64,000 bases of DNA from Bacillota bacterium (GTDB taxonomy: Bacteria; Bacillota; SHA-98; Ch115; JABLXJ01). Both the position numbers and the translations under genes were made by a program. The notes under the pieces are model-generated. The model made no database searches. It saw only the letters and a list, made by a program, of their open reading frames with translations, and was not told the origin of the DNA. Shown one piece after another: positions 1-64,000 of the stretch. How positions within the stretch are numbered: the first letter of the stretch is position 1; each line of letters opens with the position of its first letter. The stretch spans positions 326,538 to 390,537 of the forward strand of contig JABLXJ010000001.1 of assembly GCA_013178125.1 (NCBI GenBank), read 5' to 3'.

Positions 1-1
1 T

Positions 2-2533
2 AAGGGCAAATATGACGTGGTGGCTGACATGAAAGGCCCGCTCATGGACGAGATTGTAAGGGCCAAAGAGGCTTTGAGAAGTCTTTCGGGTGTCAAGGCC
101 GGGCCGGTGGCAGACCTGAGAGGGGAGTTATTCGGACAGCTTGCAAGGGCTCAATCGCTGCTTAAAGGGCTGGATGATATGATAGCTAGGCCCAGGGCCA
201 CGCTGATAGACCGGGTGTCCAGTGCAGCCGGTTGGATCGGTTCCAAGCTACGCGGCCTCACAGGCAGAGTGTGGACAGTGACCATCCGGGCCAAGAATAT
301 GGTGACTGGAGCTATCAGTGGGATTATGCGGGCCGTGACTTCGCCGCTCGGGATGCTCGGTATCGGTATTGGTGGCGCGGCGGTTACAGCGGCGGCAGTA
401 GTTAAACCGTTACAGTTAGCCGGGCAGATGGAGCAGGCGAAGATAGGCTTCGAGACGATGCTAAAGTCCGGGGAAAAGGCCGACAGGTTTCTAAAGGACC
501 TACAAAGATTCGCGGCCCTCACACCGTTTGAGTTTCCGGAACTCCAGGACGCCTCCAAACGTCTTCTGGCCTTTGGATTCAGTGCAAAAGAGATACTTCC
601 CACTATGACGGCTATTGGGAATGCGGCTTCCGGCCTTGGGATAGGCGCTGAGGGCATTGACAGGTTAATCCTTGCTATTGGTCAGATGAGGGCCAAGGCC
701 AAGGTATCGGGCGAGGAAATGAGGCAGTTGACTGAGGCCGGTATCCCTGCCTGGGATATGCTAGCGAAGGCGATGGGCAAGAGCACCGCCGAGGTCATGA
801 AGATGTCCGAGAAGGGCCTCATTCCTGCCAGCAAGGCCATTGATATTTTCATCAAGGGCATGAATGAGCGATTTCCAAACATGATGGCGCGGCAGTCGAG
901 GTCTCTCCTGGGCCTGTGGAGCACGATAAAAGATGTTTTCAACATGGGTATCGTATTTCGCTGGGGCGACGGCTTAAGCAGGGCTGTTAAGCCCAGGATG
1001 GAGCGGTTGGTTGATCTCTTTACCCGGAACGAAGATGTAACCAAGCGCTGGGGAGACACTTTAGAGAAAGTAGCATTCCGGGCCGGAGATAGAATCATGA
1101 CATGCCTGGAGCGGGCCTTCAATATGATTGATCGTCTGCTCAAGGACCCAAGATTCCAGAAGGCTGACCTATTCGGGAAGACACAGATTCTATGGAGCGA
1201 AATCATAGTTAAACCTTTCGATAGATGGTGGGCTTCGGGTGGCAAAGAGTGGGCAACAAGGGCCGGAACCTCAATTGCCCAGTCTATTATGAAAGGCATT
1301 TTAGAAGTTGGCTCGAGTAACCCGCTCATGGGTGCTATCATAGGTAAAGCTATTGGAGGGTTACCGGGTGCCGCTGTGGGTGCCGGTTGGGGCCTCGGAG
1401 GTTATATCGGTGAAAAGGCTAGAAAGTTGATAGATAAAGCGTGGGCGCCACGTGAGGCCGAACGGTATAAGACGTGGGAGGAAAGGACACGAGACCTCCA
1501 GGAGAAATTGAAGGGCCAGGAATTGGTAATGCGGCCTGCATATGGTCAGGGTGCGATAGTGATGCGTCCACAGTTCGCCCTTGTCGGCGAAGCAGGCCCG
1601 GAGGCGATAATTCCTCTGACCCGTGAGCGGGAAAGGGCTTTAAGATTGTGGACCGAAGCCGGAAGGTGGCTGGGTGCGAATAGAGCGACTGGCATTGCGG
1701 CTGAAGAGCCTGCCCTCCGTGCGATAGAAGGCGGTATGTCGCAGAGGGTCAAGCAACTGCCGGTAGTGCAGGATGCTCAAAAGGCTACAGGCTGGCTGCA
1801 TGGCCTGGTATCTCGGGTAGCGGCGACGTTTAGGGTTCCCGTGGCCCTTTTAAGAGGGCTAATCCAGGCCGAGAGCAGTGGGAGAGCTGGAGTGGTTTCC
1901 CGTGTAGGCGCTATCGGGCTTACTCAAGTAATGCCTTCCACAGCCAGGAGCCTGGGCTATGAACCAGCGCAGTTGAGGACGCGGCCTGACCTACAGGTAG
2001 AGGCTGGAGCTAAATATTTGTCTCAAATGCTGAGGCAGTTTGAGAGTGTCCCGCTTGCGCTTGCGGCATACAATGCCGGGCCAAACGCGGTGAGGAGATA
2101 TAAAGGTATACCTCCATACCCTGAGACGCAGGCGTATGTAAAGAGGGTTATGAGTTTTGCTAAGTCCTACGGGCTGCCTGGTTATGCAAAAGGAACGATA
2201 GCCACAAGGCCGCATATTGCAAGGGTGGCTGAGGAAGGCCCGGAGGCGATAATTCCGCTTACTCCTCGTTTCCGGTTGAGGGCTTTGGAACTCTGGCAGG
2301 AAGCTGGGCAACATCTCGGAGTTAAAGGGTTCAAGGATGGAGGGTTTACGACTTCGCTGGCTGTCGGACCTTCTAAGGGCGGGTCGAATACTACTGTTGT
2401 CCACATTCACATGGGCGAAGCAGTCAAGACGATCCAGGTCAACTCCAGAGCCGATGCTGGCAAGGTTGCAGACGAGGCGGCAGGGATAGTGGCGAGGAAC
2501 CTTCGGGCTGTCCTGGAGAACTTAGCGAGCTAA
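2..2533 (+). CDS. phage tail tape measure protein with lytic transglycosylase (SLT) domain; 5' partial
   Basis: Frame is open to the window start. SLT motifs GLTQVMPSTA and AAYNAGPNAVRRY; two 28-aa internal repeats (GPEAIIPLT...); first gene of the tail module. Confidence 0.8.
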   Translation, partial: KGKYDVVADMKGPLMDEIVRAKEALRSLSGVKAGPVADLRGELFGQLARAQSLLKGLDDMIARPRATLIDRVSSAAGWIGSKLRGLTGRVWTVTIRAKNMVTGAISGIMRAVTSPLGMLGIGIGGAAVTAAAVVKPLQLAGQMEQAKIGFETMLKSGEKADRFLKDLQRFAALTPFEFPELQDASKRLLAFGFSAKEILPTMTAIGNAASGLGIGAEGIDRLILAIGQMRAKAKVSGEEMRQLTEAGIPAWDMLAKAMGKSTAEVMKMSEKGLIPASKAIDIFIKGMNERFPNMMARQSRSLLGLWSTIKDVFNMGIVFRWGDGLSRAVKPRMERLVDLFTRNEDVTKRWGDTLEKVAFRAGDRIMTCLERAFNMIDRLLKDPRFQKADLFGKTQILWSEIIVKPFDRWWASGGKEWATRAGTSIAQSIMKGILEVGSSNPLMGAIIGKAIGGLPGAAVGAGWGLGGYIGEKARKLIDKAWAPREAERYKTWEERTRDLQEKLKGQELVMRPAYGQGAIVMRPQFALVGEAGPEAIIPLTRERERALRLWTEAGRWLGANRATGIAAEEPALRAIEGGMSQRVKQLPVVQDAQKATGWLHGLVSRVAATFRVPVALLRGLIQAESSGRAGVVSRVGAIGLTQVMPSTARSLGYEPAQLRTRPDLQVEAGAKYLSQMLRQFESVPLALAAYNAGPNAVRRYKGIPPYPETQAYVKRVMSFAKSYGLPGYAKGTIATRPHIARVAEEGPEAIIPLTPRFRLRALELWQEAGQHLGVKGFKDGGFTTSLAVGPSKGGSNTTVVHIHMGEAVKTIQVNSRADAGKVADEAAGIVARNLRAVLENLAS

Positions 2534-2549
2534 GGAGGGAGACGGGCTA

Positions 2550-3182
2550 ATGGACTTCTATTTTTTGGCGGAGGGTTCAACGTTCCGGCTCCCTGTGAAT
2601 CCTGAAGAGGTCACGGTCGAGGGCGAGAAGCAGATAGAGACAGTAAATGTAATCAATTTAGGAGAGATAGACTTCCCGACAGGAGACAGGCGGACCGGAA
2701 TTCGGTTCGCCTCATTTTTCCCTGCTCATTATGATTCGGGCTATTGCAGATATGCGGACATTCCAGACCCAAAAGAGGCTATCAATCAATTGATAGACCT
2801 GCGGACAGAGGGCAAGCCGGTAAGGTTTTTGGTGACTGAGACTACCATAAATACCTTGGCGTTGGTAACCTCAGTGAATTACACCATTAAGGGTGGAGAA
2901 CCCGGTGATATTTACTATGAGGTGTCCCTTCGGACATGGAGAGACGTCAAGGTGAGGACGGCGGCGCAGCCTGCAGAGAAGAGAGAGTCCAGGCCGAGGC
3001 CGGACACAAAGCCAGTGCCGAAGGTGTATATCACAAAAGAGGGTGACAGTCTCTATAAGATAGCGAAACTCCAATTGAATGATGGGAACCGGTGGCGCGA
3101 CATTTACTCCGCGAATCGGAAGGTCATAGGTCCTGATCCCAACAGGCTGCAACCAGGAACTAAGCTGGTGATGCCTAAATGA
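2550..3182 (+). CDS. phage LysM-domain protein (XkdP-like)
   Basis: C-terminal LysM motif YITKEGDSLYKIAKLQLNDGNRWRDIYSANR; position directly after tape measure. Confidence 0.7.
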   Translation: MDFYFLAEGSTFRLPVNPEEVTVEGEKQIETVNVINLGEIDFPTGDRRTGIRFASFFPAHYDSGYCRYADIPDPKEAINQLIDLRTEGKPVRFLVTETTINTLALVTSVNYTIKGGEPGDIYYEVSLRTWRDVKVRTAAQPAEKRESRPRPDTKPVPKVYITKEGDSLYKIAKLQLNDGNRWRDIYSANRKVIGPDPNRLQPGTKLVMPK

Positions 3183-4129
3183 TTGAGGTCGTCCTTGCGA
3201 ACAGGTATTATCTCGGTGACTTGCTGGAGGAGGCTACCCTGGCAGACAGTCTCGCAGAGATAGCATACCGTGGCGAAATTACCTTGGTTGTTACTCCTGA
3301 CTTACCAGTGATTGCGCCGGGCCAGGAGATCAGGATAAGCGGTCCTCACCCAGTCTCAGGTAACATGGTGGTCCTGCTTGATGGCGTGGTCTGGACCGTG
3401 GAGAGCAGGACGCGAGGGCAGAAACATGTCACGGTTACGGTCTATGACCGGACGATTTACTTGGATAGGTCGGAGGATGAATACCTCTTCCCGGCAGGCC
3501 AGACAGCCACGGCGAGGTTGAAACGGTATACCGCTGACTGGAGCATTCCGCTGGGCCGGGTAGTAGATACAGGTGTGGCCCTCGGGAAGGCTGTTTACAG
3601 GGCGCAGACGATATTCAACATGCTCTGGACGGATCTCAAAGAGACGGCAAGGCAGGGCGGGCTATACCGGGCGCGGATGGCTGGGAAGCAGTTGGAGCTT
3701 GTGCGGCTCGGGAGTAATAGCACGGTCTGGCAGTTGGAGACCTTCGAGGAGGTTGCCCAGTCTCGCACCCTGGAGGGCGCGGTGACGAAAGTTAAGGTTT
3801 TGGGTGCGGCGATAGAGGACACGAAGTCCTCCGTGATGGCCGTGGAGACTGGAGAAACAAAGCTGGGCACTCTCCAGAGGGTGATTCAAGATGAGCAGAT
3901 AACTACCCAGGGTATGGCGAAGGCGGCGGCAAAGGCGCTACTTACAGGGATTCAAGAGACGGTTACTGTTACCGGCCCTGATATCCCGACAATACGGGCA
4001 GGAGATAAGGTTACGTTGAATGGTGCCTCCTGGCTTGTGACTACTGCCCAGCACTCCCTGGGAGATCCGGGCCACATGACCCTGGACCTGGCGTCAGAAC
4101 AATACATCAGGAGGCGGTACTATGCCTGA
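3179..4129 (+). CDS. phage tail/baseplate protein (XkdQ-like)
   Basis: Size and position in tail module; start overlaps the upstream stop. Confidence 0.45.
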   Translation: MIEVVLANRYYLGDLLEEATLADSLAEIAYRGEITLVVTPDLPVIAPGQEIRISGPHPVSGNMVVLLDGVVWTVESRTRGQKHVTVTVYDRTIYLDRSEDEYLFPAGQTATARLKRYTADWSIPLGRVVDTGVALGKAVYRAQTIFNMLWTDLKETARQGGLYRARMAGKQLELVRLGSNSTVWQLETFEEVAQSRTLEGAVTKVKVLGAAIEDTKSSVMAVETGETKLGTLQRVIQDEQITTQGMAKAAAKALLTGIQETVTVTGPDIPTIRAGDKVTLNGASWLVTTAQHSLGDPGHMTLDLASEQYIRRRYYA

Positions 4130-4592
4130 TGCAATGACTGAGTTAGCTGTTGAACTCCAGCGGATGGCAAGGCAGGCCTCCTCACAAGCTATCGCAGGGC
4201 TGGCGTCTGAACTAGGGACTATTACGGCGAAGGGTGTAAAGCTGGATAGATACAAACATGAATTCACAGACCCGCTAGTTCTGGAGCCGGTGATAGACCT
4301 GGATATAGAGCTTACTCTTAAAGTCCCTAAACACGATGAAACTGGGCAGATCGTGCTACCGGCTATACCGACTCAGGCCCATAGTCCTACAGTCGCGGGA
4401 ACGTATACGGTGACTTATAAGTTCGATGATTGGATTTACAATGCTGAGGAGAAGCCGGAGAAGCTTATAAAGATCACTAAGGCCCGGATAAAACACAAGC
4501 CGGAGTATAAACCCGGCGACAGGGTTATATGTGCCCTGGTTAATGGAGGTCGGGACGTGGTGATCATATCGCGGGTGGTGCCTTATGCCTGA
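4122..4592 (+). CDS. phage baseplate-associated protein (XkdR-like)
   Basis: Overlapping translationally coupled ORF in tail module. Confidence 0.35.
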   Translation: MPDAMTELAVELQRMARQASSQAIAGLASELGTITAKGVKLDRYKHEFTDPLVLEPVIDLDIELTLKVPKHDETGQIVLPAIPTQAHSPTVAGTYTVTYKFDDWIYNAEEKPEKLIKITKARIKHKPEYKPGDRVICALVNGGRDVVIISRVVPYA

Positions 4593-5037
4593 ACAGTTAT
4601 TTCCGGTTGATGAGCCGGAGATTGAGCCGGCGGGAACAGAAGAGCGCCAGGTTTCCTTTGGGAGATCGTGGCGCTTCGATTTTGATAAGGGCGAATTCGT
4701 CCTTACTCCTACGGGCCGGGTAGCAGAGAGTGAAGGCGCGGATGCGTGGCTTGAATGGTGCCAGAAGGCCCTTATGACGGCTCGGTATAGGTATATGGTC
4801 TATTCCCGTTCTTACGGCCAGGAATTTGAGGAATTGATCGGCAGGCACCTGACCAGAGAGGCGAACGAAAGCGAGATCAGGAGAATCGCCACGGAATGCC
4901 TTATGGTGGACCCCCGGACAGCTAGCGTAGGGAATTTCACTTTCCAGTGGGACGGGGACACAGTGTATTTCACCTGTGAGGTGTCGAATGTCCGGGGTGA
5001 AACAGGGACGGTGAGCGGAATGGTGGTGATTCAGTGA
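4585..5037 (+). CDS. phage baseplate protein (XkdS-like)
   Basis: Overlapping translationally coupled ORF in tail module. Confidence 0.35.
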   Translation: MPEQLFPVDEPEIEPAGTEERQVSFGRSWRFDFDKGEFVLTPTGRVAESEGADAWLEWCQKALMTARYRYMVYSRSYGQEFEELIGRHLTREANESEIRRIATECLMVDPRTASVGNFTFQWDGDTVYFTCEVSNVRGETGTVSGMVVIQ

Positions 5038-5921
5038 TGGCGGAGCTTACTCAGCGTCTGGAAGATCATAGTCTACAGATTGCTAGACAACGTGCTGCAT
5101 GGACAGCAGAGGAAGACGACATTTTACGTGAATGCTATCCGACAACAGAAGCTGCTGAGCTAGCCCAGAGGCTAGGACGGTCTACTTGGGCAGTGATAAT
5201 TAGGGCCAATCGTTTAGGCATTAGGAAGGATTGCGATTGGCTCAGGAGCTATCATGTGCGTCAGTGTGAAGACAAACGGATTGACTTTTTTAGGCAAGAT
5301 TATTTCTCCCAACCACTTACACCAGATAGCGCATACTGGCTTGGTTTTATTCAGGCTGATGGTTCCATTGACCTTTATGGTGGGGCGAATGCCTTAAAAG
5401 TCCAGTTGGCTGAATGTGATATTGCTCATTTGCGGTTGCTAAAGAATGATTTAGGGACTTCACGAGAAATATTGAAAGGAAATCCAGGTCAAGTAGTACT
5501 TAAGGTAAACTCACGGAAAATGATAAGCGATCTCTTGAAGCTTGGGATTATGCCGCGCAAGGCATTTACTCATACTTATCCCAAAATCACGGAGCCTCAA
5601 TTGGTATCGCACTATATCCGTGGCATATTTGACGGAGATGGATGTATTGCGGTCCGGCGACGTAAGGGAGTATATGATCCCATATTCAATATTGCGGGCG
5701 GAAAAGACTTCTGTAAGTGGGCATTGGAAATTATAAGACAACATGCTGGTATTAGGGGTGGGGGGATCAGCAAAGATCCCAACTCTGACAAAACCTGGCA
5801 CATTCAGATTTGCGGGTATCAGCAGGTTAAACGGGTTTATATGTGGCTCTATTTCGGTGCTACGCGTTGGTTAGCAAGAAAACGGGAGAAGTTTGAGTTG
5901 ATGTATGAGGGGGTGGGCTAA
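5034..5921 (+). CDS. LAGLIDADG-family homing endonuclease (free-standing, inside prophage tail module)
   Basis: Two LAGLIDADG-type motifs (YWLGFIQADGSI and IRGIFDGDGCI); N-terminal HTH-like region; visibly AT-richer than flanking phage genes. Confidence 0.7.
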   Translation: MMAELTQRLEDHSLQIARQRAAWTAEEDDILRECYPTTEAAELAQRLGRSTWAVIIRANRLGIRKDCDWLRSYHVRQCEDKRIDFFRQDYFSQPLTPDSAYWLGFIQADGSIDLYGGANALKVQLAECDIAHLRLLKNDLGTSREILKGNPGQVVLKVNSRKMISDLLKLGIMPRKAFTHTYPKITEPQLVSHYIRGIFDGDGCIAVRRRKGVYDPIFNIAGGKDFCKWALEIIRQHAGIRGGGISKDPNSDKTWHIQICGYQQVKRVYMWLYFGATRWLARKREKFELMYEGVG

Positions 5922-7013
5922 ATGGCAGAGTTGCCTCCTTATTTGGAGGACCAGACATATGAAGCCATACTGCAACGCATGCTTAATGCCTTACCCCCTG
6001 ATATATCAAAGGCCGAAGGGGATTTTATTTGGGATTCGCTCTCCCCGACTGCCATTGAGCTTGCCCTGGCTGCCCTTTGGGCGCAGGAGGTTCTACGGAG
6101 AGGGTTCGCCAGTACTACCTTTGATCAATACCTTGATATGCGCTGCGGTGAGCATGGAGTTATCAGGCGGCCTGCGGTGAAGGCCACAGGGAAGGTGAAG
6201 TTTACCGGCACAGCAGGTGCTGTAGTCCCTTCTGGGATCAGGGTGGCGACTCCTGCCGATCCCACGACAGGTGCGCAGTCTGTAGAGTTTATAACTACAG
6301 AGAGTGTCACCCTGGATGCCAATGGTGAGGGCTTTGCCGCAATAGAGGCTGTCGAGGCCGGCTCTGGCGGGAATGTGGTGGCAGGTGCAATAAGTGTTTT
6401 GGTGGCTCCGGTGACTGGTGTAAATGCGGTGACTAACCCTGAGCCGACAACCGGAGGGATTGATACTGAAAGCGATGAGTCCTTGCTTAACCGCTATTAT
6501 CTCAAGGTCAGGACTCCTGCCACAAGCGGGAATAAGGCGCATTACATGAACTGGGCGCTGGAGGTACCAGGTGTCGGTGACGCGAAGGTCATTCCGCTCT
6601 GGAATGGTCCTGGAACTGTAAAGGTTTTGGTCGTGGACAGCGAGAAACAGCCTGCCAGCCCTGAGCTTGTGGCCGCTGTGGCGGAGCATATCGAGGAAGA
6701 AAGGCCGATAGGAGCGGCGGTAACTGTGGTGGCTGCAACAGGTGTCACGGTTTCGGTGACTGCTACAGTAACCCTGGATACCGGATATATCCTCAATGAT
6801 ATTCAGACAGAGTTTGTAAAGAGACTCAGGGATTATTTTGCGAGTATTGCCTTCAGGCAGACGTATGTGAGCTATGCACAGATAGGCTCGATCCTTCTGG
6901 GCATTCCTGGAGTGATGGATTACTCCAGCCTCCAGGTGAACGGAGGGACCGCAAATGTGACTCTTGGGGATGAAGGGGTTCCGGTCCTGGGAACCGTGAC
7001 GCTGAGTGTCTAG
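5922..7013 (+). CDS. phage baseplate J-like protein (XkdT-like)
   Basis: Size, N-terminal region and position before tail-fibre genes. Confidence 0.6.
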   Translation: MAELPPYLEDQTYEAILQRMLNALPPDISKAEGDFIWDSLSPTAIELALAALWAQEVLRRGFASTTFDQYLDMRCGEHGVIRRPAVKATGKVKFTGTAGAVVPSGIRVATPADPTTGAQSVEFITTESVTLDANGEGFAAIEAVEAGSGGNVVAGAISVLVAPVTGVNAVTNPEPTTGGIDTESDESLLNRYYLKVRTPATSGNKAHYMNWALEVPGVGDAKVIPLWNGPGTVKVLVVDSEKQPASPELVAAVAEHIEEERPIGAAVTVVAATGVTVSVTATVTLDTGYILNDIQTEFVKRLRDYFASIAFRQTYVSYAQIGSILLGIPGVMDYSSLQVNGGTANVTLGDEGVPVLGTVTLSV

Positions 7014-7026
7014 GCGGGTGGTTTGA

Positions 7027-7449
7027 ATGAGTTACCCTCAGGCGGTAGACCAATTTATTACGAAGCTGAACCGACGGGCTATCCCATATGTGATCCAGGA
7101 TGAAGTCATAATGCTAAATGATGGTTTGGGTGAGAGTTTCCTTGCCCATGACAATGTAAAGACTGACACTCTGGAGGTCTGGACTGGACCTGGTAAGACT
7201 GGCGTAAAGATTGTGACCTACACCATTCGGTCCCCAGGGGATACTCCATGGAAAACCTTGCTCCGGGTAATGGCTCCGGTTGAAAAGGTATATGTCACTT
7301 ATGAATCTTTGGGGGATCAGGTGGAAGCCGAGGATATGAACACGGTGCAAAGCAGCCTTGTGGCGACACAGACGGAGCTCGAACGGCATAAGGCCGATCT
7401 TAACTGCCATATAGAAAACGGAGAAATAGACGGAGGCAGCTTCGTGTAG
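7027..7449 (+). CDS. hypothetical phage protein
   Basis: ORF in tail module, no recognised motif. Confidence 0.4.
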   Translation: MSYPQAVDQFITKLNRRAIPYVIQDEVIMLNDGLGESFLAHDNVKTDTLEVWTGPGKTGVKIVTYTIRSPGDTPWKTLLRVMAPVEKVYVTYESLGDQVEAEDMNTVQSSLVATQTELERHKADLNCHIENGEIDGGSFV

Positions 7450-7467
7450 ATGGAGGGGTGAGACAGA

Positions 7468-8493
7468 ATGCCTCAGATAATCAAGATTCGGCGCGGGACT
7501 AAAGTGGAACTTGTCGCACGCGGAGCATTGGCCAGTGGAGAGCTCGGGTTCTGTACCGACACGAAAGAGGTCTATATCGGTGACGGTACGACGAACATCT
7601 TCGTAGGCCGGGCCATGTCGGGAACCTACGTAAACCGTCCCAACGCCTCAGTGCCAGGCAGATTCTACTACGTGACGTCAGGTGAGAATGCGGGATACCT
7701 GTATATCGATGACGGAACGACCTGGCACCGGGTCAATGCCCAGGCTCTATCTGATCTCACCGGCACCATTGACGATATCGCTGACGGCGCGACCTATGCA
7801 AAAGTCCTCAAAACCGATGTTTCCGGAGGGCACGTGAACAAGGTTTCGGACGGCACAAATACCAAGACCGCGGCGGAGATCGCGGGACACATAAATAACG
7901 TGACCATTCACCGGTTAATTAATGATAGCGGTACCGGCCCCACAGACCTGTGGTCAGCTCAGAAAATCAGGAACGAAATCGAGCTTGCAAAGCACAACAT
8001 CGAACCGCAGGCGAGCGTGAAGGACCAGCACTTAACCACGCCACCCTCAACACCAGCTGTTGGGGACAGGTATATAGTTCCTGCCGGTGCTACTGGGGCA
8101 TGGGTCGACAAGACGAATCAAATCGCCGAATGGAATGGTTCCGCCTGGGACTTTTATACCCCTCAGATAGGTTGGACCTGCTACGTCGACGATGAAGAGA
8201 AGGTCTACTCCTGGAACGGGAGTGCGTGGGTGAGGACAGGCGGAGCTCTCCAAACCATCGTGGCAGGGGCAGGCCTCACCGGTGGGGGTCAAGCTGATAC
8301 AGTTACTCTCAACGTGGGCGCAGGTAACGGAATCGTGGTAGACCCTGACTCGATCTCCGTAAAAGCCTACAATGGGATCACGGTCGACGGAAATGGTGTG
8401 GCTGCAAACATTGACGGGGTTTCCATCGTGTATGACGCGGCCAATGGCAACTGCCTGATGGTGGCCGCGGTGGATGGTGGAACGTTCGCATAG
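7468..8493 (+). CDS. phage tail fibre protein (paralogue 1)
   Basis: Conserved tail-fibre N-terminal motif IKIRRGT...ELGF.TDT...IGDG; RBS present. Confidence 0.6.
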   Translation: MPQIIKIRRGTKVELVARGALASGELGFCTDTKEVYIGDGTTNIFVGRAMSGTYVNRPNASVPGRFYYVTSGENAGYLYIDDGTTWHRVNAQALSDLTGTIDDIADGATYAKVLKTDVSGGHVNKVSDGTNTKTAAEIAGHINNVTIHRLINDSGTGPTDLWSAQKIRNEIELAKHNIEPQASVKDQHLTTPPSTPAVGDRYIVPAGATGAWVDKTNQIAEWNGSAWDFYTPQIGWTCYVDDEEKVYSWNGSAWVRTGGALQTIVAGAGLTGGGQADTVTLNVGAGNGIVVDPDSISVKAYNGITVDGNGVAANIDGVSIVYDAANGNCLMVAAVDGGTFA

Positions 8494-8504
8494 GTGGTGA
8501 TAGC

Positions 8505-9473
8505 ATGCCGAGGAAGGTACTCATCCAGATTCGCCGGGGGACGGAGGCCGAGCTGTCGGGCATTACCCTTGCTCCAGGGGAATTGGGGTTCACGACTGAT
8601 ACCAATAAGCTCTTCATCGGTACGACCGCGGGGAACGTTCTACTGGTCAACGTCTCCACGGCTGGTGATATGCTCAAAAGTGTCTACGACACCGATAATG
8701 ACGGCAAGGTAGACGCGGCTGAGGTGGCGGATAGTACTCCATGGGCAGGGGTAACGGGGAAACCCTCAACATTCCCGCCATCGGCCCACAAGAGCACCCA
8801 TGCTTCTGGGGGTAGCGATGCGCTTACACCGGGAGACATAGGGGCGGTAAATAAAGCTGGGGATATGATAACCGGTCCGATAGGGTTTCGTATCGGCAGT
8901 GCTAATCCTCGCTATCACCAAAACGTGGCGGCATACGAGTGGTCAACCAGTAGTGCGGCAGGAGCCTTTGTAATTGAGACCCCAATAACTGCTGCCTCCG
9001 AAAATGTTATGATGCGGTTATTAATAGAGGGATACTTTTATGATAGCACTTCGCCATTTTTTCTAATAGTAGGGGGATATATTTATGCATCCGGACCGAG
9101 TTTCTATAACTATGGTTACATTAATCTGAGTAAGAAACGCCCACTTGTGCGATGGGGACGTAATATAGCTACAGGCAAGGTTGTGCTGATCATTGGTGAT
9201 GTTGGAGACGTTTACTCATATCCTAAGTTATGGGTATCGCTTTTGGAGGGGCATAGTTCGAGCGATAATCACAGAACTGGCTGGACTATCACTCAGAAAA
9301 CTGACCTAACTGGGTATGATTTACTTACAACGGTGCTTGATGTGGGGGCCTTCTGGCACGCAGGCAACGACGGTTCTAATTCGGGTCTAGACGCTGACCT
9401 GCTTGACGGTCAGCACGCCTCGGCTTTCATGCCCAAAGGTCCTGTCACCTGGAACCAGCTAGCCGGGGTTTAG
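8505..9473 (+). CDS. phage tail fibre protein (paralogue 2)
   Basis: Same N-terminal motif (IQIRRGTEAEL...GELGFTTDT); C-terminal LDADLLDGQHASAF tail-fibre motif; AT-richer C-terminal half. Confidence 0.6.
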   Translation: MPRKVLIQIRRGTEAELSGITLAPGELGFTTDTNKLFIGTTAGNVLLVNVSTAGDMLKSVYDTDNDGKVDAAEVADSTPWAGVTGKPSTFPPSAHKSTHASGGSDALTPGDIGAVNKAGDMITGPIGFRIGSANPRYHQNVAAYEWSTSSAAGAFVIETPITAASENVMMRLLIEGYFYDSTSPFFLIVGGYIYASGPSFYNYGYINLSKKRPLVRWGRNIATGKVVLIIGDVGDVYSYPKLWVSLLEGHSSSDNHRTGWTITQKTDLTGYDLLTTVLDVGAFWHAGNDGSNSGLDADLLDGQHASAFMPKGPVTWNQLAGV

Positions 9474-9485
9474 GGGGTGAGGTGA

Positions 9486-10103
9486 TTGGACTATGGCGAA
9501 CTGATATACGGGCAGGCCGGGTATGGAGATAATGAAACTCTTAAGCCCGAAGACTTCCGACCCGACTTGATGGAGTATCTGCCTCCTTACTACCGGACCA
9601 GCAGGGTAATGACCGCGATTCAGAATGTGATTGCGAACGAGATAGGGCTGCTAAGGCAGGTCCTATTTAGCGTTCTGGATCAGTTCTTTGTAGATAGGGC
9701 GACTTGGGGCCTCGAGATATGGGAGAAGGAATTAGGTATCCCGGTAGACCCGACCAAGCCTGATGACTTCAGACGGTCAGTGATCAAGTCTAAGATCCGA
9801 GGGGTAGGGACCGCTACCGTTGACCTTATAAAGCAGGTGGCGGCGGCCTTCTCTGGCGGAGAGGTTGATGTAATTGAATACCCGGCGGAATACTGTTTCG
9901 TGGTGAAGTTTATCGGGACGAGAGGTATCCCGCCCAACCTAAATGATCTTACGGATTCGATTGAGCAGGTAAAACCTGCTCATCTTGTTTTTTCGTATGC
10001 TTATACTTATCTGGTATGGCAAGAGGCTTTGACATATATCTGGACGGAGGCAAGCGGGATGACCTGGGACCAATTCAGGGTGGCAAAGCCAAACACTCAG
10101 TGA
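9486..10103 (+). CDS. phage tail protein (possibly XkdU/DUF2313-like)
   Basis: Position in tail module; family assignment from weak motif memory only. Confidence 0.35.
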   Translation: MDYGELIYGQAGYGDNETLKPEDFRPDLMEYLPPYYRTSRVMTAIQNVIANEIGLLRQVLFSVLDQFFVDRATWGLEIWEKELGIPVDPTKPDDFRRSVIKSKIRGVGTATVDLIKQVAAAFSGGEVDVIEYPAEYCFVVKFIGTRGIPPNLNDLTDSIEQVKPAHLVFSYAYTYLVWQEALTYIWTEASGMTWDQFRVAKPNTQ

Positions 10104-10112
10104 CGAGGAGAG

Positions 10113-10901
10113 GTGACGCCTATGCAGACTACTTCTAACTATGGGCTAAAGAAACCGGATGGAACTGACGTAGTGAATATCTCGGACCTAAATTACAATG
10201 CCGATCAGATTGACGCGGCACTAACCCCCACGGCAGACCCGTCCCAGACACCAACGAACAACGGGCCGGGCAAGCTGGTGCAGTGGGTAAGCTGGATCGC
10301 TAACCGCATCAAGGCGATCACGGGAAAGGCGAACTGGTGGGAGGCTCCGGCGACGACCCTTGAGGCGGCAAAGGCCCACATGGACGCGGTGGCACCGCAC
10401 AGCGGGCATGTGCTGACCAGTGATGTTGTAACGGTGCCGACAGCTAACAAGATCCTCCGGTTAAATTCTGACGGTAAATTGCCTGCCAGCATCACGGGTG
10501 ATGCCGCAACAGTTGGCGGTGTCAGCCCCAGTGGTTTTGCTCCGTCCTCGCATGTTGGAGCCGGAGGGTCAGCCCACGCGGTAGCCACTACAACGACGGC
10601 GGGCTTTATGTCGGCGGCGGACAAAAGCAAACTTGACTCGATACCTTCCGGTGCGGAACCTAACCAGAATGCGTTTAGTAATGTCAAGGTAGGAGCTACG
10701 ATTATATCTGCTGATCAGGAGCAGGATACCCTTGAACTGGTAGCCGGGGCTAACGTTACGTTAACCCCGGATGCTGAAGGGGATAAGGTGACTATAGGGG
10801 TAAGTGGACTAACTGTGGCGCGAAACGGCGGACAAAATATCTGGGTACAGTCTACTCAACCTACGGCTCAGGCGGTAGGTGACATCTGGATTCAGACTTA
10901 A
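10113..10901 (+). CDS. phage tail fibre protein with fibre-repeat motif
   Basis: N-terminal TSNYGLKKPDGTD and GFMSAADKSKLD tail-fibre repeat motifs. Confidence 0.6.
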   Translation: MTPMQTTSNYGLKKPDGTDVVNISDLNYNADQIDAALTPTADPSQTPTNNGPGKLVQWVSWIANRIKAITGKANWWEAPATTLEAAKAHMDAVAPHSGHVLTSDVVTVPTANKILRLNSDGKLPASITGDAATVGGVSPSGFAPSSHVGAGGSAHAVATTTTAGFMSAADKSKLDSIPSGAEPNQNAFSNVKVGATIISADQEQDTLELVAGANVTLTPDAEGDKVTIGVSGLTVARNGGQNIWVQSTQPTAQAVGDIWIQT

Positions 10902-10932
10902 GACTGTTGGCGGTGCTTGGGGGGGTGATGGA

Positions 10933-11970
10933 ATGGCACAGCTCAAATATTGGAATGGAAGCGCGTGGGTGGATTATAAGAAAAAGCCAAAGTATTGGAA
11001 TGGTAGTCAGTGGGTGTCTGGTATCGGCAAAGTGTGGAATGGGAGTGCATGGGTAGACCTCTTGAGTTATTATTCTTATTTTGGTAGTTGGGCTAGCACC
11101 TATTCTTATTCTAATTTGTATAAGGTTTCATCTACTGGGTCTCAGGTGTGGCAAGTTCGTTGGACTTTCCAAGGCATAAGAGATGTGAAAGTAGACCCTA
11201 ATGGATATATTTATACTGCTAGTGGTGACGGCGCTGCTGTCCGCAAAATATCACCTTCCGGCTCCCTGGTGTGGCGTTTTGTGGGCAGTACTGGATATGG
11301 TGCAAATGGAGTAGCAGTAGGTTCTGATGGATACGTTTACTCTGCTAATAGTGACGGTACTGTCCGTAAAATAACACCTAATGGTGGACAGGTGTGGTGT
11401 TTTACTGACCCGGATCGCACATTTTATGCTGTAGCAGTAGATATTAATAACTATGTGTACGCTGGCTGTTCTAACTATACTAAAGCTATTCGCAAAATAT
11501 CACCTAGTGGGGGAGAGGTATGGGCTTTATCTCGTAGCAGTTTTGGGTCGGATGTAGTAGTAGATGCCCAAGGGAATGTTTATTGTAGCTCCGGAAGCCT
11601 TTATAAGGTGTCATCAAGCGGTTCAGTGCTATGGGAATTCACAAACGCGAGCGGAAGTCCTACAGTAGGCCCTGGTGGATATGTTTATGCGTCCGGTAGT
11701 AGTGGTCTTATCGCTAAAATATCACCTAGTGGATCACAAGTGTGGGGTTACACCGATCCAAATTCATCTTCGGTAATTAGTCTAACAGTAGACCCATACG
11801 GATATATTTATTATTGTCCTTATGCAGGGGCACCCTCTTCATCTACTGTATATTGCTATTACAAAATATCGCCTAGTGGTGTTAGATTATGGACTTTCGT
11901 TGTTGCGGAAGGTGAAGGATATGTTGCAGTTGACCCTGGAGTTTTAGGAGCTTTCCCAAGTTATTGGTAA
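10933..11970 (+). CDS. beta-propeller repeat protein, putative distal tail/receptor-binding protein
   Basis: Seven repeats of the type VRKISPSGS.VW.F; three N-terminal WNGSAWV repeats; RBS before ATG at 10933 (track start 10879 overlaps upstream gene); AT-rich. Confidence 0.5.
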   Translation: MAQLKYWNGSAWVDYKKKPKYWNGSQWVSGIGKVWNGSAWVDLLSYYSYFGSWASTYSYSNLYKVSSTGSQVWQVRWTFQGIRDVKVDPNGYIYTASGDGAAVRKISPSGSLVWRFVGSTGYGANGVAVGSDGYVYSANSDGTVRKITPNGGQVWCFTDPDRTFYAVAVDINNYVYAGCSNYTKAIRKISPSGGEVWALSRSSFGSDVVVDAQGNVYCSSGSLYKVSSSGSVLWEFTNASGSPTVGPGGYVYASGSSGLIAKISPSGSQVWGYTDPNSSSVISLTVDPYGYIYYCPYAGAPSSSTVYCYYKISPSGVRLWTFVVAEGEGYVAVDPGVLGAFPSYW

Positions 11971-11991
11971 ATTAACAAGGAGGAATGATCT

Positions 11992-12300
11992 ATGCCGATG
12001 CTGTTTTATGAGACGGAATCTGATACGCGAGGTCGGGTAATGCTGATTCATTACATGCCCGAGCAATTGACTGAGGAAGAGCGTAGCAAGGGAATAAGCG
12101 TAGATATAGTTCCTGACCCTCCGCAGCCGGTGAAAGGCAAATCCCATGTGCTCTACGTAAATCCTCAAACGGGCGAGACCTGGTATGAGCAGGTGGATAG
12201 GCTGCTTACGCAGGAGGAGCAGATGGAGGACCTGCGGAGCCAGAATCTTGACCTAATGGCTGCCATCGCCGATATGGCTGTAAAACTGGGGGTGATATAA
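11992..12300 (+). CDS. hypothetical phage protein
   Basis: ORF with RBS (aaggagg) following tail-fibre genes. Confidence 0.4.
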   Translation: MPMLFYETESDTRGRVMLIHYMPEQLTEEERSKGISVDIVPDPPQPVKGKSHVLYVNPQTGETWYEQVDRLLTQEEQMEDLRSQNLDLMAAIADMAVKLGVI

Positions 12301-12301
12301 C

Positions 12302-12457
12302 ATGAGCGCTTACTGGGTTAACATATTCTATTCCCTTGTTACGAGCGGAAGGAAGACCGTCAATGATGTACCTGAGAGTATAAGGCAACAGGTGATTGAT
12401 AGGCTCACGCAGGAAGGTTATGTAATGAATCCTGATGGCTCGGTGACGAAGGTCTAG
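12302..12457 (+). CDS. small phage protein (XkdX-like), 51 aa, absent from ORF track
   Basis: ATG one base after upstream stop; translation MSAYWVNIFYSLVTSGRKTVNDVPESIRQQVIDRLTQEGYVMNPDGSVTKV. Confidence 0.35.
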   Translation: MSAYWVNIFYSLVTSGRKTVNDVPESIRQQVIDRLTQEGYVMNPDGSVTKV

Positions 12458-12537
12458 TCTAAGAGTATATAGTGTAGAATGTAGAGTCTGCCTCTGGGCG
12501 GCTTTTTCATGTACTCCAAAAGGGCGGTGGTGGTAAC

Positions 12538-12771
12538 ATGGAACTCATACAGCTCCTTTCCCAATATCCTGCGGCTACGCTCGTTTTTGTGGCGTGGCCG
12601 CTTCTGTTTGTGTGGTTGCTCTGGTGGACCATGAAGGAACACGCGAAACGTGAAGAGCGGCTGATGGCGGCGAACGAGAGCTGGCGTGTCGCGTTGGAGA
12701 AGCTCGCGGAGAAGATAGACCAGCTCGGTGATAACCTTTTAGAGCGGTTGCGCGACGAGCTGAGGAGGTGA
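12538..12771 (+). CDS. putative holin / lysis-associated membrane protein
   Basis: 77 aa, one N-terminal hydrophobic helix and charged coiled-coil tail, immediately before the amidase gene. Confidence 0.45.
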   Translation: MELIQLLSQYPAATLVFVAWPLLFVWLLWWTMKEHAKREERLMAANESWRVALEKLAEKIDQLGDNLLERLRDELRR

Positions 12772-12777
12772 TGCCGT

Positions 12778-13338
12778 ATGCCGGAGATGAAAAGGCTGAT
12801 CTGCCTCGATCCAGGACACGGTGGGGTGGACCCCGGAGCTATAGGCCAGGCCGGGATTAAGGAAGCGGATATTAACCTGGCCGTAGCGATGAAGCTCAAG
12901 ACGGAGCTGGCTGAGAGAGGCATTCCCACTGTAATGACCAGGGATGACGATACGTTCGTGTCGCTCCAGGATCGCGCATCCAAGGCGAATGCTGCGAATG
13001 CTGCGGTTTTTATTTCCCTGCACTGCAATTCGGCTCAAAACCGCGAAGCGAATGGTGCCGAGGTTTACTACTGCATTGGCAGCAGGCCCGGGGAAGCCCT
13101 GGCGAACGCGATACATGCTTCCCTGATCAAGGCTACCGGCCTCGTCGATCGTGGTGTGAAGGGGACAGGCTTCTATGTCCTCCGGCATACCAAGATGCCT
13201 GCTGTCTTGGTGGAGCTCGCGTTTATTTCTAATTCGGGAGAGGAGGAGCTATTGGCAAATGAGGGATTCCAGTTGAAGGCCGCAAGGGCCATTGCCAGCG
13301 GGATAATAGATTATCTGAAAGGAGCGAGGAAAATATGA
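12778..13338 (+). CDS. N-acetylmuramoyl-L-alanine amidase (endolysin, Amidase_3-type)
   Basis: Motifs CLDPGHGG and LHCNS...EVYY; lysis cassette position. Confidence 0.85.
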   Translation: MPEMKRLICLDPGHGGVDPGAIGQAGIKEADINLAVAMKLKTELAERGIPTVMTRDDDTFVSLQDRASKANAANAAVFISLHCNSAQNREANGAEVYYCIGSRPGEALANAIHASLIKATGLVDRGVKGTGFYVLRHTKMPAVLVELAFISNSGEEELLANEGFQLKAARAIASGIIDYLKGARKI

Positions 13339-13622
13339 GTATACTGAAGGTTCTGGGTTATATCCGTATCGCATTATGCCTTGTCCTACCGTTCGCGGTA
13401 TTGGCAGAGGATACTGGCCAGCCGGGCGAAGAGAAGAAGAAGATGGTTGTAGGTCGGCTGAAGGATGAACTCGCCAGACTTGGCTTGGTTCTTCCTGAGT
13501 GGTTGAAGAAGTATGAGGAGTTTCTGCTGGGCGTAGTGGTTGATGTCGTGGTGGCGATCTTGAACCGCATGGGTTTTTTCGAGCATTCCGGGACATCCGA
13601 GCCCGACTTGAAGCCAGCGTGA
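13335..13622 (+). CDS. putative holin-like membrane protein
   Basis: 95 aa with two hydrophobic segments; start overlaps amidase stop. Confidence 0.4.
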   Translation: MSILKVLGYIRIALCLVLPFAVLAEDTGQPGEEKKKMVVGRLKDELARLGLVLPEWLKKYEEFLLGVVVDVVVAILNRMGFFEHSGTSEPDLKPA

Positions 13623-13781
13623 AACTGGACCCGTTTTCGGTCAGGGTTGAATATCATGTAGCGGCTGGCAGGCTTCCCAAAGAGAATCCGGGGGAGCTAA
13701 ATGATTCAGTAAGGGAGCAAGCGTTGAAGGACGCTATTGATCATATCCCACAGGTGCGGTTTGAACATTGATTTTTTATCG

Positions 13782-13810
13782 CCCGGCCCTCGAAAGGGCC
13801 GGGCTTTTTT
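13782..13810 (+). terminator. intrinsic terminator closing the prophage late operon
   Basis: Stem cccggccc/gggccggg with loop tcgaaa, followed by a T6 run. Confidence 0.6.
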
Positions 13811-13862
13811 GAGTATCGGGGCAGGGATGCGACTGGGACATAGACCTTTTGGTGGCGAGGTT

Positions 13863-13896
13863 AAGTTGGCATGGAGTTGGCATGGATAAGTTGGTC
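13863..13896. repeat. three direct repeats of AGTTGG(CATGG) downstream of the prophage terminator
   Basis: aagttggcatgg / agttggcatgg / ataagttggtc read directly. Confidence 0.5.
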
Positions 13897-14082
13897 AAGA
13901 GAGGGTTCCGCCACGCTATGCGCACTTACCACCCTATGGCATAACGGGGAACGGGATGGATATTGGTGCGATCAGGTAGCGGCTTAACTGACAAACCCAT
14001 CTCTGGGGTTATGCATGCTATGAAATTTTTCGTTTTAGCAGGAGTATATAAAGGTATGTCGAATATAGTAGCTACAAGTTAG

Positions 14083-14123
14083 TTTAAACGTTTATATATA
14101 ACGTTTAAATAAAGCGTTTAATT
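14083..14123. promoter_or_regulatory. LacI-type operator candidates (three AAACGTTT cores)
   Basis: tttaaacgtttatatataacgtttaaat plus aaagcgtttaatt just upstream of the LacI-family gene RBS. Confidence 0.4.
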
Positions 14124-14147
14124 AGAAAAAGTTTCCGGAGGAAACTA

Positions 14148-15164
14148 ATGGCTACAATAAAGGACGTTGCAAGGGAAGCAGGGGTATCTATAGCCACTGT
14201 TTCCCATGTGCTAAACAATACTACTTTGGTAAGCGAGAAAACTGCGCAAAAGGTACTGGCAGCGATTAAAAAGGTCAATTATCATCCAAATAGCGTCGCC
14301 CGTAGCCTGGTCACTAAGGTCACTATGACGCTGGGTATTATCATTTCTAATATCACAAATCCATTTTATCCTGAAGTGGTTCACAGCATTAGTCGGGCAG
14401 CCGCAAAGAATGGATATGATATCATTCTCACGAGTACGAACAACGACGAAGAGGGTATTGCTCAATCAGTTCGCACTTTGTGTAAGCGAAAGGTTGACGG
14501 GGTTATTATCTTGGCTAGTAAATTTGATGATAATTTAATCTCTCAACTTACCGAACAAGGCATGGAAGTCGTTGTCTATGATAGGAATATCCCTACACTT
14601 CCGGTAGATAGTGTAGAAATTGACTATGAATTTGGGATATCGCAAGCTATACAATATCTGAAGGATCTAGGTCACACCCGTATTGGGTATATAGGTGGGG
14701 CACCTGATTGGTTGACTGCTCAAAAACGTCTAATAGCATTTCAAAATGCCATGTCTAGATATGGCTTAAAAATAGATGAGCGTTTAATTGTCGCGAAAGA
14801 CTGGACATTACGAGGCGGATTTCAGGCAATGAATACTATGTTGCGGATAAAAAGCAGACCAACGGCAATAGTTGCGTGTAATGATATAGTCGCTGTAGGA
14901 GCCTTAAAGTCTATTAGAAGAAAAGGTCTAAAATGTCCTGAGGATATTTCAGTTGTAGGAATTGATGATATTGTATTGGCATCATTGATTACACCGGCTC
15001 TTACAACCATTGCCTTACCTCGAAATCAAATTGGCGAGGTTGCTACGAAAATGGTTATAAAACGGCTTAGACATAAGGGGCCTCACAGCCAGAAACCCTA
15101 CACAGTCATATTCAGACCCAATCTGGTAATCCGGGACTCGACAGGGCCCCCTTTTTTCAAGTAG
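14148..15164 (+). CDS. LacI-family transcriptional regulator
   Basis: N-terminal HTH MATIKDVAREAGVSIATVSHVLNN; sugar-binding-like C-terminal domain; RBS ggagg. Confidence 0.9.
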   Translation: MATIKDVAREAGVSIATVSHVLNNTTLVSEKTAQKVLAAIKKVNYHPNSVARSLVTKVTMTLGIIISNITNPFYPEVVHSISRAAAKNGYDIILTSTNNDEEGIAQSVRTLCKRKVDGVIILASKFDDNLISQLTEQGMEVVVYDRNIPTLPVDSVEIDYEFGISQAIQYLKDLGHTRIGYIGGAPDWLTAQKRLIAFQNAMSRYGLKIDERLIVAKDWTLRGGFQAMNTMLRIKSRPTAIVACNDIVAVGALKSIRRKGLKCPEDISVVGIDDIVLASLITPALTTIALPRNQIGEVATKMVIKRLRHKGPHSQKPYTVIFRPNLVIRDSTGPPFFK

Positions 15165-15327
15165 TGGGTTATATCTTTTCAATAGTCTTCTATAGGTCTA
15201 CAATTGACCATAGCATTGGCCCAGTATGGGATTCCGTATAAGGGGGTGGGTATATGATCTAGGGGACGCTTGATAATTGGTGAGATCTTTTGGTAACTAA
15301 GATAAATTGCAAAGGGGTGTATGGTTA

Positions 15328-16359
15328 ATGAAGGTCCGACAAGTAAATAGATATGTTATTCTTGTGTCGTTGATAGTCTGTATTTCATTTATTCTTATGG
15401 GAACCCTATCTGCTTTTGCTAAAACACCCACGATCGCCTTAGTTCCAAAATGGGAGGGCATTCCTTATTTCACTGTTGCTGCCGAAGGGGCTAAGCTAGC
15501 TGGTAAACAACTAGGGGTTAATGTAATCTACGTTGGCCCGAGCGAACCCGATGCCACTCAGCAGGTTCAAGTTATTAATAATTTGATTTTACGTGGAGTT
15601 GATGCTATAGGTATATCCGTTATGGATGCTAATGTACTAAAACCTGTCATCAAGAAGGCAAGGGAAGCTGGCATCCATGTTTTCACTTGGGATTCCGATG
15701 CCCCGGACTCTGAGCGGGAAGTCATGGTCCAACAAGTATCTCCAAAGGAACTCGGGTACACTGTAATGGATCTTCTTGCAAAAGAAATGAACTACAAGGG
15801 CAAATTCGCTATTATCACTGGCGATCTAGCTTCTAACCAGCTCAACGAATGGATGGAGTATGAAAAGGAACGCTACCAACAAAAGTACGCCAAGACAATG
15901 GAACTCGCTAGTATAAAAGCTCCTGGGGTTACTTTCGATAAGGTCTTTGATACTGTAAGCACTATGATGCGGACTATGCCCGAGATTACCGGCTATATCG
16001 GGGAGCATTCGGAAGCTGGGCCTGGAATTGCTGCCGCTGCCGAACATGTTAAGGTTTCCCCGCAAAAGGTGGTTGCGGTAGCTATCACTACTCCTGACAA
16101 CATGAGGAAGTATTTCAAGAAAGGAAACTCGGTCGTCCGCTATGGAGTTCTTTGGGATGTTAAAGCCTTAGGCTATGTGTCCGTTTGGGTAGGTAAGCAA
16201 CTGATTGAAGGAAAGCCACTTACAGATAAAGTACCAGGTATTGAGCAATTTGAGGCAATTGAGGAAGGGTACCCTAAATATATCCCTGAAAAGAAGTGGG
16301 TACTACTTGGTCCACCTTTAATATTCAATGAGAAAAATATAGATAAATATCATTTCTAA
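15328..16359 (+). CDS. ABC transporter substrate-binding protein (periplasmic-binding-protein type 1, sugar-type)
   Basis: Signal peptide then PBP1-like sequence; start placed at ATG 15328 after RBS (track start 15307). Confidence 0.8.
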   Translation: MKVRQVNRYVILVSLIVCISFILMGTLSAFAKTPTIALVPKWEGIPYFTVAAEGAKLAGKQLGVNVIYVGPSEPDATQQVQVINNLILRGVDAIGISVMDANVLKPVIKKAREAGIHVFTWDSDAPDSEREVMVQQVSPKELGYTVMDLLAKEMNYKGKFAIITGDLASNQLNEWMEYEKERYQQKYAKTMELASIKAPGVTFDKVFDTVSTMMRTMPEITGYIGEHSEAGPGIAAAAEHVKVSPQKVVAVAITTPDNMRKYFKKGNSVVRYGVLWDVKALGYVSVWVGKQLIEGKPLTDKVPGIEQFEAIEEGYPKYIPEKKWVLLGPPLIFNEKNIDKYHF

Positions 16360-16398
16360 ACTCTATTGTAAACCCCTAATTCGTCTAGGAGATAAGGT

Positions 16399-16420
16399 TA
16401 ATATATATATATATATATAT
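16399..16420. repeat. (AT)n dinucleotide microsatellite, about 11 units
   Basis: taatatatatatatatatatat read directly. Confidence 0.9.
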
Positions 16421-16427
16421 GCCACTT

Positions 16428-16450
16428 GGCTCCGGGGTAAACCCGGAGCC
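16428..16450 (+). other. perfect 9-bp stem-loop between substrate-binding and ATPase genes (no T-run)
   Basis: ggctccggg gtaaa cccggagcc. Confidence 0.5.
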
Positions 16451-16508
16451 GTCTCTGAGTATACACTCTACTGGCCTTCGCAGGCCTGATGAGGGGAGAG
16501 CCTTCTTA

Positions 16509-18002
16509 ATGGCGGAATTAATGGAATTAAAGGGTATAAGCAAGGAATTTGGAGGCGTCAAGGCCCTAGTAGATGTAGATTTTGAGCTGAGGTCAGGCGA
16601 GATTCATGCCTTAGTCGGGAAGAATGGAGCGGGTAAGAGTACGCTTGTCCAAATCCTTTCCGGGGTAATAAATCCAGATAAAGGTAAAATTTTTTATAGA
16701 GACCAAGATGTAACCTGCTGGAATAACCGGCAAAAACGACTACGGATTTCCCACGTATTTCAACATATACAATATTTTCCAGAGCTTCCTGCTGGAAAGA
16801 ATATCTTCATTGGTAGGGAAGAGGTCGATCGCTACGGTAGACTTAAGTGGGATCAAATGTATGGGAGTCTGGAAGATATTTTATCTAAATTCGGCATCGA
16901 TAAACAGATTCTTTATCGGCCGATGAGAGAGCTTTCTGTAATGGAAAGAGAAATCATCGCAATTGTAGAAGCCCTTTCCAAAAATTCAGAGATATTCATT
17001 TTTGATGAGCCTACTGCTGCGTTAGGAAAAGATGAGGCTGAGCAACTTCTATCGGTAATTCAGGACCTTAAGGCCAAAGGTGCGGCTATTGTCTATATTA
17101 GTCACCGTCTTGAAGAAATTATAGGATTTGCAGACTATGTAACGGTACTACGTGATGGTCGAAAGATCTCCACTGATTCCATGGCTTCTATAACTAAAGA
17201 GCAGATCGTACACAAAATGGTTGGTGAAAAGATAGGACACATTTATCCTCACCGAACTACCCAACATCGTGGCTCTGTTTTACTGAAGGTGAGCCAGCTA
17301 ACTAAACGTTCTGTTTTTGAAAACATTACATTTGAAATACACGAAGGGGAAATCTTAGGACTAGCTGGGCTATTAGGTGCGAAACGAACAGACATTGCTC
17401 AAGCTATATTTGGCACGATAACCTATGATTCGGGTACAGTTGAGATTGAAAGAATCTCCTTGCCTAAGCATAGTCCCGCGCTCTCCATCGAAAAAGGTCT
17501 AGTGTACTTACCTGAGAACAGGCAAGAAGACGGTTTAATCCTTAGTACAAGCATCCGAGAGAATATCACTTTGCCAATCCTTCGTCAATTCGGTGGGAAT
17601 GGTTTTTTAAACCGCATTGTAGAACGGAAGATCGTTCAGGATAGTATCGACCGTCTAGGGATTAAGGCTGAAGATATTGATACTTTAGTAAATCATTTAA
17701 GCGGTGGAAATCAACAAAAAGTCTTATTCGCTAAATGGCTCAACACCTCTCTGAAAGTGTTAATGCTTGACGAACCAACCCAGGGTATTGACGTTGAGGC
17801 GAAAGCAGAAATCCACCGCATCCTCGGCGATCTTGTTAATCATGGCATAGGAATCCTTCTTATATCTTCTGACCTGGAGGAGCTCATAGCTATGAGCGAT
17901 CGAATCATCGTCGTCCACGAAGGGCGGATAATCTCCGAATTTACAGGTAGTGAAGTGACTATCGAAAAAATCCTGCTCGCCGCTATGGGGGTGCAACAAT
18001 GA
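16509..18002 (+). CDS. ABC transporter ATP-binding protein, two fused nucleotide-binding domains
   Basis: Walker A GKNGAGKST, LSGGNQQK signature; start placed at ATG 16509 after RBS gaggggagag (track start 16419 lies in the AT repeat). Confidence 0.9.
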   Translation: MAELMELKGISKEFGGVKALVDVDFELRSGEIHALVGKNGAGKSTLVQILSGVINPDKGKIFYRDQDVTCWNNRQKRLRISHVFQHIQYFPELPAGKNIFIGREEVDRYGRLKWDQMYGSLEDILSKFGIDKQILYRPMRELSVMEREIIAIVEALSKNSEIFIFDEPTAALGKDEAEQLLSVIQDLKAKGAAIVYISHRLEEIIGFADYVTVLRDGRKISTDSMASITKEQIVHKMVGEKIGHIYPHRTTQHRGSVLLKVSQLTKRSVFENITFEIHEGEILGLAGLLGAKRTDIAQAIFGTITYDSGTVEIERISLPKHSPALSIEKGLVYLPENRQEDGLILSTSIRENITLPILRQFGGNGFLNRIVERKIVQDSIDRLGIKAEDIDTLVNHLSGGNQQKVLFAKWLNTSLKVLMLDEPTQGIDVEAKAEIHRILGDLVNHGIGILLISSDLEELIAMSDRIIVVHEGRIISEFTGSEVTIEKILLAAMGVQQ

Positions 18003-18979
18003 ATTCTTCTGGACCCGTACGCAAGACCCCCAGGTCAAATCAGTTTGGCTCAATGCTATACGAACGAGAAGTCCTTGCCCTTTTGGTAGCGATAATTATG
18101 TGGGTTGCATTTGGGTTGATAAATCCACGTTTTCTGACATGGGCAGGCATAACTGACATTATTTTTTCCTCAACAGTTATTGCAGCCGGGGCTCTTGGGA
18201 GCAGCATGGTTATTATAGCGGGCGAATGGGATCTCTCTGTCGGTTCGATGTTAGCTTTGCAGGCGACCATTATTGCGCTACTCGCTAGCTCAAATGTGGT
18301 TACCAATCTATTTGTTATGATCCTGGTTGTGATAGTAATCGGAATGGTGCTTGGTTTCATTAATGGGATTCTGGTATCGTTTGGGGGACTTTCTTCGATT
18401 ATAGTTACCATTGGTACTATGTTTGTTTACCGAGGTCTGTGCTTGATAATAGCTGGTGGACGATGGTTTACCAGTCTACCAGCGTGGTTAACTAGTGTCG
18501 GTCAGGTATCAACATTTGGTATAAGGCCTTCTCTCATCATTATCCTTGTTCTTACTGCAATATTATCTCTTTTCATGAGCCAAACAAGACTAGGGCTTTG
18601 GATTTACGCTTTAGGTGGGAATGAAAACGCACTACGTCTAAAAGGGATAAATGTACGCTGGGTAAAAGTATTAGTTTTCTGTACTACCGGGGTACTAGTT
18701 GGTGTGGCCGCATTGATTTTGGCTGGTCAGTATGGGTACGTGCAGACTGATATTGGCTATGACTACGTCATGGCCACCATTGCAGCAGCGATTGTTGGAG
18801 GTACCAGCGCCTTCGGCGGTCGAGGTCGTATAGGCGGAGCTATTATTGGAGCGCTGTTAATTGGAATCATGAAAACAGGATTGGTTGCTATAAACATTCC
18901 AGCCCAATGGTATAACGTAGTGCTCGGCATCCTGATCTTACTTTCAATGACCAGGGAAATGCTACAGAAACGTACCTGA
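17999..18979 (+). CDS. ABC transporter permease
   Basis: Polytopic membrane protein; start overlaps ATPase stop. Confidence 0.85.
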   Translation: MNSSGPVRKTPRSNQFGSMLYEREVLALLVAIIMWVAFGLINPRFLTWAGITDIIFSSTVIAAGALGSSMVIIAGEWDLSVGSMLALQATIIALLASSNVVTNLFVMILVVIVIGMVLGFINGILVSFGGLSSIIVTIGTMFVYRGLCLIIAGGRWFTSLPAWLTSVGQVSTFGIRPSLIIILVLTAILSLFMSQTRLGLWIYALGGNENALRLKGINVRWVKVLVFCTTGVLVGVAALILAGQYGYVQTDIGYDYVMATIAAAIVGGTSAFGGRGRIGGAIIGALLIGIMKTGLVAINIPAQWYNVVLGILILLSMTREMLQKRT

Positions 18980-19004
18980 GCATATGAGGAGTGGTGAATT
19001 GAGC

Positions 19005-19943
19005 ATGGTCAAAGAAGCTATGGCAGCCAAGCGTGAATCTTTACTACTCATAATCCTGGTGGCCTTGATTCTTTTATTTGGAGGGCTCTCGCCTAACTTC
19101 CTTGTTCCGTACAGCTTCACTGTAATGAGCCAGTATCTAGCGGAAATAGGGTTACTATCCTTGGCTATAACTATAGGGCTCATTAGTGGGCTTCTTGATC
19201 TGTCAATAGGTTCGATCTTCGGGCTTTCTGCTGTTTCTATTGGCTTACTGGCTAAGACCGGATTAAATATCTGGGTGTCAGCATTTCTTGGAGTTATAAT
19301 TGGCATGGTAGCTGGCGGATTGAATGGAATCCTGGCAGCCTTTACGCCCATTCCCCCATTGATTATTACTCTGTCTACTCAATTCATCTTTGCAGGGATT
19401 AGTCTAGCACTAACTCGCGGCAACCCAGTCACTGGTCTCCCTGAAAATTATTCGTTCATAGGCCAGACTCAGATTGGTCCGGTACCACTGCAACTACTAG
19501 TTTTTCTAATCGTTACGATTGCCTCTTCAATTCTTATGCAGTACATGGGGCTAGGACGCAAGATGCGCCTCATGGGGAAAAGTAACCGTGTTGCATGGTT
19601 TTCTGGTGTCAACGTCCCTATGGTAAAGATCATGGTCTATGTGTTATCCGGCTTTCTTAGCGCTTTAGCCAGTATTATTCTTACTTCAAGAGTAATGACA
19701 GCTAGGCCGGATGCTGGCCAGACTCTAGGGTGGACAATCCTGACAGTAGCTTTTTTAGGCGGCGCTTCCCTGGAAGGGGGTACTGGTACGATCCTAGGGG
19801 CATTATTCGGTGCCATGATTATTGTGATATTATCTACAGGGATCGAGGTTGTCGGTTTAGATATCGGCCAGCGGTTGTTGACTCAGGGTTTGGTTTTGCT
19901 GGTTGTAGCAGGAACAGGTAGACTTCTTAAAATCAAGGATTAG
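19005..19943 (+). CDS. ABC transporter permease (second)
   Basis: Polytopic membrane protein; ATG 19005 has an RBS (track start 18984 does not). Confidence 0.8.
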   Translation: MVKEAMAAKRESLLLIILVALILLFGGLSPNFLVPYSFTVMSQYLAEIGLLSLAITIGLISGLLDLSIGSIFGLSAVSIGLLAKTGLNIWVSAFLGVIIGMVAGGLNGILAAFTPIPPLIITLSTQFIFAGISLALTRGNPVTGLPENYSFIGQTQIGPVPLQLLVFLIVTIASSILMQYMGLGRKMRLMGKSNRVAWFSGVNVPMVKIMVYVLSGFLSALASIILTSRVMTARPDAGQTLGWTILTVAFLGGASLEGGTGTILGALFGAMIIVILSTGIEVVGLDIGQRLLTQGLVLLVVAGTGRLLKIKD

Positions 19944-19961
19944 AGTAAGGGGGAAATGAAT

Positions 19962-20702
19962 ATGAGTAGTGATTTCATCCATACGCTATCCAATATATTA
20001 AGTAATCTGGAGTTTGTTGATTTAAGTCACCGATTAGAGGAGGATATTCCAACTTTCCCAACACATTCCCATTTTTATCATTTGAAATGGGAGAATCCTG
20101 ATGATCCCGCTACGATGTTTCAATTCATGATGCATGAACATAATGGTACCCATGTCGATGCTCCAGCCCATTATCTAAGGGAAGGTGTAGGGAATAGGGA
20201 GGATGCATGGATTGATGCTATTCCGCTCCAAACTCTCATTGGCCCTTGTAAGGTTCTTCAATTAGCAGGATTCGATAACCGTAATCTCTTATCCAAGTGC
20301 CATATTGAGGACTGGGAAGCTAATCACGTTCGAATCCAGAAAGATGATATTGTACTCTTGAATTTCGGCTGGCATAAACGTTGGACTACCTCTAAGGAAA
20401 GATATCAGTTCGCTAAAGATTGGCCGGGGCTCACGAGGGACGCGGCCCTTTACCTAGCCGAAAAAGAGGTTAAGGCTGTGGGGACCGATTGCATTGGACT
20501 CGATTGTTGTGGTAGTACCGAAATACCAGCTCATGATGTGTTACTTGCTCGCAACATATTAATCATGGAGAATTTAGCAAATCTTGATTTATTACCGGAT
20601 GAAAGCTTCTTCATCGCTTTTCCGCTAAAAATTAAACAAGGTTCTGGGTCTCCTATACGGGCGGTTTCCCTTATACCCAAGACAGGGGGATCGATGACGT
20701 AG
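19962..20702 (+). CDS. cyclase-family protein (kynurenine formamidase-like metal hydrolase)
   Basis: Motif HEHNGTHVDAPAHY; RBS taagggggaa. Confidence 0.8.
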   Translation: MSSDFIHTLSNILSNLEFVDLSHRLEEDIPTFPTHSHFYHLKWENPDDPATMFQFMMHEHNGTHVDAPAHYLREGVGNREDAWIDAIPLQTLIGPCKVLQLAGFDNRNLLSKCHIEDWEANHVRIQKDDIVLLNFGWHKRWTTSKERYQFAKDWPGLTRDAALYLAEKEVKAVGTDCIGLDCCGSTEIPAHDVLLARNILIMENLANLDLLPDESFFIAFPLKIKQGSGSPIRAVSLIPKTGGSMT

Positions 20703-20750
20703 CTTCTCACCGAAAATGTAAGGATAATTAAATATAGGGAGTGGGATCAG

Positions 20751-21935
20751 GTGGTTTGTAGAAATAGTATTAGTAACGAATTCCGGCAAAGATGGGTTAA
20801 ACTGAAGGAAAAAATGATTACGAGGGGGCTAGATCTTCTCTTTATTTATTCCAATGACCGTGCTGTATTTGGTCCTGGAAATATACGGTACCTGTCAAAT
20901 TTCCCTGTACACTTTGAACACGCAGCGATCATTATGCCAAGATTCGGGGAACCCATCTTGGCAGTCGGACCGGAAACAAGGGAATATGCTGAGTTAAGTT
21001 CCGAAGTTAAAGATATACGGGTAATTAAAGAGTTCGCCATTCCCGATGAAGAATATCCTTATACCAGTATGACCTCTTTATCAGCGATCTTGGAAGAAAT
21101 CAGGTCAAACTCGGGCAACGAGGTAAGGTCAATAGGCCTCATTGGCTTAGATTTATTGCCCTGGTCCCTCTATCAGGTTCTTGAAAATACTCTTCTATCG
21201 AACCGACGGGTGGAAAACGCCGAGGACATTTTGATAGATATGAGATCGATTAAAAGTCAATATGAAATTGAAATAATTGAAGAAGGGTATGCGATTGCCG
21301 ATAAAGCAATGGAGGCCTGTGTCGAAGCCGTTCATGTCGGGACAACAGAGTTGGCTATTGCTGCGGCTGGGGAAGCAGTGATGAGAAAGCTAGGTGCCGA
21401 GGGGTATGCGATAGATACAATCGTTGCTAGTGGTAAACAAAGAACCTATCCGATTGTAGTCCGTCCTTCTGATCGTAAAATTGAGAAAGGCGATGTGGTT
21501 TTAATCACTATGGGTCCTCGATATAAGGGGTACAATCCTGCGATCGGTCGACCTGTGATCGTGGGGGATGCACCGGAAGTAATTATCGAGGCAATGCAAT
21601 TAGCATTAAAAGCTCAGCATGCCGCGGAGGCAGCCTTACGCCCCGGCGCCATCGGGTGTGACGTGGAGGGAATGGCCCGTAAAGTCTTAGCGGAGGCTGG
21701 GCTTGAGCAATACTTTGTTTATGCCGGGGTGCATAGTGTTGGGCTAGCCGAATTTGAGCCTCCGATCCTTTCCCCCAAAAGTAACCTGCAGGTGAAGGAG
21801 AATATGGTCTTGTCCATCGATATCCCACTTTTCCTTACCCCATGGGGTGGATTCCGTTACGAGGATGGATTCGTCGTTACCAGCGATGGTTGTCGACGAT
21901 TGAATCATTTCCCGCGAGAGATCATTAAAGTTTAA
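20751..21935 (+). CDS. M24-family metallopeptidase (Xaa-Pro peptidase / creatinase-like)
   Basis: Creatinase-like N-domain plus M24 pita-bread region (GVHSVGLAEFEPP, FRYEDGFVVT). Confidence 0.8.
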   Translation: MVCRNSISNEFRQRWVKLKEKMITRGLDLLFIYSNDRAVFGPGNIRYLSNFPVHFEHAAIIMPRFGEPILAVGPETREYAELSSEVKDIRVIKEFAIPDEEYPYTSMTSLSAILEEIRSNSGNEVRSIGLIGLDLLPWSLYQVLENTLLSNRRVENAEDILIDMRSIKSQYEIEIIEEGYAIADKAMEACVEAVHVGTTELAIAAAGEAVMRKLGAEGYAIDTIVASGKQRTYPIVVRPSDRKIEKGDVVLITMGPRYKGYNPAIGRPVIVGDAPEVIIEAMQLALKAQHAAEAALRPGAIGCDVEGMARKVLAEAGLEQYFVYAGVHSVGLAEFEPPILSPKSNLQVKENMVLSIDIPLFLTPWGGFRYEDGFVVTSDGCRRLNHFPREIIKV

Positions 21936-22276
21936 TCCATACAGTGAGGGACCCTTATGGTGGGCACTCCCGGCTACATGAGATGGTCTTGGCACCACAC
22001 TATACAGTCCGAACAGGGGAAGATACAGCCATTCCTACGGCTTGGAGTGCCTTCCCGCAAACCCCCGGCAGGGGAAGACGTAGACGATAACGTTGACCCT
22101 CTTGTTCTACCTACATTTCGCACCCCTCAGGGGTATGTGGGGACATTTTCTGAGGTCATATGTGAAGATGGGACGGTAGCGCCCGTGTAATAGCGTAAAA
22201 AGTAGAAGGGGCCCGGGAAAGAGGAAGGCCCCCCTTGATAGATGAGGTTTTATTAAACCTCCCGTTCGCCCCTTGT

Positions 22277-22307
22277 GCCCGGTCGGAAGGCCGGGCTTTT
22301 ATGTTTT
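22277..22307 (+). terminator. intrinsic terminator
   Basis: Stem gcccgg/ccgggc with 8-nt loop followed by ttttatgtttt. Confidence 0.5.
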
Positions 22308-22336
22308 ATCTAAATTCCAAAAGAATCTCCTCATAG

Positions 22337-22368
22337 CTATTGACATATTCAATAATTATTGATATAGT
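22337..22368 (+). promoter_or_regulatory. sigma-70-like promoter (TTGACA, 17 bp, TATAGT) with embedded palindrome TCAATAATTATTGA; copy 1
   Basis: Read directly; 30 bp nearly identical to 23511-23540. Confidence 0.5.
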
Positions 22369-22404
22369 ATAAGTGATGAAAGGAAATTGCAGGAGGGAAA
22401 CGAA

Positions 22405-23196
22405 ATGACAAACAGGGCATTCGGAATTGAAATAGAGGCTTATGGAGTGAGCCAGTTCGAGCTAGAGGACAGACTCCGGCAGGCTGGGATACAGGTAAGG
22501 GTTGAAGGGTACAACCATAGCACCAGGGAACACTGGAAAATAGTTAGCGACGGCTCAATCCAAGGCCCGGACTCGTTCGAACTAGTCAGCCCTCCACTGA
22601 GCGGAGAAGAAGGACTCAATCAGATTAGGACAGTATGCCGGGTGCTGGATGAGGTAGGCGCGAAGGTTAACAAGTCGTGTGGCTTCCATGTCCACCACTC
22701 GGCGGCAGACCTGACACCAAAGGCCCTGCAGGCATTGATCGGACTATACACTAGGTTCCAGGGCGCGCTAGACGAGATAGTAGCAAAGAGCCGCCGCGGT
22801 AATAACAATACATACTGCCGGGCCCTTAGCAATGAACTATACTACAGGGCCCTCAGGCGGGATGACTTACAGGGTATTGTATGTTGCCAGGATAGTAGGT
22901 ATTATAAACTTAACCTGCAAGCATATCTGAGGCATGGCACGATAGAGATTCGGCACCACCAGGGCACCGTGAATGCTGACAAAATAATAAACTGGATCAG
23001 GTTGACCCAGGCGATAGTTGAGGCGGCGGTGAGGTTAAACCACAGCAAGCTGAGCTTGGACAACCACACGGGCCGTCTGGATCACGACAGGTGGCACTTC
23101 TGGAACACAGTGAAAAAGGTCTTGGATGCAGGTGAATTCGAGGAGCTAAGGGCATACTACGGGCAGCGGCGCAAGGAGCTCGCCGCTGCCGCCTAG
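22405..23196 (+). CDS. glutamine-synthetase-like amidoligase (Amidoligase_2-type), putative
   Basis: N-terminal FGIEIE and C-terminal GTIEIRHHQGT motifs recalled as typical of GS-like amidoligases; RBS aggaggg 7 nt before ATG. Confidence 0.5.
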   Translation: MTNRAFGIEIEAYGVSQFELEDRLRQAGIQVRVEGYNHSTREHWKIVSDGSIQGPDSFELVSPPLSGEEGLNQIRTVCRVLDEVGAKVNKSCGFHVHHSAADLTPKALQALIGLYTRFQGALDEIVAKSRRGNNNTYCRALSNELYYRALRRDDLQGIVCCQDSRYYKLNLQAYLRHGTIEIRHHQGTVNADKIINWIRLTQAIVEAAVRLNHSKLSLDNHTGRLDHDRWHFWNTVKKVLDAGEFEELRAYYGQRRKELAAAA

Positions 23197-23206
23197 AAAG
23201 GCGGTA

Positions 23207-23446
23207 ATGACTATGAAGGTGGTTACATACGAGGGACAGGTCATAGAAGGGACTCCGGAGAAAATAGTCCAAAAGCTAGCGGATACCAGTTTTACTGATT
23301 CTGGGATGCCCGGCCCTGAATATATGCGGACGGTAGCCCGCAGGATAGCGGCCTTGCATGGCGAGGAGCAAGCAGAGGAGATAGAAGACCCGGAAGGATT
23401 CCTCCGGGTTATGGAGCGGTATGGAGTGCTGCGGATAGAAGAGTAG
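23207..23446 (+). CDS. hypothetical small acidic protein (79 aa), co-transcribed with the amidoligase
   Basis: Starts 10 bp after the amidoligase stop. Confidence 0.4.
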   Translation: MTMKVVTYEGQVIEGTPEKIVQKLADTSFTDSGMPGPEYMRTVARRIAALHGEEQAEEIEDPEGFLRVMERYGVLRIEE

Positions 23447-23510
23447 ATACCATAGGGCACTTATCGTCGATAGAATTCTGCTCAAAAAATCTAAATAAAT
23501 TCATTCTGTC

Positions 23511-23542
23511 TTATTGACATATTCAATAATAATTGATATATT
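23511..23542 (+). promoter_or_regulatory. sigma-70-like promoter (TTGACA, 17 bp, TATATT) with near-palindrome; copy 2
   Basis: ttattgacatattcaataataattgatata, 2 mismatches from copy 1. Confidence 0.5.
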
Positions 23543-23580
23543 AAAAAGGGAAAGGAGATACACCAAAGGAGGCAGTCCTA

Positions 23581-23838
23581 ATGGATAGTAAACAGAAACT
23601 TGGAATACTACAGGCCGAGATGGAGGAAGTTAAGCGGGTGATCAAGAGGGTTGAGGATGCGGCATATAGTACCGGCAACCTTGATGAGGTAGTGGGAGCG
23701 ACCGGAGACTATGGAGTAATCCTGGATGCACTGAGGGAGAAAGAAAATTCCATACGATGGTCGATAGAAGTGGTGCATAGAGAGATTAGGGAAGCCACCG
23801 AGGGTGAAGAAGATTTACTGAGCCAGTTAGTCAGATAA
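23581..23838 (+). CDS. hypothetical small coiled-coil protein (85 aa)
   Basis: RBS aaaggaggcag; follows promoter copy 2. Confidence 0.4.
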   Translation: MDSKQKLGILQAEMEEVKRVIKRVEDAAYSTGNLDEVVGATGDYGVILDALREKENSIRWSIEVVHREIREATEGEEDLLSQLVR

Positions 23839-23891
23839 AATACAGAGCCCGTCGGGAGCCTGAATCCTGGCAGGCAATAAGAGGTGGTACA

Positions 23892-24185
23892 ATGTTAATA
23901 ACATTTGGAGAGGCCGCCCGTAGGTGGAAGATAGATATTTCGACTTTGCATAGGGCGCACCAGAGAGGAGAGCTGCCTGCCCGGCAGTCTGCTGGGTCCT
24001 GGCTTTGCGAGGAGGAGGATGTCCGGGCCGTTTTTGGTGAGGAGAATCCTCCGGAGGGTTGGGTAACGATCCCTGAAGCAGTCAGACTCCTGGGCATTAC
24101 CAAGGCAGCGGTGTACTCAAAGGTGAAACGTGGAATACTGCCTTCGGTGAAAGCCCAGGGCATTTTATGGGTTCCGCGGCCATAA
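23892..24185 (+). CDS. excisionase/MerR-like HTH DNA-binding protein with two HTH_17-like halves
   Basis: Two repeats of the type ITFGEAARRWKIDISTLHR and VTIPEAVRLLGITKAAVYSKVKRG. Confidence 0.5.
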   Translation: MLITFGEAARRWKIDISTLHRAHQRGELPARQSAGSWLCEEEDVRAVFGEENPPEGWVTIPEAVRLLGITKAAVYSKVKRGILPSVKAQGILWVPRP

Positions 24186-24286
24186 AGAAGGACTTTTACG
24201 TTTCTTATCATGCCTATGAGGGATTGAAATGATATTGTGTTTGTTACAGGATTTACTATCATACTTATAAGGATTCCCTTTTTTGG

Positions 24287-24310
24287 ATCCGGTTTTAGAC
24301 CGGATTTTTC
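24287..24310 (+). terminator. intrinsic terminator
   Basis: atccggt tttag accggat followed by tttt. Confidence 0.45.
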
Positions 24311-24416
24311 GATGTATCCTATGGAAACCTTTGTATCACTTGTTGACATCGTGATCAAAACCTGATACGGTTGGAATTGAATGAAAATCCTCCTGCATGT
24401 GGGAAGGGATATTGAA

Positions 24417-25364
24417 ATGACAGCTATGCAGAAGTGGACGAAGGAGTCTGTTGTGGAGGCTATCCATGCACGGTCTAAGAAAGGGCTGGCACTAAATTAT
24501 CAAGCTGTTGTAAAGGACGATGAACCGCTTACAGGTGCCGCCAGGCGATATTTCGGCTCCTGGAATACAGCGTTACAAGCGGCTGGATTTGACCCGGCAG
24601 CGATAAAAAGGGAGGCAAGGAGTGGACTTCGCAGATCGCGCGGCTCCTGGACTAAGGAGGATGTAATCGAGGGTATTCGTAGAGCGGCGGCGGAGGGTCA
24701 AGACCTCTCGGCGCATAGGATGCAACAGTGGGACCCTTCTTTAGTGGCTACGGGCCAGCGGCTATTTGGTTCCTGGGCCGATGCACTCAAGGCCGCAGGA
24801 TACGCGCCTGACCTAATTTACAGGGCTCGTGTGTGGACGGATGATGAAATCCTCAAGCGTGTCAAGTATTTAGCCAAGTATGGCGCTGACCTGACTGACC
24901 GGACTGCATCCGGATACGACAAAGGTCTCTATGCCGCGGCCATAAAACATTTCGGGTCATGGGCTTCTGCCTTGGAACGGGCGGGAGTTCCACCTGAGCG
25001 GCGCACGGCGAAGTGGTCGAAGAATAAGGTTTTGGAGGCTATCCGTAATGGTAGGCGTGATGGCACGATTAAAGCTATAGCTCTGGATTATTTCCCTTCA
25101 TGGGCAACGGCCCTACGGAAGGCAGGTATCCCGGAAGATAAGGCACAAGAAGTCGGCAACCGTATCCGTGAACGACGGGAGGCTCTGGGTATGAGCCAGG
25201 GTGAGTTAGGCCGGTTCTTAGGGTATAGTCATAGGACCATTTCGATGCTGGAACTTGGGCAGCTCCGTGATCCGCGGGTAAGTGTGGCATTGAAGCTGGC
25301 GAAGGCACTGAAGTGTAGTGTTGAGGACATCTTCTATACTGAGGAAAAGGAAATATTATTCTAA
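24417..25364 (+). CDS. DNA-binding protein with four homing-endonuclease-associated repeats (HEAR) and C-terminal XRE HTH
   Basis: Four repeats ending FGSW..AL..AG; C-terminal HTH LGMSQGELGRFLGYSHRTISMLELG; RBS gggaaggga before ATG 24417. Confidence 0.6.
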   Translation: MTAMQKWTKESVVEAIHARSKKGLALNYQAVVKDDEPLTGAARRYFGSWNTALQAAGFDPAAIKREARSGLRRSRGSWTKEDVIEGIRRAAAEGQDLSAHRMQQWDPSLVATGQRLFGSWADALKAAGYAPDLIYRARVWTDDEILKRVKYLAKYGADLTDRTASGYDKGLYAAAIKHFGSWASALERAGVPPERRTAKWSKNKVLEAIRNGRRDGTIKAIALDYFPSWATALRKAGIPEDKAQEVGNRIRERREALGMSQGELGRFLGYSHRTISMLELGQLRDPRVSVALKLAKALKCSVEDIFYTEEKEILF

Positions 25365-25390
25365 AGTAGCCCGGTCGAAGGATCGGGTCA

Positions 25391-25816
25391 TTACTTATCC
25401 CTGAGAACCATCAGGTATGGCTCCAGGGCGGCAAGATGTACCGTGCTTGGTGTGCGTTTTCCTTTCTCCCAGGTGGCTATGGTGTGTACATCCACTCCAA
25501 TGGCCCTTGCGAATTCGACCTTCGCCAGCCCGTGGAAAAGGCGGGCTTTCCTTATGCGCTGCCCGAGCGTTTCCTCGGGCAGGGTCTCGAAACCGCCTAA
25601 ATAAGGTATTGGGACGTCAAGAGTCTGGGACAGAATCCGAAGAGTAGGCATGGAGGCCGGTTCTTTCCCGGCTTCGATCCTGCCTATTGTTGCACAGTTC
25701 AAACCGGTGATGGAAGCTAAGTCGCGGATGGTCATGCCCTTCGCTATCCTCGCCCGCCTGAGCCGCAGCCCTGGTGTGTTGCCTGGCCATTCCTGCCTTA
25801 ATACCCACGGTGGCAT
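25391..25816 (-). CDS. XRE-family transcriptional regulator with two HTH domains
   Basis: Two XRE HTH segments (GMTIRDLASITGLNCATIGRIE and LAKVEFARAIGVDVHTIATWE); start uncertain (ATG 25816 or GTG 25837). Confidence 0.6.
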   Translation of the reverse strand: MPPWVLRQEWPGNTPGLRLRRARIAKGMTIRDLASITGLNCATIGRIEAGKEPASMPTLRILSQTLDVPIPYLGGFETLPEETLGQRIRKARLFHGLAKVEFARAIGVDVHTIATWEKGKRTPSTVHLAALEPYLMVLRDK

Positions 25817-25856
25817 ATCTTTCTGTCTGGTTATCACAATTTCAAGGTTGTTGTCT

Positions 25857-26957
25857 TCACGGGCACGGGTTGGACGTTGCTATAAGAGTAAAACGAGCAG
25901 GATACCAGACGGATCCTGAGGCTCTCGATATGGTTATTACGCCATCTTCCAGGGGCTGGCGCAGGGACTCCAGGACATTCCTGCGAAACTCGGGGAGCTC
26001 GTCCAGGAAGAGCACGCCCCGGTGGGCGAGGCTTATCTCCCCCGGTCGCGGGATTTTGCCCCCGCCGATCATCCCTATGTCGGATGCGGTATGATGGGGG
26101 GCCCTGAACGGCCTCGCTGCGATCAGCCCGCTATCGGGCGAGATGAGGCCGGCTATGCTGTAGATCTTGGTGACCTGGATCGCCTCATCCCTCTCCAGCG
26201 GGGGGAGAATGGTTGGTATGCGTTTGGCGAGCATGGTCTTGCCCGATCCCGGGGGGCCTATCATAAGGAGGTTGTGCCCGCCTGCCGCGGCCACCTCGAG
26301 GGCCCGCTTGGCGTGCTGGTGGCCTTTTACATCGCTGAAGTCGACATCGAATTCGATGCTAGGCGAGGCCCCGTTGCTGCCGGCCGGGATCGGGGTGGGA
26401 GCGGAGGATGATGCGTCCAGTTCGCCGGCCAGGAAGGACAGCACTTCATTGAGGCGCCTGAAGGGATAGACCTTTATGCCTTCAACTACCGAAGCTTCCC
26501 GCGCGTTACCGGCGGGCACGATGATGCCGGGCCAGCCCTCGCGTTTTGCTACCTCAGCTATGGGGAGGATGCCTGTTGTGCCGCGGAGCTCCCCATCGAG
26601 GGAGAGCTCGCCGACGATGAGGTATTTTGAGGTGGCCTCCTCGGGGATATCGCCGCACGCCGCCACGATCCCAATTGCTATTGGAAGGTCGAAGCAGGTG
26701 CCTTCTTTTCTGATTGTTGCGGGCGCGAGGTTGACTGTTATGCGCTTTACCGGGAATTCGCGCCCCGAGTTTTTGAGGGCCGCTCTGACGCGTTCTTTGG
26801 ATTCGCGGGTTATGGTGTCGGGCAGGCCGACGATTTCGAAACAGGGGAGCCCCTGGGCGATGTCGACCTCGATCCTGACTACGTAGCCTTCTATTCCGAG
26901 GACTGCACCGCTGAAGGTCTTCGCGAGCAATGTGTCCACTCTCCTTTCCTTTCCCAT
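25857..26957 (-). CDS. comM: Mg-chelatase-like AAA+ ATPase YifB/ComM, 3'-truncated (ends right after NPCP)
   Basis: Lon-like N-domain, Walker A GPPGSGKT, Walker [11 protein letters not shown]; about 366 aa instead of about 500; stop directly after the NPCP motif. Confidence 0.7.
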
Positions 26958-26987
26958 CTTATCCTATACCTTGTTAACGTAGAGCCC

Positions 26988-27377
26988 TCACAGGGTGAAA
27001 GCATTGCGGATCAACTCGATGCGGGGAGGATACCCCGGCCCGGACCCATCAAAAATCACATAGACCACATCGAACCTGCAGCCTCGGGTCGCCGCGTCCG
27101 CCCTGTGCGCCGAAAGATACAACATAGCCGATCGTATAATCCTCCGGCGCTTCTCCCGCGTTATATGCTCACCTGGCTGGCCATAAGCGAAGCTCCTCCT
27201 GGTCTTCACCTCGACGAAGCACGTTACCGCCCCATCCCGGGCTATGATATCGATCTCCCCGCATGCACAACGATAATTGCGCTCGAGGATGACGTAACCA
27301 TAACTTGAAAGGTAATGCGCTGCAAGCTCCTCTCCCTGCGCACCAAGGTCTCTAGAAGATGCCGGCATAGTCTTCAA
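26988..27377 (-). CDS. yraN: YraN-family (UPF0102) endonuclease-like protein
   Basis: Motifs GEIDIIARDG, FVEVKTRR, CRFDVVYV. Confidence 0.75.
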   Translation of the reverse strand: MKTMPASSRDLGAQGEELAAHYLSSYGYVILERNYRCACGEIDIIARDGAVTCFVEVKTRRSFAYGQPGEHITREKRRRIIRSAMLYLSAHRADAATRGCRFDVVYVIFDGSGPGYPPRIELIRNAFTL

Positions 27378-27546
27378 TCCCTATTTCATAATTGGATTTC
27401 CATAATTAGACAGGTAAATATTCGATGCCTTTATGTAATATCCTCCCACCAAATGAATTAAATGTAATAAAGATGCATGGAAATTCATTGATTCGGAAGG
27501 AGACGCAGGCTGAATGTTGAAGTATAACACGGGCTGCAAAAAATAA

Positions 27547-27583
27547 GATGGATACGAAGAATACGATGGATACGATGGATATA
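27547..27583. repeat. three copies of GATGGATA(C/T) in the divergent yraN/dprA promoter region
   Basis: Read directly. Confidence 0.5.
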
Positions 27584-27651
27584 AGGGCAAATTGCCGACT
27601 GCCTGCAGGCTTCCGGGATCGTGGGCCTGTGTGCGCGGGGCTTGAGGTATT

Positions 27652-28842
27652 GTGGGGGGACGGATCTTGGACGACGACCGCGAACGCAAGTATTGGGTCG
27701 CGCTGAATATGGTTCAGGGAATAGGGAGCGCCAGGCTTCATGCCCTGGTGACGCACCTGGGCTCGGCCGAGGCCGCTTGGCACGCCCCCTTTGAGGAACT
27801 GAGACGGGTTCCCAATATCAGGGATAGCGTTGCCTCCCGAATCGTCGAGCGCCGCAGCGAGGTCGATCCCGACCGCGAGCTGGAAAAGGCCGCCGCGCTC
27901 GAGGTCGACATCCTCACATTCAGGGATGAAGCATATCCAGGGCTCCTATCGCGAATATATGACCCACCGCCCGTCCTGTATGTCAGGGGCTCCATTGTGC
28001 CGCAGGACAGCCTGGCGGTCGCGGTGGTTGGATGCCGCAGGCCCACGTCATACGGGCTGTATGTTGCCGAGCGACTCGGCTATGAGCTGGCGAGGCGGGG
28101 TATAACGGTCGTGAGCGGCATGGCGCGTGGGATCGACTCTGCGGCTCACAGGGGGGCCCTGAAAGCCCGGGGCCGGACGATAGCCGTGCTCGGCTGCGGG
28201 GTTGACATATGCTACCCGCCGGAGAATTCCAGGCTGGTGCGGGAGATAGCCGATTCGGGCGCCGTGGTGAGTGAGTTTCCACTCGGGATGGGGCCAATCG
28301 CCCTCAACTTCCCCGCCCGCAACAGGGTTATAAGCGGGCTCTCCCTCGGGACGGTCGTGGTGGAGGCGGGGCCGAGGAGCGGGGCTCTCATAACGGCCGA
28401 TTTTGCGCTGGAGCAGGGGCGGCAGGTTTTCGCGGTGCCAGGCGACATCCGAAGGGAGACTTCGAGGGGCTCACACAGGCTCCTTAAGGAGGGAGCCACA
28501 CTGGTGGAGGGGGTGGATGATATCCTGAGCGAGCTAGGCCTCAGCCTTGAGCCTGCTGGCCTATTCGACCGGCCGGCCGTCGGTCGATCTACTGAATTTT
28601 CATCTTCTACAACATCTATTGAATCTATTGAGGCCACCGGTGAGGATGTCTTCCCCGGCGGGCTTGAGCCGGTTGCGAGGCGGCTGCTCCAGGTCCTGGG
28701 GGATGAGCCCCTAGTGGTGGACGAAATAGCTCGAAGAGCGGGTATCGATGCCTCCCTAGTGGGCGCATCGCTTATCGCGCTCGAGGTCGACGGGTGGGTG
28801 AGGGCGTTGCCGGGTAATGCTTATATGAAGTCACCAGGGTAG
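27652..28842 (+). CDS. dprA: DNA processing protein DprA (Smf)
   Basis: Rossmann-like DprA core (VVSGMARGIDSAAHRGAL, VLGCGVDICYPPEN); GTG start approximate. Confidence 0.85.
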   Translation: MGGRILDDDRERKYWVALNMVQGIGSARLHALVTHLGSAEAAWHAPFEELRRVPNIRDSVASRIVERRSEVDPDRELEKAAALEVDILTFRDEAYPGLLSRIYDPPPVLYVRGSIVPQDSLAVAVVGCRRPTSYGLYVAERLGYELARRGITVVSGMARGIDSAAHRGALKARGRTIAVLGCGVDICYPPENSRLVREIADSGAVVSEFPLGMGPIALNFPARNRVISGLSLGTVVVEAGPRSGALITADFALEQGRQVFAVPGDIRRETSRGSHRLLKEGATLVEGVDDILSELGLSLEPAGLFDRPAVGRSTEFSSSTTSIESIEATGEDVFPGGLEPVARRLLQVLGDEPLVVDEIARRAGIDASLVGASLIALEVDGWVRALPGNAYMKSPG

Positions 28843-28903
28843 GCTGGCCCTACTGATAACCAGCGGGCAATAATCAGCAGGGTGATGGGGAGGATGGATT
28901 CTC

Positions 28904-29419
28904 ATGATGAACGAGAAGGTTCTAGAGATAGTCAACCTGCTCATAAAGCTTATATTAAAGGAGGAAAAGTCCCCTGCTGGCGAGGTGACGCTCGTGCGGG
29001 ATTTGCTTTCGAGGGGGTACGATCCTGCTGAGATTGACGCGGCTTTTGGAATCATCTTCTCGGCCCCCGGGGAAAAGGAGAGCCCGAGGACGTTCCCGTC
29101 GCACGAGGTGCTGAACGCCCCAAGACCTAAGCCTCACCGGGTATTAAACCATGCTGAACGGCTAAAACTAACCCTCGAGGCCCAGGGCTTTCTCGAGGGC
29201 CTGACATATACCGGTCTGGTCCAGCCCGAGGAGCTCGAGGATGTTCTTTTATACGCCCTCCAGCTCGATACCGACGAGGTTGGGGTATTTGAAGTATCGT
29301 GGCTTCTGGAGAAGACTGTAAAGGATCCAAACAGGCTCGCTATAATAACAGGCCCTGATGACGGAGACGGAGATGAAGCCTTCTCCGATATCAAGCAGGG
29401 CAATAGAATGGTCAACTAG
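28904..29419 (+). CDS. smg: Smg-like protein (DUF494)
   Basis: Position between dprA and topA; N-terminal region resembles Smg. Confidence 0.5.
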   Translation: MMNEKVLEIVNLLIKLILKEEKSPAGEVTLVRDLLSRGYDPAEIDAAFGIIFSAPGEKESPRTFPSHEVLNAPRPKPHRVLNHAERLKLTLEAQGFLEGLTYTGLVQPEELEDVLLYALQLDTDEVGVFEVSWLLEKTVKDPNRLAIITGPDDGDGDEAFSDIKQGNRMVN

Positions 29420-29469
29420 GAAACCAGGGACAGTTAACTGACCGGGTTTGAGGAGTAGGAGTGTGATTC

Positions 29470-31554
29470 ATGTCGAATACGCTTGTAATTGTCGAGTCCC
29501 CTGCCAAGGCGAAGACTATAGGTAAATTCCTAGGCAGGGGATATACAATTAAGGCATCAATGGGGCATGTCCGTGACCTGCCCCGCAGCCAGATGGGTAT
29601 AGATATTGAAAATGGCTTCGTCCCAAAGTATATTACAATACGCGGCCGTGGCAAATCCATTTCCGAATTAAAGGAGGCCGCCAGGGGCGCGCGCAGGGTT
29701 CTTCTCGCGACGGACCCCGACCGGGAGGGTGAGGCGATCTCGTGGCACTTGAGCCAGCTCCTCGATATTGATGAGGCAAAGCCGTGTAGAATAGAATTCC
29801 ATGAGATTACGAAGAGGGCGATTCTCGATGCAGTCGCAAATCCGCGCGCGATAGATATGGACAGGGTCGACGCCCAACAGGCGCGGCGAATTCTCGATAG
29901 GCTTGTGGGCTACAAGTTGAGCCCTCTCCTCTGGAAGAAGGTCAGGCGGGGCCTGTCGGCTGGAAGGGTCCAGTCCGTCGCAGTGAGGCTGATTTGCGAC
30001 CGGGAGCGCGAAATCGCGGAATTCGTCCCCGAGGAGTACTGGTCTATCGAGGCTACCTTTCGCCCCCGGGACAGGCAGGACGAGTTCACGGGCAAGCTCA
30101 TAGAGAAGGAGGGCAAGAAGCTCAATATAGGGTCGGAGAGCGATGCAAGTTACATCGTTCGCGACCTTGACGGCGCCCCATATAAGGTTGCTCAGATCAA
30201 GAAGAAGGAGCGAAGGCGCTACCCTGCGCCTCCCTTTACCACCAGCACGCTACAACAGGAAGCGTCGAGGAGGTTTGGGTTCGGCTCGCGAAAGACGATG
30301 TCCATCGCCCAGCAGCTTTACGAAGGCCTTGATATCGGTGATGAAGGCAGCGTCGGGCTTGTGACATATATACGCACTGACTCAGTACGAATAGCCGGGG
30401 AGGCGATCCAGAGCGCGCGGAGCTATATCTTGCGGAGGTTTGGCGAGGATTTCTTGCCTTCGCAACCCCACCGTTATAAATCTAAAGAAGCTTCACAGGA
30501 TGCGCACGAGGCGATAAGGCCGACGGATATATTGAGGGAGCCTGACTCCATAAAGCCGCATGTAACGAGGGACCAGTACAGGCTTTACAGGCTCATATGG
30601 GAGAGGTTTGTTGCGAGCCAGATGGAGGCGGCGGTATACGATGTTGTGAGCGTTGATATAACGGCGAGGGACTATCTTTTCAGGGCGACGGGCCAGACCG
30701 CGAGATTTCTTGGTTTCATGGTCCTCTATATCGAGGGGCGCGACGACGAGGCCGAGGAGCAAGAGGAGCGACTTCCCGAGCTCTCGGAGGGCGAAGACCT
30801 CACCCTGGTCAAGCTCACCCCCCTCCAGCATTTTACCCAGCCCCCTCCGAGATACACAGAGGCCATGCTGGTCAAGGCGCTCGAGGAGAAGGGCATAGGC
30901 CGTCCGAGCACCTATGCACCCATCATCGATACCATCATCAAGCGGGGCTATGTCAACCTCGAGGAGCGACGCTTCAGGCCGACGGAGCTGGGCATCATCG
31001 TCGTCGACCTGCTAAAGGAGTATTTCCCCGCCATAATTGATGTTCAGTTCACTGCAAATATGGAGAGCCAGCTCGACAAGATAGCAGAAGGGGAGCTTGA
31101 ATGGGTCAGGGTTGTGGATGAATTTTACAGGCCTTTCCAGAGCACCCTCAGGAGGGCCGAAGAAGCCATGGAAAAGGTCGTCATACCTGATAAAACCACT
31201 GACGAGCTTTGCCCCGAGTGCGGTCGCAATCTGGTCGTAAAACACGGGCGCTATGGCGAATTCCTGGCCTGTCCCGGGTTCCCCGAGTGTAAATTCACAA
31301 AAAAGATCACCCGGGATATTGGCGTCGCCTGCCCCAAGTGCGGTTCTCCCATAGTGGAAAGGAGGACGAAGAAGGGGAGGAAGTTCTATGGCTGCAGCGC
31401 CTACCCCAACTGTGACTTCGTCGTCTGGAATCAACCCGTGGCGAAGAATTGCCCGCAATGCGGGGCATTCCTTGTTAAGAAGCACTTAAAGGGTGGGACG
31501 GTCTATGAGTGCTCAAGGGAAGGTTGCAACTACCGGGAAGATAGCGCATCCTGA
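29470..31554 (+). CDS. topA: DNA topoisomerase I
   Basis: TOPRIM start [18 protein letters not shown]; C-terminal Cys4 zinc ribbons. Confidence 0.95.
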
Positions 31555-32881
31555 GGTCATTGTCATCGGCGGAGGCCTTGCCGGAAGTGAAGCTGCGTGG
31601 CAGCTTGCGAGGCGCAATGTCAGGGTTGAACTCTATGAGATGAGGCCTTCGAAGATGACGCCCGCCCACCACACAGGGGATCTTGCGGAGCTGGTGTGCA
31701 GCAACTCGTTGAGATCAGACAGCCTCACAAATGCGGTCGGCCTCCTTAAAGAGGAAATGCGCAGGCTTGGATCGCTGATAATGGAATGTGCGGATCGCAC
31801 GCGGATACCGGCGGGCTCGGCCTTGGCCGTAGACCGGAATGCCTTCTCGAGGCTTGTGACGCAAAGGATAGAATCGTGCAGGAATATATCGCTTATCAGG
31901 GAAGAAGTCAAGGCCGTGCCCGCGGACGGAGATGGCCCTGTAATCGTTGCCGCGGGGCCCCTAGCCTCAGAGGCTATAATATCGGCCATCTCGGACCTGG
32001 TCGGGGACGACTACCTTTACTTTTACGATGCCGTCGCCCCCATCGTTACCCTTGAATCGGTGGATTTTTCGCGTTGTTTTTGGGGATCTCGTTATGGCAA
32101 AGGAGGGGATGACTATGTGAATTGCCCGATGACCGAGGAGGAATATAATGCCTTCTGGGAGGCGCTCGTGACCGCAAAGACGATGGAGCCCAGGCCCTTC
32201 GAGAAGCTTGTCGTCTTTGAGGGGTGTATGCCCATCGAGGAGATGGCGAGACGGGGCCGGGAGGCGCTGACGTTTGGCCCCTTGAAGCCCGTTGGCCTGG
32301 TCGACCCTCGCACGGGGGAGCGGCCCTACGCCGTGGTGCAGCTCAGGAAGGAGAACGACCCCTGCACCCTCCTGAATCTTGTAGGGTTCCAGACGCGACT
32401 CCTATGGGGGGAACAAAAGAGGGTCTTCCGGATGATACCCGGGCTCGAAAAGGCCGAGTTTACCCGCTACGGCGTGATGCATAGGAACACCTTCATCAAT
32501 TCCCCGCGTGTGCTGAGGCCCACTCTGCAGCTTAAAACCAGGGACTTCATCTTTTTTGCCGGCCAGATCACCGGCGTTGAGGGCTACGTCGAGTCAGCCG
32601 CATCCGGCCTGGTGGCCGGGGTGAATGCTGCCAGATTCGCCGCGGGGAACCCACCTATTATATTCCCACGAGAGACCGCTCACGGGGCGCTCTGTCACTA
32701 TATATGCACGGCGGACCCTGAGCACTTCCAGCCGATGAACATCAACTTCGGTCTCATGCCCCCAATCAAAGGTCGCATAAAAAAGGAGATAGATAAAAAG
32801 ATTAAGATTTCCGACCGGGCTCTACTTGCTTTGAAAAAAATCGAGGAAATTATGCTCGATGGGGTTGCTGAAATATTATAA
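31505..32881 (+). CDS. trmFO: methylenetetrahydrofolate--tRNA-(uracil54-C5)-methyltransferase TrmFO
   Basis: FAD-binding [18 protein letters not shown]; start after RBS agggtggga; overlaps topA end. Confidence 0.9.
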
Positions 32882-32989
32882 TTATGCTACAATTACTGTC
32901 TGATGAAAGTAAATCCTGTGGTTTCTTTGTTTCTTTGGGGACTTTGACAGCTCAGGATCATTTAAGCCAGCTTGTGGAAGCGGAAGACG

Positions 32990-33934
32990 GTGTGCGGGTT
33001 GTTTGACGGTTTTCTTCGGGAATTCTTGACATATATGACAGTTGAACGCAATGCATCGAAAAATACCATCGTCGGCTATGAGAGAGATCTCAGCGATTTC
33101 ATCGAGTATATAAATGCCGCTAATCTCAGCGACCACATCGACCACCTGGCAATTCGAGGTTATCTGGCTCACCTGCAGTCAAGCGGGCATTCGAGGGCAA
33201 CGATAGCGAGGCACCTGGCGGCGGTGAGGTCTTTTTTCAAATTTCTTTGTCGCCAGAATTACCTGGCGGTAAACCCGGCGAAGGGAGTCTCGACCCCGAA
33301 GCGGGAGAGAAAGTTGCCGAAGTTTCTACATATAGAGGAAATTTCTTCTCTTATGAATGCTCCAGATAATTCGCCGTTTGGTCTGAGGGATAAGGCTATC
33401 CTCGAGACTCTTTATGCCACGGGGATACGCGTGGGTGAGCTGGTCGGGGCGAATCTGGCGGACCTGGACACGGTTTCAGGCTACCTTCGCGTGCTTGGCA
33501 AGGGCTCAAAGGAAAGGGTGGTGCCCGTGGGCAGCAAGGCCATGGATGCTTTAGCTGTTTACCTCGGTGAAGCCCGACCCGTTATCCAGGATAGGGCGCG
33601 CAAGGTTTTCGGGCGCCAGCCGGAGGGAAGAGGTGGCGGGGGCGATGATGATGCGGAGGAGGCTATATTTCTTAATAAAATGGGCAACAGGCTCTCGGCG
33701 CGAAGCGTCCAGCGCATGGTGGATAAGTACATACGCCGGGCTTGCATCCGGGGGAAGATGAGCCCGCACGCCTTCCGTCATTCCTTTGCCACCCACCTCC
33801 TGGACCGCGGAGCGGATCTGAGGGCGGTCCAGGAGCTCCTGGGTCATGCGAATATCTCGACTACTCAAATATATACCCATGTTACCAGGGAGAAGCTCAA
33901 GACGATCTACAATCGGTCCCATCCAAGGGCATAG
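32990..33934 (+). CDS. xerC: tyrosine recombinase XerC
   Basis: C-terminal catalytic motifs [12 protein letters not shown] and [15 protein letters not shown]; synteny. Confidence 0.85.
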
Positions 33935-33971
33935 GCTGACCCGGGCTGGGCCACAGGAGGAGGCAGCTCCT

Positions 33972-34508
33972 TTGAATAACGCCTACCTAGCAACGACCAT
34001 AGTGGCGGTAAAGCGGGACACCAAGATCGCGATGGCCGGGGACGGCCAGGTTACCTTCGGTAACACCGTCATGAAGCACAGGGCCAAGAAGGTCCGGAAG
34101 ATCTATAAAGACAAGGTCCTGGCGGGCTTCGCTGGAGCCGCCGCAGATGCATTTACCCTTTTTGAGAAGTTTGAGGCCAAAATAGAGGAGTTTCATGGGA
34201 ATCTCCCGCGGGCCGCAGTGGAGCTGGCCAAGGAGTGGCGGCTGGATAGGGCGCTGAGACGGCTCGAGGCCCTTCTTGTCGTCGCTGATCTGGATCACCT
34301 GCTGGTGATCTCCGGCAGTGGTGATGTAATTGAACCGGATGACGGGGTGATCGCCATAGGGTCCGGCGGGCCTTATGCCCTTGCTGCTGCGAGAGCTCTC
34401 ATCAAATACTCTGACCTGAGCGCCAGGGAGATAGCCCTGGAGGCCATGAGGATAGCGTCTTCCATTTGTATATATACAAATGAGGAGATAATTGTCGAGG
34501 AGCTTTAG
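33972..34508 (+). CDS. hslV: ATP-dependent protease subunit HslV
   Basis: N-terminal TTIVAVKRD and [14 protein letters not shown]; TTG start after RBS aggaggagg (track N-terminal extension rejected). Confidence 0.9.
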
Positions 34509-34542
34509 ATATATGTGGAGATGTAATGGAGGAGGGTATCAC

Positions 34543-35940
34543 GTGGAAAACCTGACTCCCAGGAAGATAGTGGAGGAACTCGATAAGTATATAGTCGGCC
34601 AGTCAGCCGCCAAGAGGGCTGTGGCGATAGCTTTGAGAAATAGATACAGGCGCCAGCAATTGCCGGAGGAAATCCGGGAGGAGGTCTTGCCGAAGAACAT
34701 CCTGATGATAGGCCCCACTGGCGTTGGCAAGACCGAGATCGCGCGCAGGCTTGCGCGGTTAGCCGACGCCCCGTTTATCAAGGTTGAGGCCACAAAGTTC
34801 ACCGAGGTCGGGTATGTCGGCAGGGATGTCGACTCGATAATTCGAGATCTCGTTGATATAGCAATACGCATGGTTAAAACCGAGCGCATGGCCACGGTTT
34901 ACAGCAAGGCGGAGGCAGCCGTGGAAGACCGGATCCTCGATATCCTGGCTCCGCTGCCGACAAGGGAGGCCAATGTGAACCCATTTGCGGCACTGTTTGG
35001 GAATATAGGCTTCAACCGCGAGGATGATTCCCACTATGAGGAGAAGCGCTCGAGGGTCGAGCGAGAGCGCGAATCCCTCAGGTGGAAGCTCCAGGCGGGA
35101 GAGCTCGAAGATATGATCGTCGAGGTCCAGGTCGAAGATGCATCCCCACCCATGCTCGAGGTTTTCTCAGGGGCTGGCGTCGAGGAGATGGGCATAAACC
35201 TCCAGGATGTCTTCGGGAATATATTCCCCAAGCGTCAAAAGAAGCGCAAGGTGCCCATCCGCGAGGCTCGCAAGATCCTCGCGCAGGAGGAGGCCCAAAA
35301 GCTTATCGACATGGATGAGGCTGTGACTGCGGCTATCCGCCGCGTGGAGCAGTCGGGCATGGTCTTTATCGATGAGATCGACAAGATAGCAGGCAAGGAC
35401 TATAGTAGCGGCGGCCCCGATGTTTCTCGGGAGGGGGTGCAGCGCGATATCCTTCCGATTGTTGAAGGATCGACGGTTATGACGAAGCACGGCCCGGTTA
35501 AGACGGACCATATACTGTTTATCGCTGCCGGTGCCTTTCATGTATCGAAGCCATCTGATTTGATACCTGAACTCCAAGGGAGGTTCCCCATCCGGGTTGA
35601 ATTGGAGAGCCTGGATAAGGGCGACTTCAAGCGGATACTGACGGAGCCCAGAAATGCCCTTATTAAGCAATATACCGCCCTTTTAGCGACCGATGGAGTG
35701 GCAGTAGAATTCGATGAGACCGGCATAGAGGAGATAGCCGAGATCGCGGATCTTGTCAACCAGCAAACTGAGAACATCGGCGCCAGAAGGCTTCATACGA
35801 TTCTTGAGAAGGTTTTGGAGGACCTATCTTTTGAAGCGCCTGACGTATCCGAGAGGAGGGTAGTGATTACCCGGGACTATGTCCAATCAAAGCTTGTAGA
35901 TATAGTGAAAAACAGGGATCTCAGCCGCTACATCTTATAG
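34543..35940 (+). CDS. hslU: ATP-dependent protease ATPase subunit HslU
   Basis: [17 protein letters not shown] and Walker [16 protein letters not shown]; GTG start after RBS ggaggaggg. Confidence 0.9.
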
Positions 35941-35973
35941 CCGGTTTATGACCAGCCCGCTGAGGAGTAAAAT

Positions 35974-36019
35974 GCGGGGTTTCGCGGATTTGCCGGGGTT
36001 TCGAGTTGCCGGGGTTTGG
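35974..36019. repeat. three direct repeats GCCGGGGTTT(C/G)G upstream of codY
   Basis: Read directly, about 16-bp period. Confidence 0.5.
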
Positions 36020-36246
36020 TGGGAACTTGGTAGGAAGGCCTGGCGGGGGCTGAGGCCTGGCAGCGGCTGGGGTTATGAGCTTAACCTAAATGGTCCTCAC
36101 TTAACTTATAGTTTATAGAAGGGAGGGAGCGACCGGGCAAAAATTGGACAAGCAATCAAAAAGATCCCGGTTACCCCGGGGGTTTAATATCCGAGTGTTA
36201 AGGTTCGATATCTTACTTAGGAGTAGATTTAGGGAGGATGTTAAAG

Positions 36247-37044
36247 ATGAGTGAGTTACTTGAAAAGACGCGGAGGATAAATAGATTTATCCAGGAATCT
36301 GCGAGGTATCCAGTGGATTTTAAAGAGATGGCTCAAGTCCTGTCCGACGAACTGGCTGCTAACGTGTATGTTGTTAGCAAGAAGGGAAAGGTGCTCGGAT
36401 ACGGGTTTGTGGAGGGTTTCGACTGCGAAACGATTGAGAGCTGCGTCTCCAATGGAAGCATGTTCCCGAAGGAGTACAATGATAGACTGCTGCGTGTCGT
36501 GGAAACCATAGAGAATTCCCGCGAGGCCACGCGCAAGTGCTTCCTCAGCGACGCAGTTGACTGCCCATTTGAGGAGAAGGTGTACACAATCGTGCCCGTC
36601 TACTGCGGCGGCGAGAGACTCGCAACTCTCGTCCTAGCCAGATTTGATGGGGATTTTTCCGATGATGATGTAGTCCTTGCGGAGTACGCTGCGACCGTCA
36701 TAGGCATGGAGATAATGCGGTCAAAGAATGAAAAGATCGAGGGCGAGGCCCGCAAGAAGGCCGCAGTGCAGATGGCCCTGGATACGCTCTCCTATTCAGA
36801 GCAGGAGGCTGTTGAGCACATCTTTGACGAGCTCAACGGCGACGAGGGCCTGCTCGTTGCGAGCAAGATTGCGGATAAGGTTGGGATAACACGGTCTGTG
36901 ATCGTCAACGCCCTGCGGAAGTTTGAGAGCGCCGGTGTGATCGAGTCGAGATCTCTGGGTATGAAGGGCACTTATATTCGCGTGCTCAACGATAAGCTCT
37001 TCGATGAGCTGGAGCGGCTCAGGAGCAGGCAGATAAGCAGGTAG
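36247..37044 (+). CDS. codY: GTP-sensing pleiotropic repressor CodY
   Basis: GAF-like N-domain and C-terminal [24 protein letters not shown]; ATG 8 nt after gggagg. Confidence 0.9.
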
Positions 37045-37284
37045 GATGGGTTAAACTGAGAAGGCCGGTTAAAATGGGCCAGGTAGAGGGTGGATGAAAG
37101 GGCAACCGAAGGCTCCTGGGTAAATAAAGATGGCCGGAGGATTGCCGGTAAGGGGAGAGAAATTGTGGGTCAAAACACAATTTCTCTCTTTTTGTTATAG
37201 AACTTGTACTTGCTGGCATAATATGATATAGGACTGGCACATAGTTACCTGAAGTCTAGTTCAAAACGGAGGTGATGAAGGGGT

Positions 37285-37806
37285 ATGCGGGGTATGGTTC
37301 CGGATAAGCGATCGTTTCTCTTCGGTATTGGAGTTGGGGCTCTTGCTGTCCTCGTTATAATCGCCGGTCTCGGGTACACGGTGCTGTCAAGGGGTGTGAG
37401 CCTGGCCATAGATTCTCAGAGGATTGCTGCCTTAGTCAGGACCCAGGTTGAGGAGGCGGCAAGGGCCGAGCTGCCCATTATAGCTGAGGATCTCAAGAAA
37501 TCCGTGCCGGCTCAGATTGGGAAGAGCCCTATCAAGCTCGGGGATAGCAGCATCAGGATCTCGAACATCCAGATTTCACTGCCGAGCGCTTCGTTGAGAC
37601 AGCTGGAGAACGAGCTAAACCGGCTGGCCGAAAGGTCAGCGCTCGCAACTATTGATACGATGAATTTCTCGCAGCTGGCTGAGTCGGTTGGCGCCATAAC
37701 CCATGATGTGGTCCGCGAGACACTGAGGTCCGAGCTTGCGGGAAAGACCGTCAACGTGGTAGCCAGCAAGTGGATGGCGGTGCCTGTTGTCGTGCACGTA
37801 AGGTAA
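37285..37806 (+). CDS. hypothetical membrane-anchored protein
   Basis: N-terminal TM helix; RBS ggaggtga. Confidence 0.4.
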   Translation: MRGMVPDKRSFLFGIGVGALAVLVIIAGLGYTVLSRGVSLAIDSQRIAALVRTQVEEAARAELPIIAEDLKKSVPAQIGKSPIKLGDSSIRISNIQISLPSASLRQLENELNRLAERSALATIDTMNFSQLAESVGAITHDVVRETLRSELAGKTVNVVASKWMAVPVVVHVR

Positions 37807-37886
37807 AACGCCAGGGTAATTTGAAAACGAAAACGGAGCCGGGGCGCGTTGCGATGGATCAAATGAGGTCCATCGCTATTTTTTCA

Positions 37887-37915
37887 TTGATAAGGCATAG
37901 TGGTTGTGGTATACT
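37887..37915 (+). promoter_or_regulatory. promoter of rpsB-tsf (TTGATA, 17 bp, TATACT) with GC-rich structured leader
   Basis: Read directly. Confidence 0.45.
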
Positions 37916-38029
37916 ACAATATAGTGTGATTACGCACGTCCCCGGACCCGCGCAATGGTGCCCTCTGGGTCTTGCGGGGGATGAAAGGGACGGAGGATAA
38001 AAAAACCACGCGGAGAGGGGGTGACGCAG

Positions 38030-38896
38030 ATGGCGGTCGTCTCTATGAAGCAGCTCCTGGAGGCTGGTGTTCATTTCGGCCATCAAACGCGCCGCTGGAA
38101 CCCTAAGATGGCGCCTTACATATTTACAGAACGAAATGGGATATATATCATTGATCTCCAGAAGACCGTAAGGAAGATCGATGAAGCCTATGAGTTTGTA
38201 AAGAAAGTGGCCAATGAGGGCGGGAGGATCCTTTTCGTGGGCACTAAGAAGCAAGCCCACGATACCGTGAAGGAAGAGGCTGAGCGGTGCGGGATGTACT
38301 ATGTAAATGAGAGGTGGCTCGGCGGGACACTCACCAACTTCCGGACCATCAAGAAGCGAATCGAGAGGTTGAAGCTCCTCGAGAAGATGGGGGAAGACGG
38401 GTCCTTCGAAGTGCTGCCGAAGAAGGAGGTACTAATTCTCATGAAGGAGAAGGAAAAACTTGAGAAATTCCTCGGCGGCATACGCGATATGGAGAAGCTA
38501 CCCGACGCTCTCTACGTTGTTGACCCGCGCAAGGAAAAGATCGCCGTGGCGGAGGCCAGGAGGCTTGGTATACCTATAGTCGGCATCGTTGATACAAACT
38601 GTGACCCTGACGAGGTCGATTACATTATCCCAGGCAATGATGACGCCATACGGGCTGTAAAGCTCATCACCAGCAAGATGGCGGATGCGGTTCTCGAGGG
38701 CCTTGAGGGTCGCGACGCGGCTCTCGTCGCTGGTGAGGGCGAGGGTGAGAGCGAGATTATAGGCGAGATCGGCGATTACGATGTGGAGGAGGAATATGTC
38801 CCGGTTGAGGGCGATGTAGTGGAGGTTCCTCTCGATGTCGATGTCGAGGAGTTTGTTCCTCAGGGCGAGCACGAGGCGCATGACGAGGAACGCTAA
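38030..38896 (+). CDS. rpsB: 30S ribosomal protein S2 with acidic C-terminal extension
   Basis: [27 protein letters not shown]. Confidence 0.95.
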
Positions 38897-38976
38897 TGGG
38901 ATCAGGCCGATAATAGTAAGGTGACAGGTAGCCGGGGTTCCGGGCAGCCTTTTGCAAAGGGGGCTAGAGGGTTATC

Positions 38977-40439
<1,463 letters not shown>

Positions 40440-40442
40440 GGG

Positions 40443-41000
40443 ATGACCAGGGAGGTGCTGAAGCGCACCGAGGACAGGATGAAGGGTGTTATTGAGGCTA
40501 TAAAGAAGGAGTTCAGTGCCATAAGGACTGGACGCGCAAATCCTGCGCTTCTCGACAGGATAACCGTGGAATGCTATGGCTCGACCCTTCCCATTAATCA
40601 GGTGGCGACAATCAGCGCGCCCGAGCCACGGCTTCTCATGGTTCAGCCATGGGATAAGAGCGTATTGAGTCAGATCGAAAAGGCGCTTTTGAAGTCAAAC
40701 CTGGGCCTCACGCCCGTAAATGATGGGAGCGTCATACGCCTCGCCCTGCCGCAGCTCACCGAGGAGAGGCGACGGGAGCTTGTTCGCCTCGCGAAGAAAC
40801 AGGCGGAGGACATGCGGGTAGCTGTGAGAAATCTGAGGCGCGAGGCAAATGACCAGCTCAAGGCCATAGAGAAAAATGGGGAGATCTCCGAGGATGAGCT
40901 CAAGCGTTCCCAGGATGAGGTCCAGAAATTGACTGATAAGTACATATCCGAGATCGATGCCTTCCTATCCGCCAAGGAGAAGGAGATAATGGAGGTATGA
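40443..41000 (+). CDS. frr: ribosome recycling factor
   Basis: Full-length RRF-like sequence; synteny. Confidence 0.95.
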
Positions 41001-41233
41001 GCGTTCCCGTTCCTGATGTTATCGGGTGCGACCTGCGCCTTGCGGAGGAGATCATGACGAAATGCGGGCATACATGCGTCGTGGTCCTTACGACGCCGCC
41101 GGCCGGGGAGATAGAGGGGGAGCTGCGGGTTATCCGCCAGCGCGCTGTTGGCCCCGATCCCATTATCGAATTGGTTGCGGCGCGTGATGGGAGCCCGAAA
41201 GGAGGTGCTTTACATGGCTCACGTAATCGGTGA
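40997..41233 (+). CDS. hypothetical small protein
   Basis: ORF overlapping frr stop; no recognised motif. Confidence 0.3.
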
Positions 41234-41384
41234 CGAGTGCACGAAATGCGGGAGCTGCACTGAGGCCTGCCCATTCCAGGCGATAAGCGAGGGAGAGGAC
41301 AAGTATCAGATCAATCCTGACGTCTGCACTGATTGTGGTTTATGCGCTGATCAATGCCCATCTGGAGCGATTTCAGAGGGTTAA
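41214..41384 (+). CDS. small 2x[4Fe-4S] ferredoxin
   Basis: CTKCGSCTEACP and CTDCGLCADQCP; RBS aaaggaggtg 7 nt before ATG. Confidence 0.6.
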   Translation: MAHVIGDECTKCGSCTEACPFQAISEGEDKYQINPDVCTDCGLCADQCPSGAISEG

Positions 41385-41504
41385 GGGTGGTTTCTCGGGA
41401 GTTCTTTTGAGGGGAGGGCTCGCCTCCCCTTCCATGTTTATTCATCCTTTTTATGCATCCTTTTCCTGGGCCGGGGTATGAGCCTGCGGGGGAGAGGTTG
41501 AATT

Positions 41505-42371
41505 ATGAATCTTCGTTGGCGCTGGGAGAGAGCTTTTGGCATATGGCGTGGCCGCCTGCTGAGAAGGGGCGAGGGGATTTCGAAGGTGGCCCGGGTCAGC
41601 GGCGATCTTTATGCCGGAAATGGCCTAGATAGGGATCGCATCCCTTCACATATAGCCATAATTATGGACGGCAACGGGCGGTGGGCCAGAGAACGCGGGC
41701 TGCCTCGAATCGCGGGCCACAAGGCAGGGGTTGACAAGGTCAGGGAGATAGTAAGCGCCTGCGGCGAGCTTGGCGTGAGATTCCTGACTCTCTATGCCTT
41801 CTCGACAGAGAACTGGAGGCGCCCTCCAGACGAGGTAAGTGGCCTCATGAGTCTATTCCGGGAGACCCTGGAGCAGGAAATGCTGAGCCTCGTGGAGAAA
41901 AACGTTAGGCTGAGGGTGATCGGCCGCAGGGATGGTTTGCCGCTGCCGCTGCGTAATCTGATAGCTAATGTAGAGGAGAAGACCCGTGCAAGCGGGGGCC
42001 TTCAATTAAATCTTGCGGTAAATTATGGAGGACGAGCCGAGATTCTCGATGCTGTAAGGAGCATCTGCGAGGGCGTCCTGGCGGGGGACATAGACCTCCC
42101 TTCCATAGATGAGCAATTAATCTCAGATCACCTCTATACAGCGGGATTGCCAGACCCGGATCTCCTGATCCGGACCAGCGGCGAAATGCGGTTGAGCAAT
42201 TTCCTGCTCTGGCAGGTGGCATATACGGAGCTTTGGACGACCCCGACGTTGTGGCCGGATTTCACCAGGGAGGAGCTTTACAGGGCAATACATGATTATC
42301 AGGGGCGGGAGAGGCGATTTGGGGGGAGGCCCGATCCGGGCCTAGGGCGGTCCGAACCGGAGGGACGATAG
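41505..42371 (+). CDS. uppS: undecaprenyl diphosphate synthase
   Basis: HIAIIMDGNGRWA and ENWRRP motifs; start uncertain (alternative GTG near 41585). Confidence 0.9.
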   Translation: MNLRWRWERAFGIWRGRLLRRGEGISKVARVSGDLYAGNGLDRDRIPSHIAIIMDGNGRWARERGLPRIAGHKAGVDKVREIVSACGELGVRFLTLYAFSTENWRRPPDEVSGLMSLFRETLEQEMLSLVEKNVRLRVIGRRDGLPLPLRNLIANVEEKTRASGGLQLNLAVNYGGRAEILDAVRSICEGVLAGDIDLPSIDEQLISDHLYTAGLPDPDLLIRTSGEMRLSNFLLWQVAYTELWTTPTLWPDFTREELYRAIHDYQGRERRFGGRPDPGLGRSEPEGR

Positions 42372-42374
42372 ACG

Positions 42375-43181
42375 GTGTCTACAAGGCTTATCTCCGGCTT
42401 GCTAGGCGGAGCGATAGGGATCTATTTAATCTGGGCCGGTGGAATCCCGCTATTGCTGGCGGCTTTCGTAATAGCCATGGCGGGCGTCCTTGAGATAAGG
42501 GCTTTACTTCACCGGAAGGGCCTGTCGCCGGATGCCTGGGTGATGATCCCAGGGGGGGCTTTGCTGCTGGCCGCCGGGTATTTAAACGCCGGTAGCTATA
42601 TTGCGCACGTGACGGCGCTGGTTACCCTGGCCGGCCTTGCGGCGCAGCTTTTGAGGCGTGGCTCGCATGAAGCCCTTGCCAGCGCCAGCGGCACGGTTTT
42701 CGGCACGCTGTATATAGGCCTCCCGGTGGCCTACATCCTGATGCTGCGAAACCTCCCTGGGGGCGCGGGGTACTTGATTTTGGCGCTCCTGGCGGTGTGG
42801 GGGTCGGATACCGGCGCATATTTCGGCGGGATGCTGCTTGGGCGGACCAAGCTATGGCCCCTCGTGAGCCCCAACAAGACGCTCGAGGGCTCGCTCACCG
42901 GCATCTGCACAGCTGTTTTTGCGGCGATCCTGGTGAATCACCTGGCTCAGGCGTTCGAGTGGTGGAGCGCGTTGCCGGCGGGCCACGCCGCAGGCCTCGG
43001 CGTTTTGCTGAGCCTGTCGGGCCAGCTCGGTGATTTATGCGAGTCGGCGTTGAAACGAGATGCCGGCGTCAAGGATTCGGGGAGGTTCCTGCCGGGGCAC
43101 GGTGGGGCGCTTGACAGGTTTGATAGCGTCTTTTTCGCTGCACCGGTCGCATACTACTATATTAAGTTTCTTGTGGGTTGA
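42375..43181 (+). CDS. cdsA: phosphatidate cytidylyltransferase
   Basis: Polytopic membrane protein with C-terminal motif near GHGGALDRFDS; synteny. Confidence 0.85.
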   Translation: MSTRLISGLLGGAIGIYLIWAGGIPLLLAAFVIAMAGVLEIRALLHRKGLSPDAWVMIPGGALLLAAGYLNAGSYIAHVTALVTLAGLAAQLLRRGSHEALASASGTVFGTLYIGLPVAYILMLRNLPGGAGYLILALLAVWGSDTGAYFGGMLLGRTKLWPLVSPNKTLEGSLTGICTAVFAAILVNHLAQAFEWWSALPAGHAAGLGVLLSLSGQLGDLCESALKRDAGVKDSGRFLPGHGGALDRFDSVFFAAPVAYYYIKFLVG

Positions 43182-43263
43182 GCCTCTCGTGGCAACCTGA
43201 CCCGAGATTCTGCGGGGCTACCAGTTTTGCGGTGCTACCGGGGAGAGGGCGGGCGTTGATGCA

Positions 43264-44301
43264 ATGAGCGAAGTAAAGAGGATAGCCCTATTATGGGCAG
43301 GGATGCTCGCAGGGATATTTCTTGCGCTGAAATATGTTCTACCCTACATAGCGCCATTTATCATAGCCGTGATCCTGGCGGCGGTAATCGACCCGGCCGT
43401 GAATCTGCTCGAGCGGAGACTGAGGCTCGCCCGGGGCATGGCCGTCCTGGTCGTGATGTCTATACTCATCTTCTGCCTGGCCGTCTTTGTTGTTGTCGGC
43501 GCAACCAGGTTCTATCTCGAGGTCGAGAATCTCATCAGGGCCCTTCCCGGGTATGACGTAAGCCTGAGCAAAATGATAGATAATATAATACGCGAGATCG
43601 AGAAGTTTTACCGCGGGCTTCCTCCCCCCATTGTCAGCGCCATAGAGTTAAACCGCTACAAGCTCTACCAGGCTGTGGAGCGGAGCCTGATCGGCCTTTT
43701 GAGCTTCGCTGTGAGCCTGCCTGCGGTGGGGATTATCCTGGTTGTAGCGTTCATAGCTACCTACTTTGTCAGCCGGGATAAGGAGGCGCTCGTTGAGTTC
43801 ATGTTCCGGCTTCTCCCATCGTCTCTGAGGGCTAAGGCCGGTGGGACCAGGACCGAGGTGATCGGTGCAACGATGGGTTTTTTACGAGCTCAGATCATCC
43901 TCATAAGCTTTACGGTGATTATAAGCATCATCGGCTTGACGATCGCCAGGGTCCCGTATGCATGGCTTCTCGGCATCCTTGCCGGCATACTGGATCCGAT
44001 TCCCATCGTAGGGCCGGGCACGATCCTGGTTCCGATAATGGTTTACGATATACTCGTCGACCGGTTGGGCGCCGCCATAATCCTGGCGTTGACGATGGTC
44101 GCGATGTTTATCGTCAGGCGTATCGCTGAGCCACGCGTGGTGGCCGCAGGGGTCGGAATGCACCCACTCGCTGTGTTGGTTGCCATCTATGTCGGGATAC
44201 AGTTATTCGGGCCGGGCGGTTTCATCTTGGGGCCGCTTGTAGCTATCCTGCTCAAGGCCCTGGTAAGGAGCGGCCTGCTCCCGCTGTGGCCCGAGGACTA
44301 G
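43264..44301 (+). CDS. AI-2E family transporter (UPF0118, YtvI/PerM-like)
   Basis: About 8 TM segments with AI-2E-like layout. Confidence 0.65.
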   Translation: MSEVKRIALLWAGMLAGIFLALKYVLPYIAPFIIAVILAAVIDPAVNLLERRLRLARGMAVLVVMSILIFCLAVFVVVGATRFYLEVENLIRALPGYDVSLSKMIDNIIREIEKFYRGLPPPIVSAIELNRYKLYQAVERSLIGLLSFAVSLPAVGIILVVAFIATYFVSRDKEALVEFMFRLLPSSLRAKAGGTRTEVIGATMGFLRAQIILISFTVIISIIGLTIARVPYAWLLGILAGILDPIPIVGPGTILVPIMVYDILVDRLGAAIILALTMVAMFIVRRIAEPRVVAAGVGMHPLAVLVAIYVGIQLFGPGGFILGPLVAILLKALVRSGLLPLWPED

Positions 44302-44325
44302 GTGACTGAGGACTGGGTGATTGAT

Positions 44326-45516
44326 ATGACAGATACAGGGCTCGTGCCAGATATCAGGCCTAGAAACGTGGTTGTTTTGGGGTCGACGGGCTCCATAGGA
44401 GTCCAGGCCCTTGAGGTTTCGTTGCGTTTCCCTGATTATATAAGGATTGCTGGGCTTTCGGCGGGATCGAATCTTGAGCGCCTCGCCGAGCAGGCGCTCC
44501 ACTTCCGCCCGCCGATGGTTGCGATAGTCGACGATAGCCTCGGGGACGAGCTCAAGGCGCGGCTATACTCGTTGCCCGCCACGCGCGTGCTGGCCGGGCG
44601 GGAGGCCCTCATCGAAATGGTCACCGCCCCCGGGGTGGACCTCGTGCTCAATGCCATCGTCGGGATAGCTGGGCTGGAGCCTACCCTGGCCGCTATCCGG
44701 GCAGGGAAGGATATAGCGCTCGCTAACAAGGAAACGCTGGTCGCGGCGGGGGAGCTGGTTATGCGCGAGGCGTCGCGTCGCGGGGTCAGGATCATACCCG
44801 TGGATAGCGAGCATTCCGCCATCTTCCAGTGCCTCGTGGGCGAGGATGCAGCGGCTGTCGGGCGGCTGATTTTGACCTCCTCCGGCGGGGCGTTGAGGGA
44901 TTTTACCCTGGAGGAGCTCGAGGTGGCCGGCCCCGAGGATGCCTTGCGACACCCCAACTGGGCCATGGGCGCCAAGGTCACCGTCGATTCGGCCACATTG
45001 ATGAATAAGGCGCTCGAGGTTATAGAGGCCAGGTGGCTCTTCAACATTGATCCCTCGAGAATTGCCGTTGTTATCCACCGCGAGAGCGTGATTCATTCCA
45101 TGGTGGAGTTCTGTGATGGGTCAATCAAGGCGCAGATGGGATGCCCTGATATGAGGTTGCCCATACAATATGCCCTGACCTATCCAAACCGGTTCAACGG
45201 GGCGGCTGCAAGCCTCGATGTAGAGAGGCTCGGGACCCTCACATTCGGCGTCCCTGACCAGTCGCGTTTCCCAGCGGTGCGGTTCGGGCACGAGGCGATG
45301 CGGGCCGGCGGGACGATGCCGGCGGTGATGAACGCCGCAAACGAGGAGGCTGTCCGCCGCTTTCTGGAGCGCGAGATCGCTTTCAGGGATATAGCCCGCC
45401 TTGTGAGCGATGCAATGGAGAGGCACTCGAGCATCATGAACCCCTCCTTGGACGAGATACTGGAGGCCGATCGCTGGGCAAGAGGCTTGGCTCAGACCTG
45501 GGGAAGGAAAGGGTGA
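44326..45516 (+). CDS. dxr: 1-deoxy-D-xylulose 5-phosphate reductoisomerase
   Basis: VVVLGSTGSIGVQALEV NADPH-binding start; start could be GTG 44302 or 44317. Confidence 0.9.
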   Translation: MTDTGLVPDIRPRNVVVLGSTGSIGVQALEVSLRFPDYIRIAGLSAGSNLERLAEQALHFRPPMVAIVDDSLGDELKARLYSLPATRVLAGREALIEMVTAPGVDLVLNAIVGIAGLEPTLAAIRAGKDIALANKETLVAAGELVMREASRRGVRIIPVDSEHSAIFQCLVGEDAAAVGRLILTSSGGALRDFTLEELEVAGPEDALRHPNWAMGAKVTVDSATLMNKALEVIEARWLFNIDPSRIAVVIHRESVIHSMVEFCDGSIKAQMGCPDMRLPIQYALTYPNRFNGAAASLDVERLGTLTFGVPDQSRFPAVRFGHEAMRAGGTMPAVMNAANEEAVRRFLEREIAFRDIARLVSDAMERHSSIMNPSLDEILEADRWARGLAQTWGRKG

Positions 45517-45525
45517 TAGCGCTTC

Positions 45526-46569
45526 ATGCTCATAACCATTCTCGCGTTTGCCTTTGTGTTTACCACATTTGCCCTCGCGCATGAGTTCGGGCACTTCGCG
45601 GTCGGCAAGGCTATGGGGGTTAAGGTCCACGAGTTTTCCATAGGCTTCGGCCCAAGGGCGATACGTTTCAAGCTGGGCGAGACCGTCTATTCCCTGCGGT
45701 TGCTTCCCCTCGGGGCGTTTGTGAAGTTCGGCGGGGTGGATAAGCCCGAGGACCCGGCTGAGGAGATTGCGCCCGATGATGAAAGGAGCTTCGCAAGCAA
45801 ATCTGTCTCCGCGAGGGCCCTCATAGTCACGGCCGGGCCTGTGATGAACTTCGTTGCCGCGTTTGTGCTTTTCTTCGCGGTGTTTCTCGGTTTCGGCGTG
45901 CCGACTGCGCAGGTCAAGGATGTCATAAGGGGCTCTCGTGCTGAACTGGCCGGCCTGGAAGCCGGGGATAGGATAATATTCATCAATGACCAGCGGGTGG
46001 ACACCGTGGCCGATGTGCGGGAGCGTATAATGGCTCACCCGAACGAGAGAATAAGCCTGACGGTCTTGAGGGGCGGGGTGGAGCGGACGATCGAGGTTAC
46101 CCCCGCGAAGGACCCGGCAACCGGGGCGGGGTCTATAGGTATCGTGCTCGAAGAGCCATGGGCCAGGACCGGCATCATAGATGCGTTTGGGGTGGGGGCG
46201 CGGTATACAGTGAACATGTCGCGTAGCCTCCTTGTGGCTCTCGGCAGGATGATAACCGGGCGGATGAAGGCCGAGGTTGCCGGCCCCATTGGAATAGCCC
46301 AGATGGTGGGGGAGAGCGCGAGGCTCGGCCTCTTCAACCTCCTCTTCCTGGCCGCTATACTCAATGTGAACCTCGGGCTTCTCAATCTCCTGCCCATACC
46401 CGTGCTCGACGGGGGCTGGCTCCTGTTCCTGATCATTGAGGCGCTGCGGAGGCGGCCCCTCAATCAGGACCAGGAGGCTTTTGCCCGCCTTATAGGGATG
46501 GCTGTATTGATGCTCATCCTGCTCTTTGCGACGTTTAGCGATATTATGAGGCTCGTTAGAATGTCGTGA
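45526..46569 (+). CDS. rseP: RIP zinc metalloprotease RseP
   Basis: HEFGHF zinc motif, PDZ region, C-terminal LDGG motif. Confidence 0.9.
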   Translation: MLITILAFAFVFTTFALAHEFGHFAVGKAMGVKVHEFSIGFGPRAIRFKLGETVYSLRLLPLGAFVKFGGVDKPEDPAEEIAPDDERSFASKSVSARALIVTAGPVMNFVAAFVLFFAVFLGFGVPTAQVKDVIRGSRAELAGLEAGDRIIFINDQRVDTVADVRERIMAHPNERISLTVLRGGVERTIEVTPAKDPATGAGSIGIVLEEPWARTGIIDAFGVGARYTVNMSRSLLVALGRMITGRMKAEVAGPIGIAQMVGESARLGLFNLLFLAAILNVNLGLLNLLPIPVLDGGWLLFLIIEALRRRPLNQDQEAFARLIGMAVLMLILLFATFSDIMRLVRMS

Positions 46570-46575
46570 GTCTCG

Positions 46576-46620
46576 CAGGTATCGAGGATGTAGGTATCGA
46601 GGATGAAGATATCGAGGATG
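46576..46620. repeat. three tandem 15-bp repeats (N)GGTATCGAGGATG between rseP and ispG
   Basis: caggtatcgaggatg / taggtatcgaggatg / aagatatcgaggatg read directly. Confidence 0.85.
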
Positions 46621-46634
46621 CGGATGATGTGGAT

Positions 46635-47717
46635 ATGGAGATAAAGCGGCGGAAATCCAGGCGAGTGAATGTTGGAGCTGTGCAGATCGGCGATGGCGCG
46701 CCGGTCTCCGTTCAATCCATGACCAAGACCGATACTCGCGACGTCGAGGGGACTGTGAGGCAGATAGAAAGGCTCCAGGAGGCCGGGTGCGATATAGTCA
46801 GGGTGGCCGTCCCGGACGTGGAGGCAGCGGAGGCTCTGAAGTTGATCAGGAGGGCGGCGAGGGCGCCCCTCGTGGCAGATATACATTTCAACTACAGGCT
46901 TGCGCTTCTCGCCCTGGATGCGGGGGTTGATAAGCTGAGGATAAACCCGGGCAACATCGGGCCCCGGTCCAGGGTCGAGGAGATAGCAAGGGAGGCGTCC
47001 ATGCGCGGTGTGCCCATAAGGGTGGGCGTAAATGCGGGTTCGCTCGATCGCGGGTTGTTGGATAAATACGGTGGCCGGACGGCCGAGGCCCTGGCCGAGA
47101 GCGCCATTGAGAGCGCAAGGATCCTTGAGGACGCTGGTTTCGGTGATATCGTGATTTCCCTTAAGGCATCAGACCCCGCAACTACCATTGATGCATACCG
47201 GCTGGTGGCGCAGGCCTGCGATTACCCGCTCCACGTGGGGCTCACCGAGGCCGGGAGCCCTCGCAGCGGCACTGTGAAATCGGCGATAGTGATCGGGCTC
47301 CTCCTTGCCGAAGGCATAGGGGATACGATAAGGGTCTCCCTGACGGGCGACCCCGTGGAAGAGGTGCGCGTGGGCAAGGAGATACTCATGACCCTCGGGA
47401 TGCGCAGGCGGGAGGTTGAGATAATATCGTGTCCCACCTGCGGCCGGTGCAGGGTTGATCTCCGTGAGGTCGTCCGGGAGGTGGAGGATAGAATCCCCGG
47501 TATTCTCCCCAACCTGCGGGCCCCCCTGAAGGTGGCCATTATGGGGTGCGAGGTGAATGGGCCTGGCGAGGCGCGTGACGCCGATGTCGGCCTTGCGTGC
47601 GGGAAGGGGGGCGGGGCTCTCTTCGTCAAGGGCGAGATCGCACGGAGGCTCGGCGAGGACGAGTTTGTCGATGCGCTCGTGGATGAGATAAGGAGACTGG
47701 GGGGCAGTTCGGATTGA
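46635..47717 (+). CDS. ispG: 4-hydroxy-3-methylbut-2-enyl diphosphate synthase (IspG/GcpE)
   Basis: KRRKSRRVNVGAVQIGDGAPVSVQSMTKT and C-terminal Cys motif CPTCGRC; start placed at conserved N-terminus. Confidence 0.9.
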   Translation: MEIKRRKSRRVNVGAVQIGDGAPVSVQSMTKTDTRDVEGTVRQIERLQEAGCDIVRVAVPDVEAAEALKLIRRAARAPLVADIHFNYRLALLALDAGVDKLRINPGNIGPRSRVEEIAREASMRGVPIRVGVNAGSLDRGLLDKYGGRTAEALAESAIESARILEDAGFGDIVISLKASDPATTIDAYRLVAQACDYPLHVGLTEAGSPRSGTVKSAIVIGLLLAEGIGDTIRVSLTGDPVEEVRVGKEILMTLGMRRREVEIISCPTCGRCRVDLREVVREVEDRIPGILPNLRAPLKVAIMGCEVNGPGEARDADVGLACGKGGGALFVKGEIARRLGEDEFVDALVDEIRRLGGSSD

Positions 47718-48340
47718 AGGTCGCCGCTGTGATACCAGCATTCAATGAGGAGAAGACCGTAGGCTCGGTTGTGGCTGTCGTGAAGGTGGCGGACCTTGTA
47801 AACGATGTTGTGGTCGTGAGCGATGGATCCACAGACAGGACTGCCGCCGCGGCGCGGGAGGCAGGCGCGAGGGTAATTGAGCTTGCCAGGAACCTCGGGA
47901 AGGGCGGCGCGATGCAGGCCGGAGTGAAGGCTACAGATGCCGGAGCTATCCTCTTCCTCGATGCCGATCTCGTCGGACTGACAGCAGGGCACATTCGTGC
48001 CTTGCTTGAGCCGGTCCTGGATGGCGAGGCCGATATGGTTGTCGGGGTTTTTGGCAAAGGGCGAGTCGCGACGGATCTTGCGCAAAAGATAAGCCCGTGG
48101 CTTTCGGGCCAGAGGGCCGTCAGGCGCGACCTTCTCGAATCCCTCGACCTGGATATAGCGCACTTCGGTGTCGAAGTGGCGCTTACTCGCCATATGAGCC
48201 GGAGCGGGGCCAGGGTGAGGACCGTGACGCTTGAGGGACTGACTCATCTGATGAAGGAGGAGAAGATGGGGTTTGGCAGGGGATTCCTCGCCAGGCTCAA
48301 GATGTACTGGGACATCGTGTCCCAGGTCCGGTCTCGTTGA
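47714..48340 (+). CDS. family 2 glycosyltransferase
   Basis: VIPAFNEEKTV...VSDGSTDRT and DADL motif. Confidence 0.7.
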   Translation: MKVAAVIPAFNEEKTVGSVVAVVKVADLVNDVVVVSDGSTDRTAAAAREAGARVIELARNLGKGGAMQAGVKATDAGAILFLDADLVGLTAGHIRALLEPVLDGEADMVVGVFGKGRVATDLAQKISPWLSGQRAVRRDLLESLDLDIAHFGVEVALTRHMSRSGARVRTVTLEGLTHLMKEEKMGFGRGFLARLKMYWDIVSQVRSR

Positions 48341-48422
48341 CGGCCGGTAATGGTAATACAACGGCACTGGGGACGACCGGGGATAGCACCGGGTATACAT
48401 CACTACAGCACGCCGATTTTCC

Positions 48423-48451
48423 TTGCATTGGGGAGGCCGCTATGGTATACT
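48423..48451 (+). promoter_or_regulatory. promoter of rimP-nusA-infB operon (TTGCAT, 17 bp, TATACT)
   Basis: Read directly. Confidence 0.45.
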
Positions 48452-48647
48452 GATGTTGGAAGCCTTCCGGGGGTTCAGGTTTGATCCCGGAGGCGGGAAT
48501 GTGGAGAGTGGGGAAACCCACTCTTTAGTCATGTTTCACCGTATTTTGATTGAAACACGAGTTTTGATTGAGACACGATTTGTTGAGACTATTCTATGAG
48601 ACGATTATTAAAGTTAGCTTCCGTACTGGGGCTCGTGAGGAGGCCAC

Positions 48648-49112
48648 ATGATGAAATCTGCAGCTAGGATAGAGGAGCTTGTAACTCAACTGGCAAAGCC
48701 CATTGTAGTCAGCGAGGGTATGGAGCTTGTGGACGTGGAGTATGTAAGGGAAGCTGGAGAGTGGTTTCTCAGGATCTACCTCGATAAGGCTGGCGGGGTT
48801 TCGATTGATGATTGCACTGTCGTGAGCGAGAGGCTCGGCAGGGAGCTCGATGCGATCGACCCGATCCCGCAGAGCTATATCCTGGAGGTTTCTTCCTCAG
48901 GGGAGAAGCCCCTCAGGAAGGAGGGGGATTTCACAAGATTCGCTGGTAGAAGGGTTCTCATCAACACCTATGCTGAGGTGGACGGGAGGAAATCCCTCGA
49001 GGGCTACCTGGAGGGGCTGGAGAACAATGAGGTCAAGGTCAATGTCGATGGCAAGGTGTTAAGAGTTCCAAGGGAAAAGATCAGCAAGGCCAGGCTGGTA
49101 GTGGAAGTGTAA
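48648..49112 (+). CDS. rimP: ribosome maturation factor RimP
   Basis: Synteny and RimP-like sequence; RBS gaggagg. Confidence 0.85.
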   Translation: MMKSAARIEELVTQLAKPIVVSEGMELVDVEYVREAGEWFLRIYLDKAGGVSIDDCTVVSERLGRELDAIDPIPQSYILEVSSSGEKPLRKEGDFTRFAGRRVLINTYAEVDGRKSLEGYLEGLENNEVKVNVDGKVLRVPREKISKARLVVEV

Positions 49113-49124
49113 GGGGGAGGGTTC

Positions 49125-50645
49125 ATGGACGTCAACGTCGAGGTTGTAGAGGCGCTTGAACAGCTTGAAAAGGAAAAAGGGATTTCCAAGGAAGTGCTGC
49201 TTTCTGCAATCGAGGTTGCTCTCGTATCGGCGTTCAAGAGAAATTATGGATCAGCCCAGAACGTAAGGGTCGAGATAGATCCTGTTGGCGGGAACATCCG
49301 CGTGCTTGCAAGGAAGAATGTGGTTGAAGAGGTGCGCGATCCCAGGATCGAGGTGTCCCTCGCTGAGGCCGAAGCCCTAGACCCCAATTACGAGGTGGGC
49401 GACGTCATCGAGAACGAGGTGACTCCGCGGGAGTTCGGGAGGATCGCCGCCCAGACCGCCAAGCAGGTGGTTGTCCAGAAGATTCGCGAGGCAGAGCGTG
49501 GCATCATCTTCGAGGAATACAGCAACCGCGAGGGCGAGGTCGTTACAGGCGTTGTGCAGCGTCGCGAGCAGCGCAACGTAGTAATTGATCTGGGCCGTGT
49601 AGAAGCTGTCATGCCGCCGAACGAGCAGACGCCTGGAGAGCCCTATAATTTCGGAGATAGAATCAAGGTCTACATCGCTGAGGTCAAGAAGACCCCCAAG
49701 GGTCCTCAGGTAATAGTATCGAGGACTCATCCCGGACTCGTAAAGAGGCTTTTCGAGCTGGAAGTGCCCGAGATCTATGATGGAACGGTGGAGATCAAGG
49801 GCATCGCCAGGGAGGCGGGTATGCGGTCGAAGATTGCCGTCTCCTCCAGAGATGAGAATGTTGACGCTATCGGCGCCTGTGTGGGACCCCGCGGTATGAG
49901 GGTCCAGAAGGTTGTAAATGAGCTCAGGGGGGAAAAGATAGATATCATAGCATGGGACCCCGTCGCCGAGAATTTTGTCGCCAACGCCCTGAGCCCGGCC
50001 AGGGTTGTCAACGTCAGGCTCGGCGAGAGGACGAAGACCGCCAGGGTTATCGTTCCTGACAACCAGCTCTCCCTTGCCATCGGCAAGGAGGGCCAAAACG
50101 CTAGGCTTGCGGCCAAGATGACCGGGTGGAAGATTGATATCAAGAGCGAATCTCAGGCTGCAGAGATGTTGTTTGAGCCTGCCCACAGTATTGAGGATGT
50201 CGAGGCGGAATCCGGGATCGCATCCGGCCCCGAGACCGGGACCGGGCTCGAAGCCGGACCCGGAGCAGTCCAGGAACCGGTAGCCGGACCTGTGCCCGAG
50301 CCCGAGCCCGAGCCCGAGCTCGAACCTAGATCTATGCCCGGATTCGAATTTGAATCTGAGCCCGGGCTTGAACCTGAACCTGAACCTGTATTTGAACCTG
50401 ACCCCGGACCCGCACCCGGGCTCGGATTTAAGCCCGAACCCCCCGCCGTTGAGCCCGCGCTGGAGCCTGGGACTGCACCTTCAGAATCCGAGGTTGAGCA
50501 GGCGACCTCCAAGAAGAGGAAGCGGGGCAAGAAGGGCGGCGACGATATCGATCTTCTGGAAGATGGGGTCAGAAAACGCAAGGCTCGCGCCCGGACTAAA
50601 GTTAGAAAGCTCGAACTCGATCTTGATGACGAGTTCGACTTCTGA
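49125..50645 (+). CDS. nusA: transcription termination/antitermination factor NusA with Pro/Glu-rich low-complexity C-terminal tail
   Basis: S1 and KH domains; tail built from (GAGCCC/GAACCT)-type repeats. Confidence 0.9.
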   Translation: MDVNVEVVEALEQLEKEKGISKEVLLSAIEVALVSAFKRNYGSAQNVRVEIDPVGGNIRVLARKNVVEEVRDPRIEVSLAEAEALDPNYEVGDVIENEVTPREFGRIAAQTAKQVVVQKIREAERGIIFEEYSNREGEVVTGVVQRREQRNVVIDLGRVEAVMPPNEQTPGEPYNFGDRIKVYIAEVKKTPKGPQVIVSRTHPGLVKRLFELEVPEIYDGTVEIKGIAREAGMRSKIAVSSRDENVDAIGACVGPRGMRVQKVVNELRGEKIDIIAWDPVAENFVANALSPARVVNVRLGERTKTARVIVPDNQLSLAIGKEGQNARLAAKMTGWKIDIKSESQAAEMLFEPAHSIEDVEAESGIASGPETGTGLEAGPGAVQEPVAGPVPEPEPEPELEPRSMPGFEFESEPGLEPEPEPVFEPDPGPAPGLGFKPEPPAVEPALEPGTAPSESEVEQATSKKRKRGKKGGDDIDLLEDGVRKRKARARTKVRKLELDLDDEFDF

Positions 50646-50658
50646 AAGGTGAGAGCGT

Positions 50659-50961
50659 ATGGCGAAGTCCAGTAAAGCGCCTAAACTTCGCAAGATCCCC
50701 CAGCGTATGTGCGTGGGATGCCAGCGGGTGCGCCCCAAGCGGGAGCTGGTGAGGATCGTGAGGACCCCTGCGGGGGAAGTGGAGATCGACCCTACGGGGA
50801 AACGTGCCGGTCGGGGAGCCTATATCTGCCCTGATATCAATTGCCTGAACATCGCTGTGAAGAAGGATAAGCTTGATAAGGCTCTCGGTCACGAAGTATC
50901 AAGAGAAATCGTGGAAAGACTCGAGGCACATCTCTCCGGAGGTAAGAGTGGAGAGGATTAA
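50659..50961 (+). CDS. ylxR: YlxR/RnpM-family RNA-binding protein (DUF448)
   Basis: RMCVGCQRVRPKRELVRIV and GRGAYICP motifs. Confidence 0.8.
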   Translation: MAKSSKAPKLRKIPQRMCVGCQRVRPKRELVRIVRTPAGEVEIDPTGKRAGRGAYICPDINCLNIAVKKDKLDKALGHEVSREIVERLEAHLSGGKSGED

Positions 50962-50985
50962 TTCAGAAGCACGGGGGTGATGTGT

Positions 50986-53784
50986 TTGGCGAAAATTAGG
51001 GTATACGAACTAGCAAAGGAACTTGGTAAGAGTAGCAAGGATATCCTGCAATTGCTGGCGGACTCGGGCGTGCCAGGCAAGAATCACATGAGCGCCCTCG
51101 AGGAGAATGTTGCCAGGTTCGTAAGGAACAGATTTGCCGAAAGGGATGGAAAGGCCTCGGGCCAGGCCCGGGCTCAGACCCAGCCTCAGACCCAGGCTCA
51201 CGCTCAAGCTCGGGCTCAGGCCGAGGCTCAGGCTCAGGCTCAGATCCTGCCTCGACGGGCTCAGGATCAGGTTCGCCCGCCGAGGCAGCCCGACATGAGA
51301 CCGGGGCCTCGCTCGGCTCATCCGGGGTCTCACCAGGCCCAGGCCAGTAGGAGCTCGTTCTCGAATAACTACAGGAGCGGGCGGGATTATAACGGGCGGC
51401 GCGATAGGCGACAGGGTGCGCCAGGCGCACCAGGTGCGCACCAGCCAGGCGCATATCATGGCTCACGCCCAAGTTGGCAGAGGGATGCCAGGCAGCCGTC
51501 AGCCGCGACCAGGCCGGCGCCAGCGGGCGCTTCCCGGCCTGGATCTGGGTCAGGGCCAGGGGTGGCGCGTGGGGATCGCGGCGGCATCGTCCAATCCCAA
51601 CCCCGGCCCCAACCCGCCCGGCCCGCTTCTGCGCAGGCCAGGCAGGGAGCACGAGGAGTGGATGTCCCCGGGCGGCGACCGGGAGTTGCGCCTGCCGGTG
51701 GCAGCAAGGAGCAATTGGCCAGGCACCCTGCAGGTGCGGCTGCGACTAGGCCCGCGCCGAGGCCGGAAAGCCGGGTCGAACCCAGTCCCAGGCCTGAGCC
51801 AAAACCTGCGTCAAAACCCGCGCAGGCACCTGCCGCGGCTGCACCGGGTGAGCCAGCCGCAAGGAAAGAAAAGGCCGGGGATAAAGTTATCCAGCTGGCC
51901 CAGGTGAGGAGCGGCAAGCGAGAAAGCCGCACGAGCGAGAGGATTTCACGTGTGGCAGTCGAGAGGGGCGAGGTAAGGAAGGCTGTACGCCCGCTTGTCC
52001 CGACGCGCAGGAGAGAAAAGATCCAGCGCGAGAAGAAGGTGGCCCTGCCCGAGACGATAATGGTCAAGGACCTCGCGGCAAAAATGGGGGTCTCTTCGTC
52101 TGACGTTATAAAGAATCTGCTCGAGCTGGGCGTTATCGTGAATATCAACCAGGAGATAGATTTCGATACGGCGAGCATCATTGCCGACGAGTACGGCTTC
52201 GATGTGGAGCCGGAGAGCAAGGCCGAGGCGCGCGAATTCGGCATCGAGGATACTGAGGATGATCCGGCATCGCTGGTGATTCGTCCCCCTGTGGTTACAA
52301 TCATGGGGCACGTTGACCACGGAAAGACCTCCCTTCTTGACGTCATCCGGGAAACCAACGTTACGGCCCAGGAGGCTGGAGGCATAACGCAGCATATAGG
52401 GGCATACCAGGTTGAATTGAACGGCCGGAAGATAACCTTTATTGATACCCCGGGTCATGAGGCGTTTACGGCCATGAGGGCGCGCGGCGCCCAGGTGACG
52501 GATATCGCCATCCTTGTCGTGGCTGCCGATGATGGCGTAATGCCTCAGACTGTCGAGGCTATAAATCACGCCAGGGCAGCCGGGGTCCCGATAATAGTGG
52601 CGATCAACAAGATCGACAAGCCCAATGCCCAGCCTGATCGCGTCAAACAGGAGCTTTCGGAGCATGGCCTTGTACCGGAGGAGTGGGGTGGGGATACGGT
52701 TTGCGTTGAAGTGTCCGCCCTCAAGCGCATCGGCATCGAGGGTCTGCTCGAAATGATCCTCCTTGTTGCTGATATGCGCGACCTCAAGGCAAATCCCGAC
52801 AGGCCGGCCAAGGGCACGGTCATCGAAGCCGAGCTTGACAAGGGACGCGGCCCCGTGGCTACGGTCTTAATCGAGAAGGGGACCCTTAACATCGGGGATT
52901 CCATCGTTGTCGGGGATGTGGCCGGTCGAGTGCGAGCTATGATCGATGATAAAGGTGAGTCCGTGAGGAAGGCCGTGCCCTCCATGCCTGTCGAGGTGCT
53001 GGGCCTGTCGGATGTGCCCAAGGCCGGGGATATCCTGCAGGTCGTTCCCGAGGACCGTCTTGCCAAACAGCTCGCGAACCGGCGCCAGGAGCGTAAGCGC
53101 GCCGAAGATATCAGCCCCGCAAGGCGTATAAGCCTTGACGACCTGTTTGACAGGATAAAAGAGGGGGAGGTCAAAGAGCTTAAGCTCATCATAAAGGCCG
53201 ACGTCCAGGGCTCCGTGGAAGCCCTCCGGCAGGCCCTCGAGAGGCTCAGCACGGATGAGGTGAAGGTCAATATTATCCATTCCGGCGTCGGGGCCATCAC
53301 GGAGAGCGATATCATGCTCGCGTCCGCGTCATCGGCGATCGTTATCGGCTTTCAGGTTCGCCCGGATGCCAATGCGAAGAAGATGGCCGAACGTGACGGT
53401 GTGGATGTCCGGCTCTACAGGATCATCTATGACGCCACCGAGGATATAAAGGCTGCCATGGAGGGCATGCTCGAGCCCGAGTATCACGAGGTTGTAATGG
53501 GGAAAGCCCAGGTGAGGGCGACGTTCAAGATACCCAAGGTTGGGATGATAGCCGGGAGCTATGTGGAGGAAGGCAAGATCACCCGCGATGCAGATGTGCG
53601 GGTATTGCGCGATAATATAGTTGTCCATGAGGGTAAGATAGAATCCCTCAAGAGATTCAAGGATGACGTCCGCGAGGTCTTGCAGGGGTTTGAATGCGGA
53701 ATCGGGTTGCAGAACTTCAATGATATAAAGGAAGGGGATATCATTGAAGCCTTTAAGCTGGAGGAGTCACATCGCCAGCTTTAG
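50986..53784 (+). CDS. infB: translation initiation factor IF-2
   Basis: N-terminus [14 protein letters not shown] from TTG 50986; GTPase [17 protein letters not shown]; long Q/A/R/P-rich linker. Confidence 0.95.
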
Positions 53785-53796
53785 GAGAGGATAACC

Positions 53797-54078
53797 ATGA
53801 TGGTTGGAATCATGAGGGTGGAGCTCTCCATAGGCAAGGCAGCCTCCCTTAAGGACAAGCGGCGCGTAGTGAAGAGCATTATCGACCGCTTTCGGGTAAG
53901 ATATAATGTAGCGATAGCAGAGGTTGACAACCAGGATGCGTGGCAGAGGGTGACCCTTGGCCTGGCTTGCGTCTCAACCGACGGTCGCCACGCGAACGAG
54001 ATTCTATCATGCATCGCGCGGGATCTCGAGCGTGACAGGGAGGCCACCCTCATCGACTATAGAGTGGAGATCATTTGA
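53797..54078 (+). CDS. DUF503-family protein (YlxP-like)
   Basis: Position between infB and rbfA; LKDKRRVVKSIIDR motif. Confidence 0.7.
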   Translation: MMVGIMRVELSIGKAASLKDKRRVVKSIIDRFRVRYNVAIAEVDNQDAWQRVTLGLACVSTDGRHANEILSCIARDLERDREATLIDYRVEII

Positions 54079-54134
54079 ATCATTTGAGATGATGCGACAT
54101 GACGTGCTGGAATGGCGTGAGAGCGTGAGATGAC

Positions 54135-54518
54135 GTGCGCGATTTGCGGGGTGATTCTGTGGGTGAGCTTCGAAGGGAAAAGCTTCGCGAGTTAATAAAA
54201 GAGGAAGTTAGCAGCATACTACGACGGGAGATGAAGGACCCGAGGATAGGGTTTGTGACCGTTACAGACGTGGAGATATCTTCCGACCTGAGTCACGTCA
54301 AGATATATGTCAGCGTCCTCGGGGATGAACCTTCCCGTGAAGAGACGATGAGGGGCCTCGAGAGCGCCACGGGTTTCGTCCGGAGCGAGCTTGGCAGGCG
54401 CATCCGGTTGAGGCATACCCCGGAGATTGTTTTTAAATTCGATAGCTCAATAGAGCGGGGCGCCAAGGTTCTCGAGCTCTTGGACAAGGTCAAGAGGGGC
54501 GAGGAGGCAATAGACTGA
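54135..54518 (+). CDS. rbfA: ribosome-binding factor A
   Basis: KDPRIGFVTVTDVEIS...IRLRHTPEIVFKFD; true start probably GTG 54159. Confidence 0.85.
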   Translation: MRDLRGDSVGELRREKLRELIKEEVSSILRREMKDPRIGFVTVTDVEISSDLSHVKIYVSVLGDEPSREETMRGLESATGFVRSELGRRIRLRHTPEIVFKFDSSIERGAKVLELLDKVKRGEEAID

Positions 54519-55573
54519 TGATCTGGGCAGAGCAAGCGGCGAGAATACTCCTGGGGGCGAGGAGCTTATTAATAATGTCCCATATCTTCCCCGACGGTGA
54601 CAGCATCGGCTCCCTGCTGGCCCTTGGCCTTGCCCTAGCTCGCCGCTCCAGGGAGGTAACGCTGGTATGCCCCGATGATATCCCGGAGACGTATGCCTTC
54701 CTCCCCGGCATCGAGGGTATTTTGACCGTGGAGGGTGCGCGAGAGCGCCTGTCCGCCGGCCGTAATGTTGATCTTGTAGTCATACTCGACTCGAGCGATC
54801 TCGAGCGGATAGGTAAAGGCGCTAACCTGATTCCCGAGGATGCATGCGTGGTCAATATAGATCACCACGTTACAAACAAGAATTTTGGGGCCCACAACTT
54901 CATCAAGGTCGAGGCCGCGGCGGTCGGCGAGCTGGTCTATGCCCTGCTTCTTGCCCTCGGGACTGATATAGACAAGGATATTGCGACTTGCCTTTTGACG
55001 GCTCTGATCGCAGACACTGGTTCGTTTCGCTATTCGAACACCACAGCGGAAACCTTTGATATCGCGGCGAGGCTGGTCAAAAGGGGCGCCGAGCCCGCCG
55101 TTATAGCGGAACACGTTTTCGAGACCAAGCCTTTCTCCAGCTTGAAGCTCCTCGGCAGGGTGCTGGACAACCTCGAACTCAGCCCGGATGGGCGTGTGGC
55201 TTGGGTCAGCCTGCCTCACAGGCTGCTTGATGAGTTCCACGTGAACGAGGCGCAGACTGAAGGGTTTGTAAACTACGCCCGCATGGTTGCCGGCGTTGAG
55301 GTTGCGGTGTTATTTCGCGAGGAGGCCAACTCCAGGATCCGGGTTGGCTTGAGGTCGCGCGATCGTTTTGATGTAAGCAGGCTGGCGCAGAGATTCGGCG
55401 GCGGGGGACACGCGAAGGCTGCCGGGTGTACAATTGAGGGAGACCTTGAGCACGCTAAACAGCTGGTGCTGGAGGCCATCGCTGATGAGCTGGGAAACGA
55501 ACCAAGAAACAACGGGAATGAGACTGGTGGGATCCATGCAGAAGAGGCAGAAGGACGTGTGCGAGGGCGCTGA
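54518..55573 (+). CDS. nrnA: DHH-family phosphoesterase NrnA (oligoribonuclease / pAp phosphatase)
   Basis: DHH motif SHIFPDGDSIGS; DHHA1 region with GGGGH. Confidence 0.8.
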   Translation: MIWAEQAARILLGARSLLIMSHIFPDGDSIGSLLALGLALARRSREVTLVCPDDIPETYAFLPGIEGILTVEGARERLSAGRNVDLVVILDSSDLERIGKGANLIPEDACVVNIDHHVTNKNFGAHNFIKVEAAAVGELVYALLLALGTDIDKDIATCLLTALIADTGSFRYSNTTAETFDIAARLVKRGAEPAVIAEHVFETKPFSSLKLLGRVLDNLELSPDGRVAWVSLPHRLLDEFHVNEAQTEGFVNYARMVAGVEVAVLFREEANSRIRVGLRSRDRFDVSRLAQRFGGGGHAKAAGCTIEGDLEHAKQLVLEAIADELGNEPRNNGNETGGIHAEEAEGRVRGR

Positions 55574-56582
55574 TGGAATCCTGGTTGTCCTGAAGCCGCC
55601 CGGCATGACATCCCATGATGTTGTTGCATGGCTTCGCAGGCTGCTAAGAATTCGGCGCATAGGCCACACGGGCACGCTGGACCCGCTGGCAGCGGGGGTA
55701 TTGCCCATTCTGGTGGGCGGGGCGACCAGGGCTGCCCAGTTTATGGCAACAGAGCTTAAAAGCTACAGGGCGGAAATCCTTCTCGGCGTGAGCACTGATA
55801 CCCTGGATTCCGCCGGGAAGGTAACGCGCGTGACCCCGGGGTTTTGTATCGACCGCCGCGCGCTGGAGCGAACCCTGAGGTCGTTCACTGGGAGGATAAG
55901 CCAGGTGCCCCCCATGGTATCCGCGGTCCACCATGAAGGAAGGCGCCTCTACGAGCTTGCGAGGGAGGGCAGGACCGTGGAGCGCAAACCCAGGCAGGTG
56001 GAGGTGAGGGAGATTAGAGTGGTGGGGTTCAGGGGCCTTGCCGGCGCCCTTGGCGAGGGCGACGCTGGCGGCGTGGTCGACCGTGATCCCGGCGGCCCGA
56101 AGCTGGTATTTGGAACCAGGGTCATGCTCGATATTGAATGCTCCTCTGGAACATATATTCGCTCCCTCGCATCCGACATAGGCGATGCGCTCGGGATAGG
56201 GGCCCACCTCTCATTCCTGGTCCGCACGGAGGCGTGTGGCTTCACACTTGTCGATGCGGCCACGCTGGAGGAGATCAGAGAGAGTGTGGACCGCCTTGGG
56301 CGCCTGGAAATGCTCCTACCGACAGCCTCCGGCCTGCGTCATATCCCCGGGGTGATGTTGCCGGAGGAGGCCGTGATGAGGGTCTTCAATGGAGCTTCCG
56401 TGTCCGTCGAGGGTCTTCGCGATTATGAGCCCGGGGCGCTGGTGAGGTTGCATGCCCCAGACGCTTCTCTGATCGCTATTGCAAGGGTCTCGGCCGCGGG
56501 TAGAGGTCCAGGCATGGTAGCCAGGCCCGTTAGGGTTTTCCCGGATGCTGGGAGGGTGGGTTGCCGTGGATTTGATCACTGA
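55536..56582 (+). CDS. truB: tRNA pseudouridine(55) synthase TruB
   Basis: GILVVLKPPGMTSHDVV and catalytic GHTGTLDPLA; start after track N-terminal extension. Confidence 0.9.
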   Translation: MQKRQKDVCEGADGILVVLKPPGMTSHDVVAWLRRLLRIRRIGHTGTLDPLAAGVLPILVGGATRAAQFMATELKSYRAEILLGVSTDTLDSAGKVTRVTPGFCIDRRALERTLRSFTGRISQVPPMVSAVHHEGRRLYELAREGRTVERKPRQVEVREIRVVGFRGLAGALGEGDAGGVVDRDPGGPKLVFGTRVMLDIECSSGTYIRSLASDIGDALGIGAHLSFLVRTEACGFTLVDAATLEEIRESVDRLGRLEMLLPTASGLRHIPGVMLPEEAVMRVFNGASVSVEGLRDYEPGALVRLHAPDASLIAIARVSAAGRGPGMVARPVRVFPDAGRVGCRGFDH

Positions 56583-57558
56583 TCTCGAGCAGGTTGCGCC
56601 AAGGCTTGGCCTTGGGCATTCATCTGTAGCATTGGGCATGTTCGATGGTGTGCATAGGGGGCACCAGGCGGTGCTCCGCCGGGCGGTGGCGCGCGCAAGG
56701 GCAGAGCGCCTGATTAGCGTGGCTTTCACTTTCGACAGGCACCCATATTCAATCATAGCCCCCGACCGCGTCCCGCCATTGATAACCCCAACCGAGGAAA
56801 AGGCGAGGTTGATCTCGGGCCTGGGGTTGGATGCAATGGTTATCTACCCATTCGACGAGACGTTTGCAAATATGTCCCCCGAGGATTTTGCAGCCGGTAT
56901 CCTCAAAGGCTGGTTGAGGGCCTCCAGGGCCGTTGTGGGTTACAACTATACCTTTGGCCGGGGCGGGACAGCCACGCCCGAGCTCCTCAAGGACCTGGGC
57001 CGGACCCTCGGGTTTGGCGTCGATGTTGTCGGTCCGGTAAACCTAAATGGCATGACAGTTGGGAGCACCGAAATCAGGGCTCTCCTCCTGAGTGGCGATG
57101 TCAGGTCTGCAGCGGGGCTCCTGGGCAGGCCCTTCTCAATCAGAGGCAAGGTTGTCAAGGGTTACGGGCGCGGTAGCGAGATGGGCTTTCCGACCGCTAA
57201 TATCGCCCCGCCTATGGGGGTTCTCATTCCGCGTGAAGGGGTTTACGCCGTCCGCGTCCTGGCCGGAGATGGGCAGCAAGAGCAAATCGGGGTGGCGAAT
57301 ATTGGTTTCCGGCCAACCTTTGGCGGCAGGGAGAGGACGATAGAGGTCTATATCCTGGATTTCAGGGGCGATATGTATGGCTCAGTCATCACCATCCTAT
57401 TCATCGACCGCATCAGGCCTGAGATCAAGTTTGACAGGTGGGAGAATCTCAGGGCCCAGATAGATCGCGACGTGGAGGTTGCCAGGTCTATCCTGGGGGA
57501 TCGTTCCAATTCCCTCGATTCCCTGAACCAGGTCATTTACAAGGATTCCGGTTTATGA
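56566..57558 (+). CDS. ribF: bifunctional riboflavin kinase / FMN adenylyltransferase
   Basis: ALGMFDGVHRGHQAVL and riboflavin kinase C-domain; GTG after RBS gggaggg. Confidence 0.9.
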   Translation: MDLITDLEQVAPRLGLGHSSVALGMFDGVHRGHQAVLRRAVARARAERLISVAFTFDRHPYSIIAPDRVPPLITPTEEKARLISGLGLDAMVIYPFDETFANMSPEDFAAGILKGWLRASRAVVGYNYTFGRGGTATPELLKDLGRTLGFGVDVVGPVNLNGMTVGSTEIRALLLSGDVRSAAGLLGRPFSIRGKVVKGYGRGSEMGFPTANIAPPMGVLIPREGVYAVRVLAGDGQQEQIGVANIGFRPTFGGRERTIEVYILDFRGDMYGSVITILFIDRIRPEIKFDRWENLRAQIDRDVEVARSILGDRSNSLDSLNQVIYKDSGL

Positions 57559-57565
57559 TAGAATA

Positions 57566-57808
57566 GTGCCAGCGAAATCGGGAGGCGCTCAGGTCGCTAT
57601 GCAATCTAGAGCTTGCCAGGACGACGAAGCCCTCAGGGACGTAGCCATCAGGGTTTCCTCCATATGTTTGAGCCCGGAGTTCAACGATCTGTGGAAGGAA
57701 CTCGAGGCCCTATACGATCAGTCGGGCGACAGGCACCCTTCTGTTACAGCGTTTGCGGATGCTCTTTTTACCCTGTTGCTGCAGGAAAATGAGGATCATC
57801 GTGAGTGA
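57566..57808 (+). CDS. hypothetical small protein (possible antitoxin-like partner)
   Basis: ORF between ribF and rpsO, overlapped at its 3' end by the next ORF; start uncertain (ATG 57599 possible). Confidence 0.3.
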   Translation: MPAKSGGAQVAMQSRACQDDEALRDVAIRVSSICLSPEFNDLWKELEALYDQSGDRHPSVTAFADALFTLLLQENEDHRE

Positions 57809-58010
57809 GCACGCGAAGAAACGCCTGAAAGAGGATCGCCAGGGCGGTATTACCCTGGCCGATATCAGTCGCGCTGCGAGCAGCTTCCCGGGTTATATCC
57901 CCCGGGCCACCAGGCTGCGTGGGTTTATTACGGCGTCGGGGCGGGCTTTTGACCTGGTCGCCAGGGATGTGACAATCGGGAGATTGGTGATCACGGTCAT
58001 AGGCAGGTAG
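57789..58010 (+). CDS. hypothetical small protein, toxin-like (DUF4258-like N-terminal motif, tentative)
   Basis: MRIIVSEHAKKRLKEDRQGGIT; overlaps the upstream ORF by 20 nt. Confidence 0.3.
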   Translation: MRIIVSEHAKKRLKEDRQGGITLADISRAASSFPGYIPRATRLRGFITASGRAFDLVARDVTIGRLVITVIGR

Positions 58011-58032
58011 CGGTGAGCAGCCAATGGCGAAA

Positions 58033-58090
58033 CCTCAAGCTAGGGTGGCCGAGCCTCCGACGGCTCCGTGGCTTGAGGAGTTGCTTGAGG
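58033..58090 (+). promoter_or_regulatory. structured rpsO 5' leader (candidate S15 autoregulatory element)
   Basis: cctcaagc (58033-40) can pair with either of two gcttgagg copies (58071-78, 58083-90); nested hairpin gagcc/ggctc. Confidence 0.35.
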
Positions 58091-58121
58091 ATATAGAGAC
58101 GAAACAGGAGGTGTAGAGGCG

Positions 58122-58391
58122 GTGGCACTACCGTCAGAGGAAAAGAAGTCTATTATTGGGCAGTACGGGTTGCACGAGAAGGATACGGGCTCGCCGGAGG
58201 TGCAGGTTGCGATCTTGACTGAGCGCATTAACGACCTCACGGAGCACCTTAAGGAGCACAAGAAGGATTTCCACTCCCGCAGGGGGCTCTTGAAGATGGT
58301 CGGGCAACGGCGGCGACTGCTCAATTACCTGCAGCGGAAGGACGTTGAAAGATACCGCACGCTTATAGAAAAACTTGGGCTGCGTAAGTAG
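58122..58391 (+). CDS. rpsO: 30S ribosomal protein S15
   Basis: [39 protein letters not shown]. Confidence 0.9.
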
Positions 58392-58407
58392 CAAGTGGGG
58401 AAAAACG

Positions 58408-58430
58408 GCGGGTCTTCCGCCTTTTTTCTT
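58408..58430 (+). terminator. intrinsic terminator after rpsO
   Basis: ggcgg gtctt ccgcc followed by tttttt. Confidence 0.6.
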
Positions 58431-58625
58431 GTATGTGCTATTCCTTGCGGGATAGGCATTGCACGCAGGTCGCAGGTATTACGCGTGAAATATATAATTA
58501 ATTACACACATGCATTCTCACATGCATCAATGTATCATGAAGTGGGAATGCAAAGCACCGGGTTGGAAAGACTAGTTTCAAGGTATTTCTAGGAAATTAA
58601 AGGTAAAGGGGGTTTTAATTCAATA

Positions 58626-60791
58626 ATGGAACATAGCCTGGAAATGATTCTGGGCGGGAGAAAGCTGGTCCTGGAGACGGGCGAGATGGCCAGGCAGGCA
58701 AACGGCTCTGTCCTGGTAAGGTATGGAGACACGGTGGTCCTCGTGACGGCTTGTGCATCCAAGGAGCCGCGTGAAGGCATAGACTTTTTCCCGCTGGTGG
58801 TTGATTATGAGGAGAGGCTTTACGCCGTGGGAAAGATTCCGGGGGGGTGGATCAAGCGCGAGGGCAGGCCGAGCGAGCAAGCCACTCTCTCTGCGAGGAT
58901 GATAGACAGGCCGATAAGGCCGCTTTTCCCAAAGGGCTTCAGGAACGATGTGCAGGTTGTGGCGACTATTCTCTCAGTCGAAAGGGATAATGTCCCGGAT
59001 ATACCCGCCCTGATCGGCGCATCGGCGGCGCTGACGATCTCGGATATACCCTTTGCGGGTCCCATAGGCGGGGTCCGCGTGGGCAGGGTGGACGGTGAGT
59101 TTGTGGTCAACCCCACCTTCGAGCAGTCCGAAAAGAGCGACATCTACCTGGTCGTCGCAGGCACCAGGGATGCCATCCTTATGGTTGAGGCCGGTGCGAA
59201 CGAGGTGACCGAGGAGGGCATGCTGGATGCCATCATGTTCGCGCACGAGAGCATAAAGGAGATTATAGATCTCCAGGAGAGGCTTCGCGAAGCGGCCGGG
59301 AAACCCAAACTCGAGGTCCCGCTCTACGAGGTCAACGCCGAGATCGAAGCCAGGGTGCGCGCTTATGCGTCGGACAAGCTGAGGGATGCGATAAGGACGG
59401 ATGATAAGCTCGCGCGGGAAGATCTCATAAATGCTGTAAAGGACGAGACTATCGAGAAATTCAAGGAAGAGCTCGGTGACGACTTCGAAACCTACGAGAT
59501 CGATGTGCGCACGGTCCTGGACGCGATTGTGAAGGAAGAGGTAAGGTCCATGGTCCTCCACGAGGGCACGCGACCGGATGGGCGCAGGCTTGAGGAGATC
59601 AGGCCGATAACATGTAAGGTCGGCCTGCTGCCGAGGGTACATGGATCGGGGCTCTTCACCCGCGGCCAGACCCAGGTGCTGACCAGTTTGACCCTGGGGG
59701 CCATTGGCGAGGAGCAGATGCTGGATGGCCTCGGCGAAGAGGAGTCCAAGCGATATATGCACCACTACAACTTCCCGCCATACAGCGTCGGCGAGGTGAG
59801 GCCGATACGCGGAGCCGGCAGGCGTGAGATCGGCCATGGGGCGCTCGCTGAGCGGGCTCTTCTCCCTGTGATCCCGCCCGAGGAGGAGTTCCCGTATACG
59901 ATAAGGCTTGTTTCCGAGGTCCTGGAATCGAACGGGTCAACATCGCAGGCGAGCGTGTGCGGGAGCAGCCTCGCATTGATGGATGCGGGCGTCCCGATCA
60001 AGAAGCCGGTCGCGGGGATCGCCATGGGCCTTGTGAAAGAGGAGGACAAGGTGGCGATCCTGTCAGATATACAGGGGATCGAGGATGCCCTCGGGGATAT
60101 GGATTTCAAGGTTGCAGGGACTCGCGACGGCATCACGGCCATCCAGATGGATATAAAGATCAAGGGCATATCCAGGGATATCATGAAGGAGGCGCTTGAA
60201 AGGGCTCGCGTCGGCCGGCTGTTTATCCTGGATAAGATGGCGGAGGTTATAGCCGAGCCGAGGAAGGAGCTATCACCCTATGCGCCGCGGATGATCACCA
60301 TGGAGATCGACCCCGAGAAGATACGGGATGTCATTGGCCCCGGCGGCAAGATGATACGCAAGATCATAGATGAGACTGGCGCCAAGATCGATATCGAGGA
60401 TGATGGCCGCGTATTCATCGCTACACCAGATGAGAGCGCCGGTAAACGGGCACGAGAGATAATCGAGACCCTGACCCGCGATGTAGAGGTCGGCAAGATC
60501 TATACGGGCACCGTTACACGTATAATGAACTTCGGCGCCTTCGTGGAGATCCTGCCCGGTAAAGAAGGGCTTGTACACATCTCCGAGCTCGCCCGAGGGA
60601 GGGTCAACAGGGTCGAAGATGTGGTCAAGGTGGGCGATACCATATTGGTCAAGGTCACCGAGATAGACAGGCAGGGTCGTATAAACCTCTCCCACAAGGA
60701 TACCTTGCCACAGCTCAATGATGAGGAAAGGGAGTCCGCACACAGGGGTCCAAGGTATGGCGGCGAGCGAAAGAGGATCGCAAGGCGCTAG
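58626..60791 (+). CDS. pnp: polynucleotide phosphorylase
   Basis: Two RNase PH domains, KH and C-terminal S1 domain; synteny after rpsO. Confidence 0.95.
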
Positions 60792-60880
60792 TGACGTGGA
60801 CCTGCCTGAAGCTGGTCGAGGACCTATAGATGCGGACCTCTAGATGCGGCTGGAATATTGCCAGCCGGGATATTGTGTGT

Positions 60881-60907
60881 AAAAAGAGAGGCCAAGGCCT
60901 CTTTTTT
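60881..60907. terminator. intrinsic terminator after pnp (A-run / hairpin / T-run)
   Basis: aaaaag agaggcc aa ggcctct tttttt. Confidence 0.6.
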
Positions 60908-61095
60908 ACATTTCAATGGCTGTTTTTAGTACCTACTATTAATATCTACCCTTAAATAATAGTAGACGTCTTCGTGGGTAGTGCGATATACTTATTGTAG
61001 CGCACAGATTGCAGGCACAGATTGCAGGTTTAGGGTGCGAATTGCGGGATGCGAGGACACAGGGCCCGGAGGTCGGGTGAAGGGAGTCCGGTAGC

Positions 61096-61299
61096 GTGGC
61101 TAGAATCAGGATCGATGCCGAAAGATGCAAGGGCTGCGGCTTATGCAAGGAGTTTTGTCCCAGGGGGATCATAACTTTAGCGGAGCATTTCAACCGCATG
61201 GGTTATCACCCGGCCATTGTGAGCGACCTGGAGAAGTGTACAGGTTGCGCCGCGTGCGCCAGGATGTGCCCGGATGTTGCTATAGAGGTATATAGGTAG
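61096..61299 (+). CDS. korD: 2-oxoacid:ferredoxin oxidoreductase delta subunit (2x[4Fe-4S] ferredoxin)
   Basis: CKGCGLCKEFCP and CTGCAACARMCP; first gene of four-gene cluster. Confidence 0.8.
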   Translation: MARIRIDAERCKGCGLCKEFCPRGIITLAEHFNRMGYHPAIVSDLEKCTGCAACARMCPDVAIEVYR

Positions 61300-61326
61300 A
61301 GGGTGTAGGTAGAGGGGGCAGGGCGA

Positions 61327-62463
61327 TTGGTTGATAGCTTGGCTAGCAAGGTCTTGATGAAGGGGAATGAGGCCATTGCCGAGGCCGCCATAAGGGGTGG
61401 CTGCAAATTTTTCTTTGGATACCCCATTACACCTCAAAATGAGATACCGGAGTACATGTCGAGAAGGCTGCCCGAGGTGGGCGGGGTTTATCTCCAGGCC
61501 GAGAGCGAGGTCGCCGCGATCAACATGGTTTATGGGGCGGCGGCCGCCGGCGCGCGGGTCATGACATCATCCTCGAGCCCCGGGATCAGCTTGAAACAGG
61601 AGGGTCTATCATACATCGCAGCCTGCGAGCTCCCGTGCGTTGTGGTTAATATGATGCGCGGCGGCCCTGGACTCGGGGGCATTCAGCCGTCGCAGTCCGA
61701 TTACTTCCAGGCGACGAAGGGCGGGGGTCATGGGGACTACCGCCTGATAGTCTTTGGCCCGGCGTCCGTCCAGGAGGCCGCCGACATAACCGCCGAGGCA
61801 TTCAGCATTGCAGATTACTACAGAAATCCGGTTATGATCCTCGGGGATGGGGCGCTCGGGCAGATGATGGAGCCTGTAGAATTCAGGCCGGTGGAGGAGC
61901 GGGAGCTATCACCGAAGACGTGGGCTGTCACGGGATCGAGGGGCCGGCGCCCCAATATCATCACCTCCCTCGAGCTCGAGCCGGCCCTGCTCGAAAAGCT
62001 CAATCTGCGCCTCGCCGCCAAATATGAGAAGATCGGGCGGGAGCTGGTCAGGTTCGATACATACAGGCTCGAGGACGCACACTGGGCCATAGTGGCCTAC
62101 GGGATGATGGCCAGGGTCGCGCGGGCGGCTGTTGATAAGGCGCGTGCACGAGGGATAAAGGCCGGGCTCTTCCGGCCGATAAGCCTCTTTCCGTTCCCTT
62201 CGACCCCCCTGGCGAAGGTGGCGGAGCAGGTGCGGGGGTTCCTGGCGGTTGAGATGAGCATGGGGCAGATGGTCGAGGATGTAAAGCTAGCCGTCCTGGG
62301 GAGGCGCCCCGTTCACTTTTATGGGCGCGCGGGTGGCATAGTGCCCACGGCGCAGGAGATACTCCAGGCGTTGGAGGGTCTTGTTCGAGATAGGAATAAG
62401 GCATCTCGAGAGGGGGGAGACGCTGGTGCGGAAGGTTTTCGGACGACCGGAAGCTCTAACTGA
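61327..62463 (+). CDS. korA: 2-oxoacid:ferredoxin oxidoreductase alpha subunit
   Basis: [28 protein letters not shown]; start uncertain (TTG 61327 or ATG 61357). Confidence 0.85.
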
Positions 62464-63190
62464 AACCCCGACGCATTATTGCCCGGGGTGCACACATGGT
62501 ATAGTCCACCGCATCGTGGCCGAGGTCATAGACGAGCTTGGCGTTAGGGAACGGACGGTGGGCGTTGTGCCGGTCGGGTGCGCCGTGTTCGCTTACTACT
62601 ACTTCAATTGCGATATGATCGAGGCCTCACACGGGCGGGCTCCAGCTGTAGCGACTGGTATCAAGAGGGCGCTGCCTGATAGCGTCGTTTTTTCTTACCA
62701 GGGTGATGGTGACCTCGCCTCCATAGGAACCGCGGAGATCGTCCATGCCGCGGCGAGGGGCGAGAATATCTCCGTGATTTTCATTAATAATGCAATCTAC
62801 GGTATGACTGGCGGCCAGATGGCGCCCACCACCCTCCCGGGTCAAAAGACCACGACATCGCCTGCCGGCCGTGATACAAGCAGGGCAGGCTACCCTATAA
62901 GGGTGTGCGAGATGCTCTCCACCCTCGACGGGGCGAGTTACATTGCGCGCGTGAGCTGCACGAGCCCGGCGAATGTCGCAAGGGCGAAACGCGCCGTGAG
63001 GGAGGCCTTTGAGGTGCAGCTGGCCGGGGGCGGTTTCAGCCTGGTCGAGTTCCTCTCGAGCTGCCCGACCAACTGGGGCATGACGCCAATCGAGGCGCTC
63101 AGGTGGATCGATAAGGAGATGTCCGCCTACTACCCGTTAGGGGAATACAAGGTTCCGAAGGTTCCGGAGGAGGCGAGCCAGGGTGGTTGA
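62426..63190 (+). CDS. korB: 2-oxoacid:ferredoxin oxidoreductase beta subunit (TPP-binding)
   Basis: YCPGCTHG and GDGD TPP motif; GTG after RBS gggggag. Confidence 0.85.
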
Positions 63191-63764
63191 GGAAGTGATA
63201 ATCGCAGGCTTCGGCGGTCAGGGCGTGATGGTGATGGGATACCTTCTGGCATATGCCGCGATGAGGGAAGGGAGAAACGTATCCTGGATCCCTTCCTATG
63301 GCCCGGAGATGCGCGGCGGCACTGCCAATTGCAGCGTGGTCATCTCCCCGGACTCGGAGGTTGCCTCGCCGATCGTGAGCGAGCCAACAACCCTTATAGC
63401 AATGAACCGGCCCTCCCTGGACAAGTTTGAGAGAATGCTGGTGCCGGGCGGCCTCCTGGTCGTAAACACCTCCCTGGTGGACAGGGAGCCTGAGCGGCGC
63501 GATATCGATTTGTTGGAGGTTCCAGCAAATGACATCGCCAACGAGCTGGGGAATATGCGCGTCGCCAACATGGTCCTCCTGGGAGCCTTTGTCGCGCGCA
63601 GGGGCTGCGTTGCCCCTGCATCGATAACCGCTTCCCTCGAAAAGGTCCTGCCTCCTCACCATCATAACCTCATACCCCTGAATGAGGAGGCTTTTGCAAA
63701 GGGGGCCACCCTCGCCGGGCGTAGCCGTGGCCTTAGGGCCTCACCAGGCCCTCGTCCCGCGTGA
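63183..63764 (+). CDS. korC: 2-oxoacid:ferredoxin oxidoreductase gamma subunit
   Basis: [15 protein letters not shown] start; RBS ggaggagg. Confidence 0.85.
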
Positions 63765-64000
63765 GCGGCTGCATGATCCCTATATGGCCGCCTATGGTTT
63801 CAACCTTCTTGCCCTCAATCAGGATTTGAACGCTCGTTATCCCTGGAAACTGGGTGAGGGTATTCACTATGGAGTAGACCATCAACTCCTCGGTGCGGCT
63901 CCCACCGGGGAAGCGTGTTTGTATATCCCTGCTGAAGTTCACATAAGCCGTACGGTCCTTTATGCTTACTCCAAGCACCCTTGTTTCAGCCGGGAGAAGC
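63733..64000 (-). CDS. GerMN-domain (sporulation/germination) protein, C-terminal part; 5' end beyond window
   Basis: Reverse frame open to window end; AYVNFSRD...LMVYSIVNTLTQFPGITSVQILIEGKKVETIGGH resembles GerM-type domain. Confidence 0.45.
   Translation of the reverse strand, partial: LLPAETRVLGVSIKDRTAYVNFSRDIQTRFPGGSRTEELMVYSIVNTLTQFPGITSVQILIEGKKVETIGGHIGIMQPLTRDEGLVRP

Follow-up and report, generated by a model that had tools for sequence, protein, structure and literature searches.

A predicted free-standing LAGLIDADG homing endonuclease gene at the XkdS/Baseplate_J junction of a PBSX-like prophage

The open reading frame (ORF) described here is part of the late tail operon in a PBSX-like prophage with a contractile tail, within a 64,000-nt stretch of a Firmicutes MAG (hereafter, the window). 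A first-pass annotation of the window had placed a homing endonuclease gene (HEG) between XkdS-like and baseplate J-like genes, and Pfam profile searches identified both neighbours as such (Table 1). The ORF runs on the forward strand from a GTG at 5034 or an ATG at 5037 to 5921 and encodes 295 or 294 aa accordingly. The ATG is the likelier start, because it falls within the TGATG overlap at which Baseplate_J begins in HEG-free relatives (see below) and because an identical 294-aa database protein (P0001) begins there. Both ends had been described as overlapping the neighbouring genes. This holds for the start, the ATG of which shares 1 nt with the XkdS stop TGA (5035-5037; 4 nt if GTG is used), but not for the stop, where TAA abuts the ATG at 5922. 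The ORF is free-standing, as had been proposed. It has its own start and stop and sits outside any intron or intein: no Rfam family, and no group I or II intron, was detected within 4300-6600 at E ≤ 1, and a Pfam profile search found no intein or Hint domain. No promoter or terminator was found on the + strand within the HEG region.

Table 1. Features of the HEG locus, with positions in the window
Feature	Position	Strand	Remarks
XkdS-type sheath-initiator (gp25-like) baseplate gene	4585..5037	+	Pfam PF10934 Sheath_initiator, E 2e-39; phrog_120
HEG ORF	5037..5921	+	294 aa; HTH at the N-terminus, then a linker and a pair of LAGLIDADG alpha/beta domains on a single chain
Left copy of 12-nt imperfect direct repeat, ATGGCGGAGCTT (MAEL)	5037..5048	+	Now the HEG start
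HTH domain, GcrA/Myb-like, aa ~20-63	5094..5225	+	Profile matches; helical in AF2 model
LAGLIDADG motif 1, YWLGFIQADG, aa 100-109	5334..5363	+	Asp108 conserved
LAGLIDADG motif 2, HYIRGIFDGDGC, aa 192-203	5610..5645	+	IRGIFDGDG; Asp201 conserved
Imperfect 17-nt inverted repeat, arms 5898-5914 and 5993-6009	5898..6009	+	MFE -51.7 kcal/mol, z -4.0
HEG 3' end (..EGVG*), with Shine-Dalgarno GAGGGGGTGGG (5907-5917) and stop TAA (5919-5921)	5907..5921	+	Directly before the Baseplate_J ATG
Baseplate_J (gp47/XkdT-type) gene	5922..7013	+	Pfam PF04865, E 7.6e-77
Right copy of 12-nt repeat, ATGGCAGAGTTG (MAEL)	5922..5933	+	Working start of Baseplate_J

By profile, motifs and predicted fold, the HEG product is assigned to the LAGLIDADG homing endonuclease family. 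Of the two Pfam profiles that the first-pass annotation had pointed to, LAGLIDADG_3 (PF14528) matched at 28.2 bits, above its gathering score of 22.5, best over residues 193-213 of the 295-aa reading, whereas LAGLIDADG_1 (PF00961) reached 18.5 bits, under its threshold of 23.1. There was no match in NCBIfam, nor to any structural-protein family in Pfam or PHROG. The strongest family match was to phrog_4645, annotated 'endonuclease' (E 8.8e-40, residues 24-287, 261 of 308 profile positions), and nearly all of 142 database homologues carry PF14528. Both LAGLIDADG-type motifs noted earlier are present, and they are invariant, together with Asp108 and Asp201, in an alignment of 18 homologues (A1), as are K175, R281 and K282; they align with the first and second motifs of I-Tsp061I. 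The AF2 model (pLDDT 89, pTM 0.71) is confident across both nuclease domains, two alpha/beta units starting at helices 96-108 and 187-201. Foldseek comparison of the model with the PDB returned I-Tsp061I, I-SmaMI, I-OnuI, I-PanMI and the bI3 maturase (E ~3e-9, probability 1.00), and the best 50 matches were all LAGLIDADG enzymes or maturases. The LAGLIDADG core fold is alpha-beta-beta-alpha-beta-beta-alpha, two copies of which form a DNA-binding saddle; according to the model, the HEG product has two copies of this fold. LAGLIDADG enzymes make a site-specific double-strand cut in a long target (about 14-40 bp) and leave 4-nt 3' overhangs. For the HEG product, nuclease activity and a cleavage site are putative.

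The nuclease domains are preceded by a helix-turn-helix (HTH) domain with the motif WTxEEDxxL..YPT..ELAxxLGRSxxAVxxRAxRLGIRK. The N-terminus matched phrog_323 (1e-10), and residues 7-69 weakly resemble the DNA-binding part of phrog_1891, an HNH endonuclease (1.6e-3). In a comparison of an N-terminal profile (A2) with the PDB, matches were obtained to 2lvs (3.4e-5) and to the GcrA DNA-binding domain 5yiu (1.3e-3), and residues 2-76 are helical in the AF2 model. The domain is presumably an auxiliary DNA-binding module.

The HEG is foreign in composition. Its GC content is 0.455 and its GC3 0.42, compared with 0.54-0.55 and 0.54-0.62 for the two flanking genes. The codon usage of 11 other tail genes predicts a GC3 of 0.59 ± 0.027, from which the HEG departs with z = -6.1, bearing out the earlier remark that it is AT-richer than the phage genes around it. 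Within the window this is no extreme value: 11.8% of all 885-nt segments are equally AT-rich or richer. HEGs at the same junction in other prophages are likewise AT-rich, with GC3 of 0.34 in Moorella (L016; flanks ~0.6) and 0.32 in L019.

Related loci lacking the insertion, with which a comparison had been suggested, define the empty junction. No HEG was detected in any of 18 such loci fetched, representing 16 distinct sequences (L001-L005, L007-L015, L103-L106), so the ORF is not a universal structural gene. With the LAGLIDADG_3 match above, neither of the two outcomes named in the first-pass annotation as refuting its reading was obtained. In all 12 distinct sequences with a readable junction, XkdS and Baseplate_J are uninterrupted, either abutting or overlapping. 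Full synteny of the tail module is seen in two of them (L103/L104 and L105/L106), the closest of their kind, with XkdS 71-72%, Baseplate_J 66-68% and fibre 82% identical to the window; there the overlap is TGATG or TAATG. The HEG is thus a presence/absence polymorphism at a defined site: present in the window and L006 and, in divergent form, in L016/L017, L019, L100 and L101, but undetected in the 18 relatives. L006, an independent Logan assembly, reproduced both HEG junctions at 100% identity; this sole identical copy of the HEG is one short-read contig. The first 60 aa of Baseplate_J are 53-77% identical across relatives, with or without the HEG.

In their flanking proteins, the closest HEG-free relatives share 66-86% identity with the window. 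Among the relatives retrieved there was no near-identical pair of HEG-bearing and HEG-free genomes, and therefore no co-conversion tract could be read. A Baseplate_J scan of genome contigs for closer relatives gave only one distant locus, blastn of 3000-9000 against GenBank phages gave no match, and neither did exact look-ups of the window XkdS and Baseplate_J proteins. The GC3 profile of the flanks and of the Baseplate_J 5' end was uninformative as to co-converted DNA. Similarity of L007 to the window drops gradually around the junction, from 86% in XkdS to 47% in Baseplate_J; this fall is the only local hint of gene conversion.

The HEG junctions show how the neighbouring genes accommodate the insertion. 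The XkdS 3' end holds a ribosome-binding site, GGTGGTGA (5022-5029), which serves Baseplate_J in HEG-free relatives and the HEG in the window. The left repeat copy corresponds to the native start and first four codons of Baseplate_J, the counterparts in HEG-free loci being TGATGGCGGAGCTGCC (L013) and TAATGGCCGAGTTGCC (L105), and the right copy differs from it by two synonymous changes. Because the insertion repeats these four codons, the HEG uses the native coupled start and ribosome-binding site. At the other end, the HEG 3' end gives Baseplate_J a new ribosome-binding site, as well as a stop before its ATG; in 5/5 HEG-bearing loci the 3' end of the HEG carries an SD-like G-rich run, 4-11 nt upstream of the start of Baseplate_J. 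The HEG and Baseplate_J share a reading frame in the window (5037 and 5922 are both multiples of 3), a relation not kept in L016 or L019. In L016, a 9-nt exact repeat, ATAAGTGGC, is found at both HEG junctions.

We asked whether copying of the downstream gene's first codons is a rule for the family. It is not: once two scoring artefacts (L035 and L053) were discarded, only the window and its duplicate L006 reached at least three identical residues. When HEGs are paired with downstream genes of different loci, about 0.2% of the pairs share a prefix of at least three residues. First-codon copying stands for the window locus; for L016 the case is weaker. The HEG tail was also considered as a possible duplicate of the XkdS 3' end (..YEGVG*; compare ..IEGVF* of XkdS in L008), and was set aside as indistinguishable from convergence on a Shine-Dalgarno sequence.

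In the mRNA, the 17-nt inverted repeat could pair the new Shine-Dalgarno sequence of Baseplate_J with its codons 24-30. This hairpin was not common to the other loci compared. Hiding of the ribosome-binding site could not be claimed as a shared feature, since pairing probabilities at Baseplate_J starts (0.36-0.86) overlap those at other gene starts (0.43-0.68).

HEGs were found between XkdS-like and Baseplate_J-like genes in L016/L017 (Moorella sp. E306M), L019, L100 and L101. These four HEGs from other prophages are 37-41% identical to the window HEG, in the range of its nearest non-identical relatives overall (about 40%; best 41-43%). Four divergent HEGs at exactly the same junction strengthen the earlier proposal that a selfish element invaded the tail module. 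More than 554 phrog_4645-type relatives are present in IMG/VR viral contigs; in none of the best 80 did XkdS or Baseplate_J adjoin the HEG. Other relatives directly precede the sheath gene (L018, L020, L107) or are found with the head-tail connector genes (L021, L023).

Taken together, we put at roughly 80% the probability of the following reading. The ORF at 5037-5921 is a free-standing, single-chain LAGLIDADG HEG with a GcrA/Myb-like HTH domain, inserted at the XkdS/Baseplate_J overlap. The protein would be made late, alongside the tail proteins. If the cell also contains a HEG-free relative, through co-infection or superinfection of a lysogen, the enzyme would cut the relative's conserved XkdS-end/Baseplate_J-start region, leaving 4-nt 3' overhangs, and repair by recombination from the HEG-bearing genome would copy the HEG and co-convert flanking baseplate sequence. 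The HEG-bearing allele would be protected from its own enzyme because the insertion splits the site, and its right-hand copy would differ from the reconstructed empty site in the two synonymous changes and in upstream context. The choice of the conserved Baseplate_J 5' end, or the junction, as the homing target is a guess, since free-standing phage endonucleases often cut away from their insertion site (PMC2988022). The proposed mechanism is drawn by analogy with the intronless homing and co-conversion described for such endonucleases (PMC2988022, PMC2330249, PMC2790892); near structural genes, HEGs also mark the boundaries of genetic exchange (PMC10448857). Baseplate or fibre genes in the neighbourhood might undergo gene conversion, as suggested in the first-pass annotation, which would follow from how homing works.

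The ORF shares the strand of the tail operon around it, is closely packed against its neighbours and is in frame with Baseplate_J, which might be taken as a hint of an ordinary structural or assembly gene, or of the endonuclease of an intron or intein interrupting a baseplate gene. We consider these readings refuted, with a negligible residual probability: the ORF is missing from every related HEG-free locus fetched, the fully syntenic modules included, and matched no structural family, a TAA stop precedes Baseplate_J, the frame relation is lost in L016 and L019, and neither intein, Hint domain nor intron was detected. A HEG that came by homing but no longer cuts, and is kept through its coupling to Baseplate_J or as a DNA-binding regulator combining HTH and LAGLIDADG domains, is harder to dismiss, though we judge it improbable. 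Under the standard HEG life cycle, fixation is expected to be followed by decay (PMC13619312). Baseplate_J is an essential gene whose start abuts the HEG stop and whose ribosome-binding site falls within the 3' end of the HEG, and selection could therefore keep the HEG frame open regardless of activity. P0007 (L018), a relative at another site, appears to be without a canonical start for the full HTH domain, and the structural matches include bI3, a LAGLIDADG protein that works as a maturase and not as a nuclease. Against a relic stand the intact reading frame, the conservation among 18 homologues of both motifs, both acidic residues, K175, R281 and K282, the confident model through both nuclease domains, and the lack of any intron to mature.

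How the junction came to be occupied repeatedly is a separate matter. In a neighbour-joining (NJ) tree, the window HEG fell outside a clade (P0002-P0005, P0006, P0007, P0008 and P0010; 80% bootstrap) that combines the remaining four same-site HEGs with others inserted elsewhere, and the five same-site HEGs formed an exclusive clade in only 14.5% of replicates. From this topology, a single lineage faithful to the XkdS/Baseplate_J site is not established, and the window HEG and the other four may have colonised a recurrent hot spot independently, to which we give somewhat less than an even chance. The window HEG is about as close to a pre-sheath HEG (39%) as to the same-site HEGs, it is without a linker segment of ~20 aa common to P0002-P0005, and its XkdS context (..VVIQ*) differs from theirs (..ISG* or ..LGG*). 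However, the tree is built from distances over 217 columns at about 40% identity, so that its deep branches are weak, and one ancestral site with a single later switch to the pre-sheath site fits the same topology; moreover, three of the five same-site HEGs begin MAE[LV], matching the Baseplate_J consensus start.

The free-standing HEG favoured here resembles several known systems. Like the compact single-chain enzyme I-Tsp061I (PDB 2dch; I-DmoI type) and the larger monomers I-SmaMI, I-OnuI, I-PanMI and I-AniI, its product has two LAGLIDADG helices with one conserved acidic residue each, and both alpha/beta domains belong to a single chain of about 200 aa. The best structural agreement was with I-Tsp061I (TM 0.64 normalised to target, rmsd 3.8 Å, 21% identity). 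Those enzymes, in contrast, are encoded in group I or archaeal introns, are only 10-21% identical in sequence and are without the extra N-terminal HTH of ~75 aa. The free-standing T4-type HEGs (Seg, GIY-YIG; Mob, HNH) also stand alone between conserved essential phage genes and combine a nuclease domain with a separate DNA-binding module. As with these, the window HEG would be expected to spread by double-strand break repair with flank co-conversion and marker exclusion (PMC2988022, PMC2330249, PMC2790892, PMC10448857). The window HEG would work like them while standing outside their families, being LAGLIDADG; no GIY-YIG or HNH catalytic domain was found with Pfam or PHROG. T4 HEGs sit in intergenic spacers, whereas the flanking genes here overlap without a spacer, and therefore the insertion repeats the downstream gene's start and rebuilds its ribosome-binding site. 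The direct sequence family consists of phrog_4645 and proteins named 'LAGLIDADG family homing endonuclease' of Paenibacillus and Moorella prophages, which are likewise found in virion structural operons; no characterised member was found in the literature searched.

Mitochondrial 'mobile ORF' endonuclease elements, an example being the one in atp6 of Allomyces, enter the end of a gene and bring a replacement of that end. As with the HEG, a coding region is entered without inactivation and the displaced terminus is brought along or duplicated. The termini that they replace are 3' ends, and their reading frame continues that of the upstream gene as a fusion, whereas the HEG duplicates the 5' end of the downstream gene; with a duplication of only 12 nt, the likeness is a loose one.

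A more far-reaching combination of proposals, which we regard as doubtful when taken jointly, would make the HEG part of a compact cassette adapted to overlapping junctions. It would enter a few codons into Baseplate_J, taking over the coupled start and ribosome-binding site, and would supply that gene in return with a new ribosome-binding site, a start and its opening codons. An essential baseplate protein would then depend on translation through the HEG, shielding the HEG from the usual decay. Related LAGLIDADG lineages would be specialised on a few junctions of contractile-tail operons, namely the XkdS/Baseplate_J junction and the site just upstream of the sheath gene, and their breaks would make these junctions exchange hot spots between the conserved tail core and the variable baseplate/fibre (host-range) module.

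Free-standing homing endonucleases drive mosaicism in phage genomes, and to our knowledge nearly all studied cases concern GIY-YIG or HNH enzymes from T4-like lytic phages. The window HEG, a selfish element of a familiar sort, extends this theme and leaves current understanding unchanged; it is notable mainly for its distant relatives at the same junction in other prophages. It offers a clean LAGLIDADG example in a temperate PBSX-like tail module, with an empty site that can be reconstructed to the nucleotide. About five enzymes with one target region at roughly 40% identity would be useful for studies of how LAGLIDADG specificity drifts. The XkdS/Baseplate_J junction, occupied in at least five divergent prophages, lies where the conserved tail core gives way to the baseplate and fibre genes, which determine host range; if active, the HEG would be a natural candidate to promote the exchange of such modules.

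Profiles, motifs and the predicted fold together indicate that the 294-residue ORF in the prophage tail module is a homing endonuclease gene (HEG) of LAGLIDADG type. Pfam LAGLIDADG_3 matched it at 28.2 bits (gathering score 22.5); LAGLIDADG_1, the other profile proposed in the first-pass annotation, stayed below threshold (18.5 vs 23.1 bits). PHROG 4645 ('endonuclease') matched residues 24-287 (8.8e-40), and a large protein search yielded 142 homologues, almost all with precomputed PF14528. The two LAGLIDADG-type motifs noticed in the first reading are both present, and as YWLGFxxADG and RGxFDGDG they are invariant in an 18-sequence alignment of homologues (motif residues Asp108 and Asp201, numbered on the 294-aa protein). 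In the AlphaFold2 model (pLDDT 89, pTM 0.71), residues 2-76 at the N-terminus form a helical domain, joined through a linker of low confidence to two alpha/beta domains, which start with long helices at 96-108 and 187-201. All of the top 50 Foldseek PDB matches of this model were LAGLIDADG proteins, including bI3 maturase, I-PanMI, I-SmaMI, I-OnuI and I-AniI. The best fit relative to target length was the compact I-Tsp061I (TM 0.64), which was also the sole, weak, PDB sequence match.

The N-terminal domain is a predicted helix-turn-helix (HTH) module. Built from nine homologues, a profile of the domain matched PDB 2lvs (3.4e-5) and the GcrA DNA-binding domain 5yiu (1.3e-3), and Pfam gave weak Myb and GcrA matches. 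Among PHROG families, the region matched a D5-like 'transcriptional regulator' (1e-10) and resembled a phage HNH endonuclease family outside its catalytic part (1.6e-3). Pfam annotations of homologues show that the HTH type at this position varies across the family, a pattern typical of modular DNA-binding domains on phage homing endonucleases (PMC10448857). In the homologue P0007 (L018 4948-5000; L020), the conserved W-T-x-E-E that opens the HTH domain is encoded in open frame upstream of the annotated TTG, where no canonical start codon is present; P0007 may have a decaying N-terminus or a non-canonical start.

Features of the prophage tail module and of the host region in the window
Feature	Position	Strand	Remark
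Tape-measure protein	17-2533		prophage
LysM protein	2550-3182		prophage
YqbQ-like protein	3179-4129		prophage
156-aa protein	4122-4592		prophage
XkdS-type sheath initiator	4585-5037		prophage
LAGLIDADG ORF (HEG)	5037-5921	+	between XkdS-type gene and Baseplate_J
Baseplate_J	5922-7013		prophage
140-aa protein			3' of Baseplate_J
First Mtd_N fibre	7468-8493		also DUF2793
Second Mtd_N fibre	8505-9473		
Mu Gp48-like protein			after the Mtd_N fibres
Further fibre-like ORFs			include beta-propeller-like ORF, 10879-11970
XkdX-like and holin-like ORFs			small; after fibre-like ORFs
Amidase_3 lysin	12778-13338		
LacI regulator, ABC sugar transporter			host genes past lysin
Amidoligase_2 gene	22387-23196		near PF18780 protein
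PF18780 protein	24381-25364	+	three repeats plus Cro/C1 HTH
Second HTH protein	25391-25837	-	adjoins PF18780 protein
ComM/Mg-chelatase-like gene	25857-26957	-	beside PF18780/HTH pair

A contractile-tail prophage occupies the opening part of the window, followed by host genes, and the HEG lies, as first read, between the XkdS-like and Baseplate_J-like genes. The ORF listing gives GTG 5034 as its start. The alternative, ATG 5037, is more likely the true one, because it overlaps the XkdS stop as TGATG, the same arrangement as the Baseplate_J start in HEG-free relatives, and because the identical 294-aa database protein P0001 starts there. The stop codon, TAA at 5919-5921, is followed directly by the ATG of Baseplate_J at 5922, so that of the two overlaps originally described only the one at the start was found. 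The gene has start and stop codons of its own; Rfam families, including group I/II introns, gave no match in 4300-6600 even at E<=1, and no intein domain was found in the region. The + strand of the region shows neither a promoter-like nor a terminator-like site, so the HEG, free-standing as judged from sequence, is probably transcribed as part of the late tail mRNA.

Relatives of the flanking genes were taken from three collections. No HEG was detected by tblastn in 18 of these loci (16 distinct sequences), and the XkdS-like and Baseplate_J-like genes were directly adjacent in all 12 distinct sequences where both could be placed. At nucleotide level, eight of ten such junctions overlap as TGATG/TAATG; in L012 and L007 the XkdS stop abuts the start. 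The closest modules, L103/L104 (JGI metagenome 3300006674) and L105/L106 (Limnochordales MAG GCA_014896315.1), are both HEG-free. Both modules keep the window's gene order from the tape-measure gene through the fibres, with gene-by-gene protein identities to the window of 48-71% (L103) and 58-82% (L105). The ORF is therefore not a structural gene universal in related phages. The L105 junction reads ggaatggtggtgattccctaATGGCCGAGTTGCCAGAG; the left flank of the window is identical to it through ggaatggtggtgattc and the right flank resumes at ATGGCAGAGTTGCC, so the insertion-free comparison allows the empty site to be reconstructed to the nucleotide. The sole other copy of the exact HEG, on a 1.1-kb Logan contig (L006, run SRR6186653), is an independent assembly of both HEG junctions at 100% identity. 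Baseplate_J homologues are often about 516-540 aa rather than about 365 aa (L001, L008, L009, L012 and many database matches), with an extra ~160-190 aa between query residues ~257 and ~290, so this segment looks like a variable inserted domain.

The anatomy of the junction suggests how the insertion was accommodated. The HEG opens ATGGCGGAGCTT and Baseplate_J opens ATGGCAGAGTTG; both encode MAEL and form a direct repeat of 12 nt, in which two positions differ synonymously. HEG-free relatives usually begin Baseplate_J with MAEL (L008, L013 and L105) or something close to it (MADL, MATL or MAVEL in others). Two other junction HEGs start MAEL (L016) and MAEV (L019), and an exact repeat of 9 nt, ATAAGTGGC, covers the two start codons in L016. 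When each HEG was paired with the downstream gene from another locus, about 0.2% of the pairs shared a prefix of at least three residues; with two artefacts removed, the window and L006 were the only real pairs to do so. In the proposed reading, the insertion point falls among the opening codons of Baseplate_J; the HEG would have inherited the native ribosome-binding site GGTGGTGA (5022-5029) with its coupled start, and the displaced Baseplate_J start would be served by a substitute ribosome-binding site and a stop that the last HEG codons, GAGGGGGTGGGCTAA, supply. Deletion between the two 12-nt repeats would regenerate a perfect empty site. A 17-nt inverted repeat, 88% complementary (5898-5914/5993-6009), could pair the new ribosome-binding site with Baseplate_J codons 24-30 (141-nt fold, MFE -51.7 kcal/mol, z -4.0); it is not conserved in the other HEG-bearing loci. 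A perfect 12-bp hairpin, CTGCCCTCTGAC..GTCAGAGGGCAG, sits in Baseplate_J codons ~23-34, in the LPSDLDKSEGS coding stretch, of L105 (~5070-5101) and L016 (~5986-6017); L008, L013 and L103 have a weaker form of it, and the window lacks it.

HEGs also occupy this junction in other prophages. Apart from identical copies, the nearest homologues are P0002-P0005 (37-41% identical to the window HEG by pairwise local alignment), and each of the four is flanked by an XkdS-like gene and a Baseplate_J-like gene: P0005 in the genome of Moorella sp. E306M (L016) and on a Logan contig (L017), P0003 in L019, and P0002 and P0004 on the 1-kb contigs L100 and L101, whose ends translate to the XkdS-like C-terminus ..PERLEVVLGG* and the Baseplate_J N-terminus (MANLPLFLEDQTYETILQ; VTELPTYLEDQTFEAILRRML). 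In all five HEG-bearing loci (window, L016, L019, L100, L101) the HEG start overlaps the XkdS stop, and an SD-like G-rich run lies in the HEG 3' end, 4-11 nt before the Baseplate_J start. Other relatives directly precede the tail sheath gene (P0007/L018, L020, and P0008/L107 of Paenibacillus campinasensis) or lie among head-tail connector genes (L021, L023), and none of the 80 best IMG/VR relatives adjoins XkdS or Baseplate_J. In a bootstrapped NJ tree P0002-P0005 grouped at 94.5%, the window HEG fell outside a clade joining P0002-P0005 with the other-site P0006, P0007, P0008 and P0010 (80%), and the five junction HEGs formed a clade of their own in 14.5% of replicates. One ancient HEG lineage may have stayed at the junction and given rise afterwards to HEGs at the pre-sheath site, or the junction may have been invaded by HEGs more than once.

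Base composition agrees with the first-pass description of the HEG as AT-richer than its flanks (GC 0.455 vs 0.54-0.55). Its GC3 is 0.42, against 0.59 ± 0.027 expected when codons were redrawn from the other 11 tail genes (z = -6.1). The dip is real, though not unique in the window: across the 64 kb, the same or a higher AT content is reached by 11.8% of all 885-nt windows, the beta-propeller-like ORF and parts of the host region among them. Same-site HEGs are also below their flanks (GC3 0.34 in L016 and 0.32 in L019 vs about 0.6-0.7). Absence from HEG-free relatives, foreign composition and occupation of the same junction in other prophages support the original view of a selfish element that invaded the tail module.

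Within the fibre region, an Mtd_N (major tropism determinant N-terminal) domain opens both consecutive fibres. The second is 71-85% identical to L105/L103 over its first ~120 aa, with no match there for the remainder, and its C-terminal two thirds are AT-rich (GC 0.40-0.44 at 8851-9300). The beta-propeller-like ORF (GC3 0.31) has no counterpart in L103/L105. Both patches have the look of exchanged host-range modules. The portion of the prophage within the window showed no reverse transcriptase. Downstream of the HEG-bearing baseplate genes in Moorella sp. E306M (L016 9337-10822), an FGE-sulfatase-fold protein precedes a bAvd/23S_rRNA_IVP protein, a pairing typical of diversity-generating retroelement targets and accessories. 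Elsewhere in the window, PF18780 repeats ('homing endonuclease associated repeats') occur beside a ComM-like gene whose Mg_chelatase domain ends at profile position 160/207, so an inserted element may have cut this gene short.

Characterised LAGLIDADG enzymes and the intronless homing of free-standing T4 endonucleases (PMC2988022, PMC2330249, PMC2790892) suggest a model in which the HEG protein would be made late, with the tail proteins, and would cut the conserved junction region of a HEG-free relative in the same cell; all relatives share 53-77% identity at the N-terminus of Baseplate_J. Repair from the HEG-bearing genome would copy the HEG and convert flanking sequence, the HEG-bearing allele would be protected because the insertion splits the target site, and the HTH domain may make further contacts with one flank of the target. 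The ORXB01012115 sediment metagenome contig from ENA (L007), a mosaic relative with a TTG Baseplate_J start at its non-overlapping junction and a Gp48-like gene directly after Baseplate_J, is 86-87% identical to the window in two upstream proteins (156-aa protein, XkdS) and only 47% in Baseplate_J; nucleotide identity drifts across the junction from about 0.7-0.88 to about 0.5-0.65. QT[YF]E at Baseplate_J residues 11-14 occurs in 5/5 HEG-bearing vs 2/8 tabulated HEG-free loci (Fisher test about 0.016, uncorrected for phylogeny). Both patterns are weak but would fit recombination at the junction. On the homing model, the HEG may be an active endonuclease that converts flanking genes.

The occurrence of free-standing HEGs next to essential or structural genes of phages is well documented, and such HEGs have been proposed to mark genetic-exchange boundaries (PMC10448857), as have HNH genes in mycobacteriophages (PMC3706429). 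Characterised free-standing phage HEGs are GIY-YIG or HNH enzymes in intergenic spacers (PMC2988022), whereas the window HEG is of LAGLIDADG type and occupies an overlapping-gene junction. In the searched literature, the phrase 'free-standing LAGLIDADG' was confined to organelle papers and no paper linked LAGLIDADG genes to prophage baseplate junctions. Databases already list the protein family (phrog_4645; P0010 is called 'LAGLIDADG family homing endonuclease' at NCBI). The interest is modest and lies in the recurrent occupation of one overlapping gene junction by HEGs, and in the apparent rebuilding of the downstream gene's translation start by the HEG.

Follow-up and report, generated by a model that had tools for sequence, protein, structure and literature searches.

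The 64,000-nucleotide stretch of DNA analysed here (the window) carries, among phage genes, a block of seven genes for a regulator, an ABC importer and two proteins of hydrolase families. Why would such a unit lie there, and what does it handle? We propose, with a probability of roughly 0.6, that the block is a self-contained cargo operon (moron) in the post-lysis region of a prophage in comM, working as outlined below. A lysogen would probably gain from it the means to take up and degrade a small compound.

Gene content and composition of the operon

Positions 14148-21935 are filled by seven co-directional + strand ORFs, all intact (ORF list, Pfam and NCBIfam), in the order LacI regulator, substrate-binding protein (SBP), double-NBD ATPase, permease, permease, cyclase and M24 protein. 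The features of the unit and its edges are:

13781-13804 (+): strong intrinsic terminator closing the phage lysis cassette, 5′ of the cargo; 10-bp stem with 9 GC pairs, then a T-run
14085-14121 (+): candidate LacI operators, read from the sequence, about 55 nt 5′ of lacI
14148-15164 (+): LacI-family transcriptional regulator, 338 aa; Pfam LacI 2.7e-21, Peripla_BP_3 4.3e-38
15328-16359 (+; likely start, ORF from 15307): predicted secreted SBP of the LsrB/RhaS clade, 343 aa; Peripla_BP_4 8.4e-53
16509-18002 (+; ORF from 16419): CUT2-type ATPase with two fused NBDs, 497 aa as called; two ABC_tran stretches, L001 gene call
17999-18979 (+): permease 1, RbsC-like, BPD_transp_2; Pfam 1.4e-37
18999-19943 (+; ORF from 18984): permease 2, BPD_transp_2; Pfam 9.7e-34, L001 gene call
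19962-20702 (+; ORF from 19956): cyclase-family (PF04199) metal-dependent amidohydrolase, 246 aa; Pfam 9e-36
20751-21935 (+): M24-fold protein, Creatinase_N plus Peptidase_M24 (Pfam), 394 aa
21957-22190: 77-aa ORF after the cargo, without a family match
22277-22296 (+): terminator 3′ of the cargo and of the 77-aa ORF; GC is back at the phage level here

A preliminary description of the locus had called the seven co-directional genes AT-richer than both prophage and core genome and had suggested horizontal acquisition. Calculation confirmed the first point and agrees with the second. The GC content of 14083-21935 is 43.6%, versus 55.6% in the remaining window. Per gene, the operon has a mean GC of 0.440 (sd 0.016) and a mean GC3 of 0.408, below the values for the 16 phage genes to its left (0.520 and 0.557), the three genes to its right (0.540 and 0.594) and 25 core genes (0.575 and 0.686). 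The difference is significant against both the phage genes (Mann-Whitney, p = 1.6e-4) and the core genes (p = 6e-7), and by GC and GC3 the block is compositionally foreign to prophage and host. It is sharply bounded: GC drops at about 14000 and is back up as soon as the M24 gene has ended at 21935. In an independent assembly, the Logan contig L001 (from SRR6186653), positions 12163-22634 of the window recur with 100% identity, both GC junctions included; the cargo junctions are no MAG assembly artefact. We envisage that the cargo would have been gained from a lower-GC donor absent from databases.

Strong terminators stand on both sides of the unit. Upstream of lacI, the perfect palindrome TAAACGTTTA (14085-14094) is followed by two degenerate repeats, AACGTTT and AGCGTTT; the start first given for the block, 14083, coincides with this putative operator. 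The palindrome is present once in the window and one chance match is expected in 48 of 100 shuffles. Since it is not statistically unusual, its candidate operator role is assigned from its position and the LacI-family consensus. A sequence scan upstream of lacI found no strong sigma-70 promoter. The top NCBIfam matches of the regulator are RbsR and PurR, all far under the equivalog cut-offs.

The cyclase and the M24 protein

The cyclase had been described as kynurenine-formamidase-like, which holds for its fold and metal site only. All six kynurenine-formamidase-type metal ligands are retained (the HxGTHxDxPxH motif plus a later His and Glu), showing a metal site that is intact as judged by its residues. 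Against TIGR03035, the protein scores 92.6 bits, with an arylformamidase cut-off of 223. Its PDB matches are isatin hydrolase B (4e-28) and KynB (2e-19), and members of its subfamily at >50% identity adjoin M24 proteins and transporters.

The M24 protein had been labelled “Xaa-Pro-peptidase-like”, which misleads, since its whole clade has lost the two Asp metal ligands. A gap-free alignment to the P. furiosus prolidase (1pv9) places T253, A264, H328, D357 and E371 at a degenerate dinuclear metal site. The prolidase ligands D209 and D220 are thereby replaced by Thr and Ala and E313 by Asp, H291 has become Phe, and the conserved non-ligand His of the prolidase PHG motif is Ile235. Across 53 members of the clade, the T/A/H/D/E pattern varies little or not at all. 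The clade, lacking both Asp ligands, is large and uncharacterised, and the protein could be non-catalytic. With its canonical metal site lost, it is in this respect more like creatinase than a metallopeptidase; creatinase likewise lacks the canonical dinuclear ligand set. In sequence, it is closer to archaeal prolidases (1e-44) than to creatinase (4e-8) or DoeA (2e-5).

The neighbours of these two genes in other genomes give conflicting signals, some loci pointing to a deoxy-sugar (rhamnose-type) and others to a small N-heterocycle. Among 80 loci of the M24 clade, the neighbours include genes for rhamnose mutarotase (RhaM, 7), a rhamnose-isomerase-like TIM barrel (RhaI-like, 5), FGGY kinase (3) and CUT2 transporters (3), and a sister subclade is found with RhaM and CUT2; in 66 of the 80, no sugar-type gene lies within 3 kb. 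A cyclase lies next to the M24 gene in two of the 80, and the pairing is polyphyletic. In Alphaproteobacteria and one metagenome contig, a cyclase-M24 pair (51-54% and 41-42% identity) accompanies an NMT1/TauA-type ABC system, together with Amidohydro_1, a second Creatinase_N-like protein, GATase1_like, hydantoinase A/B, DAO-type oxidases and GcvT/H. At a further locus (L099), a 54%-identical cyclase adjoins an Opp-type ABC system and an arginase-family enzyme.

Such loci favour import and breakdown of a small non-sugar amide or N-heterocycle, in line with the preliminary idea of a small amide or N-containing substrate; creatinine, a hydantoin or a guanidino-lactam would be examples. The cyclase would open the ring like isatin hydrolase, and M24 catalysis of the creatinase kind would supply nitrogen in the form of urea or ammonia. 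The hydantoinase-type and arginase loci, the missing dinuclear site and a lactam hydrolase as the closest solved relative of the cyclase all speak for it. However, SBP and transporter fall into the CUT2 LsrB/RhaS type, with the Lys and Asp that touch sugar hydroxyls in LsrB kept, and rhamnose-type genes are the most recurrent neighbours of both the window's M24 subclade and the whole clade. The M24 protein is also far closer to prolidases than to creatinase, the M24 protein of the arginase locus is a different one with canonical ligands, and genes for urease, sarcosine or other N assimilation are absent from the operon. We consider this explanation doubtful, though it deserves more weight than those that follow.

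The prophage and its accessory slot

The element is best explained as a PBSX/phiCT19406B-like temperate myovirus that has integrated into the comM gene of a Bacillota bacterium not yet in culture. Phage genes left of the cargo encode a tape measure, baseplate J, Mtd_N fibres, holin and endolysin. The flanking features are:

12538-12771: holin-like ORF; PHROG 2429 match
12778-13338 (+): phage endolysin (Amidase_3), last recognisable late gene before the cargo; Pfam E = 3.7e-57, PHROG 435, L001 gene calls
13335-13622 and 13619-13771: small ORFs after the endolysin
22387-25837: prophage right arm; Pfam, PHROG, IMG/VR
22387-23196: amidoligase; Amidoligase_2 3.5e-45, PHROG 2443 5.6e-56
23892-24185: Xis/RDF-like ORF; PHROG excisionase match
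24381-25364: HNH_repeat plus HTH protein; Pfam
25391-25837 (-): HTH regulator, Cro/CI-type; Pfam and PHROG repressor matches
25857-26957 (-): truncated comM, 366 aa, ending in LIATSNPCP; right junction of the inserted element

The right arm also holds small ORFs between 22387 and 25837, and its amidoligase has homologues in five IMG/VR contigs (42-45% identity). comM is interrupted inside its NPCPCG motif at about 25857, and the Mg_chelatase profile covers just 1-160 of 207 at the end of the truncated protein. Past comM lie core genes, among them dprA, topA, trmFO, xerC, hslVU and codY. Beyond the window would lie the prophage's left end, with integrase, attL, the comM 3′ fragment and head/packaging genes; what we read here is its right part.

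The backbone shows synteny with phiCT19406B, a complete temperate phage of Clostridium, in which the amidase-to-attR distance is 2.4 kb (Cro/CI, CopG), versus 12.2 kb here, and the cargo sits in the accessory slot of that phage. The operon had been called cargo, and the block indeed lies inside prophage DNA. Because of this post-lysis accessory position in a prophage that ends in comM, the operon is best read as a phage moron.

Could the block instead be a separate integrative island, or an insert in a decaying prophage remnant that is never packaged? Integrase, attL and head/packaging genes fall outside the window, and the backbone, about 38 kb in cultured relatives, is about 8 kb longer for the cargo. 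Among catalogued viruses, the IMG/VR contigs held no detectable cyclase relative and no close ATPase relative; INPHARED matches reached at most 32% identity, and many of the records concerned were bacterial WGS or unannotated fragments. For direct comparison, the searches yielded no related phage, either carrying the cargo or lacking it. However, tail, holin and endolysin genes are intact just upstream and phage-type genes continue downstream to the comM junction. We found neither IS-like flanks nor an internal att copy at the block, its borders carry no second att core, integrase or transposase, and its position is that of the phiCT19406B slot. An island or dead remnant is thus unlikely.

The transporter, its ligand and known systems

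The importer consists of two permeases and one double-NBD ATPase, the latter scoring 450 bits against the RbsA, XylG and AraG profiles, under their equivalog cut-offs. In translation, the SBP has a type I signal peptide (LSAFA/KTPT) and no canonical lipobox. Its PDB matches are LsrB (1e-46) and RhaS (1e-34), and it misses both NCBIfam cut-offs, with 187.7 bits against 384 for LsrB and 177 against 342 for RhaS. HMM classification thus leaves it outside the characterised monosaccharide- and AI-2-binding proteins. Its pocket residues, KDQLES, differ from the KDNQPT of two solved RhaS proteins at four of six positions. Two of the six AI-2-contact residues are retained (the Lys35 and Asp116 equivalents are present), and D166 and A222 of LsrB, reported as required for AI-2, are Gln and Ser. 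Among 5.8 billion protein clusters it has one close relative (67%), the next standing at 43%. These data suggest an uncharacterised branch of the LsrB/RhaS (methyl/deoxy-sugar) clade, and the generic annotations of the cargo proteins are misleading.

The close relative belongs to the only other full cassette that we found, in GCA_964654185.1 (contig CAZZIE010000005.1, loci L002/L095). This cassette has SBP, ATPase, two permeases, cyclase and M24 genes in the same order at 53-67% identity (60-67% for cyclase and M24). It differs in having a divergent AraC regulator where the window has LacI, in lying outside any prophage at a GC of 0.55, not AT-rich, and in adjoining PfkB, IF-2B, SIS and GATase1_like genes and a CUT1 ABC system. 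The cross-genome comparison upholds the earlier view that this is no standard sugar operon.

An ordinary L-rhamnose uptake operon of the RhaSTPQ type, with the two hydrolases as passengers, is quite improbable. It would fit the transporter architecture, the rank of RhaS as second-best family match of the SBP and the 12 loci in which M24-clade genes adjoin RhaM and RhaI-like genes. Against it stand the RhaS score and pocket, the lack of rhaM, rhaI, rhaB and rhaD in the operon and the retention of cyclase and M24 with the transporter in the second cassette. Lsr-type autoinducer-2 uptake, by which the phage would quench or eavesdrop on quorum sensing, is largely refuted and very improbable: LsrB is the best PDB and NCBIfam match of the SBP, NCBI names it “autoinducer 2 ABC transporter substrate-binding protein” and the gene layout is that of LsrACDB, but the LsrB score and the pocket residues argue against it and cyclase and M24 genes take the place of lsrK, lsrF, lsrG and lsrR.

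Returning to the cargo operon, we predict that the LacI repressor binds the TAAACGTTTA palindrome and repeats 5′ of its own gene and holds the operon off until its ligand is present. The secreted SBP would capture a small polar ligand and pass it to the CUT2 importer. In the cytoplasm, the cyclase-family amidohydrolase would hydrolyse an amide, lactam or lactone bond, and the M24 “pita-bread” protein, its ligands lost, may perform or assist a second step. We tentatively favour, at somewhat less than even odds, a deoxy-sugar-like ligand with a hydrolysable amide, lactam or lactone group; the main alternative, a small non-sugar N-heterocycle of the creatinine/hydantoin type, is distinctly less likely. 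If this is true, lysogenic conversion would give the host a new nutrient-scavenging ability.

Several known systems share parts of this design. LsrACDB likewise combines a Peripla_BP_4 SBP, one double-NBD ATPase and two BPD_transp_2 permeases, and the RhaSTPQ rhamnose CUT2 importer has the same SBP, ATPase and two-permease architecture. LsrB and RhaS each differ from the cargo SBP at four of six pocket positions and, unlike the Lsr and Rha systems, the cargo has no Lsr or Rha catabolic genes. KynB shares the fold, the HxGTHxDxPxH motif and the later His and Glu with the cargo cyclase, whereas isatin hydrolases share fold and motif without the Glu; unlike kynurenine formamidase systems, the cyclase scores under the arylformamidase cut-off and has no tryptophan-pathway neighbours. 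M24B prolidases and aminopeptidase P have the Creatinase_N domain and pita-bread fold in common with the M24 protein, but D209, D220, E313, H291 and the PHG His of prolidases are changed in its clade. DoeA/DoeB (EutD/EutE) pair an M24 hydrolase with a second amidohydrolase, as the cargo does, although creatinase and DoeA are distant in sequence. Typical morons comprise one or few genes, toxins, exclusion factors and single exporters being examples (PMC10259446), in contrast to this 7.8-kb, seven-gene importer-plus-catabolism operon. Like them, the cargo has its own regulator, bracketing terminators, a position between lysis genes and att site, and an off-backbone GC content.

Composition and prophage setting of the cargo operon

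Our analysis has shown that 14148-21935 holds seven intact, co-directional ORFs, assigned with Pfam and NCBIfam as listed here. In the gene calls of the identical public contig, the starts at 15328, 16509, 18999 and 19962 lie slightly 3' of the longest-ORF starts.

Genes of the cargo operon (14148-21935)
+ strand, LacI-family regulator
+ strand, substrate-binding protein (Peripla_BP_4)
+ strand, ATPase with two ABC_tran domains
+ strand, two permeases (BPD_transp_2)
+ strand, 'cyclase' protein (PF04199)
20751-21935, + strand, protein with Creatinase_N and Peptidase_M24 domains

The preliminary description had called this block AT-richer than both the prophage and the core genome and had suggested that it was horizontally acquired, and calculation bears out both points. 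GC content is 43.6% in the block versus 55.6% in the remaining window, and per-gene GC3 is 0.41 for the cargo compared with 0.56 for phage genes (n=16; Mann-Whitney p = 8e-4) and 0.69 for core genes (n=25; p = 6e-7). GC drops at about 14000 and recovers immediately past the M24 stop codon. The contrast and its sharp edges therefore confirm the AT-rich block and exclude chance fluctuation, and a composition foreign to phage and core genes alike upholds horizontal acquisition. An assembly chimera was ruled out by a separately assembled Logan contig (L001, from SRR6186653) that is 100% identical over 12163-22634, both GC junctions included. No match to known E. coli or plasmid DNA was found.

Phage genes lie on both sides of the operon. 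A late region at 1-13.6 kb encodes a tape measure protein carrying an SLT domain, proteins like XkdP and XkdQ, baseplate J, a pair of Mtd_N tail-fibre proteins and a beta-propeller protein; its lysis genes are a holin-like ORF and an Amidase_3 endolysin. The operon is followed on its 3' side by an amidoligase gene (PHROG 2443), with homologues 42-45% identical in five IMG/VR contigs, and then by an excisionase-like ORF, an HNH_repeat and HTH protein, and a Cro/CI-type HTH regulator. The comM gene (25857-26957, - strand) is cut short at 366 residues, its product ending '...LIATSNPCP*' partway through the conserved NPCPCG motif; only positions 1-160 of the 207 in the Mg_chelatase profile are covered, and the C-terminal domain is absent. 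Beyond comM is a typical Firmicute core array, including dprA, topA, trmFO, xerC, hslVU, codY and rpsB. The break in the NPCPCG motif and the core array beyond it thus place the right junction of a comM-inserted element at ~25857. The 3' part of comM and attL are outside the window.

The prophage backbone is syntenic with that of the complete temperate Clostridium phage phiCT19406B, whose order is TMP, XkdP, XkdQ, XkdS, baseplate J, fibres, XhlA, holin and amidase. In that phage, the amidase and attR are just 2.4 kb apart, with small genes (among them Cro/CI and CopG regulators) between them, and a serine recombinase lies at the end opposite attR; in contrast, the equivalent post-lysis stretch in the window measures 12.2 kb, the AT-rich operon accounting for 7.9 kb. 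In-gene integration into comM fits a serine-recombinase phage of this kind. Strong terminators stand on both sides of the cargo unit (13781-13804 and 22277-22296). No IS-like direct or inverted repeats were seen flanking the block and no second or internal copy of an att core was found, and insertion as an IS, a transposon or a tandem element was rejected. With phage genes flanking it as far as the comM break, a terminator at each end and a GC3 of 0.41 against 0.56, the cargo has the build of a phage moron, with the caveat that integrase, attL and head genes fall outside the window.

Several other features of the prophage were recorded. The phage contains another stretch of foreign composition at 10879-11970 (also 5034-5921): the beta-propeller tail-associated gene at 10879-11970 has a GC content of 0.44 and a GC3 of 0.31, below that of the cargo operon, which suggests mosaic replacement of a host-range module. 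Adjacent tail-fibre genes at 7468-8493 and 8505-9473 both encode an Mtd_N N-terminal domain, one of them with DUF2793. In Bordetella phage, diversity-generating retroelements act on Mtd (major tropism determinant); the window ORFs scanned included no reverse transcriptase. In the right arm, 24200-24230 (- strand) is a solitary CRISPR-repeat-like 31-mer, ATTTCAATCCCTCATAGGCATGATAAGAAAC, which aligned with the full Rfam CRISPR-DR2 model at 31.8 bits (gathering score 37; E=0.009), with no array and no further copy in the window. It may represent a phage 'solitary repeat unit', as in RNA anti-CRISPRs. A 29-bp promoter-like element (TTGACA, 17 nt, TATAGT) around the palindrome TCAATAATTATTGA occurs twice, at 22340-22368 upstream of the amidoligase gene and at 23514-23542 upstream of an 85-aa ORF at 23581, and is probably a common operator of the phage right arm.

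Importer, binding protein and regulator

The importer has the CUT2 layout of one binding protein, one double-NBD ATPase and two permeases, with Pfam matches to Peripla_BP_4 (8.4e-53), two ABC_tran stretches and two BPD_transp_2 proteins. The regulator carries the HTH and effector domains of the LacI/GalR family (PF00356, 2.7e-21; PF13377, 4.3e-38) and reached no NCBIfam equivalog threshold. The palindrome TAAACGTTTA is unique in the window, although a single match of this kind is not statistically exceptional. We infer that the LacI protein represses the operon through TAAACGTTTA and repeats at 14085-14121 as candidate operators. A search of 13.3-26 kb against Rfam gave no credible riboswitch or other RNA hinting at a ligand.

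In a PDB search, the binding protein matched LsrB best (1e-46) and RhaS next (1e-34). Its scores were 187.7 bits on the LsrB model NF011937 (equivalog cut-off 384) and 177 bits on the RhaS model TIGR02637 (cut-off 342). The AI-2-contact residues named for LsrB are K35, D116, D166, Q167, P220 and A222, with D166 and A222 reported as required (Pereira 2009, as cited in PMC6166536). At the six positions named in that account, the window protein reads K, D, Q, L, E and S, so that two of the six are kept and both required residues are replaced. Two solved RhaS structures (4kvf and 5bq3) read K, D, N, Q, P and T there, and the window protein differs from them at four of the six. These scores and residues show that the binding protein is not an AI-2 receptor and is not orthologous to RhaS. 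The operon contains no rha catabolic genes (rhaM/I/B/D-type) and no Lsr genes (lsrK/F/G/R), and kinase, aldolase and isomerase genes are likewise absent. A canonical rhamnose operon, to which the RhaS match could point, was rejected on the sub-threshold score, the pocket and the missing catabolic genes; an AI-2 (Lsr) system, suggested by the best structural match, was rejected on the corresponding score, pocket residues and lack of lsrK/F/G/R. The profile classification proposed in the preliminary description thus leaves the protein below threshold for both families, with a pocket that differs from both at the contact positions so named.

The only close relative of the binding protein (67% identical) is encoded in GCA_964654185.1, and the next match among 5.8 billion protein clusters is 43% identical. 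Six more distant homologues were re-scanned, and all fell below the LsrB and RhaS thresholds, several of them named 'autoinducer 2 binding' or 'rhamnose transport' at source. Their (Q/K)-D-N-L-x-S pattern had looked RhaS-like from these names; that claim was dropped because none of the six reaches the RhaS cut-off and solved RhaS proteins read KDNQPT. The database name 'autoinducer-2 binding' is misleading for this LsrB/RhaS-like branch, which is without the AI-2 pocket. The N-terminus (15328-15420) encodes a type I signal peptide (AFA|K) without a canonical lipobox, as do its closest relatives P0122, P0123 and P0125, whereas more distant homologues carry lipoboxes. A signal peptide of this diderm style points to a diderm-type envelope in the donor, the host or both.

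The cyclase and the M24 protein

The cyclase possesses the HxGTHxDxPxH motif of PF04199 metal hydrolases together with a downstream His and Glu. In 27 homologues, H60, G62, T63, D66, P68, H70, H191 and E203 are invariant and H64 is nearly so, and the residues align with the motifs of KynB and isatin hydrolase. The full six-residue metal site of kynurenine formamidase is kept; in contrast, isatin hydrolases, the nearest solved relatives, lack the Glu that the window cyclase has. Judging from these residues, we take the cyclase to be an active metal-dependent hydrolase of an amide, a lactam or possibly a lactone. It scored 92.6 bits on the arylformamidase model TIGR03035 (cut-off 223), and its neighbours are the transporter and the M24 protein rather than a tryptophan/kynurenine pathway. 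The earlier wording 'kynurenine-formamidase-like' is thus apt for the metal site but not for the family score or the context, and on these two grounds a kynurenine pathway was rejected.

The metal ligands of P. furiosus prolidase, which we take to be D209, D220, H284, E313 and E327, were located by alignment. In a gap-free alignment with that enzyme, D209, D220 and E313 correspond to Thr253, Ala264 and Asp357 of the window M24 protein, while H284 and E327 are retained (H328 and E371); H291 is replaced by Phe and the conserved 'PHG' His by Ile235. Among 53 members of its clade (44-61% identity), T253, I235, H328, F335, D357 and E371 are invariant and A264 is present in at least 90%. The protein scored 172.7 bits on PepQ (cut-off 630), and it is far nearer to prolidases (1e-44) than to creatinase (1chm, 4e-8) or ectoine hydrolase (2e-5). 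The Creatinase_N and M24 domains are common to creatinase and the window protein, whose metal site is degenerate; assignment as a creatinase was taken to need this fold without a dinuclear site plus the creatinase-specific catalytic and substrate residues. As read from the alignment, the M24 protein is not a canonical dinuclear peptidase. With T253, A264, H328, D357 and E371 in place of the five-ligand set, the former description 'Xaa-Pro-peptidase-like' is misleading, and use of Xaa-Pro peptides was rejected because both Asp metal ligands are missing. The clade is large, comes mainly from uncultivated Anaerolineae/Chloroflexi and is annotated only as 'aminopeptidase P / Xaa-Pro'. This label misleads, since the clade lacks the Asp ligands and often occurs in rhamnose-type loci.

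Substrate class and a possible catabolic module

A neighbourhood comparison, also proposed in the preliminary description, was made across genomes. The full cassette (binding protein, ATPase, two permeases, cyclase and M24 protein) recurred once, in GCA_964654185.1 (L002/L095), at 53-67% identity. In that genome the regulator is of AraC type rather than LacI, and the cassette is not phage-borne and adjoins PfkB, IF-2B, SIS and GATase1_like genes and a CUT1 ABC system. Its GC content is 0.55, so it is not the donor of the window operon. The cyclase-M24 pair alone was also found in Alphaproteobacteria and some metagenome contigs, beside an NMT1-type ABC system, Amidohydro_1, a second Creatinase_N-like protein, GATase1_like, hydantoinase A/B, DAO-type oxidases and GcvT/H. 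Cyclase homologues at or below 45% identity had no M24 neighbour. In three alphaproteobacterial loci (L084, L087 and L088), the cyclase gene lies between those of an upstream 460-aa Creatinase_N-like protein and a downstream 393-aa degenerate-site M24 protein, in a cluster with the NMT1 ABC system, amidohydrolase, hydantoinase A/B, DAO and GcvT/H. This cluster looks like an uncharacterised N-heterocycle pathway. A further locus, L099, was discarded as a third transporter context, its M24 protein being 28% identical with canonical ligands kept and not an orthologue.

The M24 clade itself has other company. A cyclase is adjacent in only 2 of 80 metagenome loci, and the M24 proteins with a linked cyclase come out polyphyletic in an NJ tree; an obligate pair was rejected on both counts. 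In the same tree, sisters of the window subclade adjoin RhaM, Dak1 and a CUT2 transporter.

Neighbours within 3 kb at 80 metagenome loci of the M24 clade
URO-D-like protein: 9/80
L-rhamnose mutarotase: 7/80
429-aa xylose-isomerase-like TIM barrel (rhamnose-isomerase-like): 5/80
Transketolase-like beta subunit: 5/80
Amidohydro_2: 4/80
FGGY kinase: 3/80
CUT2 components: 3/80

The M24 gene lies directly beside an L-rhamnose mutarotase or rhamnose-isomerase-like TIM-barrel gene, often 4-40 nt away, in L105, L107, L130, L142, L146, L151 and L175 and in L108, L111, L112, L158 and L165. The 'aminopeptidase P' annotation does not foresee this link. Since the contexts of the pair and of the M24 protein vary, the module is combinatorial, and the two lines of context disagree on the class of ligand. 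We tentatively favour, at a little under even odds, a compound that resembles a deoxy sugar and bears a hydrolysable amide, lactam or lactone. The main alternative, rated less likely, is an N-heterocycle of the creatinine/hydantoin type that is not a sugar, and some other substrate takes the remaining probability. Nothing relevant on a characterised cyclase plus creatinase or M24 plus rhamnose-mutarotase system was found in the literature searched.

The analysis established domain architecture, active-site states, composition and position in the prophage. On the working proposed here, a small polar ligand would be captured in the periplasm and imported at the expense of ATP; the cyclase would then hydrolyse it, and the M24 protein may carry out a second step. 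We put at roughly one in four the probability that the conserved pair of a KynB-type cyclase and a degenerate-site M24 protein forms a hitherto unrecognised catabolic module, which in two steps would break down a small (deoxy)sugar-like metabolite bearing a cyclic amide or lactone, that this module has been joined to ABC importers of at least two confirmed kinds, and that a temperate phage has here captured a complete regulated importer-plus-enzyme unit. If so, this would be a rare phage transfer of a whole nutrient-acquisition pathway rather than of a single auxiliary gene. Were the cargo packaged, one infection would deliver a complete regulated uptake-and-degradation pathway to new hosts, a clearer case of fitness-conferring lysogenic conversion than the usual single-gene morons.

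IMG/VR contigs encoded neither relatives of this cyclase subfamily nor close relatives of the ATPase, and when related phages were sought there through the endolysin, the baseplate J and HNH/HTH proteins, the cyclase and the ATPase, the scans returned only distant or short contigs or nothing. INPHARED matches to the CUT2 permease and binding protein were at most 32% identical and were mainly bacterial WGS records, short unannotated fragments or two Campylobacter phage records (~31%). Phage carriage of such an operon therefore looks rare.

In conclusion, the M24 clade and the binding-protein branch are targets for ligand and enzyme discovery and for the correction of propagated annotation. The preliminary interpretation is partly supported, in that horizontal acquisition and the view that the content is not that of a standard sugar operon have stood. 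Compared with known systems, the cargo is of a known kind, prophage cargo; what is new is its make-up, a CUT2 importer whose binding protein is novel together with two hydrolase-fold proteins that databases mis-name.

Follow-up and report, generated by a model that had tools for sequence, protein, structure and literature searches.

What does the amidoligase gene carried by this locus do for the mobile element that bears it, and which of the small genes around it belong to the same module? The locus lies in a 64,000-nucleotide stretch of DNA from a Bacillota bacterium (hereafter the window), the features between 22277 and 24309 being on the forward strand. The original prediction, made from the letters alone, had regarded the block as mobile-element cargo, and this location was borne out: it lies in a prophage, between the lysis and cargo genes and a split comM. 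An endolysin (Amidase_3) is encoded at 12778-13338, a low-GC operon at 14148-21935 encodes LacI, an ABC transporter, a cyclase, and an M24 peptidase, and comM, on the minus strand at 25857-26957, is cut down to 366 aa. A terminator scan detected an intrinsic terminator at 22277..22300 (GCCCGGTCGGAAGGCCGGGC followed by a T run, with a stem of 8 pairs, 7 of which are G-C), which ends the upstream cargo unit and insulates the amidoligase operon. An equivalent terminator is situated immediately upstream of the amidoligase promoter in two sister phages, L001 and L003. Searches of the window for CRISPR arrays and tRNA genes returned neither.

The amidoligase gene spans 22405..23196 (ATG 22405, TAG 23196), is preceded by a ribosome-binding site, AGGAGGG, at 22391-22397, and encodes a protein of 263 aa with a pI of 8.5. 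Its proposed identity as a glutamine synthetase (GS)-like amidoligase was supported by profile HMM and fold comparison alike. The protein matched Pfam Amidoligase_2 (PF12224) with an E value of 3.2e-45 and 155.4 bits (cut-off 22) over profile positions 2-245 of 245, and PHROG 2443, “amidoligase enzyme”, with an E value of 3e-55. Fold comparison assigned it to the GS-like (carboxylate-amine ligase) fold, with YbdK as the closest structure and GS, GCL, and PafA among the top structural neighbours. As for the two motifs from which the identity had been proposed, FGIEIE is indeed N-terminal (residues 6-11), but GTIEIRHHQGT, described as C-terminal, was found at residues 178-188, in the final third of the protein. 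The ligase keeps every one of the 29 columns that are invariant in an alignment of 36 sequences, including E9, E11, E59, H95, H97, R130, R131, E181, and R183, which may serve as metal and ATP ligands. The sequence thus predicts a minimal ATP-dependent carboxylate-amine ligase of the GS/GCL/PafA fold that is catalytically intact as judged by its residues.

The comparison with GlnA and YbdK/GCS2 profiles that had been suggested as a check gave a different outcome, since the scores for TIGR02050 (18.4 bits, cut-off 176.4) and PRK13518 (13.6 bits, cut-off 395) fell far short of the family cut-offs and the Gln-synt Pfam family was not matched. A Pfam scan up to an E value of 0.1 returned, besides Amidoligase_2, just a noise-level match to Nup85, and the PDB yielded one noise match by sequence search (E 0.42) and none by profile search. 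Most members of the clade to which the ligase belongs have an HTH at the N-terminus or a DUF3489 winged helix as an insertion, and the window ligase has no HTH. The HTH of these members could indicate DNA-directed or regulatory roles, an observation that counts against the explanation favoured below. Homologues of 355-393 aa were also considered as fusions of the ligase with its small neighbour, and this idea was rejected because their extra length is an inserted DUF3489 winged helix.

The gene directly downstream encodes a small acidic protein (pI 4.7, net charge -7; family median pI 4.95). The original prediction had given it 79 aa, starting 10 bp after the ligase; the first ATG does lie at this position (23207), but the ATG at 23213, which leaves a gap of 16 bp and gives 77 aa (23213..23446), is favoured by the alignment of homologues and by the ribosome-binding site AAAGGCGG at 23197-23204. 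The two products are complementary in charge (pI 4.7 versus 8.5). The small protein was predicted to fold into a compact domain of strand-strand-helix-helix-helix-strand topology whose C-terminus lies within a beta-strand. No model in Pfam, PHROGs, NCBIfam, or PADLOC matched it, BFVD returned unnamed phage proteins only, and neither a sequence nor a fold relationship to solved structures was detected. Word-indexed protein searches recovered 4 and later 10 homologues, and an exhaustive HMM search was needed to reveal a family of at least 1287 clusters at 50% identity. The window protein matched the family profile with an E value of 5.9e-22, a figure that is partly circular because the profile contains this very protein, the family being supported by independent members; it also has the usual length of about 75–82 aa, the conserved positions, and the place immediately 3′ of an Amidoligase_2 gene. 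Among 135 members, the best-conserved positions are G8, S26, M38, R44, F63, and L67, mostly core residues.

The conservation of this neighbourhood, another of the checks suggested at the outset, was confirmed from both sides. Peptide patterns taken from the window ligase retrieved 140 related loci, and a member of the small-protein family was found directly 3′ of the ligase in 131 of them, a proportion that holds for one clade (at least 40% identity) and not for all Amidoligase_2 because of the way in which the loci were retrieved. Reverse look-ups seeded with the small protein found an Amidoligase_2 gene upstream in six of six places. The spacing between the ligase stop and the partner start is mostly -4, -1, or +1, so that the codons usually overlap. 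The distance matrices of the two proteins were correlated (Mantel r 0.92), as is equally expected of any two linked genes on one element. These data show that the ligase clade and its near-obligate partner are inherited as a unit, and that the partner belongs to a large, previously unnamed family. From this linkage we infer that the two proteins form a complex.

The pair is preceded by a strong promoter, and the predicted duplication of this promoter was confirmed as a 35-nt direct repeat (22338-22372 and 23512-23546, 91% identity). The 27-nt promoter core was matched twice in the window and not at all in 100 shuffles. Each copy scored 11/12 and carries a TG extended -10 element; P1 (22340..22368) consists of TTGACA, 17 nt, and TATAGT, and P2 (23514..23542) of TTGACA, 17 nt, and TATATT. 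A perfect 14-nt palindrome, TCAATAATTATTGA, a putative operator, occupies the P1 spacer (22349-22362), and the corresponding dyad of P2 is TCAATAATAATTGA (23523-23536). Promoters of the same architecture, with an imperfect dyad within the 17 nt between TTGACA and TATTAT, precede the amidoligase in L001 and L003. In a further related element, L146, a homologous promoter with its dyad precedes the anti-CRISPR gene AcrIC5, followed by an HTH_17 gene. This operator-like dyad, common to P1 and the anti-CRISPR (acr) cassette, suggests that the operon is repressed in the lysogen rather than constitutively expressed.

P2 is followed by an 85-aa acidic orphan ORF at 23581..23838, with the ribosome-binding site AAGGAGG at 23566-23572. 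It matched nothing in any family library, including Pfam, PHROGs, and PADLOC, and was found elsewhere only on contig L147, in the same local gene order on what looks like a copy of the window phage. The original prediction had counted this ORF as a component of the amidoligase module; the ORF exists, but it is absent from L001 and L003 and lies outside the conserved module. In L146 the equivalent slot is occupied by AcrIC5 (419-541; PF22147, E 5.6e-13, 49.3 bits against a cut-off of 27), which makes the 85-aa ORF a candidate anti-CRISPR or anti-defence protein.

The next gene, at 23892..24185, encodes a 97-aa protein with two tandem HTH_17 domains. Its description as excisionase-like agrees with a score above the cut-off for TIGR01764 “excise” (30.3 bits, cut-off 28.8), and this does speak against reading it as a regulator. 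Its homologues in L001 and L003 (57–68% identical) lie directly 3′ of the partner gene; the integrase of L001 is of the tyrosine type, and the L146 homologue adjoins a large serine recombinase. Retention of the HTH_17 protein alongside different integrase types argues for an Aca-like operator-binding regulator and not for an integrase-specific directionality factor. A putative Aca-like role in binding the P1/P2 dyad is thus the more likely, and its two HTH domains may match the two half-sites, but it belongs to none of the Aca families tested. Both L001 and L003 have a terminator and then a strong promoter with dyad, after which come the amidoligase, partner, and HTH_17 genes, spaced by at most 20 nt and apparently forming one operon. 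In the window, P2 with its dyad, the 85-aa ORF, and the HTH_17 gene display an acr-aca layout, with a known anti-CRISPR at the homologous position of L146. Judged from this layout, the 85-aa ORF and the HTH_17 gene are best described as a separate cassette of the putative acr-aca type, distinct from the ligase and its partner.

The P2 operon ends in a further candidate element at 24200..24309. It begins with a solitary CRISPR repeat (24200-24230, ending in ATTGAAAT), continues about 20 nt later with a degenerate repeat (24251-24275), and is closed by a predicted terminator hairpin (24285-24309). The solitary repeat scored 31.8 bits (E 0.0019) against Rfam CRISPR-DR2, whose gathering score is 37, and at the gathering score Rfam returned nothing across the window. 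The repeat is present as a single copy in the window; no second full repeat was detected nearby (fewer than 20 of 31 ungapped matches), and the second repeat is termed degenerate on the basis of a hand count of 18/31. The motif occurs in genuine arrays with a period of 66–67 nt on at least 120 metagenome contigs, among which the exact variant of the window was not found, and in solitary or two-unit copies in five viral contigs (L149, L152, L153, L155, and L156). The element, with which the P2 operon terminates, is therefore a sequence-based candidate for an RNA anti-CRISPR or a mini-array.

Relatives of the pair provided further context. The Pfam entry for PF12224 reportedly names Aig2 as the neighbour in firmicutes and, in proteobacteria, a GAT-like thiol peptidase. 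No GAT-like thiol peptidase, amidotransferase, or AIG2/GGACT gene adjoins the window pair, and both kinds of neighbour occur in its relatives. The most recurrent named neighbour was AIG2/GGACT, with 4 of the 145 neighbour proteins. It shares an operon with the amidoligase and the partner in L162 and L163, and all three genes are present in Geobacillus phage GR1. In L163 the trio comes first in an operon divergent from a Cro-like gene, with ERF next, which is an early-operon position. In Arthrobacter and Pseudomonas phage clades the amidoligase occurs with a glutamine amidotransferase-like protein or in larger ligase operons, and in Porphyromonas phages the pair is located amid morphogenesis genes. 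Orphan Dam and Dcm methyltransferases recur near the pair. A census of neighbouring Pfam families showed no strong enrichment of named anti-defence genes except GGACT and orphan methyltransferases, and in PADLOC-DB v2 the ligase gave a 13.8-bit noise match and the partner none.

The explanation that we favour, with a probability of about 0.5 for the whole, is that a temperate phage inserted in comM has an accessory region under repressor control at its right end, that the amidoligase block is where this region starts, and that the block encodes an amide ligase of two subunits, expressed early and controlled by a repressor, as part of a phage anti-defence island. The ligase and the small protein would act as a complex in which ATP is spent on turning a carboxylate into an activated acyl-phosphate. 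Judging from every characterised member of the fold, the carboxylate would probably be the gamma-carboxylate of glutamate, as several of the top structural neighbours (GS, GCL, and PafA) act on the glutamate gamma-carboxyl. The activated group would then react with an amine of a target from the host or the phage to give a gamma-glutamyl-type amide, with the small protein serving as a non-catalytic specificity or regulatory subunit and not as a tag; in related phages, the AIG2/GGACT cyclotransferase beside the pair may remove or process the amide. The operon would be off in the lysogen through a dyad-binding repressor, most likely the double-HTH protein, and on early after induction or infection, in the service of counter-defence or host takeover. 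For its anti-defence part, this reading depends on guilt by association, drawn from four phages that are close relatives of one another. Between the defence and counter-defence roles that had been proposed for the locus, counter-defence is favoured by the acr-type context and by the lack of a PADLOC match for the ligase or the partner. A more specific formulation, in which the pair is a widespread enzymatic counter-defence whose small protein guides the ligase, early in infection, to a host immune protein or an immune signalling molecule for covalent amidation or gamma-glutamylation, the adduct being recycled by the AIG2/GGACT of sister phages, is possible but rather doubtful.

Other assignments were weighed against the same observations. 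The acidic ORF had been thought a substrate or a partner of the ligase, and the constant linkage supports the latter. As a substrate, it would be a Pup-like tag, its carboxylate being joined to lysines of the target; PafA acts in this way on Pup, and LysX on LysW. Among the 135 family members, however, the last residue is variable, being Glu in only about 15%, and there is no invariant Lys, Glu, or Asp column; a sister protein 87% identical to that of the window terminates in ...RIEK, that is, in Lys; and the protein is predicted to be folded with its C-terminus in a beta-strand, whereas Pup is disordered. The ligase, moreover, matched no Pup-ligase Pfam family. A C-terminal-Glu tag of the Pup or LysW kind was rejected on the family-wide conservation and the Lys-ending sister, which largely refute it at the family level, and such tagging by the window pair is highly improbable. 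Only slightly more credit is due to a toxin-antitoxin-like or abortive-infection system, in which the ligase would be a toxin that modifies an essential host protein, the acidic protein would neutralise the ligase, and lysogens would be protected from other phages. It would suit a tightly coupled pair in a prophage accessory region in which the enzyme is basic and its binder small and acidic, and the ssrA degron-like ends of the top 120 homologues (-AA in just over half, -LAA in 27) hint at differential stability. Nevertheless, PADLOC gave no match, the enzyme gene precedes the partner gene, the linked genes are of the acr type rather than defence genes, and the pair occurs in early operons and in phages annotated without a nearby integrase (Bacillus 031MP004 and Geobacillus GR1), all of which make this system very unlikely.

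Passages in later papers credit Iyer et al. (2009) with proposing superinfection exclusion for the phiEco32 amidoligase and amidotransferase. Here, such lysogenic conversion would mean that the ligase amidates, or attaches an amino acid to, an envelope precursor such as the peptidoglycan stem peptide or teichoic acid, and so blocks the adsorption of competitors. The “moron” position of the module, which has a promoter and a terminator of its own and is flanked by the lysis genes and the attachment site, speaks for this, and peptidoglycan precursors, being cytoplasmic, are within reach of a soluble enzyme. Against it stand the apparent co-transcription of the pair with the HTH_17 gene in L001 and L003, the dyad common to the acr cassette with the repression in the lysogen that it suggests, the place of the pair at the head of the early operon in lambdoid relatives, and the lack of a signal sequence or of any envelope-related partner; we judge exclusion to be quite unlikely. 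Somewhat better placed, but still unlikely even when its two versions are taken jointly, is chemistry on small molecules or nucleic acids. The pair might produce a gamma-glutamyl amine or amide metabolite, for example one that sequesters or mimics a signalling molecule, or might decorate phage DNA or one of its nucleotide precursors; the small protein would be a subunit that binds or carries the substrate. YbdK, whose structure is the nearest, has small molecules as its substrates, free gamma-glutamyl amines are GGACT substrates, orphan Dam and Dcm methyltransferases recur nearby, and the HTH or DUF3489 of most clade members could bring the enzyme to DNA. The window enzyme itself is devoid of an HTH, however, no nucleotide-modification genes of the kinase, glycosylase, or hydroxymethylase types are linked to it, and an HTH fusion fits autoregulation equally well, as in BirA.

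If the counter-defence explanation holds, it would add a new class, amide ligases, to the anti-defence mechanisms and provide a function for a family for which this has been open since 2009. The amidoligase family was reportedly predicted computationally by Iyer, Abhiman, Burroughs and Aravind in that year, and in the searchable papers its function still consists of that prediction and speculation repeated since, with no biochemical characterisation of, or experimental function for, any Amidoligase_2 member. This agrees with the claim that no characterised function matches the gene combination, for which none was found in these papers either. To call the module undescribed was too strong for the enzyme, since GenBank, Pfam, and PHROGs already annotate proteins identical and related to it as amidoligases; what does appear to be new is the obligate partner, together with the acr-type context. 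Phages and prophages with an annotated Amidoligase_2 number in the hundreds, among them some from gut Bacteroides, Porphyromonas, Bacillus, Arthrobacter, and Pseudomonas, and, as one large clade seems to work with a dedicated small protein, assays of single genes may have missed a subunit. In its reduced form the pair is a compact cassette of two genes, about 1.1 kb with its own promoter, which is simple to clone and to test for a candidate new phage function in counter-defence or host takeover. The promoter and operator common to this cassette and an anti-CRISPR locus in the phage lineage suggest that counter-defence, rather than “auxiliary metabolism”, be the subject of the first experiments. 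Two further candidates lie within the same 2 kb, the 85-aa ORF as a new anti-CRISPR protein and the solitary repeat as an RNA anti-CRISPR.

With the known members of PF12224 and PHROG 2443, the window ligase shares the full-length HMM match, the fold, the invariant residues, and carriage by phages and prophages, and its relatives share the linkage to an AIG2/GGACT cyclotransferase; it differs in the constant companion of its clade, a 77-aa protein for which neither Pfam nor PHROGs has a model. It is about half the size of PafA and falls outside the Pup-ligase Pfam family of PafA and Dop, and its partner, unlike Pup, is folded, has a variable C-terminus, and lacks a conserved C-terminal Gly-Gly-Glu/Gln; no proteasome or Mpa genes were found near the pair. 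YbdK/GCS2 proteins and glutamate-cysteine ligase are larger (about 370 aa against 263 aa), and the window ligase, far below their family cut-off, occurs on mobile elements only, together with a small partner dedicated to it. Small proteins that set the activity of a GS-fold enzyme are known from cyanobacterial GS with IF7/IF17 and from eukaryotic GCL with its catalytic and modifier subunits; these would be precedents for the role suggested here for the partner, in a purely functional analogy. With acr-aca operons, the P2 cassette has in common a small orphan gene and an HTH regulator gene whose strong promoter contains an inverted repeat, and, as in phages with solitary-repeat RNA anti-CRISPRs, a solitary repeat of a genuine CRISPR family lies directly downstream. 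Compared with anti-CRISPR proteins, an enzyme with a partner subunit is atypical.

The gene at 22405-23196 (+) encodes a 263-aa protein that matched Pfam Amidoligase_2 over the whole profile (E 3.2e-45) and PHROG 2443, "amidoligase enzyme" (E 3e-55). These matches confirmed its identification as a glutamine synthetase (GS)-like amidoligase, proposed earlier from the motifs FGIEIE (residues 6-11) and GTIEIRHHQGT (residues 178-188). The identification itself is not new, as the family is already known and annotated, and GenBank holds an identical "amidoligase family protein" on a 435-kb contig of a Firmicutes/Bacillota MAG. Searches with Pfam and NCBIfam-type models, and sequence and profile searches of the PDB, placed the ligase outside the GS, YbdK, and PafA sequence families. 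An AlphaFold2 model, built from a 36-sequence alignment, was confident (pLDDT 92.6). The ligase looks catalytically active from its sequence, since every invariant family column of that alignment was retained (E9, E11, E59, H95, H97, R130, and R131, and further R165, K168, N170, E181, and R183). Its 263 aa represent the fold in a minimal form, lacking the extra N-terminal helix-turn-helix (HTH) of about 65 aa, or the DUF3489 winged helix inserted ahead of the C-terminal helix, that most relatives in the clade carry. Such additions were seen at the N-termini encoded by loci L057, L112, L045, and others, and in the homologues P0051, P0052, and P0093; these versions suggest DNA targeting or autoregulation. 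The ligase C-terminus (23185-23196) reads ...RKELAAAA. A terminal -AA was present in 63 of the top 120 homologues (P0001-P0120) and a terminal -LAA in 27, following a conserved YYxxR helix. These ends resemble the ssrA/ClpX C-terminal degron, and the ligase may thus be short-lived.

The main new result is that the small ORF directly downstream is a real and conserved partner of the ligase, a considerably stronger outcome than the original prediction had proposed. An ORF of 79 aa does begin 10 bp past the ligase, as first described; the homologue alignments and the ribosome-binding site favoured the ATG at 23213, giving a partner of 77 aa (23213-23446, +). A word-indexed search found only four homologues of it. 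We fetched 134 loci with relatives of the ligase, and almost all had an ORF of approximately 75-82 aa directly 3' of the ligase gene that aligned with the partner. A profile built from these downstream ORFs detected a partner-family member 3' of the ligase gene in 131 of 140 loci, a count that holds for the clade at ≥40% identity because the loci were retrieved by peptide patterns from the window ligase. The ligase stop and partner start were mostly spaced by -4, -1, +1, or +2 nt. An exhaustive HMM search for the partner yielded 1287 representatives of clusters at 50% identity; almost all of them are free-standing proteins 70-90 aa in length. Three reverse look-ups from partner proteins showed an adjoining Amidoligase_2 gene in all six places. 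The distance matrices of the two proteins were correlated (r 0.92, Mantel p 0.001), as expected of a co-inherited unit, but also of any two linked genes. No model in Pfam, PHROG, NCBIfam, or PADLOC matched any partner-family member tested, and the partner is annotated as a "hypothetical protein" in GenBank phages. In more distant clades, the amidoligase of Arthrobacter phage Salgado is paired with a glutamine amidotransferase-like protein, and that of Pseudomonas phage PA11 lies within a larger ligase operon.

The proposed second copy of the ligase promoter also proved real. A 35-nt direct repeat with 91% identity (22338-22372 and 23512-23546) holds a near-consensus promoter in each copy (TTGACA, 17 nt, and TATAGT or TATATT, each with a TG extended -10). 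Each spacer contains a 14-nt palindrome, TCAATAATTATTGA in P1, before the ligase, and TCAATAATAATTGA in P2, before an 85-aa ORF; a terminator lies just 5' of P1. In the two closest relatives, the sister phages L001 and L003, whose ligases are 64-67% identical to that of the window, a terminator is followed by a strong promoter with an imperfect dyad, the ligase, the partner, and a double-HTH_17 gene. The gaps between these genes are ≤20 nt, consistent with a single operon. In the window, the second promoter copy and the 85-aa orphan ORF are inserted between the partner and the HTH gene (23892-24185, +; 97 aa).

A fourth relative is the sister phage L146, whose partner is 87% identical. In the corresponding slot, behind the same promoter and dyad, L146 carries a 40-aa AcrIC5 anti-CRISPR (L146 419-541; PF22147, 49.3 bits; cut-off 27). 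The acidic 85-aa ORF (23581-23838, +), found on only one other contig that is apparently a copy of the window phage, occupies this slot and is therefore a candidate new anti-CRISPR or anti-defence protein. The HTH_17 protein, called excisionase-like earlier, exceeds the TIGR01764 cut-off. It is 57-68% identical in L001 and L003 and has a clear homologue in L146, even though the integrase of L001 is of the tyrosine type, with an attachment site derived from a tRNA, and L146 carries a large serine recombinase. Because it is retained alongside different kinds of integrase, it is less likely to be an excisionase dedicated to one of them and more likely to act as an Aca-like repressor of the promoters that carry the dyad. 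The 85-aa ORF and the HTH gene are present as described, but they constitute a neighbouring acr-aca-like cassette rather than part of a conserved module. Directly 3' of the HTH_17 gene (24200-24309, +), a solitary CRISPR repeat (24200-24230, GTTTCTTATCATGCCTATGAGGGATTGAAAT; Rfam CRISPR-DR2, 31.8 bits, E 0.002) is followed, after about 20 nt, by a degenerate repeat and then by a terminator hairpin. The repeat motif occurs in genuine arrays with a 66-67 nt period on at least 120 metagenome contigs, and other viral contigs carry it singly or in two units; one of them, L156, shares the layout of repeat, ~20 nt, and degenerate repeat. We regard the element as a candidate for an RNA anti-CRISPR or a mini-array.

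The flanks were as first described, with prophage tail and lysis genes, a low-GC cargo operon, and a truncated comM. The 8-kb cargo block (14148-21935, +) lies within the prophage, separating its lysis genes from the amidoligase. Its GC content is 0.39-0.45 versus ~0.52-0.55 in the flanking phage DNA, and its products are a LacI regulator, a sugar-type ABC transporter, a putative cyclase, and an M24 or creatinase-like peptidase. L001 and L003 lack the block, so it looks like a metabolic cargo insertion. No convincing gene or Rfam match was found in the ~340 nt from the M24 peptidase stop to the terminator (21936-22276). Downstream, three HNH_repeat units and a C-terminal HTH_3 domain are found in a 327-aa protein (24381-25364, +) whose gene also adjoins the HTH_17 gene in L146 and L147. 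The last gene of the prophage, bordering the comM junction, encodes a double-HTH_3 protein (25391-25837, -). These two proteins may be repressors or take part in the lysis-lysogeny switch. comM (25857-26957, -) breaks off after residue 366, inside the Mg_chelatase domain. The remaining 3' portion of the gene, like the phage integrase, must be located past the left end of the window.

The commonest recurring named neighbour of the pair was an AIG2/GGACT gamma-glutamyl(amine) cyclotransferase. Amidoligase-partner-GGACT operons were present in two related loci (L162 and L163), all three genes in Geobacillus phage GR1, and the ligase, a weak partner match, and the cyclotransferase in Bacillus phage 031MP004. 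Structural neighbours of the ligase include GS, GCL, and PafA, which activate the glutamate gamma-carboxyl. From these two observations, a gamma-glutamyl-type amide would be the most economical guess for the product. In the searchable literature, we found no biochemical work on any Amidoligase_2 member; later papers only repeat the founding paper's suggestion of cell-wall modification or secondary metabolism.

Taken together, the features of the cassette are those characteristic of an anti-defence island in a phage, and its promoter and operator-like palindrome are shared by the ligase-partner operon. In the lambdoid L163, the trio of ligase, partner, and GGACT comes first in an operon that runs divergently from a Cro-like gene, and ERF follows the trio; this is a position of early genes. 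PADLOC gave no defence-system match for the ligase or the partner. In Porphyromonas phages, however, the pair lies between portal/adaptor genes and a neck gene, which speaks against a uniform picture. In the best-supported mechanism, the two proteins would be subunits of an ATP-dependent amide ligase that is expressed early, is controlled by a repressor, and serves counter-defence or host takeover; we infer both this timing and this role from gene context. The pair offers a clear and inexpensive experimental route into a question open since 2009.

Whether the partner is instead a substrate or tag, as originally suggested, was judged across 135 family members. The partners of the window, L001, and L003 end in Glu, which recalls Pup or LysW. 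In the wider family, however, the last residue is Glu in only ~15%, and Lys, Asp, and Glu are not conserved at any position; a sister partner, 87% identical, ends in ...RIEK, and a beta-strand belonging to a compact domain is predicted at the C-terminus. The tag model was rejected on these grounds. The conserved positions are G8, S26, M38, R44 (96%), F63, and L67. Our preferred reading is that the partner is a non-catalytic subunit that confers specificity or regulates the ligase. Such a role agrees with the close coupling of the two genes and with their products' complementary charges (pI 8.5 for the ligase, 4.7 for the partner, and a family median of 4.95), and under it the two proteins would form a complex. 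Functional precedents for such small-subunit control are GS with IF7 and the catalytic and modifier subunits of GCL.

Follow-up and report, generated by a model that had tools for sequence, protein, structure and literature searches.

Several prophages and prophage remnants that rely on serine recombinases of the LSR class lie within competence or sporulation genes, among them Listeria A118 and phi10403S in comK and Bacillus SPbeta and skin; the interrupted genes can be restored by precise excision, and regulated excision of these elements has been shown experimentally. Conditional excision followed by re-integration is likewise known for other gene-interrupting LSR elements. Control of the direction of serine integrases is usually attributed to separate directionality factors, and serine integrases also attract practical interest as tools for genome engineering. 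Of the predicted site-specific LSRs, 12.4% have homologues of comM/yifB as their target (Durrant et al. 2022, PMC10083194), and the Wolbachia sr1WO phages integrate into a magnesium chelatase gene (Bordenstein & Bordenstein 2022, PMC9203015). Both studies bear out an earlier note on the DNA considered here, which had called comM a known integration hotspot, and the interruption of comM by an LSR prophage is an ordinary, documented kind of event. In Acinetobacter baumannii, comM is disrupted by AbaR islands, which are Tn7-like transposons (PMC11441513). Mycobacteriophages of clusters G, N and P display integration-dependent immunity, with attP located in the repressor gene (Broussard 2013, reviewed in PMC9262239).

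The DNA analysed, a stretch of 64,000 nucleotides from a Bacillota bacterium, termed the window, carries the 5′ fragment of a comM/yifB gene (Table 1). The corresponding NCBI protein, P0001 (“YifB family Mg chelatase-like AAA ATPase”, 357 aa), is 100% identical to the window ORF but has a later start. Pfam searches revealed the Lon-protease-like domain at the N-terminus (ChlI/Lon-like PF13541 at residues 29-151, E = 2.9e-46), and the sequence contains Walker A (GPPGSGKT) and Walker B (VLFLDE) motifs, in agreement with the earlier description of a yifB/comM homologue ending after NPCP. The AAA+ module, which consists of PF01078 with Walker A/B and a zinc finger (CxC...CxC) embedded in it, is incomplete: Mg_chelatase PF01078 extends over residues 206-366 and covers just profile positions 1-160 of 207, while the zinc finger is represented by a single Cys, the first of its first CxC pair (NPCP*). 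PF13335 (Mg_chelatase_C, the arginine-finger domain) was not found in the window ComM ORF by Pfam. The ORF ends in AAC CCG TGC CCG TGA, giving the protein end ...ATSNPCP*, and this stop codon (25859..25857) is created by the junction, being formed by the last two bases of the attachment core, TG, and the first phage base, A. In P0002 (519 aa, 87% identical), the nearest relative of full length, the sequence continues with ...NPCQCGFFGDPSRPCTCSPQ... (NPCQCGFFGD...) for 160 more residues. The truncation described earlier thus stands, although the shortfall relative to P0002 is about 160 residues and not the roughly 140 first estimated.

No frame 3′ of the comM stop encodes the missing part of ComM, and the sequence there is unrelated to comM; as the earlier note had stated, it encodes an XRE-type regulator, with two HTH_3/XRE domains. 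Control loci from other genomes were obtained by searching with the last 160 aa of P0002, the listed matches being distant, with intact comM and at most 57% identity, and among these matches the N- and C-terminal parts of comM were contiguous in 80/80 fetched loci. Because comM is contiguous in all of these loci among the matches listed, the short ComM, whose C-terminal part is not contiguous here, is not a natural variant. Without the second half of its zinc finger and the C-terminal domain bearing the arginine finger, the truncated protein is most likely inactive, as would be expected of a hexameric ATPase deprived of its arginine-finger region. In Legionella ComM the arginine finger, R463, is located in the distal region and an embedded zinc finger has been described (PMC11612176). 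According to published abstracts, RadA is the transformation branch-migration helicase described so far in Firmicutes, and ComM is that described for Gram-negative species, so that the altered natural transformation suggested in the earlier note is only a possible consequence here.

The missing 3′ segment, which the earlier note had proposed to seek elsewhere in the genome, was located outside the window at the far end of the insert, directly after the LSR gene and before rnhB. The top match to the C-terminal 160 residues of P0002 is P0121 (141 aa, 77% identical), which contains PF13335 (E = 1.2e-30). The DNA of this segment occupies 1543..2031 of L082, a Logan contig from run SRR6186653, where the comM frame starts with CGFFGDSSRPCSCSPQ... 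and is open for 162 codons from the attL junction to the stop. P0001 (comM 5′), P0121 (comM 3′) and P0391 (LSR) are each reported on a 435,065-bp NCBI contig, and their placement on one contig is based on this shared figure, not on coordinates. When both host flanks are joined, an open comM of 519 codons results, equal in length to P0002.

Comparison with a relative lacking the insertion, also proposed in the earlier note, revealed the empty site. In an 87%-identical relative (GCA_012839815.1, locus L088), a full-length, uninterrupted comM lies in the order dprA, yraN, comM, rnhB, ylqF-like, lepB, rplS, trmD, which agrees with the right flank of the window (yraN, dprA, DUF494, topA) and with the rnhB flank of L082. 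Against this relative, the 5′ and 3′ halves of comM have dN/dS values of 0.147 and 0.106, respectively, and yraN, dprA and rnhB values of 0.10-0.14; since the values of the two halves are similar to those of the neighbouring genes, neither half shows signs of pseudogene decay. As both halves are intact, precise excision would restore comM, provided that the prophage is able to excise. The chromosomal part also contains, far from the junction, the segment of highest GC in the window (0.664, at 51001-52000), where the AT skew is +0.24.

Table 1. Positions of prophage, junction and chromosomal features in the window
Feature	Position	Strand	Remarks
Phage late genes	17..13622	plus	Tape measure with SLT domain (cut by window start), tail, baseplate wedge, tail fibres
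Amidase_3 endolysin	12778..13338	plus	Within 17..13622, as is a small membrane ORF
Low-GC cargo block	14148..21935	plus	LacI regulator, sugar-type ABC transporter, cyclase, M24 peptidase; between endolysin and attR
Amidoligase (Amidoligase_2) gene	22387..23196	plus	Phage accessory region
Small HTH_17 protein	23892..24185	plus	Matches PHROG recombination directionality factor / excisionase families
Protein with three HNH_repeat units and C-terminal XRE HTH	24381..25364	plus	Convergent with dual-HTH gene
Hairpin	25369..25388		Between HNH_repeat-XRE gene and dual-HTH gene
Dual-HTH gene, 2 x HTH_3/XRE	25391..25837	minus	In-frame C-terminal part of recombinase ORF in reconstructed attP
Phage-derived attR arm AAGACAACAACCTTGAAATT	25838..25857	minus	Inverted-repeat partner of GGTGTTGTCT at attL
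5′ fragment of comM/yifB	25857..26957	minus	366 codons from first ATG; Lon-like domain and AAA+ core through Walker B, NPCP
attR common core TGCCCGTG, 8 bp	25858..25865	minus (comM-sense reading)	Same as attL
yraN/UPF0102, chromosomal flank	26988..27377	minus
dprA, chromosomal flank	27652..28842	plus	Followed by DUF494, topA; order as in empty-site relative

The two ends of the insert share an identical core, TGCCCGTG, which at attL is located at 1537..1544 of L082; the repeat marking attL and attR that the earlier note had suggested looking for is therefore this 8-bp sequence. On the comM-sense strand, attR in the window reads ...TCCAACCCG-TGCCCGTG-AAGACAACAACCTTGAAATTGTG... and attL in L082 reads ...CCAATGGTGTTGTCTGCACGGA-TGCCCGTG-CGGGTTCTTCGGGGAC.... 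The joined host flanks give attB, AACCCG-TGCCCGTG-CGGGTT, within the reconstructed stretch ...TCCAACCCGTGCCCGTGCGGGTTCTTC..., and restore the comM frame, while the joined phage flanks give attP, ...GTCTGCACGGATGCCCGTGAAGACAACAACC..., whose arms, GGTGTTGTCT ... AGACAACAACC, are imperfect inverted repeats. The phage arm of attR encodes, in the free-phage form, the conserved linker motif R-E/A-D/N-N-N-L. The crossover must lie within the 8-bp core. Dyad symmetry was considered as a guide to the crossover dinucleotide and rejected: the attP arms centre on the first two core bases, TG, and the attB palindrome centres mid-core, and because the two centres differ the crossover is placed no more finely than the core. 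A second, independent assembly (Logan contig L001) spans the attR junction, and Logan L082 carries attL. The position at 25.85 kb, suspected earlier of being an insertion or rearrangement junction, is an insertion junction, with the attR core at this point and phage genes to its left. The core shared by attL and attR, together with the restoration by flank joining of an attB that is present uninterrupted in the relative, is as expected of an LSR-mediated integrative element.

These data are best explained, with high confidence, by the integration of a temperate phage into comM/yifB through conservative site-specific recombination catalysed by its own LSR. The recombinase would have joined attP to the comM DNA coding for the NPCPCG motif, with conservative cutting and rejoining within the 8-bp core and neither duplication nor loss of sequence. 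On this model, the last 162 comM codons lie beyond window position 1, next to rnhB, together with the LSR gene and the left junction. The LSR gene occupies 2..1609 of L082 and is 100% identical to P0391 (555 aa), with the att core within its last 25 codons. Excision would require both the LSR and a directionality factor.

The window carries at least 25.9 kb of prophage together with the right junction, attR. Related prophages and phages measure 44-48 kb, and the whole prophage is estimated at 50-60 kb, with P0391 and P0121 predicted some 45-60 kb away from P0001 on the comM strand; genes for head, packaging, replication and lysogeny, the last predicted to be of ImmR/ImmA type, as well as the LSR gene, would lie to the left of window position 1. 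Both structural and lysis genes are present in the insert (tape measure, baseplate, tail fibres, Amidase_3), as expected of an LSR element of phage type. Between two baseplate genes, a 295-aa ORF (5034-5921) displays a weak LAGLIDADG_3 match and a GC dip to 0.46, and may represent a free-standing homing endonuclease.

The 8-kb low-GC transporter block at 14148-21935 is an unusually large metabolic cargo for a phage. Its ABC transporter comprises a binding protein, an ATPase and two permeases, and GC is 0.39-0.45 (about 0.43) over 14-21 kb versus 0.52-0.56 in the phage genes. Since the spacing between the endolysin and recombinase genes is just ~1.5 kb in the related phage contig L090, the window prophage carries roughly 12 kb of extra cargo. 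The fall in GC, the metabolic content and the short distance from the endolysin to the LSR::HTH gene in L090 would also be compatible with a composite insert containing more than one mobile element, in which 14148..25857, or the low-GC segment 14148..21935, is a separate and later island. However, no second recombinase, transposase, or additional att-like or flanking repeat was found in 13300..26000, and the dual-HTH gene adjacent to attR belongs in relatives to the same module as the LSR, so that the outer boundary is that of the phage. A composite origin is thus possible but rather unlikely.

The accessory region to the left of attR contains several putative regulatory elements. The small HTH_17 protein is a candidate directionality factor by family name only, and the HNH_repeat-XRE protein at 24381-25364 may be the prophage repressor. 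The HNH_repeat units of the latter, annotated as “homing endonuclease associated”, double as a 35-nt DNA repeat family. A 35-nt direct repeat, with copies 91% identical, is located at 22338-22372 and 23512-23546. Each copy reads like a sigma-70 promoter close to consensus, in which the hexamers TTGACA and TATAGT/TATATT are spaced by 17 nt and flank the palindrome TCAATAATTATTGA. The amidoligase gene is preceded by one copy, an 85-aa ORF and the HTH_17 gene by the other. The two copies look like putative operators for one repressor.

The integrated phage might also constitute a reversible switch of the active-lysogeny type, whose non-lytic, conditional excision restores comM and is followed by re-integration. 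Such behaviour would accord with the intactness and neighbour-like dN/dS of both comM halves, with the intact LSR gene (P0391) accompanied by an RDF-like HTH_17 gene, and with the precise and conservative design of the insertion. A recent insertion, however, explains the intact comM halves equally well, and the apparently complete late-gene set suits an ordinary inducible prophage, which makes active lysogeny improbable. A chimeric join at the comM/phage junction, by assembly or binning, would be conceivable in that the source is a MAG and the Logan assembly of run SRR6186653 breaks up within the element; it is nonetheless very hard to reconcile with the agreement of the window and L001 assemblies across attR, with attL and attR sequences that fit each other to the base and restore the 519-codon ORF, and with the recurrence of the same architecture in complete genomes, for example that of Moorella thermoacetica (CP136417.1). 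Finally, a naturally short ComM, a nonsense or frameshift pseudogene, or a Tn7-like (AbaR-type) transposon insertion, which could be proposed because databases contain other truncated ComM entries and AbaR islands are the best-known disruptors of comM (PMC11441513), is refuted by the intact 3′ half found elsewhere, the unrelated sequence after the stop, the contiguous comM loci (80/80 among the matches listed), the empty site and the junctions, the recombinase being an LSR and Tns-like genes being absent from the 25.9 kb of insert within the window.

Integration by the phage's own LSR has a consequence for the recombinase gene itself. In the attP reconstructed from window 25391-25865 and L082 1-1544, the LSR frame (...HYTFSNGVVCTDAR|... 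on the LSR side) stays open across the core and right arm and enters the dual-HTH gene, an in-frame continuation that has a chance of roughly one in four. Such an ORF does exist in relatives present in the attP form: a single ORF of 703 aa in IMG/VR contigs L089-L092 comprises Resolvase, Recombinase, Zn_ribbon_recom and two HTH_3 domains, with the LSR part 74% and the HTH part 55% identical to the window element; fusion ORFs are located, for instance, at 3859-5970 of L090 and at 3962-6049 of L098. Among cultured phages, Harrison and Paisley of Paenibacillus larvae encode gp44, a 695-aa “integrase” that matches 97% of the L090 fusion query at 53.5% identity. In total, 27 protein clusters of 664-722 aa display both the LSR and the HTH domain sets. 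None of the fusion clusters with contig data (0/26) is found on a contig >48.2 kb, while LSR-only relatives of about 520-600 aa occur on contigs >50 kb in 32/92 cases, complete chromosomes included (Fisher p = 1e-4). Confinement of the long form to short contigs is expected if the long protein is the free-phage form and the short one the prophage form.

An alignment of 29 fusions reveals that the linker retains T-x-x-R-(A/E)-(E/D/N)-N-(N/I)-x-(L/F)-D, a motif specified by the attP arm and followed by a stretch of variable length that contains no conserved Met and is always in frame. Because the linker is in frame and no Met is conserved across the 29 fusions, the alignment argues for production of the fusion by real read-through translation, not by a separate HTH start. 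As a general rule, a start of the dual-HTH gene of its own at the Met of “...KDMPPW” is rejected on the same grounds, this Met not being conserved in the 29 fusions. Since the LSR ORF runs across attP, integration splits the recombinase from its HTH tail. The catalytic, recombinase and zinc-ribbon domains of the LSR stay whole after this split and only the dual-HTH module is detached; the prophage LSR ends in ...RRSGAI and the fusion in ...MVLRDK. The fusion is not universal, as a 64%-identical LSR (L094) stops shortly after the linker motif and the LSR of Acetoanaerobium phage ANDSL2_ph1 likewise ends there. At the sequence level, a recombinase gene that spans attP is a solid observation. No account of LSR::HTH proteins, or of attP within the integrase gene, was found for serine integrases in the literature searched, an incomplete collection, and the novelty of the arrangement is probable.

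Sampling of comM loci revealed that the NPCPCG site is split in several unrelated lineages, including Flavipsychrobacter and Halonatronum saccharophilum, the latter by an LSR 25% identical to that of the window prophage. In a Verrucomicrobiota MAG (L087 2367-6519), a detached second copy of the comM 3′ part lies 2 kb downstream of a full-length comM, which suggests that this element brings its own replacement comM 3′ end and keeps the gene intact after insertion. The complete genome of Moorella thermoacetica (CP136417.1) carries a 72%-identical LSR that is convergent with the comM 5′ fragment, in the opposite orientation to the window. Opposite-orientation elements at the same comM site were observed at L154 4001-6662 (the Moorella locus), L083 6001-8683 (Halonatronum) and L117 2420-3396. 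In this arrangement the LSR gene converges with the comM 5′ fragment and the HTH gene lies beside the antisense 3′ fragment. The quasi-palindromic AACCCG-N8-CGGGTT target may allow both orientations.

In the window, 21 nt separate the comM stop from the start of the dual-HTH gene, which is in the +1 frame. Because no promoter-like or terminator-like site was found in these 21 nt, the gene is probably co-transcribed with the comM fragment. A metagenome search for HTH loci, conducted with a 5-sequence HTH alignment, and the related loci reveal three placements: after a sense comM 5′ fragment, as in the window (L113), fused in frame to ComM(1-366) (P0303), and adjoining an antisense comM 3′ fragment (9 metagenome loci). 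Read-through from the comM promoter into the HTH gene was considered as the general purpose of the arrangement and rejected: in relatives with the insert the other way round the HTH gene lies against antisense comM, and capture of a host promoter cannot be a general purpose because these members of the family have the reverse orientation. At a further 11 metagenome loci (L108, L114, L119, L121, L122, L128-L130, L133, L134, L142), the HTH gene and the RADNNL... arm are present with neither comM nor LSR adjoining; such loci may represent rearranged elements or attachment sites of a secondary kind.

On one reading, the HTH module would act within the free-phage integrase, for example at accessory sites or in auto-repression, and be deliberately removed on integration. 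On another, the detached HTH protein would be an active regulator in the lysogen, and the two readings are non-exclusive. Taken further, and only tentatively, the locus may represent a family of serine integrases, so far undescribed, that are encoded by a gene extending across its own attP, so that the enzyme rewrites its own product according to integration state, as a possible sensor or latch. The free phage would produce an integrase of ~690 aa, composed of the LSR and a C-terminal double helix-turn-helix module. Integration would cut the linker. At one prophage end this would leave an LSR of ~550 aa whose short tail comes from the host, and at the other the dual-HTH gene by itself, placed in the window genome immediately after the comM promoter and 5′ fragment. 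Such an in-built sensor or latch could serve the direction of recombination or immunity.

The exact att sites are thus defined for one more comM-targeting serine integrase, and the split comM supports the idea that mobile elements preferentially disable helpers of recombination and competence. If true, control of direction would follow a different principle in this family, in which integration itself strips the integrase of a DNA-binding domain. The LSR::HTH arrangement is available in the cultured Paenibacillus phage Harrison, and the integrated form in Moorella thermoacetica CP136417.1.

Among known systems, the LSR elements of Durrant et al. (2022, PMC10083194) resemble the window prophage in recombinase class, target gene family, insertion within a CDS, short core and location of the LSR next to att. 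They differ in that the evidence there is statistical, and the 400-650-aa filter applied to LSRs would drop the ~690-aa LSR::HTH form. Wolbachia phage WO of the sr1WO group (PMC9203015) is likewise an LSR prophage in a magnesium chelatase (yifB-like) gene with gene fragments at both flanks, and single-domain HTH_XRE regulators are a hallmark of the group; in contrast with the present locus, the host is an alphaproteobacterial endosymbiont and no split recombinase gene was reported. The A118/phi10403S and SPbeta/skin elements occupy target genes other than that of the window prophage, whose excision, unlike theirs, is only putative.

The AbaR islands (PMC11441513) are similar in being mobile elements that break comM, and the block on transformation-mediated removal of the element proposed for them could apply here. 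They are nevertheless Tn7-like transposons, with another mechanism and another site, while the present host is a Firmicute and the element an LSR phage; TnsABC(D/E)-type genes were not found in the 25.9-kb part of the insert that the window covers, and the junctions are of LSR type. With the mycobacteriophages (review PMC9262239), the window element shares an attP inside the CDS of a DNA-binding regulator, a product altered by integration, and a new stop supplied by host DNA next to the core. Those phages employ a tyrosine integrase, a tRNA attB, an attP in the repressor gene and an ssrA-like tag that is removed on integration. In contrast, the window element has a serine recombinase, a protein-coding attB and no ...LAA-like protein ends, and it is the LSR gene itself that is fused to the HTH module, with attP in the linker. 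A recombination site inside the integrase ORF, which is split on integration, is also displayed by the archaeal SSV-type “suicidal” integrases (PMC7253208). These are archaeal tyrosine recombinases and the integrase is destroyed, whereas here the catalytic part remains whole and the dual-HTH module alone is detached.
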